Origin: Candidatus Spongiisociaceae bacterium
GTDB taxonomy: Bacteria; Actinomycetota; Acidimicrobiia; Spongiisociales; Spongiisociaceae
Direction: 5' to 3'
DNA: 64,000 nucleotides
Assembly (NCBI GenBank): GCA_965219685.1
Contig: CBDCOH010000002.1
Location: forward strand, 1,344,001-1,408,000
In this document: positions 1-64,000 of the stretch, piece by piece
How the letters are laid out: each line of letters starts with the position of its first letter
Numbering within the stretch: the stretch's first letter is position 1
The notes under the pieces: model-generated
What the model saw: only the letters and a program-made list of their open reading frames with translations
Told to the model about the DNA's origin: nothing
Database searches by the model: none
Position numbers and translations under genes: made by a program

Positions 1-765
1 CCGACCTACCCGGACCTTGTCGCTGTTGTTGGACCCGTACAGCACCCGGTCGAGAGCGGAAAGCGACCAGAACTTCTCCAGAGCACGGAAGAGGGGCTCC
101 GGCCCCAATTCCGAGAAGTGGTACATGTCGGCGTAGAAGTTGGGGTGCTTCGCGACCATGAGGACACACTGATCGAGCCATGGCACGCCCAGCGCCACGA
201 TGAGTTTCAGGTCGCGGTAGCGGCGACCCACCTCGTCGATGAGCACCGGGTCGGCGTGTTCCAACTTAGCGGTGATGGTCGGGGTCCAGCCGGTGAATAT
301 GTGCACAGGGATGTCCAGTTCGATGCACCGCTCGTAGACCGGGTCGAGTCGGCGGTCGTTGGGCGAGTAGTGCTGGTAGGACGCCACCAACTTGACAGCC
401 CGGAAGTCCAGTTCCAGGACGCAGCGGTCGATCTCCTCCAAGGCTGCAGGCACGTCACGGATCGGATCCACGCAGACGACCCCTCTGAGACGATCCGGGA
501 ACAGTGCGACCTGCTCGGCGGTGTAGTCGTTGGGGACGAACACCTCATGTTCCTCGGGGAAGTCCGGATGCCACGTTGTGCGCCGGAGGTCGGCGCCCTG
601 CACCAGACCGACATCGACACCGGAGCGGTCCAGCAGGTCGACCATCCAAGCTCCGTCGGTCGAACCGAAGACGCCCCCGTACGGGCGGTAGATCTCGGTC
701 ATCCACCAGTCCGGAACCTGGCTGGGCGTCTCGGTCAGATGAAGATGGCAATCAACCGTGACCAT
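1..765 (-). CDS. Amidohydrolase_2 family protein, paralogue 1 (3' end runs off window)
   Basis: Not in the ORF track; translated by hand. Reads MVTVDCHLH...VQGADLRRTTWHPD...VHIFTGWTP...KHPNF...LYGSNNSDK. GAGGAG RBS at 771-776 (minus). Same subfamily as 31149-32051 and 37926-38831. Confidence 0.9.
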   Translation of the reverse strand, partial: MVTVDCHLHLTETPSQVPDWWMTEIYRPYGGVFGSTDGAWMVDLLDRSGVDVGLVQGADLRRTTWHPDFPEEHEVFVPNDYTAEQVALFPDRLRGVVCVDPIRDVPAALEEIDRCVLELDFRAVKLVASYQHYSPNDRRLDPVYERCIELDIPVHIFTGWTPTITAKLEHADPVLIDEVGRRYRDLKLIVALGVPWLDQCVLMVAKHPNFYADMYHFSELGPEPLFRALEKFWSLSALDRVLYGSNNSDKVRVGR

Positions 766-832
766 CCATCCTCCTCGTATACCATCGAGATGCTCGGCGC
801 CCGGACAACCACTCCAGCATAGGTCGGCAGGC

Positions 833-1270
833 CTAGAGCTCTATGAACTCGAGCCAGTTGCCCTCCGGATCCTGGAAATAGACGACCCCCCAGTCGTCGC
901 CGTCCGGTGTCTTCGAGAAGATCGGATCGGTGACAAAGGAAACCCCCTTGCCGGCCAGCACCTCATGCGCCTTGCGGAGATCGTCCACCAGGAAGCAGAC
1001 ATGCGTCGCGCCCAGCTTGTTCAACCCGACGTGGCCGTCGGTCGAGAGCGGTTCCAGATACTGGATGAGTTCGAGCATGTGTCCGTCATCCCCGAGACCG
1101 AGAAAGATCTCGACCCGGCGCGCTCTCGGTATCCCGGCGTGATCACCTTCGGGTCCAGCCTCCATCTCGTAGCGTTCGAGGACGGTCAGGCCGAGATCCT
1201 CCGTGTAGAACCGCAGCATCTCATCGAGATCCCGGACCACGATTCCCGAGTGATTGAAGCTGGTGATCAT
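833..1270 (-). CDS. VOC/glyoxalase family protein
   Basis: NHSGIVVRDL, HMLELIQY, THVCFLVDD and YFQDPEGNWLEFIE give the H/E/H/E metal motifs. Confidence 0.9.
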   Translation of the reverse strand: MITSFNHSGIVVRDLDEMLRFYTEDLGLTVLERYEMEAGPEGDHAGIPRARRVEIFLGLGDDGHMLELIQYLEPLSTDGHVGLNKLGATHVCFLVDDLRKAHEVLAGKGVSFVTDPIFSKTPDGDDWGVVYFQDPEGNWLEFIEL

Positions 1271-1329
1271 TCCCTACCCTTCGACAGCGAACCGGCGCTC
1301 GCCCCAGGAGGGTAGACGGGGTGACCCGA

Positions 1330-2184
1330 TCACGTGTCTCGGCGGGACCGCGGCCCGCCGGGTTCGGGTTGGAAGGGACCGTCGCGAGCCTCGAGAAACG
1401 CTCGTATGCCTCCCCTGCGAAATGCCTCGTCGAGGTGCCTGACCTCGGGTGAGTCGCCGGAGGCGTGGGCGATGGTCGCCAGGAAGGCCATGACGTTGTG
1501 GGCGTTCCGTAGTCCCATCGCCTCCAGCCCGTAGGTGGTGATCGCCTTGTTGAGACGCACCGAGTCCGCGGGAACCATGGCGATCCTCCGGGCGAGGGCG
1601 TGGGCCCGGTCCAGCAACTCCTCGGCCGGCACCACCTCGTTCACGACACCCATCCTCAGCGCCTCGGCGGCGTCGAAATGGTCACCTGTGAGCGTGTAAC
1701 GGTGAGCGTTCTTCCAGCCGGCCACCACCGCGAACAGGATCGAAGAACTCGATATCCCCCGGACCTCCGGCTGTCCGAAGGTCGCCTCCTCGGAGGCGAT
1801 GGTGATGTCGGCACACAACGCGTACCAGAACCCTCCGCCGAGACACCAGCCGTTGACCGCGGCGATCACCGGCGTTGACAACTCCATCACGTGCATGAAG
1901 CCTTCCGAGCTCCTCAGGTTGATGTCGAGCCAGTGGCGCAATGTGGAGGCGGCAGTCGCATCGTCCCCCGGGACATCCTCGCCGAAGTCATAGCCCGCGG
2001 AGAAGGCTGATCCGGAGCCTGTCAGGACAATCGCCCTGGCGGTCGGATCGCGGTCGGCCTCGTCGAGCGCGTGATGGAGTTCCCGCTCGAGGCTCTGCGA
2101 CAGCGCATTCATCACATCCGGACGATCGAGGGTGATGGTCGCCACCGCGTCGTCCCGGCTGAAGATGAGAGACTCGTAGTCCAA
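1330..2184 (-). CDS. Enoyl-CoA hydratase/isomerase (crotonase) family protein
   Basis: ITLDRPDVMNALS, AFSAGYD, PVIAAVNGWCLGGG, FGQPEV. Confidence 0.92.
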   Translation of the reverse strand: MDYESLIFSRDDAVATITLDRPDVMNALSQSLERELHHALDEADRDPTARAIVLTGSGSAFSAGYDFGEDVPGDDATAASTLRHWLDINLRSSEGFMHVMELSTPVIAAVNGWCLGGGFWYALCADITIASEEATFGQPEVRGISSSSILFAVVAGWKNAHRYTLTGDHFDAAEALRMGVVNEVVPAEELLDRAHALARRIAMVPADSVRLNKAITTYGLEAMGLRNAHNVMAFLATIAHASGDSPEVRHLDEAFRRGGIRAFLEARDGPFQPEPGGPRSRRDT

Positions 2185-2302
2185 ACTTGGCGCCTTCCAT
2201 TGGCGAGACCCTTCCTGACAGCTCCGCCACCACCTGTGGCGCCGACGCTGCCCGGCCTCCGCTCACCTAGACTCGCCCACGATCGCGTGGGGAGCAAACC
2301 GA

Positions 2303-3526
2303 ATGCTGGAAGATCTGGGTGTCGAGGGGTTCGTAGGGACACCGTTCCACAAGCGGAGTGCGGCAGCCGTCGAGACATCGTCCTGGTTCCCCTGGCCGCC
2401 GTACATAGTGCCCGACATCTACACCGACTTCAGGGAGGAGCTGGCGGCGATGCGGACGGCCGCCACTCTCAACGAGATGTCTCCCCTGTCGAAGACCCGC
2501 ATCAGTGGCCCCGATGCTCCCCTGCTTGCGAACCGGATCCTCACCCGGAACGCCCAGGCGCAGGAAGTGGGCCAGGTCCTCTACTCGCCGTGGTGCAACG
2601 AAGAGGGGAAGATGGTCGCCGACGGGCTCGTGTTCCGCTTCGCGGAAGAAGAGTACGTGTTCGTGGCCGGGCCCCAGCAACAGTGGTTCACGATGAACGC
2701 CGATGGACTCGACGTCGAGGTCGAGGACATCAGCCCTTCGATCGGCATCCTCGCCCTCCAAGGGCCCAGGTCGACCGAGGTTCTGGAGCGTACGACCGGC
2801 CAGGACTGGTCCTCCCTCAAGTTCTCCCGGATCAGGAGGACGGAGATCGCCGGCGCGCCCGTCGATGTGAGCCGCCAAGGTTTCACGGGCGAGGTGGGCT
2901 ACGAGCTGTGGGTGTCGCCCGAGGGCGCCTGCCCCATGTGGGACGCCCTGGTCGAAGCGGGCAGGGACTGCGGCCTTCGCCCGGCCGGCGAGTACGCCAT
3001 CGATATCGCCCGGGTGGAAGCGGGGCTGCTCATCATCGGGGCCGACTACATGGGGGCCGGCCCCGACCCCACCCCTCCCGTCGACGACCCGACGCAGATG
3101 CGCGAGTGCTCCCCAGTCGAGCTCCGGCTGGGCCGCTTCGTCGACTTCGACAAGCCGCACTTCATAGGCCGACAGGCCCTTCTGGACGAACAGGCGGCGG
3201 GCGGCGCCCCTCGACGGATGGTCGGCCTCACCATCGACTGGCGGGCGATGCTCGAGTACCAGCTCGAGCAGGGCGAACTCGTCCAGATGTTCCCCAGGGT
3301 CCACGACATGCCGCTGCCCGTGATCGACTCGGGAAACGTGGTGGGATACGCCACGAGCGTCACCTGGGGACCGACGGTCGGCAAACTCATCGGGCTCGGC
3401 CACATCGACAAGGAGTCCGCAAACCTGGGAGCGAAACTCTCGGTGCTGTGGTCGGCCAACGGCCGGACCGTCGAGATCGGCGCCGAGATAGTTCGCCTGC
3501 CATTCCGACCGCACCGGCGCGCTTGA
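2303..3526 (+). CDS. GcvT-like aminomethyltransferase / THF-dependent demethylase family protein
   Basis: TPFH, YSPWCNEEGKMVADG, LALQGPRS, SRQGFTGEVGYEL, ARVEAG, FIGRQAL; no gcvH or gcvP adjacent. Confidence 0.9.
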   Translation: MLEDLGVEGFVGTPFHKRSAAAVETSSWFPWPPYIVPDIYTDFREELAAMRTAATLNEMSPLSKTRISGPDAPLLANRILTRNAQAQEVGQVLYSPWCNEEGKMVADGLVFRFAEEEYVFVAGPQQQWFTMNADGLDVEVEDISPSIGILALQGPRSTEVLERTTGQDWSSLKFSRIRRTEIAGAPVDVSRQGFTGEVGYELWVSPEGACPMWDALVEAGRDCGLRPAGEYAIDIARVEAGLLIIGADYMGAGPDPTPPVDDPTQMRECSPVELRLGRFVDFDKPHFIGRQALLDEQAAGGAPRRMVGLTIDWRAMLEYQLEQGELVQMFPRVHDMPLPVIDSGNVVGYATSVTWGPTVGKLIGLGHIDKESANLGAKLSVLWSANGRTVEIGAEIVRLPFRPHRRA

Positions 3527-3848
3527 GCACTCGGCTGAAACCAGGGACGACCCTCCGTCAGATCATGGGACATCCGTAGAAACCGGGACGCATTCACAAG
3601 CCGGATGGAACCTCTGCTACATGCCCTTCTGGGCCGGACCGTTGAGAGAGAGCCAGGATCTACATCAGGGACTACGGCAGGGAGTGGACTGTACCGACAC
3701 CGTACGAGTGACTCGAGGCGGCTCGTAGGACGCGCGGGACGTCACGGCGTCGGAGCGATCTCCGCCGGTGAACGGGCGAGGATCCACGGCCGGCGAACTG
3801 ATGGGGACTATCGTCAATCACGACGTTGGCGGAGAAGGGGTTTCGGTC

Positions 3849-4988
3849 ATGATCGAATGGCTAGGTATCGGCCATCTCGTCGAGCTATCCGGTTCGGAGG
3901 CGATCTGGGGGTTCTTGACCCCGCTGGTTGCATTCGCCGGGTTCTTCGTGTTGCAGCTCATACTGCCGGGACGCCGGGTCCCCGGCTACGTCATCAATCC
4001 CGAGACCCGCGAACCTCGAAGCTACCGGCTCAACGGTCTCCTCGTCTTCGTAATCGTGGTGATCGTGTGGTACCTCGAGCTCACCGGAATGCCCCGCGAG
4101 TGGTTCTACCGGTCCACCCTCTATGCCGTGGCCGGCGGGACGGTGGTCACCCTGATCCTCGCGATCATCGCCGTGTACAGCCAGCCACCGGGTGAGGTGA
4201 AGAACCCGTTACTGGCCTTATGGATCGGACGGACCCGAGAGCTGTCCTTCTTCAACCAGCGCATCGATATCAAGATGTATTTCTATGTGGTAGGCGGGAC
4301 GATGCTAGTTCTCAACGGCTGGTCCGCAGTGGCTTACCACTACGACCGCTTCGGCGAGGACTCCAACCCCGGTGTTGTCCTGTATACCGCGTTCTTCACA
4401 TGGTATATCGTGGATTACTTCATATTCGAGCGTGTCCAGCTGTATACGTACGACCTGATCCATGAGCGGATGGGCTTCAAGATGTTCTGGGGCGGGCTCT
4501 TGATCTACGGGTGGATGTTCACCCTGCCGCTGTGGGGAATGGCCGTTCACCCGGACCCCGGACTCTCGTCACCGGGCAGGTATGTCTGGCTCATCGGGGC
4601 GTCGGTGTGCTTCCTCTTCGGGTGGGGCATGGCCCGCGGCGCCGCCATGCAGAAGTACACGTTCAAGCGCTGGCCCGACCGCAAGTTCCTCGGCCTCATC
4701 GAGCCGGAGTACATCGAGGCCGGTGACCGCAAGATCCTGGTCAGCGGTTTCTGGGGCTTGTCCCGCCATATGAACTACGGGGGTGAGGGGTTCATCTCGC
4801 TGGGGATGGCCCTGGCGTTCGGCCACTTCACCAACCTGTGGGCTTGGACCTACTTCATCTTCGTCATCATCATGTTCACCACCCGTGAACGCTACGACAA
4901 CAAGTTCTGTGAGGAGAAGTACGGCCCGGAGAAATGGGCCGAGTACAAAGCAAGGGTGAAGTACCGGATCTATCCCTGGGTCTACTGA
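3849..4988 (+). CDS. ERG4/ERG24/DHCR7-like sterol reductase (integral membrane)
   Basis: SYRLNGL, YDLIHERMGFKMFWG, LVSGFWGLSRHMNYGGE, CEEKYG..WAEYKARVKYRIYPWVY; many TM segments. Start moved to ATG 3849, downstream of GGAG. Confidence 0.85.
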   Translation: MIEWLGIGHLVELSGSEAIWGFLTPLVAFAGFFVLQLILPGRRVPGYVINPETREPRSYRLNGLLVFVIVVIVWYLELTGMPREWFYRSTLYAVAGGTVVTLILAIIAVYSQPPGEVKNPLLALWIGRTRELSFFNQRIDIKMYFYVVGGTMLVLNGWSAVAYHYDRFGEDSNPGVVLYTAFFTWYIVDYFIFERVQLYTYDLIHERMGFKMFWGGLLIYGWMFTLPLWGMAVHPDPGLSSPGRYVWLIGASVCFLFGWGMARGAAMQKYTFKRWPDRKFLGLIEPEYIEAGDRKILVSGFWGLSRHMNYGGEGFISLGMALAFGHFTNLWAWTYFIFVIIMFTTRERYDNKFCEEKYGPEKWAEYKARVKYRIYPWVY

Positions 4989-5017
4989 CAAGGATCGCCG
5001 CGGAATCGGGATTACGG

Positions 5018-5048
5018 ATCATCGACAAGTTCAGCTTCGACACCCAGA
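5018..5048 (+). repeat. 31-bp orphan copy of an internal hsdM segment (6977-7007)
   Basis: ATCATCGACAAGTTCAGCTTCGACACCCAGA vs ATCATCGACAAGTTCAACTTCGACACCCAGA, 30/31 identical. Confidence 0.8.
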
Positions 5049-5148
5049 CCTACGGTCCATCAGCGACAGGTTGAGTGATATCCTGTCGCTATGACCGTGG
5101 TAGTGGTCCTGTTATTGCACAACCTTCCCCGAACCGGGGTGTGATCGC

Positions 5149-6450
5149 GTGGCGGAGTATCTGCGCATGTGGTGGGCCCCTCGGTTCGAGGGCCCGTCCC
5201 GGGCGGATCGGATGGGCGGTTGGTATCACCCGTACTCACCGGATCTTCTAGCCGGGTGGGATCCGCTGATTCCGGGATCGTTGGCAGCATCTGTCAGCCA
5301 GGCGGAGGAGGCGGTACGGGAACTGAACAGTCCCACCCACCGGCATCCCGGTTTGGGTGGGCTGGGGCGGTTCCTGCTGCGAGCGGAGTCGGTGGGTTCA
5401 TCGGCTATCGAGGGTCTGAGGGTTGGCCCCCGGCGTCTGCTGGCAGCCGAGGACCAGATAGCACGGGGGCTGACCGGCGCAGACAGCGTGGCGGCGGAGG
5501 TACTCGGCAACATCGACGCCATGCGACAGGCAACAGAGGTCGCCGCTCGGCAACAACCGATCACCCTTGACGGCCTGCTGGAAGTCCACAAGCTGCTGAT
5601 GGACCGCTCCCCGAACCCGGAGCTGGGAGGAGTGTTGCGAGAAGAACAGGGATGGATAGGGGGAGGGAGTTTCAACCCCTGCAACGCCGCCTACGTGCCT
5701 CCTCCCCCCGATCGGGTACCCGAGTTGATGCACGATCTCGTCGCCTATGTGAACACCGATTATCACACTCCCCTAACCCAAGCAGCGGTGGCTCACGCCC
5801 AATTCGAGACGATCCATCCCTTCGGAGACGGAAACGGCCGAGCCGGGCGGGCACTGATCCACATCGTGCTGCAAAGCCGGGGACTGGCGCGCCGGTTCGT
5901 GCCGCCGATCAGCCTGGTCCTCTCCACGTGGTCGGACTCCTACATAGAAGGGCTTGCCACCTTTCGGCATGGAGGCCCGGCGGACAGTGCCCGACGAGAC
6001 GACGCCCTTCAGCCGTGGCTGGACCTATTCGCAGCCGCAACCCGAAGGGCATGCGACGACGCGCTGCAACACAGCACCCGGATCGACCAACTCACCGATG
6101 AGTGGAACCAGAAGCTGGGCCGCTACCGGAAAGGATCGGCCCTGGACCGGCTGGTAGAGGTTCTTCCCGGGGTTCCCCTCTTGACTCCCGATAGGGCAGC
6201 ACGACTGATAGGACGTTCCCCGGTAGCTACCCGAGCCGCCATCACGCAACTCCTCGAGGCCGGGATCCTGCGGCTCCGACCCTCCAGCAGTCCCCGCAAC
6301 CGAATCCTCGAAGCCCCCTCCGTCATGCGCCTGCTCACCTCCCTGGAACGCTCCCTCGCCACCCCTCAAGGCAACACACTCCAGGAGAATCCAGTCCGTC
6401 CGGTCCCCGACAGGCCCCCACCCACGAACGCACCGGTCCAGCCTGGTTGA
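5149..6450 (+). CDS. Fic family protein
   Basis: Fic motif HPFGDGNGRAGR; RAESVGSSAIEG; probable C-terminal wHTH. Confidence 0.92.
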   Translation: MAEYLRMWWAPRFEGPSRADRMGGWYHPYSPDLLAGWDPLIPGSLAASVSQAEEAVRELNSPTHRHPGLGGLGRFLLRAESVGSSAIEGLRVGPRRLLAAEDQIARGLTGADSVAAEVLGNIDAMRQATEVAARQQPITLDGLLEVHKLLMDRSPNPELGGVLREEQGWIGGGSFNPCNAAYVPPPPDRVPELMHDLVAYVNTDYHTPLTQAAVAHAQFETIHPFGDGNGRAGRALIHIVLQSRGLARRFVPPISLVLSTWSDSYIEGLATFRHGGPADSARRDDALQPWLDLFAAATRRACDDALQHSTRIDQLTDEWNQKLGRYRKGSALDRLVEVLPGVPLLTPDRAARLIGRSPVATRAAITQLLEAGILRLRPSSSPRNRILEAPSVMRLLTSLERSLATPQGNTLQENPVRPVPDRPPPTNAPVQPG

Positions 6451-6634
6451 ACCGCCCCGGAACTGAACCTCCGGCTTCATCGGAGAGTATGGCCCCCCGT
6501 TTGGCCCAGGGCCGACACCGTGTCGTTGACCGGGACATGCTCCCCTCGGCATGTCCACCTATATGCCTCGTACTGGTCGACCTGAGGTGGCTCACCCGTC
6601 GGCTAGGTTTGGAGTTCGTGAGCAGAGGTGCTGG

Positions 6635-8656
6635 ATGAGCGACGAGACGATCAACAACCACGGCGCCTTCATCTGGTCGGTGGCCGACCTGCTGCGGGGT
6701 GTGTACAAGCAGTCGGAGTACGGGCGGGTGATCCTGCCGCTGACGGTGCTGCGGCGTCTCGACTGCGTGCTCGAACCCACCAAGGACAAGGTGCTGGAGG
6801 TGGCGGCCAAGCTTCCCGAGTACCTGGAGAACCGAGCGCCGATTCTGAGGCACGCAGCGGGAGAGTCGTTCTACAACACGTCGAAGCACACCTTCAAGAC
6901 GCTGCTGGCCGATCCGGACAACGTGGCCCCGAACCTGCGGAACTACATCGCCGGGTTCTCGGAGTCGGCCCGGGACATCATCGACAAGTTCAACTTCGAC
7001 ACCCAGATCGACCGTCTCGACCAGCACAACCTGCTGTACCTGGTGGTGTCGCGTTTCGCCGATCTCGATGTGCGCCCGGAGACCGTGTCGAACCTTGAGA
7101 TGGGGTACATCTACGAGGAGTTGATCCGCAAGTTCTCGGAGCTGTCCAACGAGACGGCCGGCGAGCACTTCACGCCCCGCGAGGTGATCCGCCTGATGGT
7201 CAACCTACTGCTGGCGGACGATGACGAGCTGCTGACCGCGCCGGGGATCGTCAAGACGATGCTGGACCCGGCCTGCGGCACGGGGGGGATGCTGTCGGTG
7301 TCGGAGGAGTACCTGCGCAAGCTCAACCCGCAGGGCCGTCTCGACGTGTACGGGCAGGAGGTGAACGCCGAGACCTACGCCACATGCCGGTCGGACATGC
7401 TGATCAAAGGCTTGGACGCGTCACGGATCCGGTTCGGGAACAGCTTCGACGACGACCAGCATCGCAACCGCCGGTTCGACTACCTGCTGGCCAATCCCCC
7501 GTTCGGTTTGGAGTGGAAGATGGTCGCCAACCACATCAGAGCCGAACACAAGACCAAGGGTTTCGCCGGGCGTTTCGGCGCCGGCCTTCCCCGCATCAAC
7601 GACGGCAGCTTCCTGTTCCTCCAGCACATGATCTCCAAAGTGAAGCGCCCCGAAGACGGCGGCACCCGCCTGGCGATCGTGTTCAACGGCTCTCCCCTGT
7701 TCACCGGCGCCGCCGGATCAGGCGAGTCCGAGATCCGCCGCTGGATCATCGAGAACGACTGGCTCGAAGCAGTGGTCGCCCTCCCCGACCAACTGTTCTA
7801 CAACACCGGGATCTCCACCTACTTCTGGGTGGTCACCAACCGCAAGTCCGAGAAGCGGACCGGCAAGGTACAGCTCATCGACGCCCGCGAGTCATGGACC
7901 AAGATGCGAAAGAGCCGCGGCAACAAGCGCAAGGAGATCAGCGAGGAGCAGATAGCCGACCTCACCCGCCTCTACGGCGCCTTCGAGGAAGGGCTCCGCT
8001 CCAAGATCTTCCCCAACGAGGCCTTCGGCTTCCTCCGCATCACCGTCGAACGCCCCCTCCGCCTCCGCTGGGAAATCACCGACGACACCCTGGCTGCCGT
8101 TGCCACCGACAAGAAGATCGCCAAGCTCCCGGCTCTGTCGCAGGATCTGGTCGTCGAGAAGCTCCGGGCCGACCATGGCGTCACCTACCACACCGAGAAG
8201 ACCGCCAAAGCAGCCGTCCGGGATGCTCTGGTAGCGGTCATCGGCAAGAAACCCGCACCCCTTGTCAACGCAGTGACCAACGCCCTCGCAGTGCGTGATC
8301 CCGAAGCCCCCGCCGTCACCGACAGCAAGGGCAACCCCAAACCCGACCCGCAGCTGCGTGACTACGAGAACGTACCCCTACCCACCAAACGGGTCACTCA
8401 CGAGACCGACACCACCAGACGGCTCGACACCATCGAATACCAGACCGCCATCGACGACTACCTCGAAGCAGAAGTCCACCCCTATGTCCCCGACGCCTGG
8501 TACGACCCGAAGAAAACCAAGATCGGCTACGAAGTCCCCCTCACCCGCCACTTCTACACCTACACCCCGCCCCGCCCCCTCGATGAGATCGACGCCGAGA
8601 TCACATCCCTGGAAGCTGAGATCCAGACCCTGCTCGCCGAGGTCGCTGGGGCGTGA
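6635..8656 (+). CDS. hsdM: Type I R-M methyltransferase subunit M
   Basis: FIWSVADLLRG, AGEHFTPREVI, LDPACGTGGML (motif I), ANPPFG (motif IV); start at MSDETIN. Confidence 0.96.
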   Translation: MSDETINNHGAFIWSVADLLRGVYKQSEYGRVILPLTVLRRLDCVLEPTKDKVLEVAAKLPEYLENRAPILRHAAGESFYNTSKHTFKTLLADPDNVAPNLRNYIAGFSESARDIIDKFNFDTQIDRLDQHNLLYLVVSRFADLDVRPETVSNLEMGYIYEELIRKFSELSNETAGEHFTPREVIRLMVNLLLADDDELLTAPGIVKTMLDPACGTGGMLSVSEEYLRKLNPQGRLDVYGQEVNAETYATCRSDMLIKGLDASRIRFGNSFDDDQHRNRRFDYLLANPPFGLEWKMVANHIRAEHKTKGFAGRFGAGLPRINDGSFLFLQHMISKVKRPEDGGTRLAIVFNGSPLFTGAAGSGESEIRRWIIENDWLEAVVALPDQLFYNTGISTYFWVVTNRKSEKRTGKVQLIDARESWTKMRKSRGNKRKEISEEQIADLTRLYGAFEEGLRSKIFPNEAFGFLRITVERPLRLRWEITDDTLAAVATDKKIAKLPALSQDLVVEKLRADHGVTYHTEKTAKAAVRDALVAVIGKKPAPLVNAVTNALAVRDPEAPAVTDSKGNPKPDPQLRDYENVPLPTKRVTHETDTTRRLDTIEYQTAIDDYLEAEVHPYVPDAWYDPKKTKIGYEVPLTRHFYTYTPPRPLDEIDAEITSLEAEIQTLLAEVAGA

Positions 8657-9876
8657 ACCTAACCAAGCTCAAGCGTGTGGCAGTTCTTCGGGCTGGCGGG
8701 ACACCGGCCGTACAGTCCGAACGTTTCTGGCGTGAACCACCCGATGGCATTCCATGGGTCGCGATCGGTGACATGTCGGACGGTGGCCTCGTTAGGGAGA
8801 CTGCTCGACACGTTTCAGCTGAGGGGATCACCGACAAGCGTCTTCCGGTCGGACGCCCTGGGACAGTGCTATTCGCGATGTACGCCAGCGTAGGGGCGGT
8901 CGCTGAGCTTGCCGTAACAGCATCCTGGAACCAGGCCCTGCTTGGGATCGAGCCGGTGCCTGGAGTCTCAACTCGGAGGTTCATCCGCTTCTGGATGGAG
9001 CATCTTCGGCCGGGTCTCGGAGCGCTGGCACGGAGCAACACTCAGGACAATCTGAACGCGGAGCAGGTCGGGAATCTCTACTTCCCAGTCCTGCCTGTGG
9101 AGACGCAGCGGGCGATCGCTGACTACCTCGACACCGAAACCAGCCGCATCGACACCCTCATCATCAAGAAGCGCCGTATGATCGAACTCCTCGACGAACG
9201 CGTACGTTCCCGTCGTGACCAGTGGTTCGAGAACCTGTCCTCTACGTATGGGGTCGTGTCCCTCCGTAGGCGATGGTCGCTCATCGAGCAGGGATGGAGT
9301 CCTGTGTGTGACTCTGAACCTGCGGAGGCAGATGAGTGGGGTGTCATTAAGACAAGCGCTGTCTCGACAGGCGTGTTTGTGCCTGATAACAACAAAAGGC
9401 TCCCTGCTGACAAGGACCCAGACATGCGATGGATGCTTCGGGACGGTGATCTGCTCGTCACGCGCGGGTCGGGTTCTAGGTCGATGGTTGGCAAAGCATG
9501 CGTAGCACGTGTCGGACGAAGAAAACTGACCCTCTCCGATCTCGTGTACCGAGTCCGCTTGGTTCGGACTAGTCCTGATTTTGTGGCTGCTGCCACGTCC
9601 AGTTCGGCGGCTCGATCGCAGATTGAGGGTTCTATTCGGACCGATGTCGGACAGACGTTGAAGGTCCGGCGTGACGATCTAGCCAGCGTTCGTATCCCGG
9701 CAGTTCCCTACAAGTTCCAAGCGAGAGAGGTTAGAGATTTGGCGCGGAGGATATCCCCACTCCAGAAGGCTGAACGATTGATTGAGAAGCAACTGGAACT
9801 GCTCGCCGAGCGTCGGCAGGCCTTGATCACGAAGGCTGTGACCGGCGAGTTGACGGTTCCAGCGGATCAGGGTTAG
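8653..9876 (+). CDS. hsdS: Type I R-M specificity subunit S
   Basis: GTGA overlap with hsdM; two TRDs separated by PVETQRAIADYLD and ending ERRQALITKAVTGEL. Confidence 0.93.
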   Translation: MNLTKLKRVAVLRAGGTPAVQSERFWREPPDGIPWVAIGDMSDGGLVRETARHVSAEGITDKRLPVGRPGTVLFAMYASVGAVAELAVTASWNQALLGIEPVPGVSTRRFIRFWMEHLRPGLGALARSNTQDNLNAEQVGNLYFPVLPVETQRAIADYLDTETSRIDTLIIKKRRMIELLDERVRSRRDQWFENLSSTYGVVSLRRRWSLIEQGWSPVCDSEPAEADEWGVIKTSAVSTGVFVPDNNKRLPADKDPDMRWMLRDGDLLVTRGSGSRSMVGKACVARVGRRKLTLSDLVYRVRLVRTSPDFVAAATSSSAARSQIEGSIRTDVGQTLKVRRDDLASVRIPAVPYKFQAREVRDLARRISPLQKAERLIEKQLELLAERRQALITKAVTGELTVPADQG

Positions 9877-9950
9877 CGAGAGTTCTCCATCACTTCGATC
9901 TTGCCGACAGACGAGCGCGATCCACACCAGGGGGCTAACCGTCGTCGTGC

Positions 9951-11210
9951 TCATGCTTCCCAGAGCATCTTGAGTGGCATGGCGAACAGCCCGTAGTCCA
10001 CCTGTTGGACTTGCTCGGCGTCGTGGAGCAGGACGCCGCACGCGAACGATTCGCCTGCGGATTGCCTGAGGCGTCTCAATCCTCGGAAGTCTCGCGGGCG
10101 GACGGTCGCCGCTGCCTTTATCTCGATGCCGACCACCGCTCCGGGCGAACGTTCCAGGACGAGATCGACCTCGACACCGTCCTTGTCCCGGTAATGACTG
10201 ACGGCAGTCGTCTCGTCAGACAGGGCGATGGCCTTGGCCAGTTCCCCGTGCGCGAAGCACTCGAAGAGTGGTCCCAGCATTCTGCGGTCTGCGGCGAGCC
10301 CGGCGGCGTCAGCGCGTAGCAGTGTGGCCAACAGGCCGGAATCCAGAAAGTGCAGCTTCGGGGCCTTGACGAGCCGCTTGACCTCGCGGTGATGCCAAGC
10401 CCGAACGCGCCGGACCAGGAACATGTGCTCGAGCAGGACGAGCCACCGGTCCACCGTCTTGCTGTCCACGCCAAGACGCGAAGCGAGGCTCGACACGTTG
10501 AGCAGACTCCCTGCCGACAGGACCGCATGGTCCACCAGGCGCGCCAACTCATCGCTCTTGCGGACAGAAGCGATGTCGAGGACGTCCCGCGAAACGACCG
10601 ATCGCGCATAGGAGCGCAGCCAGGCGTTACGCCGGGCTGATTTCGGCCGGGAGAGGGCCTCGGGAAAGCCGCCGGACACGACCTTTTCTACCAAGCCGAA
10701 GGTAGGTCCGGTCTGTTCGAGGCTGGGAAAGTCGCCGTCAAACGCCCGGTCCAGGAAGCGTGGCGGGGAGAGGCCCGCGATCTCCGCCTGTGACAAGGGA
10801 AGAAGCTCGATGGTTTCGACCCGCCCGGCCAGGGAATCCGGCGAGATCGACCCCCGAAAGAGGTCGACCGAACCGGTGATCAGGAAGCGTCCGGGGCGGT
10901 TGTCCTCGTCTACGGCTCTCTTGAGAGCCAGGATGAGATCCGGCGAGCGTTGGACCTCGTCGATCACCACCTTGTCCAGGCCGCGGACAAACCCGACGGG
11001 GTCGTCGCGGGCGAAGCGTCTCGACTGCTCGTCGTCCAGGGTGATGAAGGGACGATCGTCGTGTTCTGCGATGCGCCGGACGAGGGTCGTCTTGCCGGAC
11101 TGGCGTGGCCCCACCACTGCGACGATCCGGGTGTCGGTGAGCGCCACACGGATCCGAGCCACCGCGTGCCGGGTGACGAACTCCCCGGCTGCGAGCGTCT
11201 GATACGGCAT
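9951..11210 (-). CDS. AAA_14/DUF4143 ATP-binding protein
   Basis: GPRQSGKTT, VIDEVQR, FLITGS, KAPKLHFLDSGL, YRDKDGVEVDLVLE..GIEIKA; start placed at MPYQTL. Confidence 0.9.
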   Translation of the reverse strand: MPYQTLAAGEFVTRHAVARIRVALTDTRIVAVVGPRQSGKTTLVRRIAEHDDRPFITLDDEQSRRFARDDPVGFVRGLDKVVIDEVQRSPDLILALKRAVDEDNRPGRFLITGSVDLFRGSISPDSLAGRVETIELLPLSQAEIAGLSPPRFLDRAFDGDFPSLEQTGPTFGLVEKVVSGGFPEALSRPKSARRNAWLRSYARSVVSRDVLDIASVRKSDELARLVDHAVLSAGSLLNVSSLASRLGVDSKTVDRWLVLLEHMFLVRRVRAWHHREVKRLVKAPKLHFLDSGLLATLLRADAAGLAADRRMLGPLFECFAHGELAKAIALSDETTAVSHYRDKDGVEVDLVLERSPGAVVGIEIKAAATVRPRDFRGLRRLRQSAGESFACGVLLHDAEQVQQVDYGLFAMPLKMLWEA

Positions 11211-11216
11211 GGGTGA

Positions 11217-11255
11217 CCGTCCAATTCGGAATAGAACCCCGTCCAATTCGGAATA
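11217..11255 (-). promoter_or_regulatory. 17-bp direct repeat (22-bp period) over the putative promoter of the AAA/DUF4143 gene
   Basis: CCGTCCAATTCGGAATA at 11217-11233 and 11239-11255; minus-strand TATATT at 11252-11257. Confidence 0.6.
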
Positions 11256-11357
11256 TACCACCGAGTGGAGCTTCCACGAGTCAACACTCACGAGCTACGA
11301 CAGGGCGAGTTCGCGTCATGGCATCAAGGTGACGCCCCTTGGCTGCAGGATGGATGT

Positions 11358-11371
11358 GGCTACAAGTAGCC
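11358..11371 (+). promoter_or_regulatory. Palindromic operator upstream of the Phd antitoxin
   Basis: GGCTAC-AA-GTAGCC. Confidence 0.55.
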
Positions 11372-11393
11372 TGAGGGTTCTAGGAGGGGTGAG

Positions 11394-11654
11394 ATGCCGG
11401 AAGTCGGAATCAGGGTCCTGCGAGACAAACTCAACTGGTACATCAGCAGGGTGCGGGAAGGGGAGGAGGTGGTGGTCACCGACCACGGCAAGGCCGTGGC
11501 TCGTATCGTGCCGATCGACAGGCCCGGTCTGATTGAGCCGCTCGTAGCTGAAGGAGTGGTCACGCCTCCCCTCGACAGGGAGCGCACTCCGCTTCGTAGG
11601 CGAATCACACTGACAGCTCCCGTATCTCCCATGATCATCGAAGATCGGCGGTGA
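11394..11654 (+). CDS. Phd/YefM family antitoxin
   Basis: EVGIRVLRDKLNWYISRVREGEEVVVTDHGKAVARIVP. Confidence 0.88.
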   Translation: MPEVGIRVLRDKLNWYISRVREGEEVVVTDHGKAVARIVPIDRPGLIEPLVAEGVVTPPLDRERTPLRRRITLTAPVSPMIIEDRR

Positions 11655-11683
11655 TCGCCTGCTTCGACCGTGCTCACTGCTAG
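11651..11683 (+). pseudogene. Stub of VapC/PIN toxin
   Basis: GTGA-coupled to the antitoxin; reads VIACFD (compare PIN N-terminus MIAYFDTS) and stops 4 codons later. Confidence 0.55.
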
Positions 11684-11731
11684 AGCGTCGCTTCCAACGA
11701 CTCTATCGAGCAGTGTGGCGACTTCATCCAA
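11670..11731 (-). pseudogene. Stub of probable HEPN toxin
   Basis: Directly downstream of MNT; MDEVATLLDRV resembles a HEPN N-terminal helix; frame then runs antisense into the Phd gene. Confidence 0.4.
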
Positions 11732-11737
11732 AGTACG

Positions 11738-12112
11738 TCACGGGACCGTGATGGCCTCGGCTCTCACGCTCCGGTAGAAGGTCGTATCCCAGGTCCGCAC
11801 CTGCTCGACGGAGGACGCGTACAGCGATACCAGGCACCAGATAGACGATCGCGTAGCGAGGTCGATGTGGACGAATTTGCCCAGCTGCTCGCGGATCGGG
11901 TCGCGCCGGAGCGCCGCCGACTTCTTCACCAGCAGGATGTCGAGGTCCGACTCTGGGCACTGATCTCCTCGGGCCCGCGAGCCGTACAGCAACACATCGA
12001 CCAACTCGTCGCCGTACAACTCCCGAGCCTTGCCGGCCACCACCGCGGCTGCTTCGAGAGCATGTTCAACCGTAGGCCAGGGATCCTCGAATGCCCATTC
12101 GGTTTCTGCCAT
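11738..12112 (-). CDS. Minimal nucleotidyltransferase (MNT antitoxin)
   Basis: LLYGSRARGDQCPESDLDILLV (GSx10DxD). Confidence 0.88.
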   Translation of the reverse strand: MAETEWAFEDPWPTVEHALEAAAVVAGKARELYGDELVDVLLYGSRARGDQCPESDLDILLVKKSAALRRDPIREQLGKFVHIDLATRSSIWCLVSLYASSVEQVRTWDTTFYRSVRAEAITVP

Positions 12113-12294
12113 GTTTCTCACGATACCCGGCGTGCGGGACATAGGCGTACACGGTATCTCGCGGCGCCAAGTCCGGTTGGAGACCGTCGCATCCACCAGA
12201 CTCGAAGCAGGGGAGGATCACCAGAGGGCGTTCGTGTCACATGCTGCCCTTAAGATGCCCGGATCATGAGGTCCTGCGAGATGGTGATTGCCGG

Positions 12295-12582
12295 ATGAGT
12301 TCGATTCACGAGGCTGCGTTCGAGGCTCACATCGTCGGATGGCTGGTAGAGCACGGCGGCTACCGGCGGGTGAAGACCACCAGCGAGGGCTACGAGTCCG
12401 ACTTCGACGGTAGTGCCGGGGTGGACACGGCCGACCTGTTCGAGTTCATTGCCGCCACCCAGGCCGAGCAGTGGGACAAGCTGGTGGACTCCGGCTACGG
12501 CGGGCATCCGGTCGTCGATAGGGCGAAGTTAGTGCAGCAGTTGGATTCTCAGCTCGACAAGCGCTATCACGAGGGCCCGTGA
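12295..12582 (+). pseudogene. Truncated duplicate of the hsdR 5' end
   Basis: About 90 aa collinear with the HsdR N-terminus (EAAFEAHI...HGGYRRVK...SEGYESDFDG...QLDKR), then YHEGP-stop. Confidence 0.9.
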
Positions 12583-12613
12583 CCGGGGATTTGGACGGAA
12601 GGAAGGCGCGAGC

Positions 12614-13495
12614 GTGATGAGTCCTTATGTTCTCACCATTCGGGTGGTTTCTGGAGAACCCAATGGTGTCAGAGTGGTGGGTAAGTCGAATTGGACTGGC
12701 CGAGGAGTGACCTTTGCCCGTTCTGATCTGACAGCCGCCCGTGAGCATCTCTCTTCGCCGGGGATCTACCTGCTGATCGGCGATGATCCTGAAGGTGGCT
12801 TCGATGAACAGGTCTATGTGGGTCAGGCTGAGAAGGTCGGTACGCGACTCGGACAGCATCAGTCGAGTGACGGTATGGAGTTCTGGACGCAGACCGTGGT
12901 GTTCGTGTCGAAGGACGAGAGTCTGAATCGGGCACACATCCTGTACATCGAGTCCCTCCTCCTCGACCATGCCGACATAGCAGGGCGAGTCCGGATTGCT
13001 AACAAGACCAGGCCTCCTGCACCGACCCTATCCGAGAACACTCGCGTTGAGGCGGAGGGTTTCCTATCAGAGATGCTGACGATCCTGCCCGTACTAGGGG
13101 TGAGCGCCTTCCACAAGCCCAGTACTCCTACATCCGAGAGTCACCGTATCTACTACTTGACAGGTCTAGACGCGGCGGGCGAGGGCGTGGATCAGTCTGA
13201 TGGGTTCCTGGTGCTGGAGGGAGCGAAGGCTCGGGTCCAAGCTGTCCGTTCAATTGACAACGGTTATGGGCTCCTGCGCAAGCAGCTGCTCGATCAGGGT
13301 GCCTTCTTAAAGGAGGGCGGCGCGTACCGGTTGGTCAAAGACCATCTCTTTTCGTCGCCTAGCGCGGCGGCAGCGGCCCTACTCGGCCGTAACGCCAACG
13401 GCCGGACCGAGTGGAAAGACGCCGACGGCGTAACCCTCAAAGACCATCAAAGCGCCGACGCGGGACCAGCCCTCGACGAGAATGCAGACGAGTGA
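12614..13495 (+). CDS. GIY-YIG nuclease family protein with C-terminal DUF4357
   Basis: PGIYLLIG...VYVGQAE..GTRLGQH; C-terminal FSSPSAAAAALLGRNANGRTEWK; GTGA-coupled to hsdR. Confidence 0.88.
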   Translation: MMSPYVLTIRVVSGEPNGVRVVGKSNWTGRGVTFARSDLTAAREHLSSPGIYLLIGDDPEGGFDEQVYVGQAEKVGTRLGQHQSSDGMEFWTQTVVFVSKDESLNRAHILYIESLLLDHADIAGRVRIANKTRPPAPTLSENTRVEAEGFLSEMLTILPVLGVSAFHKPSTPTSESHRIYYLTGLDAAGEGVDQSDGFLVLEGAKARVQAVRSIDNGYGLLRKQLLDQGAFLKEGGAYRLVKDHLFSSPSAAAAALLGRNANGRTEWKDADGVTLKDHQSADAGPALDENADE

Positions 13496-16400
13496 TCGCG
13501 GTAACCGAAGCTGCGTTCGAGGCTCACATCGCCGGGTTCCTGGTCGAGCACGGCGGCTACCGGCGGGTGAAGGTCGGCAGCGAGGGCTACGAGTCCGACT
13601 TCGACGGGGCGGCCGGGGTGGACACCGCCGACCTGTTCAAGTTCATCGCGACCACCCAGGCGGAGCGGTGGGACAAGTTGGTCGACTCGGGGTACGGCGG
13701 GGATCCGGTCGTCGCGAGGGCGAAGTTCGTGCAGCGGTTGGCTTCGCAGCTCGACAAGCGGGGAACGGTGGACGTGCTGCGGCGGGGGGTCACCGACTAC
13801 AACGTGAGGTTCCGCCTGGCCTACTTCAAGCCGGGCCACGGACTCGCTCCAGAGCTGTTGGAGCGGTACGAGGCCAACGTCTTGTCGGTCACCCGGCAGT
13901 TTCGCTACCAACCCGGGAGCAACAAGACCATCGACCTCGGCCTGTTCGTGAACGGCGTCCCGGTGGCGACCGCCGAATTGAAGAACCCGTTGACCGGCCA
14001 GAGCGTGGAACATGCGATGTTGCAGTACCGCAATGACCGGGACCCGAAGAACCGGACGCTCAAGCGGGTGGGGATGGTGCATTTCGCCGTGGATCCGTAC
14101 TCGGCGATGATGACCACCCATCTGGCGGGCAAGCAGACCCGGTTCTTGCCGTTCAACCAGGGCCACGATCTGGGGGCGGGGAATCCTCCCAACCCGGACG
14201 GGCACCGGACGTCATACCTGTGGGAGCGGGTGTGGTCCCGGGATGCGTGGATGGACATCCTGGGTCGCTTCATCCATGTCGAGAAGCCGTCGAAGGGTTC
14301 CAAGAAGCGTCCGACGGTGATCTTCCCCCGGTTCCACCAGTGGGACGCCGTCCGCCGCTTGGAGGCCGACGCCAGGGCGACCGGGGCGGGGCGCAACTAT
14401 CTGGTGCAGCACTCGGCCGGGTCGGGCAAGTCGAACTCGATCGCCTGGCTGGCCCACCGGTTCTCGTCGTTGCACAACGAAGCCGATCAGAAGGTGTTCG
14501 ACAAGGTGGTGGTGATCACCGACCGGATCATCCTCGACCGTCAACTGCAAGACGTGATCGGCCAGTTCGAGCACGCCATCGGCGTCGTGGAGTCGATAGA
14601 CAAGGACGCCGGCCAGTTGGCCAAAGCGCTGGCGGGTGAGCAGGCCCGGATCATCGTCACTACCCTCCAGAAGTTCCCGTTCGTTTTCAATCACATCGCG
14701 TCGTTGCCGGAACGCACCTATGCGGTGATCGTGGACGAGGCCCATTCATCGCAGACCGGAGAAGCGGCCAAGGACCTCCGCCGGCTTCTCGGCGTGGCCG
14801 AGGTAGACATCGGCGATGACGCCACGGATACGGAGACGTTGCTGGCCGACGCAGTGGCGGCTCGGGGTCGGCAGCCGAACCTGTCGTTCTTCGCGTTCAC
14901 GGCCACTCCCAAGGGTCGGACCCTGGAGTTGTTCGGCCAGGAGGATCCAGAGGACGGCAAGCACCATCCGTTCCACCTGTACCCGATGCGCCAGGCCATC
15001 CAGGAGGGCTTCATCGAGGACGTGCTGGCCAACTACCTCACCTACAACCGCTATTACCACCTCGAGAAGACCCTGCTAGAGGACCCCAAGTACGAGACGG
15101 CCAAGGCCCGTGCCGCGCTGGCCCGTTTCGTCAACCTCCACCCCGACAACCTGGGGCAGAGGGCCGACATCGTCGTCGAGCACTTCCTGGACAAGATCGC
15201 CCACCGGATGAAGAGGAAGGCAAAGGCGATGGTGGTCTGCTCATCCCGGCCTCACGCGGTGGGAATGTGGAAGGCGCTCCGCAAGCACATCAAACACAAC
15301 GGCTACGACCTAGGGGTCTTGGTGGCGTTCTCCGGGGAGGTGGAGAGCCTGACCGAGACCAAGGCCAACGGCTTTCCTGAATCCGAGACCGCCACCCGCT
15401 TCGATGGCGACGAGTATCAGATCATGGTGGTGGCCGAGAAGTTCCAGACCGGCTTCGACCAGCCCAAGCTGGTAGCCATGTACGTCGACAAGACCCTGAG
15501 CGACCTCGCCGCGGTGCAGACGTTGTCCCGTCTCAACCGGACCCACCCGGACAAGGACGGCACGTTCGTCCTGGACTTCGTCAACGACACCGATGACATC
15601 CGCGACGCCTTCGCCGTCTATCACGGCAAGACCGTGGCGCCACCCACCGACCCGAACCTGATGTTCGACACCCGCGACGCGCTCAACGAATTCCACATTC
15701 TGGACCCCGGCGAGATGCAGCAGGTCGCCGTGCTCATCCTGGACAGGGGAAGCAACCACGCACAGATCCACGCCGCCATGCAGCCCACGGTCGAACGTTT
15801 CAAAGCCTTGGACGAAGAGGACCAGGACATGTTCCGGGACGCCCTCACCCGCTTCGTGCGCGTCTACGGATTTCTCGCCCAGATCGTGAAGTTCTCCAAC
15901 GTGGAGCTCGAACGCGACTACATCTTCTGCCGCGCGTTGGCGAGGCTCATACGCGGCAAGCCCGGCGAGGGCATCGACCTGGGCGACGAGGTCGAACTCA
16001 CCCATCTCCGCCACGACAAGATCTTCGATGGCTCCATCTCCCTCTCCGCCTCCGAAGGTGAGGTCCAGACGATCTACTCCGGTGACGGACGCCTGGTTGA
16101 CCCCGATGAGGAACTCCTGTCGGAGATCATCGCCCGCATCAACGAACTGCACGGCACCGACTGGACCGACGACGACCGACTCGTCTTCGATACCGCCGCC
16201 AACGCCCTGGTCAAGGACGAGCACATCCAGGACCAAGCCGTCAACAACGACGAAGCCACCTTCCGCGACCACGTCTTCGCCGGCGAGTTCGAAAAGGCGC
16301 TGGTGTCCAGGGCGGACCGCTTCGGGGAAGTCGTCTACACCTACCTCGACAACAAGCAGATGCAGGCGGCAGTTATTGCTGTCTACGCGGCCAAGGTCCA

Positions 16401-16944
16401 GAAACAGGCCATCGTCGCGAAGCAGCAGACCTGCCCCATCGGCGACCTGCTCGGCCCCGACCGCGAGTCCCTCTACCTTGAGTACAAGTCCACCCTCCGC
16501 TGGGACATCAAGCAACAGCAGAAGTCCAAGCACATCGAGACCGCCGCCATCAAGACCATCGCCGGCTTCGCCAACTCCCCCTACGGAGGCACCCTCCTGA
16601 TCGGAGTAGGCGACGACGGCTCCGTCCACGGCCTCGAAGACGACTACAACACCTTCTCGAAGTACGGCCAACAAGGCAACCACGACCTCTGGGGCCAACA
16701 CCTCCAGAACCTCATCCGCAGCCGCCTAGGCGACTACGCCCTCTCCCTGGTCACCTGGCAGTTCCACAAAGTCAACGGCCAAGACCTAGCCCGCATCCAC
16801 GTCGATCCCTCAACCCACCCCATCTACGACCACAAGGGCCAGGCCGAGACCTTCTGGCACCGTACCCCCGTCAGCACGCTCGCCATCACCGACGACAACG
16901 AACGCGCCCACATCATCGCCGCCCGCTGGGGCAGCAGTGCGTGA
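13492..16944 (+). CDS. hsdR: Type I restriction endonuclease subunit R with C-terminal Schlafen/AlbA_2 domain
   Basis: IDLGLFVNGVPVATAELKN, HSAGSGKS, VDEAH, FTATP, QTGFD, QTLSRLNR; then RESLYLEYKSTLRWD...KTIAGFANSPYGGTLLIGVGDDG. Confidence 0.95.
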   Translation: MIAVTEAAFEAHIAGFLVEHGGYRRVKVGSEGYESDFDGAAGVDTADLFKFIATTQAERWDKLVDSGYGGDPVVARAKFVQRLASQLDKRGTVDVLRRGVTDYNVRFRLAYFKPGHGLAPELLERYEANVLSVTRQFRYQPGSNKTIDLGLFVNGVPVATAELKNPLTGQSVEHAMLQYRNDRDPKNRTLKRVGMVHFAVDPYSAMMTTHLAGKQTRFLPFNQGHDLGAGNPPNPDGHRTSYLWERVWSRDAWMDILGRFIHVEKPSKGSKKRPTVIFPRFHQWDAVRRLEADARATGAGRNYLVQHSAGSGKSNSIAWLAHRFSSLHNEADQKVFDKVVVITDRIILDRQLQDVIGQFEHAIGVVESIDKDAGQLAKALAGEQARIIVTTLQKFPFVFNHIASLPERTYAVIVDEAHSSQTGEAAKDLRRLLGVAEVDIGDDATDTETLLADAVAARGRQPNLSFFAFTATPKGRTLELFGQEDPEDGKHHPFHLYPMRQAIQEGFIEDVLANYLTYNRYYHLEKTLLEDPKYETAKARAALARFVNLHPDNLGQRADIVVEHFLDKIAHRMKRKAKAMVVCSSRPHAVGMWKALRKHIKHNGYDLGVLVAFSGEVESLTETKANGFPESETATRFDGDEYQIMVVAEKFQTGFDQPKLVAMYVDKTLSDLAAVQTLSRLNRTHPDKDGTFVLDFVNDTDDIRDAFAVYHGKTVAPPTDPNLMFDTRDALNEFHILDPGEMQQVAVLILDRGSNHAQIHAAMQPTVERFKALDEEDQDMFRDALTRFVRVYGFLAQIVKFSNVELERDYIFCRALARLIRGKPGEGIDLGDEVELTHLRHDKIFDGSISLSASEGEVQTIYSGDGRLVDPDEELLSEIIARINELHGTDWTDDDRLVFDTAANALVKDEHIQDQAVNNDEATFRDHVFAGEFEKALVSRADRFGEVVYTYLDNKQMQAAVIAVYAAKVQKQAIVAKQQTCPIGDLLGPDRESLYLEYKSTLRWDIKQQQKSKHIETAAIKTIAGFANSPYGGTLLIGVGDDGSVHGLEDDYNTFSKYGQQGNHDLWGQHLQNLIRSRLGDYALSLVTWQFHKVNGQDLARIHVDPSTHPIYDHKGQAETFWHRTPVSTLAITDDNERAHIIAARWGSSA

Positions 16945-17541
16945 CGGAAGCGCACAGATGGTCGACAACACACCGGCCGATGCCCCAACACAGTCCCTCG
17001 GTATGTACGAGCAACAACCATCCTCCCTTTATCACAACCTGCGTATGCCGTATCGGACCTGTTCGCAAGGGATCTAGTCAGTGACAGGCTTCCGGCCATG
17101 TCGAATGGCACATGGGCTAGTACGGCGAGGTCGCTCGGCCTCTCCGGCGGGCCGCTGAGGTCACGACCTCGGCAACTGACGACTAGCCATCTGCGCCAAC
17201 CGCCCTGCTCCCGTAAGTCTGGGAAGTAGACGCCTTACGGCTACTCGGTGCCTGTGGCTGAATCCCGGCTTCGGCCCAATACGCTGACACCGACCTACCC
17301 ACAGAACCAAGCCCCCACCTCGGGACAGCATCACGCCACCATTGGGCTCTCACAGTCTACGAAGAGGACGCTGACCAGCCATGCAACGCGGTCCTCACCT
17401 ACGGAGTCGCCGCCAGTGGCTAACATGGTCAAACCGGCCGTGCAACTGCGCGATTCGAGACGCGACAGGTGCGGCGGATGCGATCCGAACGAGTATGTTT
17501 GAAGATCCGCGGTCTTCCTCCCGGCGAAAGGATCGGTAACA

Positions 17542-19215
17542 TTGAAAGCCCGAGTTAGCTTCGAACAAGTCGGTATCGGTAGCCTATTAAAGCATAACCT
17601 CCTTCGAGTACCTCCGAACCAGCGCGACTACGCTTGGACTGAACGCGAGGTGGAACAGCTCTTTACAGACATCGCACTGGCGATCGGGAATGACGACGAC
17701 TACTTCCTTGGTACCATCGTAACCATCCCACGGCAAGCTACTCTAGAGGTCGTCGATGGCCAGCAGCGACTCGCGACTACCGCGATTCTCCTGTCCGCTA
17801 TACGCCTATACATGAAGGAACTTAGCGAGGACATTCTCGAGCAAGCAATACGCGAGTTTCTGATAGGTATCGACCGTCACCGACGGGAGCTCGTACCCCG
17901 AATGACGCTGAACTCCACCGATCACGATCTCTTCCGGGCAATCGTCACGAACGGCGGTGAGGACAATCTACCTCAGCCAAGCCTTGAGTCACAACGGTTG
18001 TTATTGGATGCATATAGCCACGCGCGCAAATATGTGGATAATATTGTTAGCACCCACCAATTACGTGACCATGGTGACCGCCTAAACACGTGGGTTACCT
18101 TCCTCGAAGCAAGGGCGAGTGTTATACTCCTCAAGGTCCCTGATGACTCGGACGCCTATCGGATGTTCGAGACACTCAACGATCGCGGCTTACGTACTTC
18201 ACAGGCCGACCTTATAAAGAATTTCCTGTTTGGCCGTGCAGGCGACCGAATTACTGAAGTCCAAAATTCATGGTCATTCATGCGAGGTACACTTGAGACC
18301 ATAAACGAACGCGACATTACGGTGACCTTCCTTCGCCAGGCACTGATACTTTTGCATGGGCATCTCAGAACATCCGACGTCTACAGTAAAGTCCAAGAGA
18401 CTATCAATTCGGAGAGTTCAGCCGTTAGATTTGCCTCGGATCTTGATTGGCTCGCTACAACATATGCGGCAACTCTCAATCCTGAACACAAGAAATGGAA
18501 CCCTCTTCCTCCTCAAGCTAGAGAAGCCATCCGTGTGTTTAACGTACTCAACATTCGACCACTCAGACCAACAGTGCTAGCTTCTGGTGCTCGGATAGCA
18601 GATCCGACTGAGCTAGCCAACGTTCTACAGTTCCTGCTCTCTTTAGGCGTTCGTCTGCTCATCGCTTCGTCTACGAGGAGCCAGGCTGTGGAGATGCCAC
18701 TTGCTAACGCGGCCCACTTTTTGTGGACCGGAGCGATAACGACTGCCGACCAACTCAGGAATTCGCTGAAATCTATAACTCCAAGCGATAGGGTTTTTCG
18801 AACGGCGTGTGAAACCGTGCGAGTCTGGAACGCACGTCTAGCACGTTACTATCTGAGGTCACTTGAGACAGCTGCTAAGGACGAGGACGAGCCGTGGTTC
18901 ATTCCTATTGACGACCCGACAATTGTTAATTTAGAGCATGTGCTGCCAAAGAGGCCTGGCACGAATTGGCCCCTGTTTAATGAGGATGAAGTACGCCTAT
19001 ATAGCAGTAGACTGGGCAATTTGACGCTAATGCACGCTCGCGAGAATAGTACCGTTCGTAGTGGCTCCTTCGACGAAAAGAAGCCCCTCTTCAGTCAGTC
19101 ACCATACATATTGACTAGCCAAGTGGCTAGGTATCCGGAGTGGACTGTTGAGGCGATCAACGCGCGGCAAGTGGAGTTAGCTCAACTAGCGCCCAAGGCT
19201 TGGCCCATCCGATAG
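17542..19215 (+). CDS. GmrSD-like DUF262-DUF1524 (HNH) protein
   Basis: VPPNQRDYAW, VVDGQQRL, FETLNDRG, NLEHVLPK, LGNLTL; visibly lower GC than flanks. Confidence 0.9.
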   Translation: MKARVSFEQVGIGSLLKHNLLRVPPNQRDYAWTEREVEQLFTDIALAIGNDDDYFLGTIVTIPRQATLEVVDGQQRLATTAILLSAIRLYMKELSEDILEQAIREFLIGIDRHRRELVPRMTLNSTDHDLFRAIVTNGGEDNLPQPSLESQRLLLDAYSHARKYVDNIVSTHQLRDHGDRLNTWVTFLEARASVILLKVPDDSDAYRMFETLNDRGLRTSQADLIKNFLFGRAGDRITEVQNSWSFMRGTLETINERDITVTFLRQALILLHGHLRTSDVYSKVQETINSESSAVRFASDLDWLATTYAATLNPEHKKWNPLPPQAREAIRVFNVLNIRPLRPTVLASGARIADPTELANVLQFLLSLGVRLLIASSTRSQAVEMPLANAAHFLWTGAITTADQLRNSLKSITPSDRVFRTACETVRVWNARLARYYLRSLETAAKDEDEPWFIPIDDPTIVNLEHVLPKRPGTNWPLFNEDEVRLYSSRLGNLTLMHARENSTVRSGSFDEKKPLFSQSPYILTSQVARYPEWTVEAINARQVELAQLAPKAWPIR

Positions 19216-19234
19216 CAGGATCGCCACCCAGCGC

Positions 19235-19413
19235 TCTAGACAGGACGGAGTGGTCTGCGAGGGCTGCGCCGTGGACTGGGTCGACGTTCGCCACACCTCG
19301 GCTGCTGTCGATCATGGCAAAATGCGTCGCTGTCTTGCGCGAAGCTATCCAGAAGGTGACGTCATCTGGGACTTCGGCGAAGGTTCCGCCCAGGCCGAAC
19401 ATCATGCAGGGGC
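19235..19413 (-). pseudogene. Degenerate fragment of the acyl-CoA ligase ATP-grasp subunit gene (copy of 27748-27926)
   Basis: MFGLGGTFAEVPDDVTFWIA vs MFGLGGIFTEVLDDVCFRIA; 27/28 nt identity at 19386-19413 vs 27899-27926. Confidence 0.8.
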
Positions 19414-19674
19414 GGTCACTGTGGATCTTGGATTATGTCACCGCAGACCATTGCCGTGCTCATCGGGTCAGCCGACCGGAAGGGTACGAGACTGTTCCAG
19501 AGTCGGGACGCCCTTCGTGGACAGTGACAGGGGGAGCCCAGCACCCAGTAAGAACTGATGGGTGAGGTTCAACAGAGTGACTACCGCGTTTTCCCTACCC
19601 TTGGGGATCGGCCATGATGGAGCCGGCTGGGCTAGCTTGAGTCGCCTGGCGATCGTTAAGAAGGGACGGAGCGC

Positions 19675-22600
19675 GTGGGTTTGAGTTGGTCGGACGTTAG
19701 AGCCTTGAACGGTTCACAGCGGAAGGGCTTTGAAGAGCTATGCGCTCAGTTGGCTCGGCTCGAGACACCGGCTGGCGCGGAGTTCTTCCGTAAGGGCAGC
19801 CCGGACAGTGGAGTCGAGTGCTTCTGCAAGCTCGAGGACGGCGGGGAATGGGGTTGGCAGGCGAAGTTCTTCCTCGAGTCTCTGGGTGACGGGCAGTGGG
19901 GGCAGATTGATCGATCGGTCAAGGCTGCGCTGGAGGCTCACCCGAGACTGGCCCGCTATTTCGTGTGTGTTCCGCGTGACCGTCCTGATAGCCGCAGAGA
20001 AGGCATTAAGACGGAGATGCAGAAGTGGCAGAAACGCGTCTCCACCTGGGAGAGCTGGGCCCAAGAACGTGGGATGGAAGTCGAGTTTGTGTGGTGGGGC
20101 TCATCTGAGTTGACGGACCTCCTCTCGCAAGACCACCAGGCTGGGCGTCTTCGGTTCTGGTTCGGCACCGCCGGACAGTTCAGCGGCGAGTGGTTCGACA
20201 AGCAGTTGGAGCGCGCTATAGCGGTGGCAGGGCCGCGGTATACACCGGAGGTTCATGTCGACGTGCCGATCGTCGGAGACTTCGAGTTGTTCGGCCGTAC
20301 GGAGGCCGCCGAGGCAACTGTGCGCGACCTTGCCAAGGAGATCCGGCAGACCTCTGCCTACGCCATTCGCAGCCTCGCCCGCGAAGGCACATCCAGCTCC
20401 GTGCCGGAGTTAGGTGATGTCGTTGAATCTGTGGAGACGGTCGTCGAGGCGCTCTATGCGATACGCTGCGTTGCGCATCAGCAGTGGCCGCTGTCAGAGA
20501 TTGCGTCAAGAATCGATGAGGCTCTCGATCGTCTATCGGCGTGCGTCGTACCCTTGTCGAGGGAGGCCGACGTATTCGAGTCACGTAACGAGACCGAGGA
20601 CATCTCCGGCAGGGTTCGACAGAACCCATACAAAGAAGCTGCCCACGACGTCCGTGCGATGCGACGCGCTCTGGGCGATGTCTGGTCAACGGTCAGACGG
20701 ATCGACCAGGTTGCCAACAGGGGTTTGTTGATCGTCACGGGTAAGGCTGGGTCAGGTAAGACGCATCTGTTTTGCGACGTGGCGACTCAGCGGTTAGCTC
20801 AAGGCTCCCCCACGGTGGTCTTGATGGGTCAGCAGTTCACCACGACAGAACCACCGTGGACACAAGCGCGCTCTCAGCTTGACCTCGCGGACCTGTCTGC
20901 TGAGCAGTTCGTGGGCGCACTTGAAGCCGCCGCGCAGGTCTCCAACGCTAGGGCACTGTTCATGATCGACGCGATTAACGAGGGAGAGGGCCGGGTGATC
21001 TGGCCACCACATCTCGCCGACCTTCTCACCCACCTGAACGCTTCGCCTTGGATCGGTGTCGTGCTGTCGGTTCGATTGCCCTTTGCTGGCCACATGGTCC
21101 CTGATCCGGTAAGGGACACCGCGTATGAGGTGGAACACCGTGGCTTCGCAGATGACCCCTACGCGGCTGTTGAACGATTCTGTGAGCACTACAGCCTGGA
21201 CTTCCCTTCGACACCACTGCTACGGGATGAATTCAGCAATCCGCTGTTCCTCAAGACCCTCTGCGAAGGGCTGCACAACCGCGGAGAGCGTAGCATTCCC
21301 CTCGGTTCTGAAGGCATCATCACGGTCTTCGACAGGCACTTGGAAGCAATCGACGCCACTCTCGCCACCAGACTGGATTATGACCCCCAAGATCGGATTG
21401 TCGTCCGGTCGCTCGACGCGGTGGCCTCAGAACTCGCCGAACGCGGAACCCGCTGGCTTCCCAAGCACAAAGCCCGAGAACTTGTCGATCCCCTGGCACC
21501 GGGCACCGGATACAGTCGCTCGATCTATCGAGCACTCGTCGACACTGGACTGTTGACAGAGATCCCGGGTTCCAGCCCTAACGACGAGTGGAGCGTCGCC
21601 TTCGGCTATGAGTGGTTCGCTGATCATCTGATTGCTGAGCACCTCATCGCCGGGTGCGCGGACGCTCACGAGTTGGTCCGCAAGCTGACGAGAGAACTTG
21701 GCGACCACCACTCACGGGCCTGGACTGTCCGGAACGCACCTTTGGACGCGTTGAGCATCCTGTTGCCGGAGCTGCTCGGAGTCGAACTGCCAGAGGCCTT
21801 CGCGGATCACAGGACCAGCCCCGGCATCAGCCGTGCCTTCTTGAGGGGCCTGCCATGGCGAGACCCGTCCCGAATCGGATCAAGCTGCCAGGAGTTGATC
21901 CTCGATCTACTCGCGGAGGCGCAGCACTCGGGGACGGTGGACATCTTCGACGCGCTCATGGCATGCGTGATTGTGCCCCATCATCCCCTTGGCGCCGGGT
22001 TCCTCGAACAACACTTGCGGCGACTTAAGATGCCTGACCGCGACGCGGTGTGGTCCCAATACCTTCACCTCGCGTACAGCCGCAACGGGCCACTGGACCG
22101 CCTCCTCGACTGGGCAGAGAAGCACCACGCGCGTACAGCAACGCTCGATCACGACACAGCCTCGGTGTGTGTCGCTGTGTTGGCCTGGTGCTTGACTGCT
22201 TCTAATCGCTTCGTTCGAGATCGCGCCACCAAGGGCCTAGTCGCGGTTTTGACCAACAAGATCCCGCTGGCATGTGAACTAGTCGAACGGTTCAACGATG
22301 TAGACGATCCCTACGTGCGTGAACGTGTCATGGCCGCGGCTTACGGCGTGGCGATGCGCAGCACCGACGCCCAATCGCTCGCCCTGCTTGCCGACTCCGT
22401 GCATCGCCTGATCTTCGCCGACGGGAAGCCTCCACCACACATCCTGCTACGCGACTACGCACGCGGTGTCATTGAACGAGCCGAGTACTTAGACGCTGAC
22501 ATCGAGGCCGACGCGATTCTCGTAGACCCCCCCTATCGCAGCGAATGGCCCCACATCCCAGGTGACGGCGAAATGAAGATACTCGATCCGCCCTTCGAGG

Positions 22601-24231
22601 AGGATCGTCCAGAGCCATCTAATGCTGCGAGGGCGCAGGGATACATACCCTTTTCGGTGATGCGATGGGACTTCGCTCATTATGTCATCGGCACCAACTC
22701 AAGGTCGGTATCCAACCATTGGCTATCTGTGCCGATCACGGATCCGCCATGGCAGTCACCACGAGAGCGTGCTGAGACCTTCGGCAGTTCACTTGACCGC
22801 GACCTGCAGGAGACCTTCAACGAACTTTGGACCGGCACTCGCCCCGTCGACTCGTTCATCTCGTTCATCAACTCTGCAGCCGAACTCGAATCCGACGTCG
22901 TTGACGAGTCGGCGCTGTCCTACACGATCACGGAGCCCTACATCGACCCCGAACTCGAAGCGCTGTTCGTCGCTGAGCTCAGGGACGAACAGAGAGCCGA
23001 ATACGAAGGTGCGAAGGCCGCCCGTGGCACCGACGAACCCCGTCTTGAACTCGACATCATCCAGCGCTATGTGCTTTGGAGGGTGTTCGATCTGGGATGG
23101 AACAGAGAGCGATTCGGTGACCTGGACTGGCGTATCCAGCACTCAAATAGCTTCTCGGGCCGCGACGCTCGCAAGCCGGAACGTATCGGTAAGAAGTATC
23201 AGTGGATCGCGTACCACGAGATCCTCGCGTTCATATCAGATCACTATCAATACTGGGACCCCTACTGCGACGTGCTACCCAGAGACGCGTATCGAGGGAC
23301 GTGGCAGCTATCCATTCGTGACATCGACCCTTCCGCCGTCATGGGCGCCGCAGCACCGCCTCGTGAGCGTAATGAAGGTTCCACCCGGTGGTGGAACCGC
23401 GACGTACTAGTCGCCTCAGTAGATGATGTGGGCGACCAGCAATGGTTAAGCCAAACATCCGACATCCCTGGCCGCGATCAGCAACTGCGTTACACAAACC
23501 CCGACAACGGCAGCATCTGGATCAAGCTGCATGGCATGGACATCTGGGAGTCACAACTCCCAGCGGGTTATGACCGCCACGAAGTCGATCATCGAGACAT
23601 CTGGCTATCCGCATTCGGATATCTCATCGACGCTACCGGGATCGAAGACTTCATCGAGTGGTCCAACACCGTGGACTTCTCAGGTCGCTGGATGCCAGAG
23701 CCCCCAGGGGCCTTCGACCTGTTTTTTGGCGAACTCGGCTGGAGCTTCGCTTCCCAAGCCCTACTCGGCAACCAACCGGGAGCAGAGCAACCCAGACCCC
23801 GAGGCGGTGGCCCCCGATGCCCGGTACCTCTACAGCCAGCCGCTTTCCAATGCTCCGCCAACGGCGGCGGGTACGACTGCTCACTCGCCCACAGCGGAGT
23901 ATTTTACCGACCCAACCCTTGTCTAGTCGAAACCATGAACCTACAGTGGACGGGTCAGGGCGCCGACTTCGCACACCCAGACGGGACCCTCGCAGTGTTC
24001 GACCCGTCAGCGCACGACAACGGACGAGGAGCGCTTCTCGCGCAGGAAGAGACTCTGGCGCGCTTCTTGGACCAAACACGCTCAGCCCTCGTATGGGTGA
24101 TCGCCGCCGAAAAGCGTGCGATCAAACCCCGACGCTCTCAACACGCTCAATCACGCTTCCTGGGACTCCAGGGTACCTGTGTGTACCAACCCGGACCCCT
24201 AGCCGGCGATCTCACCACACACCCCGCATAG
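19675..24231 (+). CDS. Avs (AVAST)-like antiviral STAND NTPase, probably Avs2-type, with N-terminal PD-(D/E)xK-like nuclease
   Basis: N-terminal FEELCAQL...PDSGVEC...WGWQAKFF; Walker A GKAGSGKT; Walker B FMIDAINE; NPLFLKTLC; ERIGKKYQWIAYHE; 1518 aa. Confidence 0.8.
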   Translation: MGLSWSDVRALNGSQRKGFEELCAQLARLETPAGAEFFRKGSPDSGVECFCKLEDGGEWGWQAKFFLESLGDGQWGQIDRSVKAALEAHPRLARYFVCVPRDRPDSRREGIKTEMQKWQKRVSTWESWAQERGMEVEFVWWGSSELTDLLSQDHQAGRLRFWFGTAGQFSGEWFDKQLERAIAVAGPRYTPEVHVDVPIVGDFELFGRTEAAEATVRDLAKEIRQTSAYAIRSLAREGTSSSVPELGDVVESVETVVEALYAIRCVAHQQWPLSEIASRIDEALDRLSACVVPLSREADVFESRNETEDISGRVRQNPYKEAAHDVRAMRRALGDVWSTVRRIDQVANRGLLIVTGKAGSGKTHLFCDVATQRLAQGSPTVVLMGQQFTTTEPPWTQARSQLDLADLSAEQFVGALEAAAQVSNARALFMIDAINEGEGRVIWPPHLADLLTHLNASPWIGVVLSVRLPFAGHMVPDPVRDTAYEVEHRGFADDPYAAVERFCEHYSLDFPSTPLLRDEFSNPLFLKTLCEGLHNRGERSIPLGSEGIITVFDRHLEAIDATLATRLDYDPQDRIVVRSLDAVASELAERGTRWLPKHKARELVDPLAPGTGYSRSIYRALVDTGLLTEIPGSSPNDEWSVAFGYEWFADHLIAEHLIAGCADAHELVRKLTRELGDHHSRAWTVRNAPLDALSILLPELLGVELPEAFADHRTSPGISRAFLRGLPWRDPSRIGSSCQELILDLLAEAQHSGTVDIFDALMACVIVPHHPLGAGFLEQHLRRLKMPDRDAVWSQYLHLAYSRNGPLDRLLDWAEKHHARTATLDHDTASVCVAVLAWCLTASNRFVRDRATKGLVAVLTNKIPLACELVERFNDVDDPYVRERVMAAAYGVAMRSTDAQSLALLADSVHRLIFADGKPPPHILLRDYARGVIERAEYLDADIEADAILVDPPYRSEWPHIPGDGEMKILDPPFEEDRPEPSNAARAQGYIPFSVMRWDFAHYVIGTNSRSVSNHWLSVPITDPPWQSPRERAETFGSSLDRDLQETFNELWTGTRPVDSFISFINSAAELESDVVDESALSYTITEPYIDPELEALFVAELRDEQRAEYEGAKAARGTDEPRLELDIIQRYVLWRVFDLGWNRERFGDLDWRIQHSNSFSGRDARKPERIGKKYQWIAYHEILAFISDHYQYWDPYCDVLPRDAYRGTWQLSIRDIDPSAVMGAAAPPRERNEGSTRWWNRDVLVASVDDVGDQQWLSQTSDIPGRDQQLRYTNPDNGSIWIKLHGMDIWESQLPAGYDRHEVDHRDIWLSAFGYLIDATGIEDFIEWSNTVDFSGRWMPEPPGAFDLFFGELGWSFASQALLGNQPGAEQPRPRGGGPRCPVPLQPAAFQCSANGGGYDCSLAHSGVFYRPNPCLVETMNLQWTGQGADFAHPDGTLAVFDPSAHDNGRGALLAQEETLARFLDQTRSALVWVIAAEKRAIKPRRSQHAQSRFLGLQGTCVYQPGPLAGDLTTHPA

Positions 24232-24561
24232 CGGAAACCGTCCCCCTCTCGACCAAACCACCAAACAACGGCCCGACCTCGATTCGTGACGAACAAAGCG
24301 GCGCTGCGCGGAAACACTCATATTTGTAGGGTCCTCCTCGGCTGGGGCCCGGTCTGACCCACGTGAGAACTGGCGTTTGGTGCCTTTCACTCGACACCCG
24401 TCAAGCACCGGTCACTAGTAGAAGAAGATTCTCACCGTCGAAGAAAGAGTAGAGACAATTGGACGAGTGTTGAATTCCTATCGACCCGCGCGGCACAAGT
24501 GAAGAGGGACACTCCCAAGATCTTGGAGGGCAAGGACCTCCGCAACCGGTGAAGTCGGCGA

Positions 24562-25752
24562 TCAAGCGTCTTGTGTCGCTCCGGCGAGCTTTTCGATGTC
24601 TGTTTCGCCGGGGGCTTGTTGGGGCATCCAGCTGACCAGCTTCTTGAAGCCTTCGTTGAGCAGGAAGAAGGTCGTGAGGGAATAGAACGCCACGATGAAG
24701 GCGACTATCAGGAGGCGGGCGGTGTTGGTTTGCTGTACCGCCGCGTCGGCCAGGTAGCCCAGGCCGGAGGAGTAGCCCAGGAACTCAGCGGCGATCGCCA
24801 GTGACCAACCGCCTCCCATGGCGAGGAGCAGGGCGGAGCGCATTTCTGGAATCGCGGCCGGCACTATCACTCTGTAATAGGTCTGCCGCCGGGAGGCGCC
24901 CAGGGTGCGGGCCCTTTCGATGTACAGGTCGGGCACGTTGGCTACCGCATTCATGGTGGCCACCACGAGCACCGTCCACGCTCCGAAGGCTATGTAGAGG
25001 GTGATACCGGAGAAGGTGTTGCCCGCCACGAACTGCAACCACGGGGCAGCTACCAGGAGGGGGATCATCCTCAGGAAGTTCATGGGCGCCCAGGCGGTCC
25101 GGCCCACTGCCGGCCAGTAGGGAAGGGCCAGCCCGGTCAGGACACCGAGCGTGATACCGCCCACCAGGCCAACCAGCAGCCTGAAAAGCGTGACACCGGA
25201 GTGATAGGCGATTGCGAGGAACACGGCCAGCCAGGTGGGCTCCCCACCATGTGTGGGGAAAGGCGCCAGCGCTTCGAAGTTGAAGGTCGCGAACCCGAAG
25301 TTCAACTCGCGGATGGCCCAGAATCTGGACATTCCGAACAGGGTCTCACCGAACACGTAGTCCCAACCCGGAACCAGGGGTTGCTCGAGAGTTCCCGCCG
25401 GCACGATGTAGGACGCCACCTGCCATGCCACCAGTAACACCGCCCACGAGACGAAGAAGAACGGGCTGCGGCGCATACCGGCCCAGAGCATCCACGGCCC
25501 GGCCACTATCCCCCATGCCGCCCTGACCATGCAGTCCCTGACCTGGGCCGGGCGGAGCACCACCGGCCAGGCCCAGAACAGCACCCACCAGGAGACGATC
25601 AAGGACCACGTGACGTAGATCACACCATCACGATGCGCCCAGGTAACGAACGGAAGGCCCTCCGGCAACCGAAGGAGCAACCTCGTGGCCAGGACAGCCC
25701 AGATCAACCATCCAATCCAGTAGAGCCTTCGGAAGGGGGCAGGCTGGTTCAA
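24562..25752 (-). CDS. NitT/TauT-type ABC transporter permease
   Basis: TM helices; ERARTLGASRRQTYYRVIVPAAIP (EAA loop). TTG start after GGAGGAGG; the upstream part of the 997-aa track ORF is spurious. Confidence 0.85.
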   Translation of the reverse strand: MNQPAPFRRLYWIGWLIWAVLATRLLLRLPEGLPFVTWAHRDGVIYVTWSLIVSWWVLFWAWPVVLRPAQVRDCMVRAAWGIVAGPWMLWAGMRRSPFFFVSWAVLLVAWQVASYIVPAGTLEQPLVPGWDYVFGETLFGMSRFWAIRELNFGFATFNFEALAPFPTHGGEPTWLAVFLAIAYHSGVTLFRLLVGLVGGITLGVLTGLALPYWPAVGRTAWAPMNFLRMIPLLVAAPWLQFVAGNTFSGITLYIAFGAWTVLVVATMNAVANVPDLYIERARTLGASRRQTYYRVIVPAAIPEMRSALLLAMGGGWSLAIAAEFLGYSSGLGYLADAAVQQTNTARLLIVAFIVAFYSLTTFFLLNEGFKKLVSWMPQQAPGETDIEKLAGATQDA

Positions 25753-25778
25753 ACCGTCATCGCCTCCTCCCCGAGTCC

Positions 25779-26729
25779 CTACAGCCCCAGCCGGTGACCG
25801 GCCTCGGACCATCCGGTGAACGAACGTATTACCAGTACCAGGATCCCGTCGACTACCACAGCCAGCACGCCGAAGAACAGGATCAGGGAGATCATCCCGG
25901 TCGGCCCCTCCGAGAGTCCCGCCGCGTGGCTCCACATGCGGATCAGGAACCCTCCTCCCATCTGTGATCCCATCACCTCCACCAGCGTCCCCAAACCCCA
26001 CGCCAGTCCCATAGTGATCCGGAGGCCTCCGGCGATCTCCGGAATCGTTCCCCGCAGATAGACCCATCGGAACATGGTGCGGCGGTCCCCTCCCCTGGTG
26101 AGGGCCGATTCGATGATCTCCACCGGTATGTTCTGGGCCGCCCGGCGGCTGAAGAAGTACATGAGAAGGGTGGTATGGAAGGCAACAACCCCGATGGTGG
26201 CCAGCAGGGGATGCTCGATCCCGAACCAGATCACGAAGAAAGGCGCGATCATGAAGATCGGCAGGGTTCCGAAGAAACCGGCTACCGGTGCGACCAGATC
26301 GGCAATCCGCGGTGAGAGCAGACTGCCCAGTCCAACCCCCAAGCCGATGACCGTCCCCAGCGCGACTGCCATCAGGATGTTGCGGATGGTCCACAACAGA
26401 TGGAGCGTGTACCCGAAGCAGTAGTCGGGGAGGGCGGACATCCTCCCCCTCTTGAACTCCACCTCCTGCACCAGCTCCGGACAGGCGTGGATGAACCGGC
26501 CCATCATCGGCTCGCTGAACAACAGGTTCTCCCCGAAATGGGCGACTGTGGCGATCGGCGTCGGAAAGAGAACAAAAAGGGACGAGAAGGGCGGGGCTAA
26601 CAACTGCCAGAACAGCAGAAAGAGTATTAACCCCGAAACCAGGTAGATGACGTGGGAGGCCTGGCCGCGCCGCCTTTCTCGGCGCGCCGCGACTCTCACC
26701 TCGAGAGTGTCGGTGCTGGTCGTGGTCAC
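25779..26729 (-). CDS. NitT/TauT-type ABC transporter permease
   Basis: LFPTP, ESALTRGGDRRTMFRWVYLRGTIPEIAGGLR. Confidence 0.85.
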   Translation of the reverse strand: MTTTSTDTLEVRVAARRERRRGQASHVIYLVSGLILFLLFWQLLAPPFSSLFVLFPTPIATVAHFGENLLFSEPMMGRFIHACPELVQEVEFKRGRMSALPDYCFGYTLHLLWTIRNILMAVALGTVIGLGVGLGSLLSPRIADLVAPVAGFFGTLPIFMIAPFFVIWFGIEHPLLATIGVVAFHTTLLMYFFSRRAAQNIPVEIIESALTRGGDRRTMFRWVYLRGTIPEIAGGLRITMGLAWGLGTLVEVMGSQMGGGFLIRMWSHAAGLSEGPTGMISLILFFGVLAVVVDGILVLVIRSFTGWSEAGHRLGL

Positions 26730-26937
26730 TGTTCCTCTTCGCCGTCCTCGTGGTCCTCAATTCGCCCGCAGGACGAGGCGCGCTCGGCGCCCTCCTGTTG
26801 GCCGACTGGGCACACGCTACCGGAACCCTATCCGATGAGGGCGGTCTCCAGATGGCGCCGAGCGCCGGCGGTACTCCCGACGCACGGGCGTCCGGCCTTC
26901 CGGGACGGCGACCCTCGACAGACTTTGGCAAGGTGTT

Positions 26938-26957
26938 TGATATCATTGTTGATATCA
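26938..26957 (+). promoter_or_regulatory. Tandem palindromic operator of the TA locus
   Basis: TGATATCA-TTGT-TGATATCA. Confidence 0.6.
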
Positions 26958-27020
26958 GTGGTCGGTAGAGGTCGAGCCGGAAGTCGAGAAATGGATCGAC
27001 GTGCACCCGAGGAGGAGTGA
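26956..27020 (+). pseudogene. Internally deleted RelE/HigB (Gp49-like) toxin
   Basis: WSVEVEPEVEKWID (Gp49-like N-terminus) joined directly to an APEEE-stop tail that overlaps the antitoxin start. Confidence 0.6.
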
Positions 27021-27322
27021 TGGCGCGTCCGACGATTGAGGAGTTGCGAGACAGACGGCTCAGCGCGATGAGCGCCGACGAGCGCGTCGAGTTCGACGAG
27101 GCCCTTGCCGCGGCTCGCCTAGCTCTGGAGGTGGGAGAGAAGGTCCGCGACGCGCGAGAGGCCGCAGGGCTGACACAGCGCGACCTTGCCGCTCGCATGT
27201 CGACGAGCCAGGCCGCGGTTGCCCGCCTCGAAACGGGCCGCACGAGCGCCACGCTCACGACACTCCACAGGGTCGCAGCCGCCCTCGACATGACGATCAC
27301 GGTCAACCTGGCCCAAACATGA
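27017..27322 (+). CDS. XRE/HigA-like HTH antitoxin
   Basis: VRDAREAAGLTQRDLAARMSTSQAAVARLETG. Confidence 0.9.
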   Translation: MMARPTIEELRDRRLSAMSADERVEFDEALAAARLALEVGEKVRDAREAAGLTQRDLAARMSTSQAAVARLETGRTSATLTTLHRVAAALDMTITVNLAQT

Positions 27323-27570
27323 CCGCGACCGTGAGGGCCAGATACTCGGACGGCGTCCTCGTCCCGCTGGAGCCCCTGGACCTCGAGGACGGAAGCGAAG
27401 TGACGCTGTCGATCGATGACGCGCCCCCTCCCCGTAGCGGCCTCGCCGGAATCGTGGATAGCGCCAAGAAGCTCTACGAGGCCGCCCCCTTCGACGCGTC
27501 GGACGACCTCCCGGTCGATCTGGCGATGAACAAGAAGCACTACCTGTATGGCCATTCGCAGGAGGGATAA
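27319..27570 (+). CDS. AF2212/DUF104-like antitoxin
   Basis: TVRARYSDGVLVPLEPLDLEDGSEVTL; C-terminal DLAMNKKHYLYG. Confidence 0.8.
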   Translation: MTATVRARYSDGVLVPLEPLDLEDGSEVTLSIDDAPPPRSGLAGIVDSAKKLYEAAPFDASDDLPVDLAMNKKHYLYGHSQEG

Positions 27571-27614
27571 GTAGACCGGCTTCGTCGCCTTGCTCAGGGA
27601 GGGCGACCTATAGA
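27571..27614 (+). pseudogene. Possible stub of PIN toxin
   Basis: VD/GFVALLREGD resembles a PIN N-terminus (FVDTxxFVALLxxxD); no start codon; frameshifted. Confidence 0.4.
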
Positions 27615-27618
27615 CCGG

Positions 27619-28302
27619 CTACTCGGCGATCCAGATGGCGGTGTCGACCGCCACGGGGGTGCCGTTCTCCTGGAGTAGGAGGGGGTTGACGTCGATCGCT
27701 TCGATGTGGTCGTTCTCGAGGCCGACGCGGCCGAGAGCGACAAGGGTTCTGGACAGGGCGGAGCGGTCGGCGGGGGCTGTGCCGCGGACGGGGCCGAGGA
27801 TGGCCGAACCCCGGATGCCGTCCATCATCGCTGAGGCGTCGCGTTCCTGCAGCGGGGCTATCCGGAAGCAGACGTCGTCCAGAACCTCGGTGAAGATGCC
27901 GCCCAGGCCGAACATCACGCAGGGGCCGAACTGGGGGTCCCGGATCATGCCGGCCACCAACTCACGGGCTCCTCTTATTTGGGGCTGCACCAGGATGCCG
28001 TCCAGCATTCCGGCTGCGGCGGTCTCGATGGCTGTGAAGGCCGATGCGACTTCGGCGCTCGTGGTGAGGTTCAGCTTGACGATCCCGGCCTCCGACTTGT
28101 GCGTCAGGTCGGCGCTACATCCCTTCAGCACCACGGGGTATCCCGTACCGGCGGCCGCTTCCACAGCCTCCTGCTGCGTGGTGGCGAGGGTCGCTGCCGC
28201 CACGGGAATGCCGTAGCTCTCGAGGATGTTCCTGCTCTCGAACTCCGACAGCGATCGCAGCTGGCCATCTCGGCTCGGCATGCCGGCCTCGGGCTCCATC
28301 AC
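27619..28302 (-). CDS. ADP-forming acyl-CoA synthetase, ATP-grasp (beta) subunit
   Basis: GYPVVLKG, HKSEAGIV, DPQFGPCVMFGLGG, DVNPL. Confidence 0.92.
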   Translation of the reverse strand: MMEPEAGMPSRDGQLRSLSEFESRNILESYGIPVAAATLATTQQEAVEAAAGTGYPVVLKGCSADLTHKSEAGIVKLNLTTSAEVASAFTAIETAAAGMLDGILVQPQIRGARELVAGMIRDPQFGPCVMFGLGGIFTEVLDDVCFRIAPLQERDASAMMDGIRGSAILGPVRGTAPADRSALSRTLVALGRVGLENDHIEAIDVNPLLLQENGTPVAVDTAIWIAE

Positions 28303-29735
28303 GTTGCCTGCGCCGAGGCCACGAATGTCGAATAGCCGGCCAGCCGGGCCAGCGTTCGAGCCGTGGAGTCGATGTCCGGGAACAGCGGGATGCCTCCGTC
28401 GACCAGCGTCTCCTGCATCTCCTGGATGACCTGGCGGTACTCGGGTCCCGAACGGTAGGACCGCCAGGTTGCGGCCAGGGGTTTGCCGTTCACGTACTCG
28501 GATCCCGACTTGGCGAGGAAGGTTGCCAGCGCGGCTATGCGGTCGGGCGCCACGTCGTACATCCAGTCGATGTGGAAGTACACGACCACCATGTCGAGAT
28601 AGTCCTGCGAACTGAGCACCTCCAGCACGGGCGGCATCTGCGCCGGATCGGTCATGACATCGTGGGCGTCGACCGGGTTGGTGATGATGTTGCCGGCGGC
28701 GGGAATGGTCTTGCGGAGTTCGGTCCGGGCCTCGGTGGAGATCGGCGGAACGTCGAGGCCGGCCCGGCTGCAGGCATCGGCCGCCACCACGCTGCTGCCC
28801 CCTCCGGTCCCGATGATGGCGACTCTGTTGCCTGCAGGGCGCGGGAGCCGTCTCAGGGCGTCGATCGTGTGCGCCATGTCCTGGACCGAATCGACCCGGA
28901 TCGCCCCGCTCTGCGCGAAGAACCCCTGCCAGATGCGGTCATCGCCGGCCAGCGAGCCCGTGTGGGAGGCAGCCGTCCGGCGGGCTGCCCGGCTGGCGCC
29001 CGGCTTCACCATGACGACCGGCTTGTCCGGGGTCGTCCGGGTGACGGCATCGAAGAGCCGGCGGCCGTCGGCGACCCCTTCGAGGTACACGCCGATCGTG
29101 TCCGTTTCGGGGTCCTCCGAGAGGTACTCCACCAGATCCGAGGCATCGACCGTCAGGCCCGTCCCGTAGTTGACCACGGTGCTGAACGAGAGCCCGATCT
29201 GGGAGCCGTATCCGAGGATGCCGTCGGCGAAGCCCCCGCTCTGGGTGAGGATCCCGACCGATCCGATCGCCTCAGGCGCACCGGCCCAGGTGACCAGCCG
29301 GAGCCTCGGCGAGAAGACACCCATACTGTTGGGGCCGATCACCCGGAGACCGCCCTCGACTGCGATCTTCGTGATCTCCTCCTGCAGTGCCTTGCCCTCG
29401 TCCTCACCCGTCTCGCCGAAGCCGGCCGAGAAGATGTGGACGTTGCGATTCCCGGTGGCTACGCAGTCGCGGAGTATCCAGGGAACGATCGGGGCCGAGA
29501 GGCCGATTATCACCAGATCCACCCGCTCCGGAAGGTCGGGGAGGCCGGCGTAGGCCTTGTAGCCGCGGATGACGTCGGCCTTCGGGTTGATCGGGTAGAG
29601 GCGGCCGCGGTAGCCGAACTCGACCAACTGGCCGAACATGTCCACCCAGCTCGCACCCGCTTTCTCGCGTGAGGCGCCGACAACCGCTATCGACTCTGGT
29701 TTGAGCATCGCTTCGAGCCGGGACGGGCGTCGCAT
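28299..29735 (-). CDS. ADP-forming acyl-CoA synthetase, CoA-binding (alpha) subunit
   Basis: PESIAVVGAS, RVIGPNSMG, TQSGG, AASHTGSLAG (phospho-His), NPVD. Confidence 0.92.
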   Translation of the reverse strand: MRRPSRLEAMLKPESIAVVGASREKAGASWVDMFGQLVEFGYRGRLYPINPKADVIRGYKAYAGLPDLPERVDLVIIGLSAPIVPWILRDCVATGNRNVHIFSAGFGETGEDEGKALQEEITKIAVEGGLRVIGPNSMGVFSPRLRLVTWAGAPEAIGSVGILTQSGGFADGILGYGSQIGLSFSTVVNYGTGLTVDASDLVEYLSEDPETDTIGVYLEGVADGRRLFDAVTRTTPDKPVVMVKPGASRAARRTAASHTGSLAGDDRIWQGFFAQSGAIRVDSVQDMAHTIDALRRLPRPAGNRVAIIGTGGGSSVVAADACSRAGLDVPPISTEARTELRKTIPAAGNIITNPVDAHDVMTDPAQMPPVLEVLSSQDYLDMVVVYFHIDWMYDVAPDRIAALATFLAKSGSEYVNGKPLAATWRSYRSGPEYRQVIQEMQETLVDGGIPLFPDIDSTARTLARLAGYSTFVASAQAT

Positions 29736-29831
29736 CTCGTTAACTCCTGGGAATCATGGAGGTTGACGAGTACTTATGGACAAAGGGATAGGGTGACCGC
29801 ATGAGTATGCGGGGCCGGAGGTTGAGGGGGT

Positions 29832-29963
29832 TCACTCGTGAGCGATCTTGTTTCTCAACTGGAGCACCCTGCGAACGATCGCATCGGCGAACAAATCCGC
29901 GCCCCCGCTCGTAGGTCGCCCGCCGCCACGCTCCACATGCTCGTGGGGTGTCCGGGTCTTCAT
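29832..29963 (-). pseudogene. Collapsed HepT/DUF86-like (HEPN) toxin remnant
   Basis: 43-aa ORF with LFADAIVRRV directly followed by LRNKIAHE (Rx4H motif); ATGA-coupled to the upstream ORF. Confidence 0.5.
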
Positions 29964-30169
29964 TGCAATTGCGCGAGGATCACTGCTGTGGAACTCGCGA
30001 TGGCTGCGATGATCGCCCCGAGGGACCACATCTCCCGTTGGAACGCCGCCCGGTCAGACTCGCGCTGAGAGCTGAGGATCGTGAGGAGGGCACCAGCGAT
30101 GTCGGCACGAACTTCTGCCTGCCGGTCCTCGTCCTTCGCGTCCGCAAGAGCCTCAGTAACTTCGCTCAT
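29960..30169 (-). CDS. Small hypothetical protein with C-terminal hydrophobic tail
   Basis: GAGGGG RBS; helical charged N-terminus; WSLGAIIAAIASSTAVILA tail. Confidence 0.5.
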   Translation of the reverse strand: MSEVTEALADAKDEDRQAEVRADIAGALLTILSSQRESDRAAFQREMWSLGAIIAAIASSTAVILAQLQ

Positions 30170-30190
30170 CCCTCGCTCCCCTCTTCGACG

Positions 30191-31063
30191 TTACTCGGAG
30201 AATGCGGAGGATGACAGGCTCTCCTGGAGGGCATAGATGGAGCCGGGCCACGGCCGGGACGGATGGGGCAGCCGCACCGGAACGTCGGCTATCCGCGGCT
30301 CCACGACCGGCTCTCCCCTCAGCAGGCACGCGTTGTACTCGTCCCAGGTACTCCACGTGTCCCAATTGCCGAGGCCGAACAGCGGCCAGGCGTCCGCGGC
30401 CGCCAGTTCGAGGAAAAGCACGCGCCGCGGCCGGTCGGAGGTGTTGGGCGGTGACCCGTGCAACATGCGGATGTGATGGATGGATATCCCGCCTGCCGGG
30501 ACCTCGACCGGCACCGCGTCCGCCGGGTCGAAGTGGTCGCGACCTACCGCGCCTACGAAGTAGCCGTCCTCGTGGTGGTCGTAGACCGGGTGGCGGTGGG
30601 AACCGGGAATCACGAGCAGGGCGCCGTTCTCGGTCGTCGTGTCGTCGATGGCGATTCCCACGGCCAGGAGGTCGTCGTTGGTGTGCGGCATGAAACCCCA
30701 GTCCTGGTGCCACTCCACGACGCTGCCGAAGCCGGCGGACTTCATGTTCAGCTTCTCGCCCGTGAACCGGATGGACGGGCCGATCAGCTGCGCGACCAGG
30801 TCGAGGATGGCGTCGTGATGCAGCATCGACATGTACAGGTCGTGGTGCAGCGAGGGACGCTTGATCCGGCGCACCCGGACGTCGTCGGCCGAGTGGCCGG
30901 GCTCCAGATCGAATCTCTCGTCGCTCTCGGTCATGAACCGGGTGCTCTCGACCAACTCGTCGGTCACCCGTTGCAGCTCGCTGACCTCCGAGGGCGACAG
31001 GACATCCGCGACCGCGACATAGCCGTACTCGTTGTAGAAGTCGATCTGATCCTGGGACAGCAT
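30191..31063 (-). CDS. Phytanoyl-CoA dioxygenase (PhyH) family Fe(II)/2OG enzyme
   Basis: MLSQDQIDFYNEYGY, KLNMK, EWHQDW, VIPGSH, LHGSPPNTSDRPRR. Confidence 0.92.
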   Translation of the reverse strand: MLSQDQIDFYNEYGYVAVADVLSPSEVSELQRVTDELVESTRFMTESDERFDLEPGHSADDVRVRRIKRPSLHHDLYMSMLHHDAILDLVAQLIGPSIRFTGEKLNMKSAGFGSVVEWHQDWGFMPHTNDDLLAVGIAIDDTTTENGALLVIPGSHRHPVYDHHEDGYFVGAVGRDHFDPADAVPVEVPAGGISIHHIRMLHGSPPNTSDRPRRVLFLELAAADAWPLFGLGNWDTWSTWDEYNACLLRGEPVVEPRIADVPVRLPHPSRPWPGSIYALQESLSSSAFSE

Positions 31064-31072
31064 GTTCAGCAA

Positions 31073-31149
31073 GTGGTCTGTCTGTGAAATCGCGGTGTGG
31101 TATGCCGATGGTCGCCCGAGCACACCGAGCTGTTTCGCAGACAGACCAC
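31073..31149 (-). mobile_element. Internally deleted copy of a MITE/REP-like inverted-repeat element
   Basis: Ends GTGGTCTGTCTGTGAAAT ... TTTCGCAGACAGACCAC; reverse complement matches both ends of 45333-45496 and 51443-51605. Confidence 0.75.
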
Positions 31150-32051
31150 TAGGCGCTCAGCTTGTAGAGGCGGGCGGCGGTGCCTCCCATGATCGCGGCC
31201 AGTTCCTCGTCCGGGAACGGTTCGGTGCCCCGTTGCTCGGCGACATCGTTGACCCTCCGGTAGAGCTCCGGGACCGCCGCGAAGTCTCGACCGATCCGGA
31301 TCTTGTCGCTGTTGTCCGATCCGTACATGGCCCGGTCGGTCGCCACGTATGACCTCAGCATGTCCAGGGCGTCATGGAGGGGCTCGGGCGTTCCCCCGGC
31401 GAAGTGACAGAGATCGGCATGGAAGTTGGGATGCTTCGCCACCATCAGTATCCCTTTGGTCACCCAGGGCCAGTTGATGACGACGATGACCTTCAGGTCG
31501 CGGAAGCGCCGTCCGACGCCGTCCAGCAGGAACGGATCGCCCATCTCCAAAGACGCGTTGATGATGGGGGTCCACCCCGTGAAGAAATGCACCGGGATGT
31601 CCAGCTCGATGGCCTTCTCGTACAGCGGGTCCAGGGTGCGGTCGTTCGGAGAGTAGAGCTGGTAGCTGGGGACAAGCTTGAGAGCCCGGAAGTCCAGCTC
31701 CTTCACACACCGTTCCAGTTCCTCGACCGCCCAGGGGATGCCACGCATCGGGTCGATGCATGCAACGCCCTTCAGCCGGTCCGGGTACAGGGCGACCTGG
31801 TCGGCCGTGTAGTCGTTCGGTACGTACACCTCGTACTCGTCGGGATGGTCGGGATGGAACGTGGTGCGCCGGATGTCGCTCCCCTGCACCATCCCGATGT
31901 CGATACCCGAGGCGTCGAGGAGATCGACCATCCACTCACCGTCGGTGTTGCCGTACTCGCCGCCGTACGGCCTGTACAGCTCCTGCATCCACCAGTGCGG
32001 GACCTGCTCCGGCACCTCGGTGAGGTGTAGATGGCAATCTACCGTGACCAT
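31149..32051 (-). CDS. Amidohydrolase_2 family protein, paralogue 2
   Basis: MVTVDCHLH, QGSDIRRTTFHPDHP, VHFFTGWTP, YGSDNSDK. Confidence 0.9.
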   Translation of the reverse strand: MVTVDCHLHLTEVPEQVPHWWMQELYRPYGGEYGNTDGEWMVDLLDASGIDIGMVQGSDIRRTTFHPDHPDEYEVYVPNDYTADQVALYPDRLKGVACIDPMRGIPWAVEELERCVKELDFRALKLVPSYQLYSPNDRTLDPLYEKAIELDIPVHFFTGWTPIINASLEMGDPFLLDGVGRRFRDLKVIVVINWPWVTKGILMVAKHPNFHADLCHFAGGTPEPLHDALDMLRSYVATDRAMYGSDNSDKIRIGRDFAAVPELYRRVNDVAEQRGTEPFPDEELAAIMGGTAARLYKLSA

Positions 32052-32311
32052 TGACTCTCCTGCGTGCGATTAGCGGGCGGTGTGGGATCGGATTCGGGCG
32101 CGATCCAGCGCAGAATAGACGAGACCCGATGTGGTGGACGATGGGAGCGGTTCGTGTACCGCTATGGTGAAGGCCGCATGGGCCGATACACCCGACGCGG
32201 CGGGCAGTCGAGGCGTGAGGAGGCTTGTCGTGGTGCAGACGAACGACGGTCAACCTACGACCATCCTGCTGTCCGGATCGATGTGACAGGCAGTCGAGTC
32301 CTGATCCGCTG

Positions 32312-33079
32312 ATGTCATCAGGAGCGGAGTCGGACGTTTCCCGAGGCTCCATGGTGCTGCTCGGGGCCGTCGGCGTCCTGCTGATGATGGGCGCCTGGGA
32401 ATTGATCGGCAGGCTCGAACTCCTGGGACGGAACTGGCAGCCCCTCTCGGCCGTGGTCGCCGCGTTCTTGGAGAACACTCCGGTCTTCGCCAGGGCTACC
32501 CGTGCCACCACCGTCGACGCGGGTAAGGGATTCGCCGCCGGGATCCTGCTGGGGCTGGGACTCGCGGTGCTGGGGCTGCTCGCACCGGCGCTGAATCGCG
32601 GCATCGGCCGGATGGCGACCCTGGTCAACTCGATCCCGTGGATAGCGCTCGGACCCGTCCTGGTGATGATCGTATCGCAGGAAACGGTGCCGTTCACGTT
32701 CGCCCTGCTGGCCGTCTTCTTCGCCAGCTTCATCGCCATCACCTCGGGTTTCTACCTCGCCCGCCAGGCTCACCACGACCTCCTGACCAGCCTGGGATCG
32801 TCTCGCTGGACCAGATTCCGGCGGCTGCAGCTACCGGTCGCAGTGCCGTCGCTGATCTATGCCGCCAAGCTCGGGGCGCCGGCGGCCATGTTCGGCGTGG
32901 TCTTCGGCGAGTGGTTCGGCTCGTCACGTCCGGGACTCGGCGCCCTGATAGTCACCTCGATGCGGAGCCTCCGCGCGGACCGGCTCTGGGCGGCCGCAGC
33001 CCTCACATCGCTGATCGCCATCGCTGTATTCGCGGCCTTCGCCGCCCTCGAGAGGGCCGCACTCAACAGGTTCCGTTGA
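32312..33079 (+). CDS. NitT/TauT-type ABC transporter permease
   Basis: NSIPWIALGP, SLGSSRWTRFRRLQLPVAVP, GEWFG. Confidence 0.88.
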   Translation: MSSGAESDVSRGSMVLLGAVGVLLMMGAWELIGRLELLGRNWQPLSAVVAAFLENTPVFARATRATTVDAGKGFAAGILLGLGLAVLGLLAPALNRGIGRMATLVNSIPWIALGPVLVMIVSQETVPFTFALLAVFFASFIAITSGFYLARQAHHDLLTSLGSSRWTRFRRLQLPVAVPSLIYAAKLGAPAAMFGVVFGEWFGSSRPGLGALIVTSMRSLRADRLWAAAALTSLIAIAVFAAFAALERAALNRFR

Positions 33080-33915
33080 TGTCGACCGATGGGCCCCCCG
33101 CCGTCAAGGATCCATCGACCCGGACGGGCCACGAACGTGACTCCGATGATTCCCGGCTGCCGGCCGTCCGGTCCATGGCGCGCCGCTTCCTCGTCGCTAT
33201 CTGGCCCTATGCGCTGGTGATCGCCGCCTGGCAGGCCTGGGTGACCCTCGGGGGGGTACACCGGCTCGTGATCCCGCCCCCGGGTTCGGTGGCCTTCGAC
33301 ATCTGGTCGGCCCCGGGCGAGTACTGGTCCTACGGTTGGCGGACCGTCCTGGAAGCCGCCGCCGGCCTTGCCATCGGGACCGCCATCGGCGTGGCCGCCG
33401 CCGTCGCAGTGTGGTTCTCCCGGGTTCTCCGCGGCCTGCTGACGACCTCCATGATCCTGCTCTACTCCGCTCCCATCGTGGCCACGATTCCGATCATGGC
33501 AAAAGTACTGGGCTACACCCCTACCACGGTTCTCGCCATTGCGGCCATCGTCTCGATGTTCCCCACGTTCGTCCTCGTCAACTCCGGTCTCCTGGACTTG
33601 CCGGCGGGTTCGCTGGATGTCTTCCGGAGCCTCGGGGCACCGCGCAAGATGCAACTGCTGAGGCTGGCCCTGCCTGCCGCCATGCCGAACTTCCTGGTCG
33701 CATTCCGCCTCAACGCGGCGGTCGCGTTCATTGCGGCGGTCATCGGTGAGTACCTGACCGGTGTCCGGGGCCTGGGCTGGCTGTTCGCGCTCTCGTTCAG
33801 CCGGTTCGACGTCGACCGCGCCTGGGGTGCGGCGATGGTCATCATCGCTCTGTCCATCCTCTCCTACGCAGCCGCCAGCCGGGTCGAGGAACGGGGTATC
33901 GAACGCTGGACCTGA
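33079..33915 (+). CDS. NitT/TauT-type ABC transporter permease
   Basis: TGATG coupling to the upstream permease; IPPPGSV, FRSLGAPRKMQLLRLALPAAMP. Confidence 0.88.
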   Translation: MSTDGPPAVKDPSTRTGHERDSDDSRLPAVRSMARRFLVAIWPYALVIAAWQAWVTLGGVHRLVIPPPGSVAFDIWSAPGEYWSYGWRTVLEAAAGLAIGTAIGVAAAVAVWFSRVLRGLLTTSMILLYSAPIVATIPIMAKVLGYTPTTVLAIAAIVSMFPTFVLVNSGLLDLPAGSLDVFRSLGAPRKMQLLRLALPAAMPNFLVAFRLNAAVAFIAAVIGEYLTGVRGLGWLFALSFSRFDVDRAWGAAMVIIALSILSYAAASRVEERGIERWT

Positions 33916-34116
33916 TCGGGCACGATCCCGGCAGGTGCTTGGCGAAGACCGACCCGTTCGAGGACGGTTGGAGCGGCATTAGGTGCCGCGTGCCAGCCGC
34001 AGGCCAAGGCCGCTGGTTGGTCGGAGGGCCTTCACCTGTATGATTGTCCGGTCCGCCGGATTGGTTGGCCCCGATCCGCGCTCGGATGGGAGATGGGACT
34101 ACCAGGAGGAGTAGGC

Positions 34117-35292
34117 ATGATTACCCACGGGACACGGGTCAGATGGATGGCGGTGCTTGCGCTCCTCGCGCTCGTAGCGGTCGCCTGCGGAGATGACGAC
34201 ACCGCTGAGACGCAGGCCACCACACAGGCTACGGCCGCCCCGACCACCACCGCGGCCCCGACCACCACGGCGGCGCCGACCACGACCGAAGCCGAGATGA
34301 CCGAGACCACGGCCGCGCCGACCACGACCGAGGCGCCTGCCGAGCCGACCGATATCAGATTGAGGCTCAGTTGGATCGCCGACCCCGGATTCATGGGACT
34401 CTACGAGGCCGTCGAGCAGGGCTTCTTCGATGACGAGAACATCAACGTCACCATCGAGCACGGCGGTCCCAACGTGCCCAACTCGACGCAGGTAGTCGCG
34501 GGTGGGGCAGCCGACATCGGCGTCACCGATCCGTTCTCCCTCGCCCTTGCCATGTCCGAGGGTGCCGACTTCGTCGTGTTCGGGGTCCGTATGCAGTCCG
34601 ACCCAACCGGCATCGGCTCGCTCTGCGACAACCCGATCAACTCCCCTGCCGACATCGCCGGCAAGAAGATCGCAGGCGGCACGACCGACGGATTCCTGAT
34701 CGACGCGTTGCTGACCGCCAACGGGCTGGAGCCCGGCACCTACGAGTTGATCCCCGCCGGTTGGGACATGTCGCCGGTGGTCGACGGAACGGTCGACGGC
34801 ATGCTGATCTGGGTCAACAGCCATCCCCTCCCGCTGAACGCCATGGGCATCTGCAACGTCAGCTGGACCTTCAGCGAGATGGGGCTGCCCGCCTACCAGG
34901 ACCTGTTCTTCACCACGACGGAGTTCATGGCTAACAATCGCGAGGCGATCGTCGGCTTCCTCCGGGCCAACATCAGGGGCTGGGAATACGCCTTCAACGA
35001 CCCTGAGCACGCGATCGACCTGGTGATGAACACGTGGGGTGGCGTCGATCTCGGCCTGGTGCTGGAGGACCAGTTCCCGATCCATGAGGCGCAGATCCCC
35101 CTGATGACCAGCCCCCTCACCGATGAGAAGGGCCTCTTCTGGTTCGATCTCGACCAGATCCAGAACCTCCAGAACGGCTACGTGATGACGGCTACCGGGC
35201 TCCCATCGATTCCGGACGCCGCCGACGTCTACGACATCTCGATTCTCGAGTCTGCCTACGAGGGCTGCGGATCCTCACTGCTGGACTGCTAG
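34117..35292 (+). CDS. ABC substrate-binding lipoprotein, NMT1/THI5 (SsuA-like) family
   Basis: AGGAGGA RBS; lipobox AVAC; APTTT linker; LSWIADPGFMG, HGGPNV, GFLRANIRGW. Confidence 0.88.
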   Translation: MITHGTRVRWMAVLALLALVAVACGDDDTAETQATTQATAAPTTTAAPTTTAAPTTTEAEMTETTAAPTTTEAPAEPTDIRLRLSWIADPGFMGLYEAVEQGFFDDENINVTIEHGGPNVPNSTQVVAGGAADIGVTDPFSLALAMSEGADFVVFGVRMQSDPTGIGSLCDNPINSPADIAGKKIAGGTTDGFLIDALLTANGLEPGTYELIPAGWDMSPVVDGTVDGMLIWVNSHPLPLNAMGICNVSWTFSEMGLPAYQDLFFTTTEFMANNREAIVGFLRANIRGWEYAFNDPEHAIDLVMNTWGGVDLGLVLEDQFPIHEAQIPLMTSPLTDEKGLFWFDLDQIQNLQNGYVMTATGLPSIPDAADVYDISILESAYEGCGSSLLDC

Positions 35293-35318
35293 AAGCGAGT
35301 TCTCCACCAGATAGAAGA

Positions 35319-35357
35319 GCGCTGCCTCTCCTAAAGGAGGGGCAGCGCCTCTTTTTT
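35319..35357 (+). terminator. Rho-independent terminator
   Basis: GCGCTGCCTCTCC-TAAA-GGAGGGGCAGCGC followed by CTCTTTTTT, between convergent genes. Confidence 0.85.
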
Positions 35358-35386
35358 CCTACCCTCCGGCCGCCGCCGGACCGGAT

Positions 35387-36289
35387 CTACAGGCCGAGCT
35401 TGTACAGCTGGTTGGCGGTGCCGCCCATGATGGCCTCCATCTCGTCGTCCGAGATTTCGGCGGTGCCCCGCTTGGCGGCGACCTCGTTCACGGCGTAGAA
35501 CAGCTCTGGGACGGTCGCCACGTTCTTGCCGATCCTGATCTTGTCGTTCCCGTCCGATCCGTACAGGGCGCGGTCGATGCAGCCGAAGTCCTTGATCTTC
35601 AGCAGCGCGTCGTAGAGCTGCTCCGCGCTCCCCCCTCCGAACCACGCCAGGTCCATGTAGAAGTTGGGATGGCGGGCGGCAACGGCGATCCCCTCATCGA
35701 TCCATGGAAACGCCAGGTAGAAAACGACCTTCAGGTTGCGGAGCTCCCTGCCCACGTCGTCCAGCAGGATCGGGTTCGAGTACTTCATGGGAGCGTTGAT
35801 GATCGGCGTCCACCCGGTGAAGAGGTCCACGGGAACGTCGAGTTCGATGCACTTCTCGTAGAAGGGATACACCCGGCGGTCGTTGATGGCGTGGTCGTGG
35901 TAGGCGGTCTTCAGGGCCAGGGCCACGAACCCGTGCTCCTTGATGAAGTACTCGGTCTCGGCGAGGGCGTCCTGCGGATCGCGCAGCGGATCCACCGCCA
36001 CCTGGCCCCGGAGCCGGTCCGGGTGCTTCGCCACCTCCTGGGCGATCCACTCGTTGGGGATGTACACCCCGTGGTCGCCGGGATGGTCCGGATGCGAGGT
36101 GGTGCGCCGGATGTCGCCGCCTTGGACGATCGCGATGTCGATCCCGGCGTCGTCGATCATGTCCACGATGTCCTGGCCGTACCGGGAGACGCCCGTGCCC
36201 CCGTACGGCAGGTACATCTCCTCCATCCACCACTTGGGAACCTGGCTCGGCGTCAGACCGATGTAGTGATGGCAGTCGACGGTGACCAT
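35387..36289 (-). CDS. Amidohydrolase_2 family protein, paralogue 3
   Basis: MVTVDCHHY, QGGDIRRTTSHPDHP, VDLFTGWTP, YGSDGNDK; GAGGAG RBS before ATG 36289. Confidence 0.9.
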   Translation of the reverse strand: MVTVDCHHYIGLTPSQVPKWWMEEMYLPYGGTGVSRYGQDIVDMIDDAGIDIAIVQGGDIRRTTSHPDHPGDHGVYIPNEWIAQEVAKHPDRLRGQVAVDPLRDPQDALAETEYFIKEHGFVALALKTAYHDHAINDRRVYPFYEKCIELDVPVDLFTGWTPIINAPMKYSNPILLDDVGRELRNLKVVFYLAFPWIDEGIAVAARHPNFYMDLAWFGGGSAEQLYDALLKIKDFGCIDRALYGSDGNDKIRIGKNVATVPELFYAVNEVAAKRGTAEISDDEMEAIMGGTANQLYKLGL

Positions 36290-36457
36290 GTGGGTGCTCC
36301 TCGTTCGGATTGCTGAGCTCGCTTGGCGGGGTGGCTCGCTCCGGGACGGTAGTAGCAGCGGATGGCTGGTCAAAAGGTCACGCGTGCTGACGATCGATCC
36401 GCGATCCCTCCGTACTCGATCCGGGATCCCACCAGCAAGGTGGCATAGAATCCCCCT

Positions 36458-36874
36458 ATGCGTACCGGTCTGGATGTCGAGGAATTGGGTGACCTGCTCG
36501 ATCGTCCACTTCTGGCGACGCTCGCGACCTATCGCCGGGATGGCCTCGTCCTGCTGTCGCCCGTGTGGTTCGAATGGCGGGAAGGCGGGTTCAACATCGC
36601 CATCGGCCGCAACGATGTGAAGGCAAGGCATCTCAGGCGTGACCAGCGGGCGTCGGTCGTGGTGGCGGAGGCCGAACCGCCGCTAGGCGGTCTCGAGATA
36701 CGCGGTCGCGCCCGGCTGCTGCCCCAGGATCCCGATGTCGATCGCCGAATCGTCGAGCGTTACATCGGCGCGGCCAAGGCAGACGAGTACCTGGCCACCC
36801 TACCTCCGGGGACGCTCGTCCGGCTCGAGCCCGGCGAGCTCCGGGCCTGGGACTTCGCCGACGAACACCACTGA
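36458..36874 (+). CDS. PPOX-class (pyridoxamine 5'-phosphate oxidase-like, probably F420-binding) protein
   Basis: ATLATYRRDG..LSPVWF, KARHLRRDQRASVVV. Confidence 0.85.
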   Translation: MRTGLDVEELGDLLDRPLLATLATYRRDGLVLLSPVWFEWREGGFNIAIGRNDVKARHLRRDQRASVVVAEAEPPLGGLEIRGRARLLPQDPDVDRRIVERYIGAAKADEYLATLPPGTLVRLEPGELRAWDFADEHH

Positions 36875-36921
36875 ACCGGGGCCGGGATCGGTATCCTGAA
36901 TCGGGCAAGAACGCGAAAAAG

Positions 36922-37002
36922 CGTGACCACCGCAGTGCGGCCAGCAAGGGATACGAGTTCCTCTATCGTCCGGTCGCTCATATCCACAATGGCCACATCC
37001 AC
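36922..37002 (-). pseudogene. 5' stub of an SDR gene
   Basis: DRTIEELVSLAGRTAVVT stops exactly before the expected GxxxGxG. Confidence 0.6.
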
Positions 37003-37049
37003 TCCCCTGGTCCTATACGGATCCGGCGCGTGACCGGCAGAACGCTGCT

Positions 37050-37922
37050 CTACGCGCTGATCCGGAATAGCTCCGCAGCCGTGTCGCCCATGATCCCGGC
37101 CATTTCCTCATCGGTGATCTCGGTTTCCTGGCTGCGGGCGATCTCACGGGCGTCCCGGTAGAGGTCCCTGGCGTCCGAGTTGTCGGAGCCGAACACCACC
37201 CGGTTGATGGCGCCGAGCTCCTTGAGCTTCGAGAGGGCGCCCGCCAGGACCTCGGGACCCCAGGCGGTCCATCCCGCCATCTCGGCGTAGAAGTTGGGGT
37301 GCTTCGCGACGACCGCTACCCCTTCGTCCACCCACGGGTAACCGAGATGCGCGACGATGACCTTCAGATCCCGGTAGCGACGTCCGACGTCGTCCAGCTG
37401 GATCGGGTCCTGGAACTCCATCGCCGAGTTGATGGTGGCTGTCCATCCGGTGTGGATCATCACCGGTAGATTCAGCTCGAGGCACTTCTCGTAGAGCGGG
37501 TCCAGCCGCCGGTCCTTCGGGTTGTAGTGGTGGTAGGTGGGCACGAGCTTCAGCAGCCGGAAGTCCAGTTCCTTGACGCACCTCTCCAACTCGAGCACCG
37601 CCGCCGGGATGTCCCGGAGGGGATCCATCGCCGCCACCCCGTAGAGACGCCCGCCGGATTGGGCGACCTGGCGGGCGACGTAGTCGTTGGAAACGTAGAC
37701 GCGGCGGTCGTGAGGATGATCGGGGTGGTAGGTGGTGCGGCGGATATCCCCACCCTGGATCATGCCGATGTCGAATCCCGTGGCATCCAGGTGCTCGATG
37801 ACCGCAGGACCATCCACGGAACCGACTTCCCATCCCCAAGGCGCGTACATCTCCCGCACCCACCACTCGGGGGCGTGCTCGGGCACCTCGGTTACATGCA
37901 GGTGACAATCGATCGTTACCAC
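37050..37922 (-). CDS. Amidohydrolase_2 family protein, paralogue 4 (canonical metal ligands)
   Basis: IDCHLH, MIHTGW, VAHLGYPW, FGSD. Confidence 0.92.
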   Translation of the reverse strand: MVTIDCHLHVTEVPEHAPEWWVREMYAPWGWEVGSVDGPAVIEHLDATGFDIGMIQGGDIRRTTYHPDHPHDRRVYVSNDYVARQVAQSGGRLYGVAAMDPLRDIPAAVLELERCVKELDFRLLKLVPTYHHYNPKDRRLDPLYEKCLELNLPVMIHTGWTATINSAMEFQDPIQLDDVGRRYRDLKVIVAHLGYPWVDEGVAVVAKHPNFYAEMAGWTAWGPEVLAGALSKLKELGAINRVVFGSDNSDARDLYRDAREIARSQETEITDEEMAGIMGDTAAELFRISA

Positions 37923-37925
37923 TGG

Positions 37926-38831
37926 TCAGCCCCCCAATCCGTACAGCCGCGCTGCGCTACCACCCATGATCGCCGCCATCTCCTCGTCCGTGAACGGCTC
38001 GGCCTCTCGCTCGCGGGCAACCCGGTTCACGCTGCGGTACACGTCCGGCACGGTGGCCTCCGTCCGGCCGACGCGCACCTTGTCGCTGTTGTTCGATCCG
38101 TACAGCACCCGGTCGAGCGCCGACAGCGAGCGGAACCGGTCCAGCACCTCGAACAGCGGCTCGGGCCCGAGTTCGGCGTAGTGGTACATGTCGCCGTGGA
38201 AGTTGGGGTGTTTCGCCACCAGCAGAATGCATTGGTCGATCCAAGGATCGGCCATCGAGATGATCACTTTGAGGTCGCGGAAGCGACGGCCGACCTCGTC
38301 GAGATGCACCGGATCGGCGTTTTCGAGTCTGGCCATGATGATCGGGGTCCATCCGGTGAAGAAGTGGGCCGGGATGCCCAGTTCGATGCACTTCTCGTAG
38401 ATGGGATCCAGCCGCCGGTCGTTCGGTGAGAAGTGCAGGTACGAACCGAGCAGCTTGAGGGCGCGAAAATCCAACTCGTTGACGCACCGATCGAGTTCTT
38501 CCAGGGCCGCGCCCATATCCCGGATCGGGTCGATGCACGCGACACCCTTCAACCTGTCCGGGAAGAGTGCCACCTGCTCGGCCGTGTAGTCGTTGGGAAC
38601 GAACACGTCGTGCTCGGTGGGATGGTCCGGACTGTAGGTCGTCCGCCGCATATCCCCGCCCTGGACCAACCCGACGTCGACACCAGAACGGTCCAGGAGG
38701 TCGACGATCCACTGCCCGTCATAGTTGGCCAGAGCCCCTCCCCCGTACGGTCGGTACATCTCCGTCAACCACCATTCGGGTATCTGGCTCGGGACCACGC
38801 CGAGGTGCAGATGACAGTCGACGCTGACCAC
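37926..38831 (-). CDS. Amidohydrolase_2 family protein, paralogue 5
   Basis: VDCHLH, QGGDMRRTT, AHFFTGWTP, YGSNNSDK. Confidence 0.9.
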   Translation of the reverse strand: MVSVDCHLHLGVVPSQIPEWWLTEMYRPYGGGALANYDGQWIVDLLDRSGVDVGLVQGGDMRRTTYSPDHPTEHDVFVPNDYTAEQVALFPDRLKGVACIDPIRDMGAALEELDRCVNELDFRALKLLGSYLHFSPNDRRLDPIYEKCIELGIPAHFFTGWTPIIMARLENADPVHLDEVGRRFRDLKVIISMADPWIDQCILLVAKHPNFHGDMYHYAELGPEPLFEVLDRFRSLSALDRVLYGSNNSDKVRVGRTEATVPDVYRSVNRVAREREAEPFTDEEMAAIMGGSAARLYGLGG

Positions 38832-38997
38832 CGAGGCCTCCCATCGTGGCTAGCTGGATACGCCGGTTCGGCGGCCAGTGTACAGGCAGGACCCAGCGCG
38901 ACTATCCGGTGCCACCGCGATGTAGGCTGGCGCCGGCTGGATCTCACGGGACGCTCTCGGGCATCCCCGCCACCGGCGCCACACGGGAGGGCTTGGA

Positions 38998-39774
38998 ATG
39001 ATGCGGTTGTCGGGTTCGAGGGTTGTCATAACCGGCGCGGCGACCGGGATCGGCCTCACGGTGGCCGAGAGGTTCCTCGAGGCCGGCGCCGGCGTGCATA
39101 TATGCGACATCGATGCCGATGCGCTGGCAGCGGCCCGGGAAGAAGTGCCCGGCATCTCCGCCACCCATGCCGACGTCGGATCGGAACGGGACATCGGCCG
39201 GTTGTTCGACGAAGCGGTCGAGCAACTCGGAGGGCTGGACATCCTCGTGAACAACGCCGGGCCGAGCGGCCCCACGGTTCCCGTCGACGAACTCACCTAC
39301 CAGGATTGGCGCGCCTGCATCAGCGGCAACCTCGATGGCGCCTTCCTCAGCACGCGGGCCGCGGCGCCGCACCTCAAGAAGACCGGCGCGGGGGCCATCG
39401 TTAACATGTCGTCCGTCTCGGGATTGTTCGGCTCCCCCCTGCGGAGCCCGTACGCGGCGGCCAAGTGGGCGATCCTCGGCCTGACGAAGACCTGGGCCTC
39501 CGAGCTCGGCCCCTATGGCATCCGGGTGAACGCGGTCTGTCCGGGAGGAGTGGCCGGTCCCCGGCTCGACCGGGTCATGCAGGAACTGGCCGACGAACGA
39601 GGTGTTCCCTTCAAAGAGGTTTCCGACGAGTGGAAGATGCAGGCGTCCCTCCGGACCTTCATCGAACCTGACGAGATCGCGAACCTGGTCCTGTACCTAT
39701 GCTCGCCGCTCAGCGCCGGAATCACGGGAGCGGTCATCCCCATCGACGGCCACCTCGAGACCCTGGTCGGATGA
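38998..39774 (+). CDS. SDR family oxidoreductase
   Basis: TGAATGIG, LVNNAG, YAAAK. Confidence 0.93.
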   Translation: MMRLSGSRVVITGAATGIGLTVAERFLEAGAGVHICDIDADALAAAREEVPGISATHADVGSERDIGRLFDEAVEQLGGLDILVNNAGPSGPTVPVDELTYQDWRACISGNLDGAFLSTRAAAPHLKKTGAGAIVNMSSVSGLFGSPLRSPYAAAKWAILGLTKTWASELGPYGIRVNAVCPGGVAGPRLDRVMQELADERGVPFKEVSDEWKMQASLRTFIEPDEIANLVLYLCSPLSAGITGAVIPIDGHLETLVG

Positions 39775-39806
39775 TTGGTGATTGGTGATTGGTGATTGGT
39801 GATTGG
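39772..39806 (+). repeat. Heptamer tandem repeat (TGATTGG)x5
   Basis: Five perfect copies, the first starting with the SDR stop codon. Confidence 0.95.
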
Positions 39807-39936
39807 TTGTCGCTTCCGGCCGGATGCCTGGAACTGGTCGGCTAACGACAGAACATCCCCTGGGCTGGGCGTTCGGCGGGTCCGGTCTTAGGTGCTACCG
39901 CGAACTATGGTGGCGGGCCAGATGACGAGGAGGGTG

Positions 39937-40887
39937 ATGCGACCTAGCCCGGACGAAGTACAGCGGATCGCCGTAGTTGGAGCGGGGACGATGGGGCACT
40001 CGATCGCCCAGGTCTTCGCCCAGGCCGGGATCGACGTGGACCTGGTGGACCTCGACGAGACAGCCCTGGCGCGCGCACCCGGGTTGGTGGACGCCAACCT
40101 GCGCGTGCTGGTCGACGGAGGCCGCCTGGACCCCGAAGAGATCCCGGCGATCCTGGGGCGCCTCCATCCGACCACGTCACTCGCCAGGGCGGCGGCCCGC
40201 GCCGAGTTCGCGATGGAGGTGGTCAGCGAGACCATCGCCGCCAAGCAGGCTGTCGTCAACGCGTTCGAGGATGCGGCCGCGCCCGATGTGGTGCTGGCGA
40301 GCAACACATCCGCCCTGGACCTGTTCGCTCAGGTCACGGCCGCCAGACCCGAGCGGTTCGTCTGCGCCCACTGGTTCATGCCCCCGTACATCGTCCCCTT
40401 GGTGGAGGTCGCCGGCGGGCCCGACTCGTCGGAAGAATCGCTCGAGTGGACCGCCGGCCTGCTCCGGCGGATCGGGAAGCAGCCGCTGGTCATGAAGCAG
40501 TTCGCGATCGGCTTCATCGCCAACAAGATCATGATGGCGATGGGAGCTGCGGCGGAGGAACTGATGGACGATGGGGCCGCGACGGTGGAGGACATCGACT
40601 TCGTCATGAAGACCAGCGTCGGCGTGCGGCTGGGGCTGGTGGGCATCTTCCAGAGTCTCGACTTCAACGGGCTCGACCTAATAGCGGAAGGCACGGCGGA
40701 GATGGGACTCGAAGTGCCTCCCTACCTCAAGGAGGTCGTCGACCAGGGCTTCTACGGACCGAAGACGGGCCGCGGCTTCTACGACTACGGCGGCCGCTCC
40801 GAGCGAGAGGTCGTCCGCAAACGGGACCTGGCCTACCTGGCCGTACTGGACGCCCTGGAGCAGGCAGACGCGTTCTCGCCGCTGTAG
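39937..40887 (+). CDS. 3-hydroxyacyl-CoA dehydrogenase family protein
   Basis: VVGAGTMG, EVVSE..AK, LASNTS, AHWFMPP..VPLVE, GFIANK. Confidence 0.92.
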   Translation: MRPSPDEVQRIAVVGAGTMGHSIAQVFAQAGIDVDLVDLDETALARAPGLVDANLRVLVDGGRLDPEEIPAILGRLHPTTSLARAAARAEFAMEVVSETIAAKQAVVNAFEDAAAPDVVLASNTSALDLFAQVTAARPERFVCAHWFMPPYIVPLVEVAGGPDSSEESLEWTAGLLRRIGKQPLVMKQFAIGFIANKIMMAMGAAAEELMDDGAATVEDIDFVMKTSVGVRLGLVGIFQSLDFNGLDLIAEGTAEMGLEVPPYLKEVVDQGFYGPKTGRGFYDYGGRSEREVVRKRDLAYLAVLDALEQADAFSPL

Positions 40888-40943
40888 ACCTTTCGGGTAC
40901 CAAGACCCCGGGTAAGAGACATCAACCGACTTGGAGAGAAGGT

Positions 40944-41906
40944 ATGGCAAGACGGGTGCTGAAGTGTGATCGCGAAACGCTACAGAAAGATGTAAGTGGC
41001 AAGGTCTACATTGTTACCGGCGCCAATTCTGGAGTAGGGCTCGAGACCACCCGCCAACTCGTAAGGCAGGGTGGCCATGTCGTGATGGCGTGTCGCCGTG
41101 TTGAAGCCGGCGAAGAGGAGGCCAAGACATTTGCCGGGCTTAGTGGCAGTTGGGAGGTCATGAGGCTCGACCTTACAGAATTACAGTCAGTCCGTGGTTT
41201 TGCTACGGCATTTAGCAGCAATTATGAAAGACTCGATGGTCTCGTCTGTAATGCCGGAGCGGTCTTCATGGGCAATGAGGCTGCGTACACAGTGGACGGC
41301 TTCGAGATGACTATCGGCGTCAACTATCTAGGCCATTTCCTGCTCACCGAGTTGCTCCTGGATTTGCTTGAGAGCAGTTCACCCTCACGTATGGCCATCG
41401 TCTCGTCCGTAGTACATGCCGGTCGCCCGGGTGGTCGACCGAAGATCCATTTGGATGACCTGCATTACCGAGAGCGGGATTACCGAGCCTTCTCTGCATA
41501 CGCGGAAGCCAAGGTTGCGGATGTCCTGTATGCCAAGGAGCTTGCGGAACGCCTGAAGGGCACGGGAGTTTCGGTCTTTTCCGTACATCCCGGTTGGGCG
41601 CGATCAAACTTTGGCAGGGGCGGCAACCTGTTGATGCGAACCATGTTGACCATCATGCGGCCACTTACAAGGGGTATGTCTGACAGCAATGAAGACTCAG
41701 CCCAAACATCTCTACACTGCATGCTCTCGGATGATGCCGCTCAACACTCGGGCGCCTACTTCAGCCAAAGCAGTGCCCTGTACCGGGACAAGCAGTGCAA
41801 GAACGGTGGATGGCCGATGGAATCACCCAACCCGAACGCCACTGACATGGATACGGCAGTTGAGTTGGTTGAAGTATCTAGACAACTCGTCGGTCTGGAT
41901 AGATAA
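40944..41906 (+). CDS. SDR oxidoreductase, retinol-dehydrogenase/WWOX-like
   Basis: TGANSGVG, CNAG, VNYLGHFLLT, YAEAK, VHPGW; lower GC than neighbours; start at MARRVLK. Confidence 0.9.
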   Translation: MARRVLKCDRETLQKDVSGKVYIVTGANSGVGLETTRQLVRQGGHVVMACRRVEAGEEEAKTFAGLSGSWEVMRLDLTELQSVRGFATAFSSNYERLDGLVCNAGAVFMGNEAAYTVDGFEMTIGVNYLGHFLLTELLLDLLESSSPSRMAIVSSVVHAGRPGGRPKIHLDDLHYRERDYRAFSAYAEAKVADVLYAKELAERLKGTGVSVFSVHPGWARSNFGRGGNLLMRTMLTIMRPLTRGMSDSNEDSAQTSLHCMLSDDAAQHSGAYFSQSSALYRDKQCKNGGWPMESPNPNATDMDTAVELVEVSRQLVGLDR

Positions 41907-42056
41907 TAGCTCTTCGGATTGGTTATCGGGCCCTCTGATCGGTCTAGCGATGCGGGATGTGTAATAGTCGTTGACGACCATCCCCTCAGTGGTCTCACCG
42001 ACGACTTGCCGAAACACTAGGGTGGACGAAGTGCCCTTTGCGACGGAAGGCGAGCC

Positions 42057-42512
42057 GTGGCCCTGGCAACACCGACAGCTCAGGCACCGCGCGAGACGCG
42101 GCAGCTGTTTACCGCAGCGGACCTGCCCCGGCTCATGTCGGTGCCTTCGAGTGTTGACACCGACCCGTACCGTGCCCCGCTGCTCCAGTTCATTTGGGAT
42201 TGGAACATGGCCCACGACAAGGCGGACCTCGTCAGCGAGACCCCGGCCTATGACGGCAACGACCCACTGCTGCTACCGACCATCGCCGTGGTCGTCCACG
42301 CCCTAGCTGACCGTGACGGTGTCCCCGTACCCGGTTGGGTTCCCGGTCACCGAGCACCAGACGACGTGATGATGTTCGGGTGGGCGTTCGCCGGGCGCTA
42401 CGCACAGTGGGTCCGGATGCGCTCCCCTGCCGTATGCGCCCATCATCGAGTCTGGTTCCACCCGAGGATGCTCGACAAGGGCACCCCGGACTGGTGGCTG
42501 CCCTGGGATTGA
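42057..42512 (+). CDS. Hypothetical protein, partner of the downstream nucleotidyltransferase
   Basis: ORF ending 3 nt before the NTase gene; LPTIAVVVHALADRDGVPVPGW. Confidence 0.65.
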   Translation: MALATPTAQAPRETRQLFTAADLPRLMSVPSSVDTDPYRAPLLQFIWDWNMAHDKADLVSETPAYDGNDPLLLPTIAVVVHALADRDGVPVPGWVPGHRAPDDVMMFGWAFAGRYAQWVRMRSPAVCAHHRVWFHPRMLDKGTPDWWLPWD

Positions 42513-42515
42513 GCG

Positions 42516-43085
42516 GTGCCGCACCGAAACCTGCTCAACGCTGAACGGATCGGAGAACTGTTCCAGGCGGTGGACACAGGCCTGAGCGGTTCCGGCCTTC
42601 GCTCGCCCGTTGAGATCGTGATCGTCGGCGGCGCTGCTGTAGCTCTGCAGTGGAACCGCCGGCGGGCAACCTACGACATCGACATCGTGTCCGAGGGCAT
42701 TCCATCGGTGTTCTGGGACGTGGTCGCAACGGTCGGCCGCGACGAGGATCTCGACGATGGCTGGTTGAACGCCGCGGCCCGTGTCAAAGCCCCATCCGCG
42801 CCTACGCCCGGGGAACCTACCGAGGTCTATGGCGGGCCAAACCTGCGGGTGTGCGGGGCAAGCGCGCACTATGTGCTGGCCATGAAACTGATCGCCGGCC
42901 GCCCAGTAGACCGAGCCGACATGCCTGCCCTCTTAGAGGCCGCCCGGCCACAGAGCAAAGATGCCCTGTACGACCTAATCGAACAGGCCTATCCGACGGC
43001 CCAGATCCCCGCCTCCGTCGGATACCTCATCGACGAGGTGTGGCACGACTACGCCGCTTCCGATCCCGAGCCGCCTCTCCTATGA
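42516..43085 (+). CDS. DUF6036/AbiEii-like nucleotidyltransferase
   Basis: IVIVGGAAV, RRATYDID, DGWLN, LAMKL.AGRPVDRAD. Confidence 0.8.
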   Translation: MPHRNLLNAERIGELFQAVDTGLSGSGLRSPVEIVIVGGAAVALQWNRRRATYDIDIVSEGIPSVFWDVVATVGRDEDLDDGWLNAAARVKAPSAPTPGEPTEVYGGPNLRVCGASAHYVLAMKLIAGRPVDRADMPALLEAARPQSKDALYDLIEQAYPTAQIPASVGYLIDEVWHDYAASDPEPPLL

Positions 43086-43155
43086 GTACTTGATCATCCG
43101 GCAGGTCAAGTAGTTCACATCCTTGAGCGACCGAAATCCGCGTCGGCCCCCCGGC

Positions 43156-44319
43156 TTACAGGCGTCCGGCGCCGTGCTCGGGGTATAGCTCCTGGTAGAG
43201 CTTCCCCCGCTGGTACGGGTAGGCCTCCAGGACGGTCTCGTCGATCTCTATCCCCAGCCCGGGCCCGGCGGGGACCGCCATGCGGCCGTTCTCGACGCGG
43301 TCCATGCCGAAGATGGGGTCGGCCAGCAACTCGTCCCGTAGCGGCTGGTACGGGTCGGGGTCGTACTCGAGCACCTCGGGCTCGATCGCGGCCGCCAGAT
43401 GGAGACCGGCGGCGAATCCCACTGCGGTCAGGCCTCCGATGTGGGGGACCACCGCGAGATCGTGCGCCTTCGCCAGGGCAGCCACCTCCATGCAGGCGAG
43501 TATGCCTCCGCAGACTGTGGGGTCGGGCTGGAGAACGTCCGCGGCGCGATGATGCACCACGTTCGCGAATCCGGCCAGGGAGAAGACCCGCTCGCCCACC
43601 GCGATACGGACCGGCGACTCGGCCCGGAGCTCGGCAAGCGCCTCGATCATGTACTGGGGAAGGGGCTCCTCGTAGAAGCTCACGTTGTACGGTTCCATCC
43701 TCCGGGCCAGGCGGATCGCCTCCCGGAGCGTGTATGTCCAGTAGCCGTCGGCCATCAGCAGGCAGTCGTCGCCGATGACGCTCCTGGTCCGGGTGATCAG
43801 GTCGAGGTCCCGATCCGGGTCGTTGCCCAGCCGCACCTTGATGGCCTTGATCCCGACGTCGAGGACATCGTCGAAGTACGTCTCGTGCCAGCCGAGGTCC
43901 ACCTCGAACGAAGTCGTGCCCGTCGCGTACAGGGGCAGACTGTCCACGCCGGCGCCGAGTATCGCCGCAATCGAGACACCGTGCTCCTTCCCGAAGATGT
44001 CCCACAGGGCGATCTCGATGGCGCCGATGACCTGCGCCGAGATACCGTCCCATCCGAGGTACCCGTCGAGCCAGAGGTGCATCTCGGCCAGCCGGGCTCT
44101 GATCGCCAGCGGGTCCTTCCCGACCAGCAGGTCGGCAAGGACATCATCCACGATGGTCTCCACGACCGTGGGGTACGAATGCCCGTAGGACGAGCTTGCC
44201 TCACCCCACCCGACATGGCCGGCGTCCGTCTCGATCCTCACGAGCGAGAAGCTGCGATGCATCGCCGGATCGACCTTCATGTAGCCGGCCGAGAAGGCCT
44301 TGATCCGGGTGATCCTCAT
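43156..44319 (-). CDS. Mandelate racemase/muconate lactonizing enzyme (enolase superfamily)
   Basis: GWGEA, IEIALWD, KAIKVR, LMADG, YEEP, VGE, LQPD, VVPH, GPGLG. Confidence 0.92.
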   Translation of the reverse strand: MRITRIKAFSAGYMKVDPAMHRSFSLVRIETDAGHVGWGEASSSYGHSYPTVVETIVDDVLADLLVGKDPLAIRARLAEMHLWLDGYLGWDGISAQVIGAIEIALWDIFGKEHGVSIAAILGAGVDSLPLYATGTTSFEVDLGWHETYFDDVLDVGIKAIKVRLGNDPDRDLDLITRTRSVIGDDCLLMADGYWTYTLREAIRLARRMEPYNVSFYEEPLPQYMIEALAELRAESPVRIAVGERVFSLAGFANVVHHRAADVLQPDPTVCGGILACMEVAALAKAHDLAVVPHIGGLTAVGFAAGLHLAAAIEPEVLEYDPDPYQPLRDELLADPIFGMDRVENGRMAVPAGPGLGIEIDETVLEAYPYQRGKLYQELYPEHGAGRL

Positions 44320-44350
44320 GCGATCACCGCCGCGGGGCCGGGCTGCAACG

Positions 44351-44716
44351 TCATTGCTGTGTCCCGGCCTCGAACTTGCCCACCAGCGTGGGGGCGGGAA
44401 CCTCCTCCGGCGCGGTCTCCAGGTATCCGGTGACGCTGACGATCGTATCCCTGAACCAGATATCGAAGGGGTTGTCGGACGCGGTCATCTTGTCGAGGAT
44501 GTCCTCGGGGTCGACGCCGTCGATGGCGACGATGGCCAGATCCATCCCGGGAAGGCGCTGCTCCCACACGACCTCGCGCGTGACGCCCATCCGCCTGTGA
44601 TGGTCGGCCCATTCCTCATACCTGGGACCCGTGACCTCCTGCATCATCCGACGCCACGCCTCCCGCTTGCCGGGAAGGATCGGCGCCACGATCAGGAACT
44701 CGGTCGTGCCTGCCAA
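44351..44716 (-). CDS. Hypothetical protein (possibly dimeric alpha-beta barrel)
   Basis: GGGAGG RBS then TTG; APILPGKREAWRR...GVTREVVWEQ. Confidence 0.7.
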   Translation of the reverse strand: MAGTTEFLIVAPILPGKREAWRRMMQEVTGPRYEEWADHHRRMGVTREVVWEQRLPGMDLAIVAIDGVDPEDILDKMTASDNPFDIWFRDTIVSVTGYLETAPEEVPAPTLVGKFEAGTQQ

Positions 44717-44807
44717 CGGGTCCTCCCTTGCTCGGGCGGGTCCGGAGTGTATCAATCCGGTAGCCCGCCGGCCCGATCATCGCGGGTGAGCCACCCCCCT
44801 ACAATCG

Positions 44808-45257
44808 TTGTGTGCGGTGGTCACGAACGTGCCCATGGGATCGAAGGGCGCCGGTGTGAAGGTATTCGACTTCGATCCGGGCAGGATCCATCTGTTGAGC
44901 TTCAGCCAGGGTGACGACCTGCTGGACTCGTTGACGGCATTCGCCCGATCCAGCGGCATCCTGGCCGCGACCATCACCTTCCTCGGCTCGGTCAGCCGCG
45001 CCGACCTGTCCTGGTACGACCCGGACGCGGGCGACTACCGCACCATCGTCCGGGAGGAGCAGTTGGAGGTTGCGGGTGGAACCGGCAACATCTCTCTGTA
45101 CGAAGGCCAACCGCTGGTGCACATCCACGCGGTCTTCGCTGACTCGACCGGCCGGACGATCGGCGGCCACATCAACCCGGGAACAACTGTGTTCGCTATG
45201 GAGGCCACGGTCCAGCAGTTGGTGGGCGATCCGCCGGAGTTCTGGGGAACCCTATGA
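44808..45257 (+). CDS. DUF296/PPC domain protein
   Basis: GNISLYEGQPLVHIHAVFAD..GRTIGGH. Confidence 0.88.
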   Translation: MCAVVTNVPMGSKGAGVKVFDFDPGRIHLLSFSQGDDLLDSLTAFARSSGILAATITFLGSVSRADLSWYDPDAGDYRTIVREEQLEVAGGTGNISLYEGQPLVHIHAVFADSTGRTIGGHINPGTTVFAMEATVQQLVGDPPEFWGTL

Positions 45258-45332
45258 GCCAACCGCGGCCTCGATCGGGATCCGGGATATGGAGCGCACC
45301 GGCGGGGCATCAGCGCATTCGATCAGGGACGA

Positions 45333-45496
45333 GCGGTCTGCCTGCGAAACAACTTGGCGTGGTCTGCTTGCCATCGGCGCCCCTCACTGCGTTCCGCTTC
45401 CTTGACGTACCGCTGCGGGGTACGCCTTTGTCAGCGGGCCTCGCGAGGAACACCGCTGCCGTCGCATACCACACCGCCATCCCACAGACAGACCGC
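45333..45496 (+). mobile_element. MITE/REP-like element, full copy
   Basis: TIRs GCGGTCTGCCTGCG ... CACAGACAGACCGC followed by TAG; collinear with 51443-51605. Confidence 0.8.
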
Positions 45497-45532
45497 TAGT
45501 CTCCGTTTCCGGGGACCCCCGAGGAGGAGCCA

Positions 45533-46351
45533 TTGACTGACCGCATCTTGGAAGACGGTGACGTAGGAGGGGACGTCGCAGCTGCTTCCCCGGTCATCTC
45601 CCTGCAAGACGTGAGTAAGGAGTTCAAGCTCCGGAGGGGCGAGTCGTTGCTGGCGGTCTCCGACGTCAGCTTCGAGGTGGCAGCCGGGGAGTTCGTGGCG
45701 CTAATCGGTCCTTCCGGCTGCGGCAAGTCGACCTTGCTGCGGCTGGTCGGGTCGCTGGAGGTGCCTTCGAGCGGCACGGTGGTGGTGAACGGGCGCCAGC
45801 CTGCCGAGTTGGCGGCGGCGCATCGCCTGGGAGTGGCGTTCCAGGATCACGCGCTGCTTCCGTGGCTCAGTTCGTGGGACAACATCGCCCTGCCGTTCCA
45901 CGTCGCCGGGATGAAACCGGACAAGCAGCGCATCGCCGAGCTCATCTCGCTCGTCGGCATGGTGGGGTTCGAGAAGGCGAGGCCGAAACAGCTCTCTGGC
46001 GGCATGCGCCAGCGGATCGCCATCGCCCGCGCCCTCGCTCTGAACCCCGAAGTGCTGCTCCTCGACGAGCCGTTCGGGGCTCTCGACGCGGTGACCCGCC
46101 GGCAGATGAACATGGAACTGCAGCGGATCTGGTCGGCCCAGCAGCACACCACGATTCTGGTGACCCATTCGGTGGACGAGGCCCTGTTCCTCGCCGACCG
46201 CGTCATCGTCCTGACCGAGCGTCCGGGGCAGGTGAAGTTGGTGCAGGAAGTGAACTTCGAAAGACCTCGAACGAGGGAACTTGCTACCACGTCTGAGTTC
46301 CACGCCATTGCCGACGAACTCACCCTGGCCCTGGACTCGACCGGAACCTGA
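45533..46351 (+). CDS. NitT/TauT-type ABC transporter ATP-binding protein
   Basis: GPSGCGKS, AFQDHALLPW, LSGGMRQR, LLLDEPFGALD, VTH. Confidence 0.95.
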   Translation: MTDRILEDGDVGGDVAAASPVISLQDVSKEFKLRRGESLLAVSDVSFEVAAGEFVALIGPSGCGKSTLLRLVGSLEVPSSGTVVVNGRQPAELAAAHRLGVAFQDHALLPWLSSWDNIALPFHVAGMKPDKQRIAELISLVGMVGFEKARPKQLSGGMRQRIAIARALALNPEVLLLDEPFGALDAVTRRQMNMELQRIWSAQQHTTILVTHSVDEALFLADRVIVLTERPGQVKLVQEVNFERPRTRELATTSEFHAIADELTLALDSTGT

Positions 46352-46530
46352 ACCCTGACCTCGCCTGCGACGGTGGGCGGCACGAAAGAGCTGTGCGGAT
46401 ACTGGCACAGCCTCCAAACTCCATCACGACTACCGTCCTATTCGCGCCCACTTGGAGCGGCCACCCCCTACGTAGTAACCTGCAGTAGACCGCCTAAGAC
46501 CGGAGACATCTCATCCTTCAACACAGCGAG

Positions 46531-48267
46531 TTAGTTTCCAACTAGGCGCCACTCTCTTGCCAACGTACTGACCAGTATCTTCTGCCGACGTTCTAGAACA
46601 CTCGGCGTCCACTCGGACTCGCTGATAACCTGCGTAGTTAGAGGATAAACGGAGACACCGTTACGTTGGAAGTAGACGGTCTTCTTCCGCTGAAAGGCCC
46701 AGTTCGAGGCACGAGAGTTCTTACGACGTGATAAAATGACAAGATTCGCTAACTTATGGGTCCATTCACACCGTTCTTCTTCGTCGGGGAACCACTCAGT
46801 CCACTCCGAATCCTCCATCGGATTCTGTGGAAGTACGTGCTCCACCGTAACGATCCTACGATCATACGTAGCCCCGGAGTTTGACTCAGCAACAAGACTA
46901 TCTAGACGGAGCAATAGAACGCGCCGGGCGATAGCCACCCATCTGTATACATCACCGTCTAACCGCCGCAGTATTGACTCCTTTTCGGAAGCGCACAACT
47001 GTAGCGGTGAATCAGGATGCGATAAGTCGCTCCCTCCTTCTATAGCATTCAGTAATTGTGCGTAACGCTTGATTCGTGTGTTGACATTCGCCCGGATAAT
47101 GAACAGTCCATAGGCAAGTCTCTCTAGGTCCTTAGCGAATGTGACCACCTGTCTGTAGTCCCCCGCGTTCCGATGGAAGAAGGCCATGGCTGGTGGCATC
47201 CAATCAGAGTTATCAAGTCGCCTCAGATAAGTAAGGTACTTGTTGACCTCTTCCGCATAGTGAGTGCTTTCATAAGAGGCGAAGCGGACCGTTTCATACA
47301 CTCTGGCATACGGGATCAACGTTTCCTTGATAAAACCTTGACCTGTTGAGGTTGTAAGGATGTGGTCTAAGAAGTCAGCCTGAAGCGTCTGTCGCATCTT
47401 CGTCTTCAAGTGTATCATCCGTATATGAGTAAAGAGATCACGAAAGTTGCCTCGGCCCAGTCGTTCTTCAGTATTCTCCCAGTCTTCCCCGTAGGATGCC
47501 TGGTCTGACTCTTGGATTCGCCCGATCGTTTCGGCCTTTAGGATGTCGGTCGGAGATAGGTCGAGTCCACGATCATTCATGACAGAGAAAGTGCGATACG
47601 CGGAATCTCTGTCGGTAGCGGTCACGACCACGAGATAGCAGTGTCGCACGATAAAGGTCGCGAACTTGATCTGCTCAGCATCGGGTAATAGTTCGAGTGT
47701 CCGCACAATTCGATCTACGTTGTCTACTATACGTTCTTGGATGTCGGTAAAGTCAGATCGATCCTCGGCGGCTAACTGTTCAATATTGTCGTTTGCCTGG
47801 ACATAGTTCTCAAAAAAGGGCTGATCACGATCACGAAGGCGTAAGCGGAATTGGTCTGGTATCCCCTTTATAGCACTACCTTTCTGCCTGATGAATTCGT
47901 CAAGCTCTAACTTTCTTTCGCTATTGTCTATAAGACCTCGTAGTACACAAAGGATCATTGTAAGTGTCGTCAAACGCTGTTGGCCGTCCACTACCGCACT
48001 CTTTGGGACTTTCTCTTTTTTAATGAGAACTATACTCCCAAGGAAGTATGGCGCTGTAGGGTCGCGCTTCATAGCGTCTAGGAGGTCATCGAGGAGTTCA
48101 TCAACCTGCTCCGTAGTCCAAGCATACGGACGCTGGTACAGAGGGACGTGAAAGAGATACTGGTCGCCAAACACGGCGACCAGGTTCTTCTCAGCTGCCT
48201 TGATCACCTGAGACGCCGCTACCCCCCGTCCGCTGGCCGATTCGATTGAGGCTAGCAGGCTCTTCAC
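46531..48267 (-). CDS. Second GmrSD-like DUF262-DUF1524 protein
   Basis: PLYQRPYAW, VVDGQQRL, FSVMNDRG, VEHVLPQ, LANLVIL; AT-richer than flanks; true start may be GTG 48207. Confidence 0.9.
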   Translation of the reverse strand: MKSLLASIESASGRGVAASQVIKAAEKNLVAVFGDQYLFHVPLYQRPYAWTTEQVDELLDDLLDAMKRDPTAPYFLGSIVLIKKEKVPKSAVVDGQQRLTTLTMILCVLRGLIDNSERKLELDEFIRQKGSAIKGIPDQFRLRLRDRDQPFFENYVQANDNIEQLAAEDRSDFTDIQERIVDNVDRIVRTLELLPDAEQIKFATFIVRHCYLVVVTATDRDSAYRTFSVMNDRGLDLSPTDILKAETIGRIQESDQASYGEDWENTEERLGRGNFRDLFTHIRMIHLKTKMRQTLQADFLDHILTTSTGQGFIKETLIPYARVYETVRFASYESTHYAEEVNKYLTYLRRLDNSDWMPPAMAFFHRNAGDYRQVVTFAKDLERLAYGLFIIRANVNTRIKRYAQLLNAIEGGSDLSHPDSPLQLCASEKESILRRLDGDVYRWVAIARRVLLLRLDSLVAESNSGATYDRRIVTVEHVLPQNPMEDSEWTEWFPDEEERCEWTHKLANLVILSRRKNSRASNWAFQRKKTVYFQRNGVSVYPLTTQVISESEWTPSVLERRQKILVSTLAREWRLVGN

Positions 48268-48374
48268 TGGCCTCGTTATGCAGTTAAGCAGGAAAAGGTA
48301 CTGACACTACCTTGAAGGAACCAGGTTGAGGGCTGCGCGCATCGAAACGTCCCGCTCGGACTCCTAAACGGGGA

Positions 48375-48405
48375 AGGTGGTGCCCCGATTATCGGGGCAC
48401 CACCT
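48375..48405 (-). terminator. Strong hairpin downstream of the SBP gene
   Basis: AGGTGGTGCCCCGAT-T-ATCGGGGCACCACCT perfect inverted repeat. Confidence 0.75.
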
Positions 48406-48429
48406 CTTAGAACTGGGCCACCCGTGAGA

Positions 48430-49608
48430 TCAGCAGTCCAGGAGCGACGCTCCGCAGCCGGCGAACGCATCATCGAGCAAGCTGGTGTCGATCATCGCTT
48501 CGGGACTGGGAAGGTTCTCGATGCCGGTCAGGCCCAGGACGTCCCACATGGTGGACGCCATGAGATCGAAATCCATCTGGAACAGGCCTTTCTCGTCGGT
48601 GAGGCTGCTCGTCATCAGAGGCACCTGAGCGTCATGGACGGGCCGCTGGAACGAGATGTCCATGCCGAGCTCGGCCCCGCCCCACTTGTTCATCATGAGG
48701 TCGATGGCGGTGTCGGGATCGGCGAAGGCCGCTTCCCAACCCTTGATCATCGCCCGCAGGAACCCCACCATCGCATCGCGGTTCTCGTCCAGGAAGCTGC
48801 GGTTGACGAATGCCAGGTCGTGGTACATCTGCATGCCGAGTTCGGCATAGGAGACGGCCACGTTGTCGACACCCATGAAGTCGAGGATGACGGGGTGGCT
48901 GTTCATGTAGTTGATCTGGCCCCGCACCAAGCCTTCGGCCACCGGTGACGGATCGAAGCCGACCGGGACCATGTCGTAGCACCCGGCTTCCAGCCCGTTG
49001 AGGACCAGCAGGGCATCGAGCTGGACTATGTCACCGGGGGTGGCGCCGATCTTGCTGCCGCAAATGTCGCTCGCAACCAGGATCGGGTCGGAGGCCAGGG
49101 AACTGATCCCCAGGATGCCCTCCTGCAGCCTGGTACCGAAGATCACGAATTCGTCGCCCTGTGACACCGCATCGGCGATGATGGCCAGACCGCCGAAGCC
49201 GATGTCCGCAGCTCCCCCGGCCAGGATCTGGACGGGGTGTGGGACGTTCGGGCCCCCGTACTCGAACTCGGGCGCCACGTTCTCATCGGCGAAGAACCCC
49301 AGTTCGTCCGCCATGTACAGGCCCAGGAACCCAGGATCTGCCGTCCAGTTGAGCCGGACCCGGATAACGGTCGGCTCCATGGGAGCTTCGGTGGTCGGCG
49401 CCGCGGTCGTCTCCGGAGCGGCGGTCGTAGCCGGCGCAGCGGTCGTGTCCGGCGCTGCCGTCGTGGCGGGCGCCGCGGTTGTCGCGGGCGCTGCGGTCGT
49501 GGCGGGCGCTGCGGTCGTGGCGGCAGGCTCGTCGTCACCACACGCGGCGGCCAGCAAGGCCAGCACGAGGATGACCCCGCCCAATCGTGATCTGGATGAG
49601 TACTGCAA
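48430..49608 (-). CDS. ABC substrate-binding lipoprotein, NMT1/THI5 family (paralogue of 34117-35292)
   Basis: AGGAGG then TTG 49608; lipobox LAAAC; AAPATT repeats; LNWTADPGFLG; both paralogues end GCGxSLLDC. Confidence 0.88.
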   Translation of the reverse strand: MQYSSRSRLGGVILVLALLAAACGDDEPAATTAAPATTAAPATTAAPATTAAPDTTAAPATTAAPETTAAPTTEAPMEPTVIRVRLNWTADPGFLGLYMADELGFFADENVAPEFEYGGPNVPHPVQILAGGAADIGFGGLAIIADAVSQGDEFVIFGTRLQEGILGISSLASDPILVASDICGSKIGATPGDIVQLDALLVLNGLEAGCYDMVPVGFDPSPVAEGLVRGQINYMNSHPVILDFMGVDNVAVSYAELGMQMYHDLAFVNRSFLDENRDAMVGFLRAMIKGWEAAFADPDTAIDLMMNKWGGAELGMDISFQRPVHDAQVPLMTSSLTDEKGLFQMDFDLMASTMWDVLGLTGIENLPSPEAMIDTSLLDDAFAGCGASLLDC

Positions 49609-49706
49609 AGGGTGCCTCCTACAACGCATGCGCCTTAAGTCTGCCACCCTGTCTCCCCGAATGGGAATGCGATCCGGCGCGAATCCGATGGGATCCCGGA
49701 ACGGTC

Positions 49707-51431
49707 TCAGAGCATCCGCTGCTGGCCGCGTTCCTCGAGCCGGCTGGCCCCTACGTACACGACGACCGACAGTACGACTATCACAACTGCAGAACCCCAG
49801 GCCCGAGGCATTTCGAGACCGGCATAGGAGATGGCGAAGAGCCACCCGAGTCCGTCGCGGCCGGTGAGGAACTCTCCCAGGATGGCGGCGACGATCGCCA
49901 GGGCCCCGTTCAGCCGAAGGGCGGTGAGCAGGTCGGGCACCGCAGACGGCAACGCCAGGTGGCGCAGCCGGGCATGCCGTCGCGCTCCCATGACCGAGAA
50001 GACATCGTCGGCACCAGGAGGGGTGGAACGGAAACCGGAACTGACCAGAACGAACGTCGGGAACATCGACACCAGGGCGGCCACCGCCACGACGGTCGTC
50101 CGCGTGTAACCGATCACCCTGGCCATGATCGGCACGGTCGCCACCAGCGGCACCGAGTACATGATGATCATCGGCGTGGTAAGCATTCCCTTCAGCACCG
50201 GAGACAGCCAGCCGGCCAGTGCCACTGCCAGCCCGATCAGGCTTCCGACCGCCAAGCCCACCGCAGCCATCTGCAGCGTATTGAACGTGTATTCGAGGTA
50301 GGTACCCGGGTCGGCGGCGATGTCGCTCACCACCGACGAGGGGGTCGGCGCCACTATGGGACTCACCTCCCAAACCGTGACCGCGAACTGCCAGAAGCCG
50401 ATGACGACGACGAACGGCCACACCGTGAGGGCGATGTCGCCCACTCGCCGGCGCCAAGAGGGGGACTCCCCGTGCCCCTCCGTCGATCCGCCGGTACCCG
50501 CCAACTCCCTGACGTCTTGGCGCACCGAGAAGTCACGACGCCGGACCAGTTCCTCTATCAAGGCGAGGAACCCGAAGGCCACGATCGCTATGAACGCGGT
50601 GAGCCCGGCCGCGGCCCACAGCCTGGCCGTGAAGAACTGCTGGAGCGCGACGACCATCACCAGGCCCAGTCCCGGCTCGGTCGTGCCGAACCACTCGCCG
50701 AAAACGACGCCGAACATGGCGGCGGGAGCGCCGAGCTTGGCCGCGTACACGATCGAGGGCAACACCGCCGGCATCTCGAGCCTCCAGAACCGGCCGGTCC
50801 TGGAAGCGCCCAGAACGGTGAACACATCCTGGTGGGACCGGCTCACGAGGTTGAAGCCGGAACTCACCGCGATGAAGCTCGAGAAGAACACCGCCAGGCT
50901 CGCGAAGACCAGCGGGGTCGCGGACGACGAGACCACCATGACGATGAGCGGACCGAGAGCGATCCAGGGAATGGAGTTGACGACGGTGGCAAGGCGACCG
51001 ATTCCCCGCCGGAGCGGGGTGATGAGCAACCCGACGATGGCCAGGGAGACGCCCAGTGCCATTCCGGCGGCGAAGCCTCTCACCGCGTCCCAGATCGTGC
51101 CTATGCCGGCTCGCCAGAGTATCTCCCTGTCATCGGAGAGAGACTTGAGAACATCGGAAAAAGGCGGCCAACCCCTACCGAACGCCTCGGCTTGGCCGAC
51201 CAGTTCCCAGGCGGCGAGGAGGACCGCGACGCCCCCGATCCCCAGAACGGCTGATCGCCAGCCCGATATGTCCTTTGCGGGGATGGCTAGGCGCCCTTCG
51301 ATCGACCGGAGCCGGTGCCGCTCCGGCAGTCCGTACCCGACCACCGTCGACCCGGTCGTGACGATGACAAGGCCACCACCGCTAGTCCTGTGCGGCCGAA
51401 ACCGAACCCTCCGGTTGCCATGTCCGATCAT
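49707..51431 (-). CDS. Fused double ABC permease (two NitT/TauT TM domains)
   Basis: N-half matches 32312-33079 (NSIPWIALGP, GEWFG) and C-half matches 33079-33915; start uncertain. Confidence 0.85.
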   Translation of the reverse strand: MIGHGNRRVRFRPHRTSGGGLVIVTTGSTVVGYGLPERHRLRSIEGRLAIPAKDISGWRSAVLGIGGVAVLLAAWELVGQAEAFGRGWPPFSDVLKSLSDDREILWRAGIGTIWDAVRGFAAGMALGVSLAIVGLLITPLRRGIGRLATVVNSIPWIALGPLIVMVVSSSATPLVFASLAVFFSSFIAVSSGFNLVSRSHQDVFTVLGASRTGRFWRLEMPAVLPSIVYAAKLGAPAAMFGVVFGEWFGTTEPGLGLVMVVALQQFFTARLWAAAGLTAFIAIVAFGFLALIEELVRRRDFSVRQDVRELAGTGGSTEGHGESPSWRRRVGDIALTVWPFVVVIGFWQFAVTVWEVSPIVAPTPSSVVSDIAADPGTYLEYTFNTLQMAAVGLAVGSLIGLAVALAGWLSPVLKGMLTTPMIIMYSVPLVATVPIMARVIGYTRTTVVAVAALVSMFPTFVLVSSGFRSTPPGADDVFSVMGARRHARLRHLALPSAVPDLLTALRLNGALAIVAAILGEFLTGRDGLGWLFAISYAGLEMPRAWGSAVVIVVLSVVVYVGASRLEERGQQRML

Positions 51432-51442
51432 CCCTTCGGGGT

Positions 51443-51605
51443 GTGGTCTGTCTGCGAAACAACGTGGCGTGTTCTGCTTGCCAGGGGCGCCCCTCGCGGC
51501 GTTCCGCTTCCCGAACGTACCACTGCGGGTACGCCTCCGTCAGCGGGCCTTTCAAGGAACACAGCTGCCGGCGCGTACCACACCGCCATTCCGCAGACAG
51601 ACCAC
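51443..51605 (+). mobile_element. MITE/REP-like element, full copy
   Basis: TIRs GTGGTCTGTCTGCG ... CGCAGACAGACCAC followed by TAG. Confidence 0.8.
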
Positions 51606-51716
51606 TAGCTCAGATTCGAGGATGATACCCGCCGGGCCGGTCCGGCAAGCAGGACGGAATCCACGATGTGCCGGTGCGCGCGACTAGCGTTGCAACCCGG
51701 CACCCAAAGGGACGAC

Positions 51717-52367
51717 ATGAGGATTTTCACCGTTCAGGCCACCCTTCGCGACGAGCACCTGGAGAGGTTCGTGACAGCATCGATCGCCAATGCGAGTGCT
51801 TCCGTAACGACCGAGCAAGGATGTCGACGCTTCGACATCTTCCGCGACGACGCGGATGCCGCGAGGGTGGGATTCAACGAGATCTATGACGATGCCCGCG
51901 CAACCGACGCCCATGAGAACTCGGCACATTTCGCGACCTGGTTGTCGGCCACCGACGGGATGCTCGATCAACTGGTGTGGGCGAAGTGCCGCAACCTGTT
52001 CGCCGGGGGAACGCCATCCCAGAGCCGAACCGCCGATCCCTCCTCCACCGGCGGAATCGGCGTCTACCAGGCGCGTCTGTCGCTGCGGGCAGATGACGCC
52101 GACAGCTTCATCGCCTCGGTGACGGAACAGGCCCGCGCCGCGGTGGCAAACGAGCAGGCGCTGCTCCGGTTCGACATCAACCAGAACATCGACGTCTCGA
52201 CCGAAGTCTGGCTCTATAAGGTCCATGCCGACCCCGCGGCCGCAAGAGACCACGCGTCGGCGCCGTACACGGCTGCCCATCTCGACCGGTTCGGCGAGTA
52301 CTACTCGGAAGGGTCGCCCAGCCCTATCTCCGGAACGAACATCTGGCCTCCCGACGCCGGATGGTGA
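51717..52367 (+). CDS. Tandem-domain antibiotic biosynthesis monooxygenase (ABM/LsrG-like) protein
   Basis: EQGCRRFDI..EIY...HENSAHFATW and a second EQALLRFDI..LYKVH...HASAPY. Confidence 0.8.
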   Translation: MRIFTVQATLRDEHLERFVTASIANASASVTTEQGCRRFDIFRDDADAARVGFNEIYDDARATDAHENSAHFATWLSATDGMLDQLVWAKCRNLFAGGTPSQSRTADPSSTGGIGVYQARLSLRADDADSFIASVTEQARAAVANEQALLRFDINQNIDVSTEVWLYKVHADPAAARDHASAPYTAAHLDRFGEYYSEGSPSPISGTNIWPPDAGW

Positions 52368-52437
52368 CCCCACCGGTGTCCTATCCCAGCTGCGATGAGT
52401 GTCCGGTGGTATCGGGCAGGAGAGTGCGGACCCTCGG

Positions 52438-53391
52438 CTAGATGCGCGGGGTGACTTGGAACGAGAAGAGGTCCGAGCGGCTGTAGTGGCCGGCGACATC
52501 CAGATCGAACTTCCCTCTGATGGTGTTCGAAAGGTCGATGTCGGCGAACAGGATCTCCTCGCTTCCATAGTGGGGACCGGCCAGGACTTCGCCGAAGGGA
52601 TCCACGATGCAGCTGCCTCCCCGGGTGATCACCTGGTCGGGATCATCTCCGAAGGCGGAGGCGTAGTCGGTGGGATAGTCGGCACGGGTGGTGTACTGGT
52701 TGGCGGAGAGCACGTAGCAACGGCCCTCCACCGCGATGTGTCGCATCGACGCGGTCCAACTGTCCCTGGCGTCGGCGGTGGGAGCGCACCAGATCTGGAC
52801 ATCCTGCCGGTACAGGGAGTAGCGGAGCAACGGCATGTAGTTCTCCCAGCATATGGCAGCTCCCAGGTTGCCGTGCCTGGTCCGGTGGACCTCCAGCGTG
52901 GACCCGTCGCCGAAGCCCCATATGAGGCGCTCGGACCCCGTCGGCATGACCTTGCGGTGCTTGGCATAGAGGCCCTCGTCGGGTGAGAGGAACAGAACCG
53001 AACAGTACAGGGTGCTCCCGCCCCGCTCGATGACCCCGATCACGATGTCCAGGGCCAGTTCGCGTGCCACCTCCGCAAGCCGGTCGGTCACCGGGCCGGG
53101 CACATCGACCGCCGAGTCCCAGTAGCGGAGGAACATGTCCCGTCCGGCCTCGCTCCTGGACCCGACCACTGCACCGAAGTCGAGACCGCGCGGGTAGGCG
53201 GACAGGAACGCCTCGGGGAACACGACCAGGTCGGCGCCCTCGGACCCGGCCTGCGTGGCCAGATCGATCGCTTTGGCCAGAGTGGCCTCCCGATCGAAAC
53301 CGACCGGCGCCGCCTGCACGACCGCCGCCCTGAACGTCCGCCCCGCCCGGTGCTCAGCCGCGGAGTGCTCGTTAGGATCGGCCATCGACAT
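52438..53391 (-). CDS. Nitrilase (carbon-nitrogen hydrolase)
   Basis: Catalytic triad motifs FPEAF, KHRKVMPT, AICWENY. Confidence 0.93.
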   Translation of the reverse strand: MSMADPNEHSAAEHRAGRTFRAAVVQAAPVGFDREATLAKAIDLATQAGSEGADLVVFPEAFLSAYPRGLDFGAVVGSRSEAGRDMFLRYWDSAVDVPGPVTDRLAEVARELALDIVIGVIERGGSTLYCSVLFLSPDEGLYAKHRKVMPTGSERLIWGFGDGSTLEVHRTRHGNLGAAICWENYMPLLRYSLYRQDVQIWCAPTADARDSWTASMRHIAVEGRCYVLSANQYTTRADYPTDYASAFGDDPDQVITRGGSCIVDPFGEVLAGPHYGSEEILFADIDLSNTIRGKFDLDVAGHYSRSDLFSFQVTPRI

Positions 53392-53457
53392 CGCCGATAG
53401 AGGCTAGTACCGGCAGGGCCTGCCGGAGCAGCCGCCCAGATCTCCCAGGGGGTTCCA

Positions 53458-53895
53458 ATGTCCGTCCGAAGGTTCACAGAAGTCGAGGCCTACCAGCATG
53501 CCGACGACGGCTACTACTACCGCCCGCTGGTCGCCGGGAAGGAGTTGTTCTCCTACGTGGCGCACGTCCCCGCCGGCGGTTACATGCCACCCGACGCGGA
53601 GGAGGCCGAGCTGTTCGAGTTGTCCCTGTTCATGCTGGAGGGAGAACTCGACGGGATACTCGACGAGGACCGGGTTGCCCTCACCGCGGGGGACGCGCTG
53701 CATATTCCGAGAGGCATGCCCTTCGGCGTCGAGAACAGGGGCTCGGCAACGGTCTCTTTCGTGTTGAGCTTCGCTCCCCCGCCTCCCAACGTGGACCTCG
53801 ACACCATGAAGCAGTCGGCCATCGACCGGGGGCGGGTGGTCGTCGAAGCCTCCGACGTCGAGGACGTGGTCGGCCCGGTCAGCTTCCCCCGATAG
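53458..53895 (+). CDS. Cupin domain protein
   Basis: FMLEGEL...LTAGDALHIPRGMPFGVEN; the usual metal His residues are not evident. Confidence 0.8.
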   Translation: MSVRRFTEVEAYQHADDGYYYRPLVAGKELFSYVAHVPAGGYMPPDAEEAELFELSLFMLEGELDGILDEDRVALTAGDALHIPRGMPFGVENRGSATVSFVLSFAPPPPNVDLDTMKQSAIDRGRVVVEASDVEDVVGPVSFPR

Positions 53896-53929
53896 GGTCG
53901 GCGGCTGCTGGCCCGTGGGCGGTGACCCG

Positions 53930-54922
53930 ATGAGCGCCAACCGCTCCTACCGGGAAGAGGATCGTGCTGTCGAGGTCGACGGCGCAACGCTGGCCGGGAC
54001 GCTCGCCCTCCCCACCACGGAGGGCCCGTGGCCCGTGACGCTCCTCCTGGGAGGCACGTTCTCGGATCTGAGGGATGCTGATGTGGATCCCAGGCTGTGG
54101 CCGGGGGTGCCCAGGCGCGGCATGTACGCGATCCTCGCCCGCGGGCTGGCGGAGGCGGGCATCGCCTCGTTCCGCTTCGACCGCAGGGGCGCCGGCGAGA
54201 GTACGGGAGAGTTGGGCGTCGAGCGCGCCCAGGAGGTCGCTGACGCCGGGACCGTGTGGCGATGGGTCAGGTCCCTTCCGGAGTGCAACGGCAGGGCGGC
54301 CATGCTGGGCCACAGCGCCGGCGCCTACGTGCTGTGCCGGGTGGCGCACGAAGTGGGCCAGCCCGACGCGGCGGTGCTCCAAGGCGCCCTGTACCGCACG
54401 ATCGCCGAACTCCTCGAATACAACTACCGCCTGGTACGCGACTACCTGGGCCTCGGGGAATCCGAGGCGGCATGGGTGAGGGAGAACTCCCCGAAGGCCT
54501 ACGAGGATGCGATGATGATGGACACCATCGTGGGGGCGATCGAGAACAGAGAGCCGCAGGCCGTTGCGGAGCTGAAGGGCGATAGGAGAACCCGTGACCT
54601 GTCGAGCCTGCGGTACGACCTGGACCTTCCTCCCGAGGAACAGTTCCGCCACCTGGCCGCCCCCGCCCTCGTGCTGCACGCCTCCGAGGACCTGAACGTC
54701 CCCGTGGAGGACGCCTTCGACACGGTCCGCGCCTTGTGGGCCGCCGGGAACCGGGACGTGGAGTTGAGGGTGGTCCCGGGCGCCAACCACTCGTTCCAAC
54801 TGGACGCCGAGGACTACGCCACCCGGGTGCGGGAGAAGATCACGATGAAGAACTTCGGGCGACCCTTCCATCCCCTCTATCCGAGAGTCGTGATCGACTA
54901 CCTGACAAGAACGCTCCTCTGA
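53930..54922 (+). CDS. Alpha/beta hydrolase
   Basis: LAGTLALP, FDRRGAGES, GHSAG, ASEDLNV, GANHSF. Confidence 0.9.
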   Translation: MSANRSYREEDRAVEVDGATLAGTLALPTTEGPWPVTLLLGGTFSDLRDADVDPRLWPGVPRRGMYAILARGLAEAGIASFRFDRRGAGESTGELGVERAQEVADAGTVWRWVRSLPECNGRAAMLGHSAGAYVLCRVAHEVGQPDAAVLQGALYRTIAELLEYNYRLVRDYLGLGESEAAWVRENSPKAYEDAMMMDTIVGAIENREPQAVAELKGDRRTRDLSSLRYDLDLPPEEQFRHLAAPALVLHASEDLNVPVEDAFDTVRALWAAGNRDVELRVVPGANHSFQLDAEDYATRVREKITMKNFGRPFHPLYPRVVIDYLTRTLL

Positions 54923-55045
54923 TCCTGCCGCAAGGTTCCAATGCTGTCATTGTTCGCTCTGCCCCGACTTTGATCGGGGCTAACCTCGGCGTTGGGGCCT
55001 GTGATCGGCCAGCCGTACACGTCGTGTACCTGTTAGGAGAGTCCG

Positions 55046-56470
55046 ATTAGCTCGCGATCCGTCACCTGCGACCTTCTCATCAGCGGCGGCGTGGTCGTCA
55101 CCGTCGATGACCGGCGTCGCGTGATCGATCCGGGCGTGGTGGCGATAACCGGAGACCGGATCGTCGGGGTCGGGAACCGGCACGACATGCGCCACTACCA
55201 CGCGGACCGGGTGATCGACGCTTCCGGTGCAGCGGTCCTACCCGGGCTCGTGGACACCCACCAGCACCTGTTCCAGTACCTGACCCGCGGTCTGGGCGAA
55301 GGTCTGGAGCTGTGGCCCTGGTTGTCCGACTTCATGTGGCCGGTGACCACCGCCATCTCCCCCGAGGAGGCGAGGATCGGCGCGCAACTCGGGGCTGTCG
55401 AGGCGGCCCGCTCCGGCGTCACCACGATCCTGGACAACCATTACGCCCCCACCGACTTCCAATCCACACTGGCCGTGGCCGACGCCATAGCCGCGGTCGG
55501 ACTGCGCGGTGCGGTTGCCAGGGGCATGACCGGGGAACTGACCGAGATGGCGGCCAAGCACGGCCTGGCCGGCGAGTTGTTCCGCTACTCCAACCAGGAG
55601 GAGCTCGACATCACCCGGGCCTGCATCGAGGCTCGTCCACCCGGCGCCCGCGTCGGCGTCTGGCCGGCCCCCCTCAACATCATCTACGTCGACCAGCAAC
55701 TCGTGGTCGATGCAGTAGGCCTGGCCCGCGAGACAGGCACCGGCTGGCACTCGCACTGCTCGGAGGCAGCGAACGACCCGGTCTTCTACCTGGAGGAATA
55801 CGACCGCAGGCCGGTCGAGTGGCTGGCGGAACAGGGCCTGTTGGACCGGCGAGCCACCCTGGCCCACGGGATCTTCCTGGATGACCGCGAGGTCGAACTG
55901 GTCGGGGACTCGCGGACCGGCATCGCCTACTGCCCCATCTCCCATCAGTACATCGCCTTGGGGGTGATGCGTCTGCGCGACCTCCGCAGGGCCGGCGCCA
56001 CCGTCGGCCTCGGTCTCGACGGGGGAAGCGGGCACCGGCTGGACATGTTCGCCTGCATGAAGCAGGCGGTCCTCCTGCAGCGGGTCCACACGCAGAACCC
56101 CACCGAGTCCAACGGTGAGGAGGCGATAGAGCTGGCCACCAGGGTCGGTGCCGAGTACATGGGGATCGAAGCCGGCGTGATCGCCCCCGGAAAGCTTGCG
56201 GACCTGGTGATCGTGGACCAGTCCGCTCCCCACCACGCGCCACTCCACCGCACGGTGGCATCGGTTGTCTACTCGACCAGTCCCTCCGACGTGACCCACA
56301 CGATCGTGGGGGGCGAGGTCATCTTCGAGAACGGGAGCTGCACCATGGTGGACGAAGCGGCGGTAGTGGAGGAAGCCAACGGACGGGCGGCCGACCTCGT
56401 GTCGCGGGCGGGGCTGACCTCCCTTCTCGAGCCTTGGCGTACAGCCCCGGCGGCTTCGGGCAAGGAGTGA
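55046..56470 (+). CDS. Metal-dependent deaminase/chlorohydrolase (SAH/MTA deaminase-like amidohydrolase)
   Basis: PGLVDTHQH, HSHCSE, LAHG, GKLAD. Homology to the paralogue extends 5' of GTG 55091 to an ATT codon at 55046. Confidence 0.9.
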   Translation: MSSRSVTCDLLISGGVVVTVDDRRRVIDPGVVAITGDRIVGVGNRHDMRHYHADRVIDASGAAVLPGLVDTHQHLFQYLTRGLGEGLELWPWLSDFMWPVTTAISPEEARIGAQLGAVEAARSGVTTILDNHYAPTDFQSTLAVADAIAAVGLRGAVARGMTGELTEMAAKHGLAGELFRYSNQEELDITRACIEARPPGARVGVWPAPLNIIYVDQQLVVDAVGLARETGTGWHSHCSEAANDPVFYLEEYDRRPVEWLAEQGLLDRRATLAHGIFLDDREVELVGDSRTGIAYCPISHQYIALGVMRLRDLRRAGATVGLGLDGGSGHRLDMFACMKQAVLLQRVHTQNPTESNGEEAIELATRVGAEYMGIEAGVIAPGKLADLVIVDQSAPHHAPLHRTVASVVYSTSPSDVTHTIVGGEVIFENGSCTMVDEAAVVEEANGRAADLVSRAGLTSLLEPWRTAPAASGKE

Positions 56471-56560
56471 GACATCGGCTGGAGGATATCCACAGAGTGG
56501 CGGTTGTAAGCGCGTTCCAGGTCTGTTCCGCTTAGCTCACGTTCACGATATGATCTGTCT

Positions 56561-56920
56561 ATGACTACTAAGACAAGATACTACAACGTTACCGGGCGGG
56601 ATTTCCTTACCAAGGCTCGGAGCTACCTAGCCGAGGGAGACCTGCTGCAAGCCTCCGAGAAAGGCTGGGGCGCTGCCGCCCAAATGGTTAAGAGCGTCGC
56701 CGAGGCCCGAGGATGGCCCCACAACGGGCATCACGAACTATGGCGTGTGGCCAACCGCCTCGTGGACGAGACCGGAGACCGGGACATTCGGACCGCATTC
56801 ACTGCTGCCGGCGCCCTGCACACCAACTTCTACGAAGGCTGGTTACCTCGCGAACACGTCGAGGACTGCCTTGCCCAGGTCGAGGAGTTGATCTCGAAGC
56901 TGGAAGCTCTCGCCGCCTAG
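56561..56920 (+). CDS. PaREP1-like (HEPN-related) protein
   Basis: GDLLQASEKGWGAAAQMVK...LHTNFYE. Confidence 0.8.
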   Translation: MTTKTRYYNVTGRDFLTKARSYLAEGDLLQASEKGWGAAAQMVKSVAEARGWPHNGHHELWRVANRLVDETGDRDIRTAFTAAGALHTNFYEGWLPREHVEDCLAQVEELISKLEALAA

Positions 56921-57186
56921 CCGGCGGATGCCGGGTGTCTCGGCTCACGACCTTTCATCCTCGCCCGCCAGGCGCCATCAAGTCGCGAAAAACGCCGAGG
57001 TCCATCCCTGCACAGGGCCCGCCCCCAACCTCCACCTTGCCTGGGCGTGGGCGCGAACCCCTGGTCCGCCACCGTGCAGATGCTCCGCGATCATGTTCCC
57101 TCGGGCGGTCGAGCCGACGTCGAACGCTGGACCGCCGGGTGCTTGGTCAGATACGAGTAAGCGTGCCGGAAGGGTGTGACAGGGTC

Positions 57187-57337
57187 AACCCCCCTGTGCC
57201 TCGGGCTGTGCGCCCGGCTCGAACCCTGGCAGGGTCAAGTACCCTCACAGCCCACTGGTTCTCCGGCTTCAACCAATCTCCTGGGGTTGCCGCCAGGCAG
57301 GCCGGATGCAGAGAGTCGAGGCACGAGCGGGTAGGTT
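57187..57337 (-). ncRNA. Structured RNA candidate, 6S-like rod
   Basis: Nested pairings on minus: GTGCCTCG/CGAGGCAC, CCGGC/GCCGG, CCTGGCGG/CTGCCAGG, ATTGGTT/AACCAGT; motifs GGAG, CTTGAcCC..GGGTTCGAG, GGCAC. Confidence 0.4.
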
Positions 57338-57422
57338 CTGTACGGTTTGTGCCGACCCGGCGGTCTCTCGAAGCCACGGTGGCCAGCGCCGGGAGCAGTC
57401 AGTTGTCTGGAAAGGAAAACCG

Positions 57423-58388
57423 ATGGGCGAGATCGAAGCGACCTGGGACTTTCGCGACCCGTACCTGTGGATGCAGAAGACGGCGCGGAGCGCGTTGCCG
57501 CCTTTGATCATCACCGCGGCCATCAGCGGCGGCGGCCACGGTAAGGAGTCGAACGCGGCCCTGCCGGAGACGCCGGAGGAACAGGCCGCGGAGGCCCGCC
57601 GGGCGTACGAGGCCGGGGCCTCGCAGATCCACGTGCACGTGAGGGACCCGCAGGACTGGAGCCAGTGCAGTGGCAACCGGGAGGACTACGGGCGGGTCAA
57701 CCGGATGATCCGCGAGCAGTGCCCGGACGTGATCATCAACAACAGCACCGGCGGGGGCCCGACGCTAACCACCGAGGAGCGTTATTCGCCCCTGTTCGCC
57801 GATCCGGCGCCCGACGTGGCGACGCTCAATCTCGGACCCTTCGTCTCGCGCTTCACAATGCCCGAGAGGCCCGACCACCTGCCGCATCCACGGGGACCCG
57901 TCGAGTACGACATGTGCAGCGGGACGACCTACGGCGAGCTCAACCACTACGCCTCGGTGATCGCCGAGCGCGGCATGAAACCAGAATTGGAGATCTACGA
58001 CCCCGGCCAGTACTGGGTGCTCCGGGACCTCATCTACAACCAGAACGTGACCCCTCCCTACATGGTCCAGTTCGTCCTGGGCGCGCAGACGGCATCCTTC
58101 CCGACCCCCGCCAACCTCACGTCGCTCATCAGCGAGCTGCCCGCCGGAGCCCTGTTCTCGGTGATCGGGACGGGACCGTTCCAGATCCCGATGAACGTCC
58201 TGGGAATCCTCCTCGGCGGCCACGTGCGAGTGGGGCTGGAGGACAACATCTACTACCGGCGGGGAGAGAAGGCAACCGGTAACGCGCAACTGGTGAGCCG
58301 CATCCGGCGCATCGCCGAGGAGATGAACCGGGAGATCGCCACCCCCGCCCAGGCCCGCCAGATGCTCGACCTCCCGCAGGTCGCATGA
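57423..58388 (+). CDS. Beta-keto acid cleavage enzyme (BKACE/DUF849, Kce-like)
   Basis: IITAAISG, LPETPEE, AGASQIHVHVRD, STGG, KPELEIYD, GGHVRVGLEDN. Confidence 0.93.
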   Translation: MGEIEATWDFRDPYLWMQKTARSALPPLIITAAISGGGHGKESNAALPETPEEQAAEARRAYEAGASQIHVHVRDPQDWSQCSGNREDYGRVNRMIREQCPDVIINNSTGGGPTLTTEERYSPLFADPAPDVATLNLGPFVSRFTMPERPDHLPHPRGPVEYDMCSGTTYGELNHYASVIAERGMKPELEIYDPGQYWVLRDLIYNQNVTPPYMVQFVLGAQTASFPTPANLTSLISELPAGALFSVIGTGPFQIPMNVLGILLGGHVRVGLEDNIYYRRGEKATGNAQLVSRIRRIAEEMNREIATPAQARQMLDLPQVA

Positions 58389-58443
58389 GCGGCCATGGCT
58401 GTCAGGTGAGCACCGAACTCGGCGACGGACCGGGAGGGTCCGG

Positions 58444-59781
58444 GTGGTAGGCGCCGGTCCGCGCCGCCAGGTCCTCAACCTGGGTTCGTTCCCCGTCACC
58501 GATGTCCGGGCAGGCTCCGCCACGGCCCTGGCCGGCGGAGTGCTCACCGTCGACCTCGAGGAACTGGAGAGGATGCTGTCCGACGATCCCAACTTCGCCG
58601 CAGTCTCGGTGAGGATCGTCAGGCCGGGAGACCCGGTTAGGGTCATCAACGCCATCGACGCCGTCGAGCCGCGGATCAAGGTAGACCCCGTGGGCGCTGA
58701 CTTCTCGGGACTGCTCACCACGCCCCGGTTTGTCGGCCTCGGCACGACCCACGCCCTCAAGGGGGTGGCGGTGGTCGAGACCGCCCTTCCGGTGCCGGGA
58801 GAGCCCCGCTACTGGCGTGAGGCGATCTTCGACATGGCCGGACCCACCGCCAAGTACTCCCCCCTTTCCGAGCTTTTCAACGTGGTGGTCTCGTGCGAGC
58901 CCACCCGGGCCCTGCTGGAGAGCAGCGACCGGCCCACCAACGTCTTCGAGGGAACGCCGGAGGCGGTGGAGTACAACAAGGCGGTCCGGCTAGCGGGTCT
59001 CAGGGCGGCAACTTACCTGGCCGAGACAACCCTGGGGATGGAACCCGAGCGGTCGGACACCTACGACCTGGCCCCGTCACCCGCCGACGGCCTGCCGGCC
59101 GTCGTGTATCTGTACCAACTCGCCATCCCGTTCCTGCACGGCGAGATCGCTCCCGGCGCCGGCGCGATCGGCGGAGCGGCCCACCTTCCCACGCCGATCC
59201 ACCCGAACGAACTGCTCGACGGTGCGCTGGTGTGCGGCTGGAACGCCATAGCCTGCATGAGGGAGCTCACCTACACCGTGCAGAACCATCCCATCATCGA
59301 GGATCTGTACGCCCGCCACGGCCACGACATCGACTTCCGCGGCGTCGTGCTGTTCACCAACGGCGACACGCGCGCCGCCAAGGAGCGTTTGGCCAACCAC
59401 GCGGCCAACCTGGCGATCATGATGGGCGCCGAGGGGGCGCTGATCAACTACGCCGGAGGTGGGCATCCCGCCGTCGACGCCATGATGATCTGCAGGAATC
59501 TCGAGCGGCGGGGAGTGACGACCACGATGCTGTCCATGGAGATGGCCGCCAATCCCGGCGAGTCCGGCTTCGTCCACTTCGTCCCGGAGGCCGATGCCAT
59601 CGTGAGCACCGGGAACTACGAGGAGACGGTCCCGTTCGAGCCGGTGGAGCAGGTCATCGGGGGTGACGCGATGATCCAGATCGAAAGCGACCCAGCCGGC
59701 GCGTTCGAAGCCCCATTGGCCATCGTCATGGCCAGCACCCACCAGTTCGGCGGAACACACATACGAGGCGAGGAGTACTGA
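58444..59781 (+). CDS. Glycine/sarcosine/betaine reductase component B proprotein (GrdE-like)
   Basis: DAVEPRIK, GTTHALKGVAV, LPTPIHPNELLDGALV, IACMRELTY.VQNHPII..LY, ADAIVSTGN. Confidence 0.85.
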   Translation: MVGAGPRRQVLNLGSFPVTDVRAGSATALAGGVLTVDLEELERMLSDDPNFAAVSVRIVRPGDPVRVINAIDAVEPRIKVDPVGADFSGLLTTPRFVGLGTTHALKGVAVVETALPVPGEPRYWREAIFDMAGPTAKYSPLSELFNVVVSCEPTRALLESSDRPTNVFEGTPEAVEYNKAVRLAGLRAATYLAETTLGMEPERSDTYDLAPSPADGLPAVVYLYQLAIPFLHGEIAPGAGAIGGAAHLPTPIHPNELLDGALVCGWNAIACMRELTYTVQNHPIIEDLYARHGHDIDFRGVVLFTNGDTRAAKERLANHAANLAIMMGAEGALINYAGGGHPAVDAMMICRNLERRGVTTTMLSMEMAANPGESGFVHFVPEADAIVSTGNYEETVPFEPVEQVIGGDAMIQIESDPAGAFEAPLAIVMASTHQFGGTHIRGEEY

Positions 59782-59790
59782 GGGGTTCCC

Positions 59791-61116
59791 ATGGCCAAGA
59801 TCGTCCACTATCTCAACCAGTTCTTCGGAGGGATGGGCGGCGAGGACCGCGCCGGCACCGGCCCGGTCTCCCAACCCGGTCCGGTGGGAACGGGCCGCGG
59901 ACTGGCCCGTCTCCTGGAGGCCGACCACCGGATCGTGGGGACGGTGATCTGCGGCGACAACTACATGGCACAGGGAGGGGCACCGGCCGTCGACGAGGTG
60001 GTCGAGTTGATTTCCGGGTTCGGTCCGGATGTGGTGGTCGCCGGGCCGGCCTTCGGATCCGGGCGGTACGGCCTGGCCTGCGGTGCGGTCTGCCGGGCGG
60101 TGACCGACCGGCTCGGCATCCCGGCCGTGACGGGGCTCCACGCCGACAGCCCGGGCGCCGCCGAGTGCCGGGCATGGGTTCCGATTCTCGCCACTGCCGA
60201 GACTGCCGCAGGCATGGGTGTCGCGCTCGAGAACCTCGCCCGGCTGGCCATGAAACTCGCACGCGGTGAGGAGTTGGGGAGCGCCGACGAAGAGGGGATT
60301 CTCACCAGGGGCCTTCGCCGCAACAAGTTCGAAGACCTGCGCGGATCGACCAGGGCGATCGAGATGCTGCTCTCCAAGATGCGAGGGGAGCCTTTCAGGA
60401 CGGAGTGGCCACTCCCCCGCTACGAACCTGCGGAACCTTCCGAGCCGATAGAAAGGGGCGCCCCCTTCCGGCTGGCACTGGTAACCGAGGCGGGGATCGT
60501 CCCGGCGGGAAACCCCGACCGGCTGCCATCCGGTTGGGCGACCGACTGGATGACCTACACGATCCACGACCGGGACGGCTTCGCGGAGGGCGAGTTCGAA
60601 TCGGTCCATGGCGGTATCGACACCAGCTTCGCCAACCGTGATCCCGATCGCCAGGTTCCGCTCGATGTGGCCCGATCGATGGAGCAGGAGGGCCGGTTCA
60701 GCCTCCATCCCGAGCTGCTCAGCACAACGGGAAACATGGGCACCCTCCGTGACATGACCCGCATCGGTGCCGAGATGGGACGCGCGTTGATCGCCGACGG
60801 CGTTCAGGCCGCCATCGTCGGTTCCACCTGAGGGACGGGGACGCGTAGCGGGTCTACGCTTGCGAAGTCGATCGAGAACCAGGGCGTTCCGGCCGCCCTG
60901 GTTACGGCGCTGGTACCGCTGGCGGAGTCGGTGGGGGTGCTGCGAATCGTCCAGGGCAAGGCCGTCACCCATCCGTTCGGCGACCCGACCCTCGAGGCCG
61001 CCGACGAACTCACGTATCGCAGGCTGGTGGTCGAGACCGCCATCACCGCTCTGGAAACGAACGTGGCGGAACCCACGGTGTTCGAAGTAGGAGATCGAAC
61101 GGCCGCGGTGGGGTAA
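59791..61116 (+). CDS. grdB: Glycine/sarcosine/betaine reductase selenoprotein B family (Sec at UGA 60829-60831), 441 aa
   Basis: KIVHYLNQFFGGMGGED, AGPAF.SGRYG.AC, ALVTEAGIVP.GNPD, VHGG.D, DPDR.VPLD, TGN. Homology continues in frame past the UGA (GST-U-GTGTRSG.TLAKSIE..GVP...HPFGDP) to TAA 61114-61116. Symbol is family-level; substrate unknown. Confidence 0.9.
60843..60859 (+). promoter_or_regulatory. Bacterial SECIS element
   Basis: 17-nt hairpin GCGTAG-CGGGT-CTACGC starting 11 nt after the UGA, with a G-rich apical loop. Confidence 0.75.
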
Positions 61117-61157
61117 AATGCATAGCTAGCCGTCACTTTTCGGCTGTTTTCGACGGC

Positions 61158-62303
61158 ATGATGTACACAAGCTCACCCAGGCACCACAACGGAGCTTCTT
61201 TCTGCTTGGCGTGAGAGGAGTCGGCAAGAGCACTTGGGCGCGCTCCGTGCTGCCGGACGCATTGCGCCTCGACCTGCTCGACGAGGCGCTGTTCACCGAC
61301 CTGCTGACCGACCCGTCACTATTCGCAAGGCTTATCTCCGGGCGACACAGCGGTCAGTGGGTGGTGGTGGACGAGATACAGCGGATACCGAGCCTGCTCA
61401 ACGAGGTGCACCGCACATCGAGGAGAGCGGTATCCGGTTCGCGCTGCTGGGTTCGAGCGCCCGCAAGCTGAAGACCGCCGGGACCAACCTCCTGGCAGGC
61501 CGAGCCCTGCGCAAGGTGATGTACCCGCTCACCGCTGCCGAACTCGGCGACGACTTCGACCTCGACCAAGTGCTCCAGTACGGCACGATCCCACTCGTCT
61601 GGGTCTCGGATGAGCGCCGCGAGGCGCTCGAGAGCTACACCCAGCTCTACCTGCGGGAGGAGATCAGGGCCGAAGCGGTGGTGCGGAACCTGGCCGGATT
61701 CGTACGGTTCCTGCCAATCGCCGCGCTGATGCACGCCCAACTCGTGAACGCGGCCGGCATCGCACGTGACGCCGGTGTCGCCCGATCCACGGTCAATGGC
61801 TACTTGGAGATCCTGGAGGACACTCTCGTGGCCACCCGGCTACCGGCGTTAGACACCAAGCTTCGGGTACGTGAGCGTCGGCGACCGAAGCTCTACTGGG
61901 TGGATCCCGGCCTGGTAAGGGCCATCAAGCGACGCCTCGGGACGGTGGCCTCTGAGAAACCGGGCCCGCTCTTGGAAGGATGGGTGTTCGGCACCCTCCG
62001 GGCCCACGCCGAACACCACCATCTCTACGACGACATCGCATACTGGGCCCCGGCCCAGTCGCAGACCGAGGTCGTTTCGTCCTCACCCGCGACGGAAGGC
62101 ACCTCGCCATCGAAGTCAAGGCCGCTCGGCGCTACCACACGTCCATGGTCAAAGGCCAGCGGGCCATCGCGGATCTGGCAGGACTGACCCGCCGCATCCT
62201 GGTCTACACCGGCCCGCACACCTTCCGCACGAACGACGGCATCGAGGTCTGGCCTCTCACCACCTTCCATGAAGTCATCGCCGAGGACCGCCTCTGGCCC
62301 TGA
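61158..62303 (+). pseudogene. Frameshifted AAA_14/DUF4143 ATPase
   Basis: GVRGVGKST/VVDEIQR, LLGSSARKL...PKLYWVDPG and AIEVKA lie in different frames (shifts near 61180, 61415 and 62075). Confidence 0.8.
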
Positions 62304-62409
62304 ACCGGACACGCAACTCACCCTGGACCGACACCACCACGTTCACCACACCCACGGCCCCGGCAGCCCCCCAGGGCGCAGGAACATCGCGACGTCAGTG
62401 GTCAGGTGT

Positions 62410-62437
62410 CAACGGACAACGAGCAACGGACAACGGA
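62410..62437. repeat. Heptamer tandem repeat (CAACGGA-like)x4
   Basis: CAACGGA CAACGAG CAACGGA CAACGGA, just past the stop of the minus-strand deaminase. Confidence 0.75.
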
Positions 62438-62444
62438 TCCAGCC

Positions 62445-63848
62445 CTAACGCCTCCAAGGGGTAAGGAGGCCATGCAGGCCGGCCCGGTCGATGAGGTCTT
62501 CGGAGCGGGATTGCGCCTCCTCCATGACCTCGTCCTCGTCGACCATGGTGCAGCGGCCGTTCTCGAGAACGATCCGGCCGTCGATGATGGAGTGGACCAC
62601 GTCAGAGCCCCGGGCACAGTAGGTGAGCGCCGAGACGGTCCGGTGCCAGGGCGTCAGGTGGGGACTCTTCATGTTCACGACGATCAGGTCGGCCAACTTG
62701 CCGGGGGCGATCACTCCGGCCTCGATGTTCGCGTAACGGGCACCCTCCCTCGTCGCCATCTCCAGAGCCTCCTCACCGTTGCTGATGGTCGGCTCCAGGG
62801 TGTGCACGCGTTGCAGGAGGATGGCCTGCTTCATCACCTCGAACATGTCCTGGCGGTGGTTGCAGCACGGTCCGTCGGTACCGAGGCCGATCGGAGCGCC
62901 GGACGCGCGCAGTTCGCGCAGTCTCATCACCCCGAGAGCGATGTACTGGTGGGAGATCGGGCAGTAGGCGATTCCTGTCTCTGTCTCGCCCACATGGTCG
63001 ATCTCGGCGTCATCCAGGTAGATACCGTGGGCGATGGTCGCCTCGGGTCCCAGCAGGCCTTCCTTGTACAGCCACTCGACCGGCCGGATGCCGTACTCCT
63101 CGAGGTAGGTCGGCGGATCCTCCAGACGCTCCGAGCAGTGGGTGTGCCACCCGACCCCGCCCTCGCGGGCCAGCGCCACGCTGCGCCGGACCAGGTCCTG
63201 GTCGTTGTAGATGATGTTGAGCGGCGCCGGCCAGACCTCGACCCGCCCACCGGCCGGGTACTCCTCCATGGCGGTGCGGGTGATCTCCATCTCCTCGTCG
63301 TTGGTGTAGGAGAAGAGTTCCCCGGCGAGGTTGTACCGGCGGGCGATGTCGGTCGCCTCGCCGGTGATCCCCCGCGCCACGGCACCCCGCAACCCCACCT
63401 CTCCGATGGCGCCTGCCACGGCCAGGGTGGTGTCGAGATCCGACGGCGCGTAGTGGAGATCGACAACGGTGGTGGTACCGGCCTTGAGCGCCTCCACCGC
63501 TCCCAGCCTCGCTCCGATCCGGCCTTCCTCCAGGTTGATGGAGATCGAGAACGGCCACATGAAGTCGGTCAGCCAGGTCCACAGCGGCATCCCCTCACCG
63601 AGGCCGCGGGCCAGGCCTTGGAACAGGTGGTTGTGGGTATCGATCAACCCGGGGAGGACGGCGGACCCGGAGCAGTCGATGGTGCGCGCTGCCCGGTATC
63701 CGGCCATGTCCTCGTCGGAGCCGACCGCCACGATGCGGTTGCCCGACACCGCGACGGTTCCCGGATCGATTACCCGGCGCTCGTCGTCGACGGTCACCAC
63801 GGAGCCTCCGGTCAGGAGGAGGTCGCACTCTCGGTTTGTCTCGTTCAT
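62445..63848 (-). CDS. Metal-dependent deaminase/chlorohydrolase, paralogue of 55046-56470
   Basis: PGLIDTHNH, HTHCSE, IAHG, GTDG; VWPAPLNIIY and CPISHQYIALG shared with the paralogue. Confidence 0.92.
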   Translation of the reverse strand: MNETNRECDLLLTGGSVVTVDDERRVIDPGTVAVSGNRIVAVGSDEDMAGYRAARTIDCSGSAVLPGLIDTHNHLFQGLARGLGEGMPLWTWLTDFMWPFSISINLEEGRIGARLGAVEALKAGTTTVVDLHYAPSDLDTTLAVAGAIGEVGLRGAVARGITGEATDIARRYNLAGELFSYTNDEEMEITRTAMEEYPAGGRVEVWPAPLNIIYNDQDLVRRSVALAREGGVGWHTHCSERLEDPPTYLEEYGIRPVEWLYKEGLLGPEATIAHGIYLDDAEIDHVGETETGIAYCPISHQYIALGVMRLRELRASGAPIGLGTDGPCCNHRQDMFEVMKQAILLQRVHTLEPTISNGEEALEMATREGARYANIEAGVIAPGKLADLIVVNMKSPHLTPWHRTVSALTYCARGSDVVHSIIDGRIVLENGRCTMVDEDEVMEEAQSRSEDLIDRAGLHGLLTPWRR

Positions 63849-63863
63849 CTGGCCAACCTCCTT

Positions 63864-64000
63864 CTATCCGGCGGCTGTCCCGCCTGTATCCTCATCACGG
63901 TCCGGGATCCGCAGGAGGCGAGAGGCGGTGCCCCCCATGATCGCCGCGAGCTCGTCCGGCGTCAGTGCGGGCCCCCCGACCTGTTCGGCCACCCGGTTGA
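63864..64000 (-). CDS. C-terminus of amidohydrolase_2 paralogue 6 (5' part outside window)
   Basis: NRVAEQVGGPALTPDELAAIMGGTASRLL matches NRVAREREAEPFTDEEMAAIMGGSAARLY of paralogue 5. Confidence 0.8.
   Translation of the reverse strand, partial: NRVAEQVGGPALTPDELAAIMGGTASRLLRIPDRDEDTGGTAAG

Follow-up and report, generated by a model that had tools for sequence, protein, structure and literature searches.

A conserved Acidimicrobiia gene triad joins a BKACE to a GrdE-like and a GrdB-like protein in an uncharacterized variant of the Grd reductase system

The stretch of DNA analysed here (the window) is 64 kb long and corresponds to C2:1344001-1408000 of the source genome. As a sequence-only reading had noted, it contains three co-oriented, tightly spaced genes at positions 57423-61116, and profile matches identified their products as a BKACE, a GrdE-like proprotein and a GrdB-like selenoprotein, with intergenic gaps of 55 nt (BKACE/GrdE-like) and 9 nt (GrdE-like/GrdB-like). 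The features are as follows, L-numbers denoting other loci used for comparison.

30191-31123, PhyH dioxygenase, 26 kb from the triad
53458-53895, forward strand, Cupin_2 protein, upstream, kept in the window, L012 and L097
53915-54922, forward strand, alpha/beta hydrolase, upstream, kept in the window, L012 and L097
55091-56470, forward strand, Amidohydrolase_1 protein (TRZ/ATZ / 8-oxoguanine-deaminase-like by Pfam and NCBIfam), conserved upstream neighbour
56561-56920, forward strand, PaREP1-family gene (PF05942), a variable element between amidohydrolase and BKACE
57423-58388, forward strand, BKACE gene (PF05853, 273.5 bits, E 2.4e-81)
58444-59781, forward strand, GrdE-like proprotein (protein B alpha/beta precursor), 445 aa (PF09338, 322.8 bits, E 3.2e-96)
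59791-61116, forward strand, GrdB-like selenoprotein, 441 aa (PF07355, 391.1 bits, E 6.5e-117)
60842-60864, forward strand, hairpin at a SECIS-like position, 11-13 nt 3' of the TGA of the GrdB-like gene
61211-62187, forward strand, AAA_14/DUF4143 ATPase in two frames (AAA_14 in the 61211-61471 frame, DUF4143 in the 61234-62187 frame)
62445-63848, reverse strand, second Amidohydrolase_1 protein of the same subgroup, conserved downstream, with orthologues in L012 and L106

The triad was present in all five loci with a GrdB of 76% identity or more (our own, L012, L097, L105 and L106) and in none of the 160 other GrdB loci compared. The arrangement is therefore not due to chance, and the expected recurrence of the BKACE linkage was borne out. 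The cupin and the alpha/beta hydrolase are kept upstream in three of the four loci with upstream DNA, tblastn detecting neither in L105. The first amidohydrolase directly precedes the BKACE gene in L097 and L105, whereas PaREP1 genes intervene in the window and in L012, which has two copies at the equivalent place; the L097 copy lies downstream of GrdB. The split AAA_14/DUF4143 ATPase is probably a pseudogene in a variable flank, an intact 382-aa version being found at L012:11074-12222, and the L106 copy of the second amidohydrolase is 90% identical. These neighbours (deaminase-type amidohydrolases, cupin, alpha/beta hydrolase and also an ABM protein) gave no clear lead to a substrate, a riboswitch search found none, and the window annotation shows no lysine-fermentation or carnitine dehydrogenase genes adjoining the triad. 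A 3-hydroxyacyl-CoA dehydrogenase and an ADP-forming ligase, which had been suggested as possible members of the pathway, lie 17 and 28 kb away, outside the block conserved in L012, L097 and L105, and nothing was found to tie them to the triad. The PhyH dioxygenase is present as reported and the host genome encodes COX1 (heme-copper oxidase), indicating that this Acidimicrobiia host can respire aerobically, in agreement with the O2-using setting proposed for it.

Given that its orthologues in L012 and L097 have 321 aa, the BKACE gene has its conserved start codon in the ATG at 57423. In an alignment with Kce (PDB 2y7d), the window BKACE is identical at H46, H48, S82, T106, E143, R226, E230 and D231, which, in what we take to be the native Kce numbering, are presumably the metal-binding and catalytic residues, and on this basis the enzyme is predicted to be catalytically intact. 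It scored 240.1 bits with the Kce equivalog model NF052387, under the cut-off of 382, has Gly in place of the Glu of the Kce 'GAE' motif and carries a 14-residue insertion. BKACEs convert a beta-keto acid and acetyl-CoA into acetoacetate and an acyl-CoA, as described in two papers (PMC4922564, PMC9321204). The orthologues in L012, L097, L105 and L106 are 93-98% identical, so that across the triad loci the BKACE is more conserved than the GrdB-like protein (76-91%). No Grd genes were found near BKACE relatives of 55-59% identity from other Actinomycetota, the contexts of which are unrelated.

The GrdE-like protein, encoded by the only PF09338 gene in its genome, has Cys271 (in IACMRE; codon 59254-59256) aligned with the cleavage Cys of the canonical SAC-DK motif, a column where 73 of the 81 aligned GrdE rows carry Cys. 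The cleavage-site Cys of the pyruvoyl precursor is thus retained, as previously recognized, and the protein combines the family match and the predicted pyruvoyl-forming Cys expected of the GrdE type. Its best NCBIfam match was GrdG, with 224 bits against a cut-off of 780. A quaternary, betaine-type substrate, one of those proposed earlier, appears unlikely, because the cleavage residue is Ser in the two rows paired with confirmed GrdH but Cys in the GrdE-like protein.

The GrdB-like gene has a single in-frame TGA at 60829-60831, corresponding to residue 347 (Sec347), and with TGA read as U another 94 codons follow without a stop, up to 61116. In each of the 83 single-TGA homologues examined, the Sec falls in the column of Sec347, and residues beyond it, among them G348, R352, G354 and K359, do not vary across 24 rows. 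In almost every database entry, gene callers truncate the GrdB-like gene after 346 aa. The genome contains selD (366.9 bits; it carries a TGA itself), selB (322.7 bits, cut-off 242.25) and, according to aragorn, tRNA-SeC (tca). A hairpin occupies the equivalent position 3' of the TGA in L012, L097, L105, L106, L013 and L111, and the stability of the one in the window does not exceed that of shuffled sequences (z = -0.62; 49 of 200 shuffles fold equally well). The hairpin region doubles as coding sequence for conserved residues.

The full-length match to TIGR01918 (430.4 bits, cut-off 65.45, residues 3-432) and to PF07355 (cut-off 22, also passed), together with Sec at the active-site position, places the predicted GrdB-like protein in the selenoprotein B superfamily. 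The specific models did not accept it: it scored 415.7 bits with the GrdB equivalog TIGR01917 (cut-off 602.2), which the GrdB anchors L017, L018 and L088 pass with 816, 752 and 631 bits, and 430.1 and 371.4 bits with the exception-level GrdF and GrdH models (cut-offs 800 and 775), which the respective anchors also pass. We further compared it with the GrdB and GrdF motifs published by Nobu et al. 2022 (PMC9751293). Four elements of the GrdB motif failed (GPAFGSGRYG against GPxF[NF]AGRYG, VHGGIDT against AHGGxD[QTAP], RQVPLD against RV[IL]PxD and TTGNMGTL against TxGNxTxV), and the GrdF motif was absent too. The same published GrdB motif is passed by 61 of 107 rows and by none of the 28 in the clade of the GrdB-like protein; GrdB or GrdF motifs together are passed by 0/28 rows in that clade and 65/79 elsewhere in the tree. 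After the Sec the protein reads U-G-T-G-T-R-S, against U-G-T-C-T-R-C in 64 of 64 other canonical rows, so that both Cys of UxxCxxC are absent and there is no resolving Cys near the Sec. The tree places the triad clade at the end of a long stem, of 0.68 changes per site, within a starred clade that has neither anchors nor characterized members. Assignment as GrdB, GrdF or GrdH was rejected on these grounds, that is, sub-cut-off scores, failed GrdB and GrdF motifs, lost UxxCxxC and a separate clade, which agrees with the earlier view that the protein is not nested among them.

The triad had been described as lacking GrdA, GrdC and GrdD. A profile search confirmed that none of the three genes lies in the 64-kb window, but the description does not extend to the whole genome, where an intact Sec-GrdA with its C-F-V-U (CxxU) motif is encoded at C2:1715575-1716015 (NF040748, 202.5 bits, cut-off 130), with GrdC just upstream (NF040746, 589.3 bits, cut-off 450). 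The genome gave no further match to either protein, and the two genes lie 310 kb from the triad; the triad is therefore an uncharacterized variant of a known enzyme system. For GrdD the earlier statement stood: the best profile score in the genome was 28 bits against a cut-off of 350, and tblastn with three clostridial GrdD proteins gave a single match, 24% identical over about 240 aa, which we take to be PlsX. A motif scan for WC[GAP]PC, which we assume to mark thioredoxins, found no such ORF in the window, in line with the earlier observation, nor in the grdC-grdA locus (L006), and one thioredoxin-like ORF elsewhere, near C2:3470675.

Sec-GrdA and GrdC exceeded their curated cut-offs in all three triad genomes (our own, G182 and G201), which are related and so give non-independent support for the co-occurrence, and their GrdA proteins, all with an intact C-F-V-U, share 93-99% identity. 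In each, the only full-length protein B found with PF07355 or P0001 was the triad GrdB, the sole further match being a PrdB-like fragment; in our own genome a PrdB-like UxxC selenoprotein is separately encoded at L007:9036-9959. Since the triad supplies the only full-length protein B in these three genomes, the simplest reading is that it uses GrdA and GrdC, contrary to the independence originally proposed. The grdC-grdA locus is syntenic with EamA-grdE-grdB-grdC-grdA...ADH operons of genomes from sister families of the same order, without grdE-grdB (identities: EamA 51-55%, GrdC 69-74%, GrdA 82-85%, ADH 51-68%), and by these comparisons it is an orthologous remnant of such an operon. Sharing of one GrdA by several GrdB proteins is usual: G573 has six full-length GrdB paralogues and one GrdA, and G572 has an orphan GrdB-like gene plus a second GrdB adjoining GrdA. 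Moreover, GrdC without GrdD forms a distinct subtype: six residues common to 62 GrdD-linked rows are exchanged for class-specific ones in 18 of the 21 GrdC rows that have no GrdD next to them.

Taken together, the triad is best explained as a catabolic module conserved within a small lineage of Acidimicrobiia. We favour, with a probability of roughly 0.55, a protein B module with a substrate of its own that delivers to a shared GrdA/GrdC pair lacking GrdD, with the BKACE supplying the amine and/or using the activated acetyl unit. The GrdE-like and GrdB-like proteins would form a divergent pyruvoyl protein B that binds a primary or secondary amine, other than glycine, sarcosine or betaine as such, and the Sec of the GrdB-like subunit would cleave the C-N bond adjacent to the carbonyl. 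This protein B would not be self-sufficient, and as there is no resolving Cys by the Sec, release of the adduct plausibly needs the CxxU of GrdA; the Se-bound C2 (or related) unit would pass to the single GrdA of the genome and on to GrdC. With GrdD absent, the activated acetyl unit would probably leave as a thioester, likely acetyl-CoA, and not as acetyl phosphate. The BKACE might act as the amine source, converting a gamma-amino-beta-keto acid and acetyl-CoA into acetoacetate and an aminoacetyl-type CoA ester, or it might consume acetyl-CoA regenerated by the reductase, and the two roles may combine.

The sequence-only reading had instead favoured a self-contained reductase. In such a scheme the triad would work without GrdA and GrdC in the manner of PrdA/PrdB, the Se-adduct would be freed by an external thiol or another Cys, and the genomic GrdA and GrdC would serve another purpose or be relics. 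This is possible but doubtful. The grdA and grdC genes never adjoin the triad in its five loci (12-21 kb each), and a Planctomycetota chromosome (G574) has a non-canonical GrdB and no GrdA match, although its protein comes from another sub-branch, in which the pyruvoyl Cys is missing as well. The UxxCxxC motif likely interacts with GrdA, according to a 2026 review (PMC13188914), and the loss of both its Cys could equally reflect uncoupling from GrdA. Set against this are the missing resolving Cys, the intact and highly conserved GrdA and GrdC in three of three triad genomes without another protein B, and a metagenome relative (L111) in which a gene with the same motif type (UGTGTRS) is directly joined to grdC-grdA in a contiguous grdB-grdC-grdA arrangement.

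An ordinary glycine or sarcosine reductase, its genes split over two loci and its BKACE adjacency functionally meaningless, is an unlikely account. It would explain the full-length TIGR01918 match, the top specific scores with GrdF (430 bits) and GrdB (416 bits), and the presence of GrdA, GrdC and the pyruvoyl Cys; however, the scores are far under cut-offs (602, 800 and 775) that the anchors pass, the published motifs fail throughout the clade, the long stem lies in an anchor-free clade, and the BKACE linkage is conserved, with the BKACE better conserved than GrdB. The sequence-only reading had named a complete grdACD set, nesting among GrdB/F/H and no recurring BKACE linkage as its own refutation; what we found was GrdA and GrdC without GrdD, no such nesting and a linkage that recurs. 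A decaying remnant, in which the TGA would genuinely end translation and leave the GrdB-like gene as a truncated pseudogene, is hardly credible. The 346-aa database entries made by gene callers and a hairpin no more stable than shuffles would fit it, but the TGA occupies the family-wide Sec position, the 94 further open codons encode residues invariant across homologues, and selD, selB and tRNA-Sec are present.

Textbooks treat Grd-type selenoenzymes as indicators of anaerobic Stickland fermentation and of substrate-level phosphorylation. The triad departs from this picture in the loss of the hallmark Cys, in its linkage to a CoA-dependent C-C cleavage enzyme, in a GrdA/GrdC set that, if used at all, operates without the acetyl-phosphate-forming GrdD, and in an Acidimicrobiia host with a heme-copper oxidase. 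An active module would broaden selenium-dependent C-N bond reduction in its range of substrates as well as in its physiological setting, and the three genes, taken with grdA and grdC, would be a defined target for discovering a novel BKACE substrate along with a novel reductase reaction. A bolder extension of the favoured reading, which we regard as improbable, is a CoA-catalytic loop in which the BKACE makes acetoacetate and aminoacetyl-CoA from acetyl-CoA and a gamma-amino-beta-keto acid, and protein B, GrdA and the GrdD-less GrdC reductively deaminate the thioester or acid back to acetyl-CoA. Were it true, an aerobe would strip the amine from a beta-keto acid with zero net use of CoA or ATP, the output would be acetyl-CoA instead of acetyl phosphate, new for the Grd system, and Sec-dependent reductive deamination would operate outside fermentation. 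In practical terms, annotation pipelines cut these genes at the Sec codon, and the label 'glycine reductase' risks misleading metabolic reconstructions.

Among known systems, the window BKACE shares a fold family with Kce (3-keto-5-aminohexanoate cleavage enzyme) and the carnitine-pathway BKACE and matches Kce at the aligned catalytic positions, while differing from it in its sub-cut-off NF052387 score, the Gly in 'GAE' and the insertion. Glycine reductase of Peptoclostridium acidaminophilum and Acetoanaerobium sticklandii consists of protein B (GrdB and GrdE) with GrdA and GrdC/GrdD. The triad resembles it in its two full-length Pfam families, homologous Sec position, retained cleavage Cys and genomic Sec-GrdA and GrdC; it differs in having UxxGxxS and not UxxCxxC, in failing the GrdB cut-off and motif, in the GrdD that was not found, in grdA/grdC being 310 kb away, in its operon with a BKACE and in the heme-copper oxidase of its host. 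Clostridial GrdB/E, GrdF/G and GrdH/I share one GrdA, and sarcosine reductase (GrdF/GrdG) and betaine reductase (GrdH/GrdI) are thus substrate-specific protein B modules on a common GrdA, the logic that we propose for the triad, although the GrdF and GrdH anchors nest in the canonical clade and keep UxxCxxC, and the window protein does neither. D-proline reductase (PrdA/PrdB), with a pyruvoyl subunit and a Sec subunit and no need for GrdA, is the model for a self-contained enzyme, and its homology is weak and partial (PrdB 58 bits, cut-off 300; PrdA 29 bits, cut-off 700). Finally, fluoroacetate reductase (FarE etc.) of Synergistota, an unrelated branch whose FarE model gave 134 bits against a cut-off of 675, provides (PMC10838667) a case of Grd-type machinery re-used for a non-amino-acid substrate.

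Three co-oriented genes at positions 57423–61116 of the window, with intergenic gaps of 55 and 9 nt, form a triad of a BKACE, a GrdE-like proprotein and a GrdB-like selenoprotein.

Genes of the triad, with Pfam match
57423–58388, BKACE (PF05853, E 2.4e-81)
58444–59781, GrdE-like proprotein (PF09338, E 3.2e-96)
59791–61116, GrdB-like gene (PF07355, E 6.5e-117)

As the orthologues of the BKACE are 321 aa long, its conserved start is the ATG at 57423 and not that of a longer ORF from 57306. The GrdB-like frame is open only when the TGA at 60829–60831 is read as selenocysteine (residue 347); the 94 codons that follow encode residues invariant across 24 homologues, and a hairpin lies 11–13 nt 3' of the TGA in all close relatives. 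The TGA-proximal hairpin is no more stable than those of shuffled sequences (z = -0.62), and the case for selenocysteine therefore stands on conservation and not on folding energy. The genome itself probably decodes selenocysteine, as it carries selD, selB (over the cut-off) and tRNA-SeC. The selD gene (contig C2, 2564589–2565512) has an in-frame TGA of its own, making selenophosphate synthetase a selenoprotein here. No Rfam match to a riboswitch or other RNA was obtained in window 51000–62500 at E up to 1, no sigma-70-like promoter site was found, and the seven terminator-like sites (3.4 ± 2.2 in shuffles) are none of them informatively placed. Searches for solved structures of the GrdB-like or GrdE-like protein gave none at E up to 0.01.

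The recurrence of the triad was assessed in 165 GrdB loci, comprising 80 genome contigs, 80 metagenome contigs, four loci from a scan of the class and the window. BKACE adjoins GrdE–GrdB in five of these, namely the window, L012 (genome G201), L097 (genome G182, of the same family), L105 and L106, and these are exactly the loci whose GrdB is at least 76% identical to that of the window, so that the BKACE linkage proposed from the sequence does recur, within this range of relatives. The remaining 160 loci, many of them on short contigs, gave no BKACE by tblastn at E up to 1e-8. Across the five triads identity is 93–98% for BKACE, 82–96% for GrdE and 76–91% for GrdB, and any GrdB homologue at all (E up to 1e-30) is found in only 5 of the 201 genomes sampled from the class. 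Upstream DNA is available for four loci; in all four an amidohydrolase of the TRZ/ATZ or 8-oxoguanine-deaminase type precedes the triad, and in three of them a cupin and an alpha/beta hydrolase do as well. A second amidohydrolase lies downstream. The nearby PaREP1 genes and DUF4143 ATPase are variable insertions. PaREP1/PaREP8-family genes, from an 'archaeal' family, are found at 56561–56920 in the window, at 5812–6735 in L012 (two copies) and at 10774–11139 in L097; their position around the triad differs by genome and they behave like small mobile or toxin–antitoxin-like insertions. The gene for the AAA_14/DUF4143 ATPase (window 61211–62187) is broken across two reading frames, which makes it a probable frameshift pseudogene; an intact orthologue of 382 aa occurs at L012 11074–12222 and an intact paralogue at window 9951–11291 (minus strand).

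Elsewhere in the window, positions 27619–45257 carry an unusually large number of Amidohydro_2 genes (five) alongside genes for a PhyH dioxygenase, an enolase-superfamily dehydratase, parts of an NMT1-type ABC transporter and a two-subunit ADP-forming CoA ligase, a gene set that suggests a large catabolic island. Stretches of lower G+C content (6551–24231 and 46531–48267) carry defence-type genes.

Genes in the stretches of lower G+C content
6551–8656, type I restriction–modification HsdM
13411–16944, HsdR-like gene with a Schlafen/AlbA_2 tail
17542–19215 and 46531–48267 (minus strand), two GmrSD endonucleases
19675–24231, 1518-aa ORF with no Pfam match

Aligned with the BKACE reference Kce (2y7d), the BKACE of the window is identical at the HxH, S, T, E, R and E-D positions, which we take to be the Zn ligands and catalytic residues of Kce, and it therefore looks catalytically competent, as predicted from this alignment. 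The Glu of the Kce 'GAE' is replaced by Gly, a 14-residue insertion is also present, and the Kce equivalog score is 240 against a cut-off of 382. Its close relatives form a series at 94, 90, 82, 81, 72, 71 and 70% identity, followed by a large plateau at ~55–60%. Plateau members in other Actinomycetota are accompanied by amine-oxidase-like flavoproteins, thiolase/DUF35 pairs, enoyl-CoA hydratase, NMO, TetR or acetone carboxylase. No Grd gene was seen beside the relatives at 55–59% identity in the contexts examined, and these contexts yield no transferable substrate. Contigs of the same size (434624, 22433 and 34857 bp) carry BKACE relatives at 72–82% and GrdB relatives at 59–65% identity, and these matches, which are coincidences of size only, hint that the linkage extends deeper.

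The GrdB-like protein is placed by NCBIfam at the subfamily level only (TIGR01918, 430 bits, cut-off 65), and does not pass the specific models for GrdB (416 of 602 bits), GrdF (430 of 800) or GrdH (371 of 775), which our anchor sequences do pass (L017, L018 and L088 as GrdB, L025 as GrdF, L024 and L026 as GrdH). Nobu et al. 2022 (PMC9751293) give sequence motifs for GrdB and GrdF in their Methods; of 107 sequences compared with these, 61 passed the GrdB motif, four the GrdF motif and 42 neither; all 28 rows of the large clade containing the window's protein passed neither motif, and that protein itself failed four elements of the GrdB motif. Two unrooted trees (FastTree, 107 rows; IQ-TREE quick, 44 rows) were concordant on its placement. 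By FastTree, its 10-row clade (support 100) lies inside a 21-row clade (99) that also contains orphans from Dehalococcoidia (L013) and a deltaproteobacterium (L016), with the Acidimicrobiia grdE-B-C-A operons falling within the sister group. By IQ-TREE, the five triad sequences form a clade (100) whose stem measures 0.68 changes per site, inside a 15-row clade (97) holding no GrdB, GrdF or GrdH anchor; GrdF and GrdH nest in the canonical group. Support for the deepest split is weak (80 by FastTree, 8 by IQ-TREE). In the GrdE-like protein, Cys271 falls in the canonical cleavage column, where 73 of 81 rows have Cys and both rows that pair with a confirmed GrdH have Ser. Thus the sequence-only reading was right about the retained cleavage Cys, and the nesting among canonical proteins that would have spoken against it was not seen. 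In the L016 pair (8636–9944), GrdE is two separate overlapping ORFs of 209 and 230 aa from which the cleavage-site segment is deleted, and GrdB has U-G-S-C-S-R-G as its motif. In L013 (8821–10188), a 455-aa ORF without a Pfam match lies upstream of and overlaps the GrdB-like gene, leaving no recognizable GrdE; an amine-oxidase-like flavoprotein and two Zn-ADHs come after.

Cys271 may point to a primary or secondary amine as substrate rather than a quaternary one. Conversion of carnitine into betaine was set aside, because no carnitine dehydrogenase adjoins the triad and because the pyruvoyl Cys, absent from the GrdH-paired rows, is still present in the GrdE-like protein. A creatinine-to-sarcosine route, prompted by the deaminase-type amidohydrolases and a CN-hydrolase, is only a lead, since it leaves the BKACE without a role.

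The triad had been described as lacking GrdA, GrdC and GrdD, which is true of the window; genome-wide, it applies to GrdD alone. In this genome (two contigs, 96.7% complete), a selenocysteine-containing GrdA with an intact C-F-V-U is encoded 310 kb away from the triad (C2, 1715575–1716015; NF040748 202.5, cut-off 130) with GrdC just upstream (NF040746 589, cut-off 450). GrdD was not found in the genome: the best NF040747 score was 28 against a cut-off of 350, and tblastn with three clostridial GrdD proteins, which detects GrdD in 51 canonical loci, gave only a 24% identical match of ~240 aa that is presumably PlsX. G182 and G201 likewise have GrdC–GrdA pairs over the cut-offs at loci separate from the triad, their GrdA being 93–99% identical to that of the window's genome. 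None of the three genomes has a full-length protein B besides the triad's GrdB; each has one further PF07355 match, a PrdB-like selenoprotein. In the window's genome this is a 307-aa protein with an in-frame TGA in U-P-V-C (C2, 2667000–2667960; L007 9036–9959, minus strand), whose gene adjoins menB upstream of hspR-dnaJ-grpE; G182 and G201 show the same partial match.

The grdC–grdA locus is syntenic with the EamA-grdE-grdB-grdC-grdA...ADH operons of three genomes of the same order (GrdC 69–74%, GrdA 82–85%, EamA 51–55% and ADH 51–68% identical) and is without grdE–grdB; the GrdB encoded by these operons shares only 40–44% identity with that of the window. A 141-aa ORF resembling clan-AA aspartic proteases lies between grdC and grdA (L006, 10227–10652) and also in G201 (89% identical); the gap in G182 is 180 nt, without this ORF. 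A grdE-B-C-A arrangement without GrdD is common among loci from Acidimicrobiia, deltaproteobacteria and soil or sediment, and in 18 of 21 rows the GrdC of such loci has six class-specific residues, as compared with 62 GrdD-linked rows.

We consider it somewhat better than even (roughly 55%) that the triad's GrdE and GrdB form a new protein B, specific for its own substrate, which passes its product to the distant GrdA and GrdC. This reading follows from the conservation of GrdA/GrdC where no other protein B exists, a co-occurrence drawn from three related genomes, from the sharing of GrdA and from the absence of a resolving cysteine beside the selenocysteine of the GrdB-like protein. GrdA is present in seven of the eight genomes with a non-canonical GrdB; G573 has a single GrdA for six GrdB paralogues and G572 has the orphan GrdB-like gene plus a second GrdB beside GrdA. 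In this family, several protein B modules as a rule draw on a single GrdA. The main rival, a PrdAB-like enzyme working independently of GrdA, appears unlikely. The active-site motif bears on both, as the window has U-G-T-G-T-R-S in place of the U-G-T-C-T-R-C of all 64 other canonical rows, so both UxxCxxC cysteines are gone. These cysteines are said to contact GrdA (PMC13188914), and their loss can be read either way, for a GrdA-delivering protein B or for a GrdA-independent enzyme; L111 has the same U-G-T-G-T-R-S motif with a contiguous grdB-grdC-grdA.

The reaction of BKACE, given in two papers as beta-keto acid plus acetyl-CoA to acetoacetate plus acyl-CoA (PMC4922564, PMC9321204), suggests two couplings: protein B may reduce an aminoacetyl-type product of BKACE, and the activated acetyl unit of the GrdD-less reductase might be released as acetyl-CoA, ready for another round of BKACE catalysis. 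Our literature search, outside the supplements of the BKACE papers, found no paper with both BKACE and GrdB; the main text of the NetSyn BKACE preprint holds no Grd or selenoprotein term, and searches on glycine reductase in Acidimicrobiia, grdC/grdD loss and sponge or symbiont reductases returned nothing describing this branch or a GrdD-less system. The host genome encodes a heme-copper oxidase, which argues that the setting differs from classical Stickland fermentation, in agreement with the sequence-only reading.

Follow-up and report, generated by a model that had tools for sequence, protein, structure and literature searches.

A predicted GrdB-family selenoprotein with UxxGxxS in place of UxxCxxC in Candidatus Spongiisociaceae

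In the window (the whole stretch of 64,000 nt that was analysed), the gene at 59791..61116 (+) encodes a B subunit of the GrdB/F/H family (PF07355, TIGR01918). Its in-frame TGA at 60829..60831 is almost certainly read as selenocysteine (U347), helped by an overlapping SECIS hairpin, as judged from comparison of related sequences. The hidden Sec is real, yet routine in the GrdB/F/H family. Loss of CxxC had also been described before. The novelty lies in a broad, intact branch that lacks these cysteines and occurs in unexpected hosts. It has specificity motifs of its own, its operons are without grdD, and in the nearest group a gene for a beta-keto acid cleavage enzyme (BKACE) is a fixed neighbour.

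Read-through of UGA and the overlapping hairpin

Under translation table 11, the open reading frame 59791..60831 is closed by the TGA. Reading this codon as U gives a protein of 441 aa, in which U347 is followed by 94 codons (60832..61116) ending with TAA at 61114-61116. The earlier note had proposed that the frame runs on past the stop at 60831 with homology to the GrdB C-terminus, and profile searches bear this out. The part before the TGA covers the entire PF07355 model and positions 1-345 of TIGR01917 and TIGR01918, and the 94 aa that follow pick up directly after, matching positions 347-431 of 431 in these two models (E 3.6e-21 and 1.4e-20, respectively). A scan of GTDB genomes for related loci provided 79 loci, taken from the best 80 of 266 confirmed stretches and thus a sample of near relatives. 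Within this sample, TGA occupies the Sec site in 79/79 loci and is followed by 76-110 open codons, and TAA, TAG or Cys was found there in none. Among the best 120 protein matches, 116 end at the residue directly before the TGA; two others are cut or shifted otherwise, and two (P0065 and P0066) read W across it, which we read as a gene-calling artefact of UGA=Trp. Alternation of U and C, which the earlier note suggested looking for in an alignment of homologues, was seen neither in the 79 loci of this sample nor in the best 120 protein matches, in line with the few or no Cys homologues of GrdB described in the accessible part of PMC1794560. Cys forms are confined to distant homologues, most of them shorter. 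Cys (or Thr) stands at the Sec position of P0162, P0166, P0201, P0212, P0213, P0220, P0235 and P0260, with the motifs CxxSxxC, CxxGxxC, CxxSxxS and TxxGxxS, so that erosion of the motif recurs within the family.

Comparison of the window with 12 close relatives gave dN/dS of 0.10-0.21 after the TGA in 12/12 pairs and of 0.12-0.23 before it, and the C-terminal segment is under purifying selection. In the AlphaFold model of the B subunit (29 sequences, mean pLDDT 88.8), the pLDDT is 89-98 per 10-residue block across residues 341-430. U347 lies between a strand (340-344) and a helix (348-363) that starts right after it, and the segment behind the TGA is predicted to contribute both strands and helices to the domain that holds U347, completing the second alpha/beta domain. 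Sequence searches of the PDB with the GrdB-like and GrdE-like proteins gave no match, and Foldseek with the B-subunit model returned generic alpha/beta binding-protein folds alone, at TM about 0.2.

The hairpin that the earlier note took for a SECIS element, 17 nt long and 11 nt past the UGA, was found at 60843..60859 (+). It reads GCGTAG-CGGGT-CTACGC, with a 6-bp stem overlapping the Ser codon AGC and a 5-nt loop, CGGGU, that starts 17 nt past the UGA; the spacing is presumably comparable to that of the minimal SECIS of E. coli fdhF. The bare 17-mer folds with -6.2 kcal/mol, and with flanks the MFE is -7.6 to -10.8. For 60840-60866 a z-score of -1.85 was obtained, with 10 of 200 shuffles folding equally well, and windows of 49-72 nt gave z about 0. 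Folding energy by itself is therefore weak evidence for the hairpin. The criteria for bacterial SECIS elements given in the accessible text of PMC13188914 are a loop of 3-9 nt, a stem of 4-16 bp, G within the first two loop positions, a spacing of 16-37 nt and an MFE <= -7.5. The window hairpin agrees with this model in loop (5, beginning CG), stem (6) and spacing (17), and in MFE only with flanks.

The main evidence comes from covariation. Across the stem, 97.1% of cells are paired in 34 of 80 sequences, a value reached by 0/500 shuffles in a test that the kinship of the sequences inflates; controls slid along the alignment paired at 13-58%. The pair 19-27 is A-T in 31/31 Ser-type sequences and T-A (48) or T-G (1) in 49/49 Cys-type sequences among the 80 listed. 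The Ser codon is AGC in all 31 and is partnered by a synonymous T two codons on, whereas the Cys codon is TGC in all 49 and is partnered by A (48) or G (1). At such third positions elsewhere in these genes, T and A occur at only about 7-8% each. The matching partner bases of AGC and TGC indicate that the Cys-to-Ser change is compensated in the RNA stem, and the covariation lifts the hairpin above chance. The swap offers a clean case of a protein change offset in an overlapping RNA structure.

If the TGA were a real stop, the gene would be truncated or decaying, or its downstream part would be made separately, a possibility raised in the earlier note. No Sec machinery is seen in the window, the hairpin is weak when judged by energy only, and in the accessible part of PMC6778437 a paralogue without UxxCxxC is termed a likely pseudogene. 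Past the TGA, the frame offers its first start 33 codons on, a GTG at 60931 with GGAG just 5' of it; however, translation from this start would miss the most conserved stretch, since these 33 codons span the conserved motif region, and 13/13 clade sequences agree in all of its first 12 residues. The dN/dS values alike on both sides, the absence of TAA and TAG at this site in the 79 loci drawn from the best 80 of 266 stretches, and the strong covariation of the SECIS stem also stand against a stop. Decay or separate synthesis of the downstream part can thus hardly be correct, and read-through is retained as the explanation.

Loss of both cysteines and its distribution

The window protein scores well above the cut-off with PF07355 (392 bits vs 22) and with the broad subfamily model TIGR01918 (430 vs 65), and it stays below the cut-offs of the GrdB (TIGR01917, 416<602), GrdF (NF040794, 430<800), GrdH (NF040795, 371<775) and PrdB (TIGR04483, 58<300) models. 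Its Sec-bearing domain is homologous to that of PrdB of D-proline reductase; however, PrdB is a protein of about 240 aa with UxxC, and no prdA accompanies the window gene. The window proteins are about 42-43% identical along their whole length to glycine reductase GrdB/GrdE and sarcosine reductase GrdF/GrdG, with which they share the Sec position and the SECIS layout, and related loci have GrdA and GrdC partners. They differ from these systems in the lost CxxC, the altered specificity motifs and the lost Cys242 of the partner, and their branch differs in the lack of an adjoining grdD and in a shorter GrdC. Specificity motifs of GrdB and GrdF have been published (PMC9751293, accessible part). 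The GrdB motif matches L081 and L083 and the GrdF motif L080 only, and neither is found in the window protein, whose substrate loop is PSGWA instead of QSASA. Together, the scores below cut-off, the changed specificity motifs and a partner without the pyruvoyl cysteine suggest that the substrate is likely different from those of GrdB, GrdF and GrdH.

The active-site peptide, 60820..60852 (+), is GST-U-GTGTRSG, UxxGxxS replacing UxxCxxC. The alignment with four references from a plasmid collection (L080, annotated GrdF; L082, annotated GrdH; L081 and L083, GrdB-motif proteins) gave TST-U-GTCTRCG for all four, so the contrast with GrdB/F/H drawn in the earlier note was seen again. Other cysteines of the GrdB-like protein include C97 and C101. 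In the 79 listed loci plus the window, UxxGxxS occurs 30 times, UxxSxxS once, UxxGxxC 41 times, UxxSxxC three times and UxxCxxC five times; one or both cysteines are thus missing in 75/80 listed sequences with a conserved UGA. The window protein belongs to a group of 13 (73-91% identity, support 100), all named members of which belong to Acidimicrobiia, among them several Ca. Spongiisociaceae, a sponge-associated family. GxxS was further listed in Dehalococcoidia, Tectomicrobia/Entotheonella and Nitrospinota, and GxxC in Gaiellales and other Actinomycetes. Both phylogenies were built as quick trees. In the motif-masked tree, which took in 49 of 85 rows, a branch with support 69 sets the 22 GxxS rows apart from the others, the Acidimicrobiia group has support 100, and two changes are required at each cysteine position. 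With branch support of just 69, a single GxxS origin is neither shown nor rejected. As to GxxS being a conserved group, as the earlier note asked, the 30 of 80 listed sequences and the well-supported Acidimicrobiia group speak for it.

Sec was kept and both thiols were lost, as the earlier note had stated. The different chemistry that it took this loss to imply does not follow, because the CxxC cysteines are described as protective (accessible parts of PMC10838667 and PMC6778437), so that their loss alone need not mean new chemistry, and because there is the precedent of FarB, which 'lacks the conserved CxxC' (PMC10838667, same part). In strain DCMF, a B component without UxxCxxC was termed a likely pseudogene, and UxxCxxC serves there as a filter between functional enzyme and pseudogene (PMC6778437, accessible part). 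In many relatives, Ala or Gly takes the place of the Ser of the STUG motif (60823-60825 in the window). This Ser has been proposed as a carbonyl precursor (PMC10838667, as far as accessible); a Ser-derived carbonyl is unlikely here, given the Ala or Gly at that position in many relatives. A literature search, with subscription journals mostly outside its reach, found nothing on the GxxS group or on grdD-less operons, and the accessible parts of PMC3091704, PMC9768040, PMC12674515, PMC11706023 and bioRxiv 2022.07.06.499078 hold nothing on the GxxS group.

Partner subunit, Grd relay and gene neighbourhood

The gene at 58444..59781 (+), which ends 9 nt before the grdB-like start, encodes a GrdE/G/I-like partner (PF09338). 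The pyruvoyl peptide of C. difficile GrdE begins at residue 242, Cys242, and the role of the pyruvoyl group in substrate binding is debated (PMC9908766, accessible part). In the alignments, the column of GrdG Cys242 holds Asn267 in the window partner; the second cysteine (Cys246 equivalent) is retained. Of the four references, three have the pyruvoyl Cys and the GrdH partner lacks it. It is absent from all GrdE-like ORFs at the listed Ser-type loci (0/22), all rows at GxxC loci (0/40, two of them extracted poorly) and those at the listed CxxC loci (0/5). Since Cys242 is missing at GxxS, GxxC and CxxC loci alike, lack of processing in the partner is a general trait of this sample, independent of the loss of CxxC, which counts against a link between pyruvoyl loss and GxxS. 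At 59233-59256, the partner has C-x6-C (C264, C271), identical in 13/13 close relatives, where GrdG has C-x3-C; these two thiols might stand in for the lost cysteines of the B subunit.

No homologue of grdA, grdC, grdD, trx, trxB, grdX or a BCCT transporter was found in the window. GrdA with the canonical C-F-V-U (CxxU) lies within 10 kb at 8/31 listed Ser-type loci, and GrdC at 7/31. One of these is L008, an Acidimicrobiia relative at 82% identity, where GrdA and a GrdC scoring above the NCBIfam cut-off are near the Ser-type grdB, and grdA is a second UGA gene; among the 13 close relatives, it alone shows grdA/grdC linkage. With a canonical CxxU GrdA adjoining Ser-type loci, a new acceptor is unsupported where the acceptor is visible, and the different acceptor suggested in the earlier note was set aside. 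Since the operons lack grdD, the step after GrdB may differ. Near grdC, it was found at 0/48 listed non-reference loci, 45 of which have >=3 kb downstream, and at 3/3 references. These 48 loci (among L008-L079) carry grdC and grdA, with trx at 41, and no adjoining grdD. Their GrdC has a tail of 12-22 residues past the conserved motif, as against 46-49 in the references, and is shorter by about 30 C-terminal residues than in the three grdD-bearing references. The operon grdE-grdB(UxxGxxC)-grdC-trx-grdA was seen at 40 listed loci of Gaiellales and other Actinomycetes (L016-L079), where it is unexpected, often with tRNA-Gly(TCC) next. At eight Dehalococcoidia loci (L039-L041, L045-L048, L053), the UxxGxxS grdB is an orphan: grdE, grdA and grdC are all missing within 10 kb, and the genes that come next, for a flavin amine oxidoreductase and Zn-dehydrogenases, lie on the opposite strand. 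With regard to Sec machinery, Rfam (at gathering threshold) and ARAGORN gave no match on the window, ARAGORN found no tRNA-Sec in 60 of the 79 listed loci, and SelA/SelB/SelD motifs, searched in all loci and the window, matched once, for SelD in reference L083.

Directly 5' of the grdE-like gene lies the BKACE gene (57306..58388, +; PF05853), the true start of which is probably 57384 or 57399. It precedes grdE at 13/13 loci of the Acidimicrobiia clade and at 0/67 other listed loci, and no BKACE subfamily profile reached its cut-off. Conserved context further includes a deaminase-like amidohydrolase (55091..56470, +; PF01979), whose cluster occurs at 11 listed Ser-type loci, an alpha/beta hydrolase (53915..54922, +; 6 listed Ser-type loci), for which a thioesterase role is a guess, and an ABC transporter permease with an NMT1/THI5-like binding protein (48430..51431, -; PF09084 at 48433-49431, PF00528 on the L007 homologue). 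Further members of the gene cluster are amidohydrolases, a nitrilase, a cupin, a GcvT-like demethylase, NMT1/THI5-type ABC transporters and CoA-dependent enzymes; the window contains an acyl-CoA ligase, an enoyl-CoA hydratase and a 3-hydroxyacyl-CoA dehydrogenase. At L012, the gene after grdB encodes a choline sulfatase (588 bits, cut-off 433), and L013 has a homologue of it. This gene content points to catabolism of small N-containing compounds, with no particular substrate named. A search of the + strand gaps separating the genes gave neither a sigma-70-like promoter nor a terminator-like site.

Several other features of the window were recorded. An ATPase-like gene with a visible P-loop motif (61211-62303, +) is split over three overlapping frames; its L001 homologue is one ORF of 382 aa, and the window copy is probably frameshifted. 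There are five Amidohydro_2 paralogues (1-765, 31149-32051, 35387-36631, 37050-37922 and 37926-38831), and a deaminase-like amidohydrolase at 62445-63848 besides the one at 55091-56470, with several NMT1/THI5 ABC transporters in the same window. A bacterial gene of the ERG4/ERG24 sterol-reductase family is located at 3768-4988 (+), the region 5149-19215 encodes a Fic protein, type I restriction-modification subunits and a GmrSD nuclease, and a PaREP1-family gene (56561-56920) has the amidohydrolase on one side and BKACE on the other.

Candidate reactions and their meaning

In the established pathway, Sec attacks the alpha-carbon, and the resulting carboxymethyl selenoether passes via GrdA to protein C (PMC10298544 and PMC13188914, accessible parts). 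We infer that the window enzyme probably keeps this canonical Sec/GrdA path and acts on a substrate that brings its own leaving group. It is proposed that the Sec347 selenolate would attack the alpha-carbon of a substituted acetyl compound, X-CH2-CO-, releasing X, and that the C2 unit would be handed to an ordinary GrdA (CxxU), from which GrdC would then take it off. The two lost cysteines would be accessory and protective and lie outside the catalytic path. As the partner is unable to form the canonical pyruvoyl group, the substrate would probably need no Schiff base and would carry its own good leaving group, candidates being a quaternary or heteroaromatic N, a sulfonium or a halide, as with betaine and fluoroacetate reductases. 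In the Acidimicrobiia cluster, the substrate would probably come from the adjoining BKACE, to judge by gene linkage. Against this explanation count the lack of a selA/B/D motif or tRNA-Sec in the window and in the non-reference loci examined, the absence of grdA, grdC, grdD and thioredoxin from the window, and the eight listed Dehalococcoidia Ser-type loci without grdE, grdA or grdC within 10 kb.

The betaine-reductase, CoA-thioester and haloacetate alternatives are special cases of this explanation or overlap with it. A divergent betaine reductase of the GrdH/GrdI type, fed by carnitine or choline breakdown, would form trimethylamine along with acetyl phosphate, and its grdD would be encoded elsewhere in the genome. 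GrdH/GrdI belong to the same family, with the same Sec position and an unprocessed partner, which the window partner resembles. The choline sulfatase at L012 and its homologue at L013, the GcvT-like demethylase of the cluster, and the BKACE and 3-hydroxyacyl-CoA dehydrogenase of the window would also suit this reading; carnitine breakdown runs through BKACE- and 3-hydroxyacyl-CoA-dehydrogenase-type enzymes. However, GrdH (L082) keeps UxxCxxC and the window protein does not; the latter falls far below the GrdH model (371<775), stands apart from GrdH in the trees and has PSGWA in its loop instead of QSASA. The GrdH/GrdI reference operon has trxB, grdC and grdD, no match to a BCCT transporter exists in the window cluster, and carnitine dehydrogenase models score far under cut-off, so that this reaction is considered possible but unlikely. 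Somewhat less likely still is a CoA thioester, X-CH2-CO-SCoA, made by BKACE, from which GrdC alone would yield acetyl-CoA without GrdD or acetyl phosphate. GrdD carries the acetyl-thioester Cys, and the absence of grdD at the 48 listed grdC loci, the short GrdC tail, the FabH-like Cys kept in GrdC (PF08545; weak FabH match, E 0.26) and the acyl-CoA ligase, enoyl-CoA hydratase and 3-hydroxyacyl-CoA dehydrogenase of the window are consistent with such a route, although grdD may sit elsewhere in these genomes, the BKACE linkage is confined to the Acidimicrobiia clade while the absence of grdD is wider, and the alpha/beta hydrolase could cleave the thioester first.

A reductive dehalogenase for haloacetates is improbable. 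Its model would be FarBE of Cloacibacillus porcorum MFA1, a GrdB paralogue with Sec and SECIS and without CxxC, with a partner lacking the pyruvoyl-forming cysteines (PMC10838667, accessible part). Both departures, the missing CxxC and the missing processing cysteine of the partner, are shared by the window proteins, FarB being compared by description. Unlike FarE, the window partner keeps the second cysteine (Cys246 equivalent), and its FarE score of 134<675, under GrdG's 224, makes it no FarE orthologue by profile. No farA/farC-like gene is present among the scanned neighbours, no radical-SAM or MFS gene among the scanned window ORFs (part of all ORFs), and the hosts differ. Very doubtful is a stand-alone Sec peroxidase or redox protein outside the Grd relay. 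The orphan copies at the eight listed Dehalococcoidia loci and the absence of grdA and grdC from the window fit it, and the accessible part of PMC3091704 cites a paper whose title names a peroxidase activity of GrdB. Yet the lost thiols are exactly the resolving ones, the grdE partner is retained in 13/13 close relatives, and the gene is placed in a catabolic cluster with transporters. Moreover, GrdC matches P0292, P0272 and P0295 pair with clade GrdB P0035, P0018 and P0030, which hints at unlinked co-occurrence. The canonical Sec/GrdA path on a substrate with its own leaving group hence remains the preferred reading.

For the family, the result means that a UxxCxxC filter would throw out a large intact branch (75/80 listed sequences), and that CxxC, GxxC and GxxS form a natural series in which the role of these cysteines is directly testable. 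The branch is hosted by uncultured Acidimicrobiia, Dehalococcoidia, Tectomicrobia and Gaiellales, which are not classical Stickland fermenters, and with grdD-less operons in such hosts the branch may use a new substrate and could even form a new end product. The boldest form of this idea, rather unlikely as it stands, is a GrdD-independent Grd branch in Actinomycetota, Chloroflexota and Tectomicrobia, in which the Sec subunit without thiols would displace the leaving group of a CoA-activated substituted acetate from BKACE, GrdA would take up the C2 unit, and a shortened FabH-like GrdC would yield acetyl-CoA in place of acetyl phosphate. If true, the released acetyl-CoA would replace that used by BKACE, and selenium-dependent C-X cleavage outside Stickland fermenters would gain a new product and a new class of substrate.
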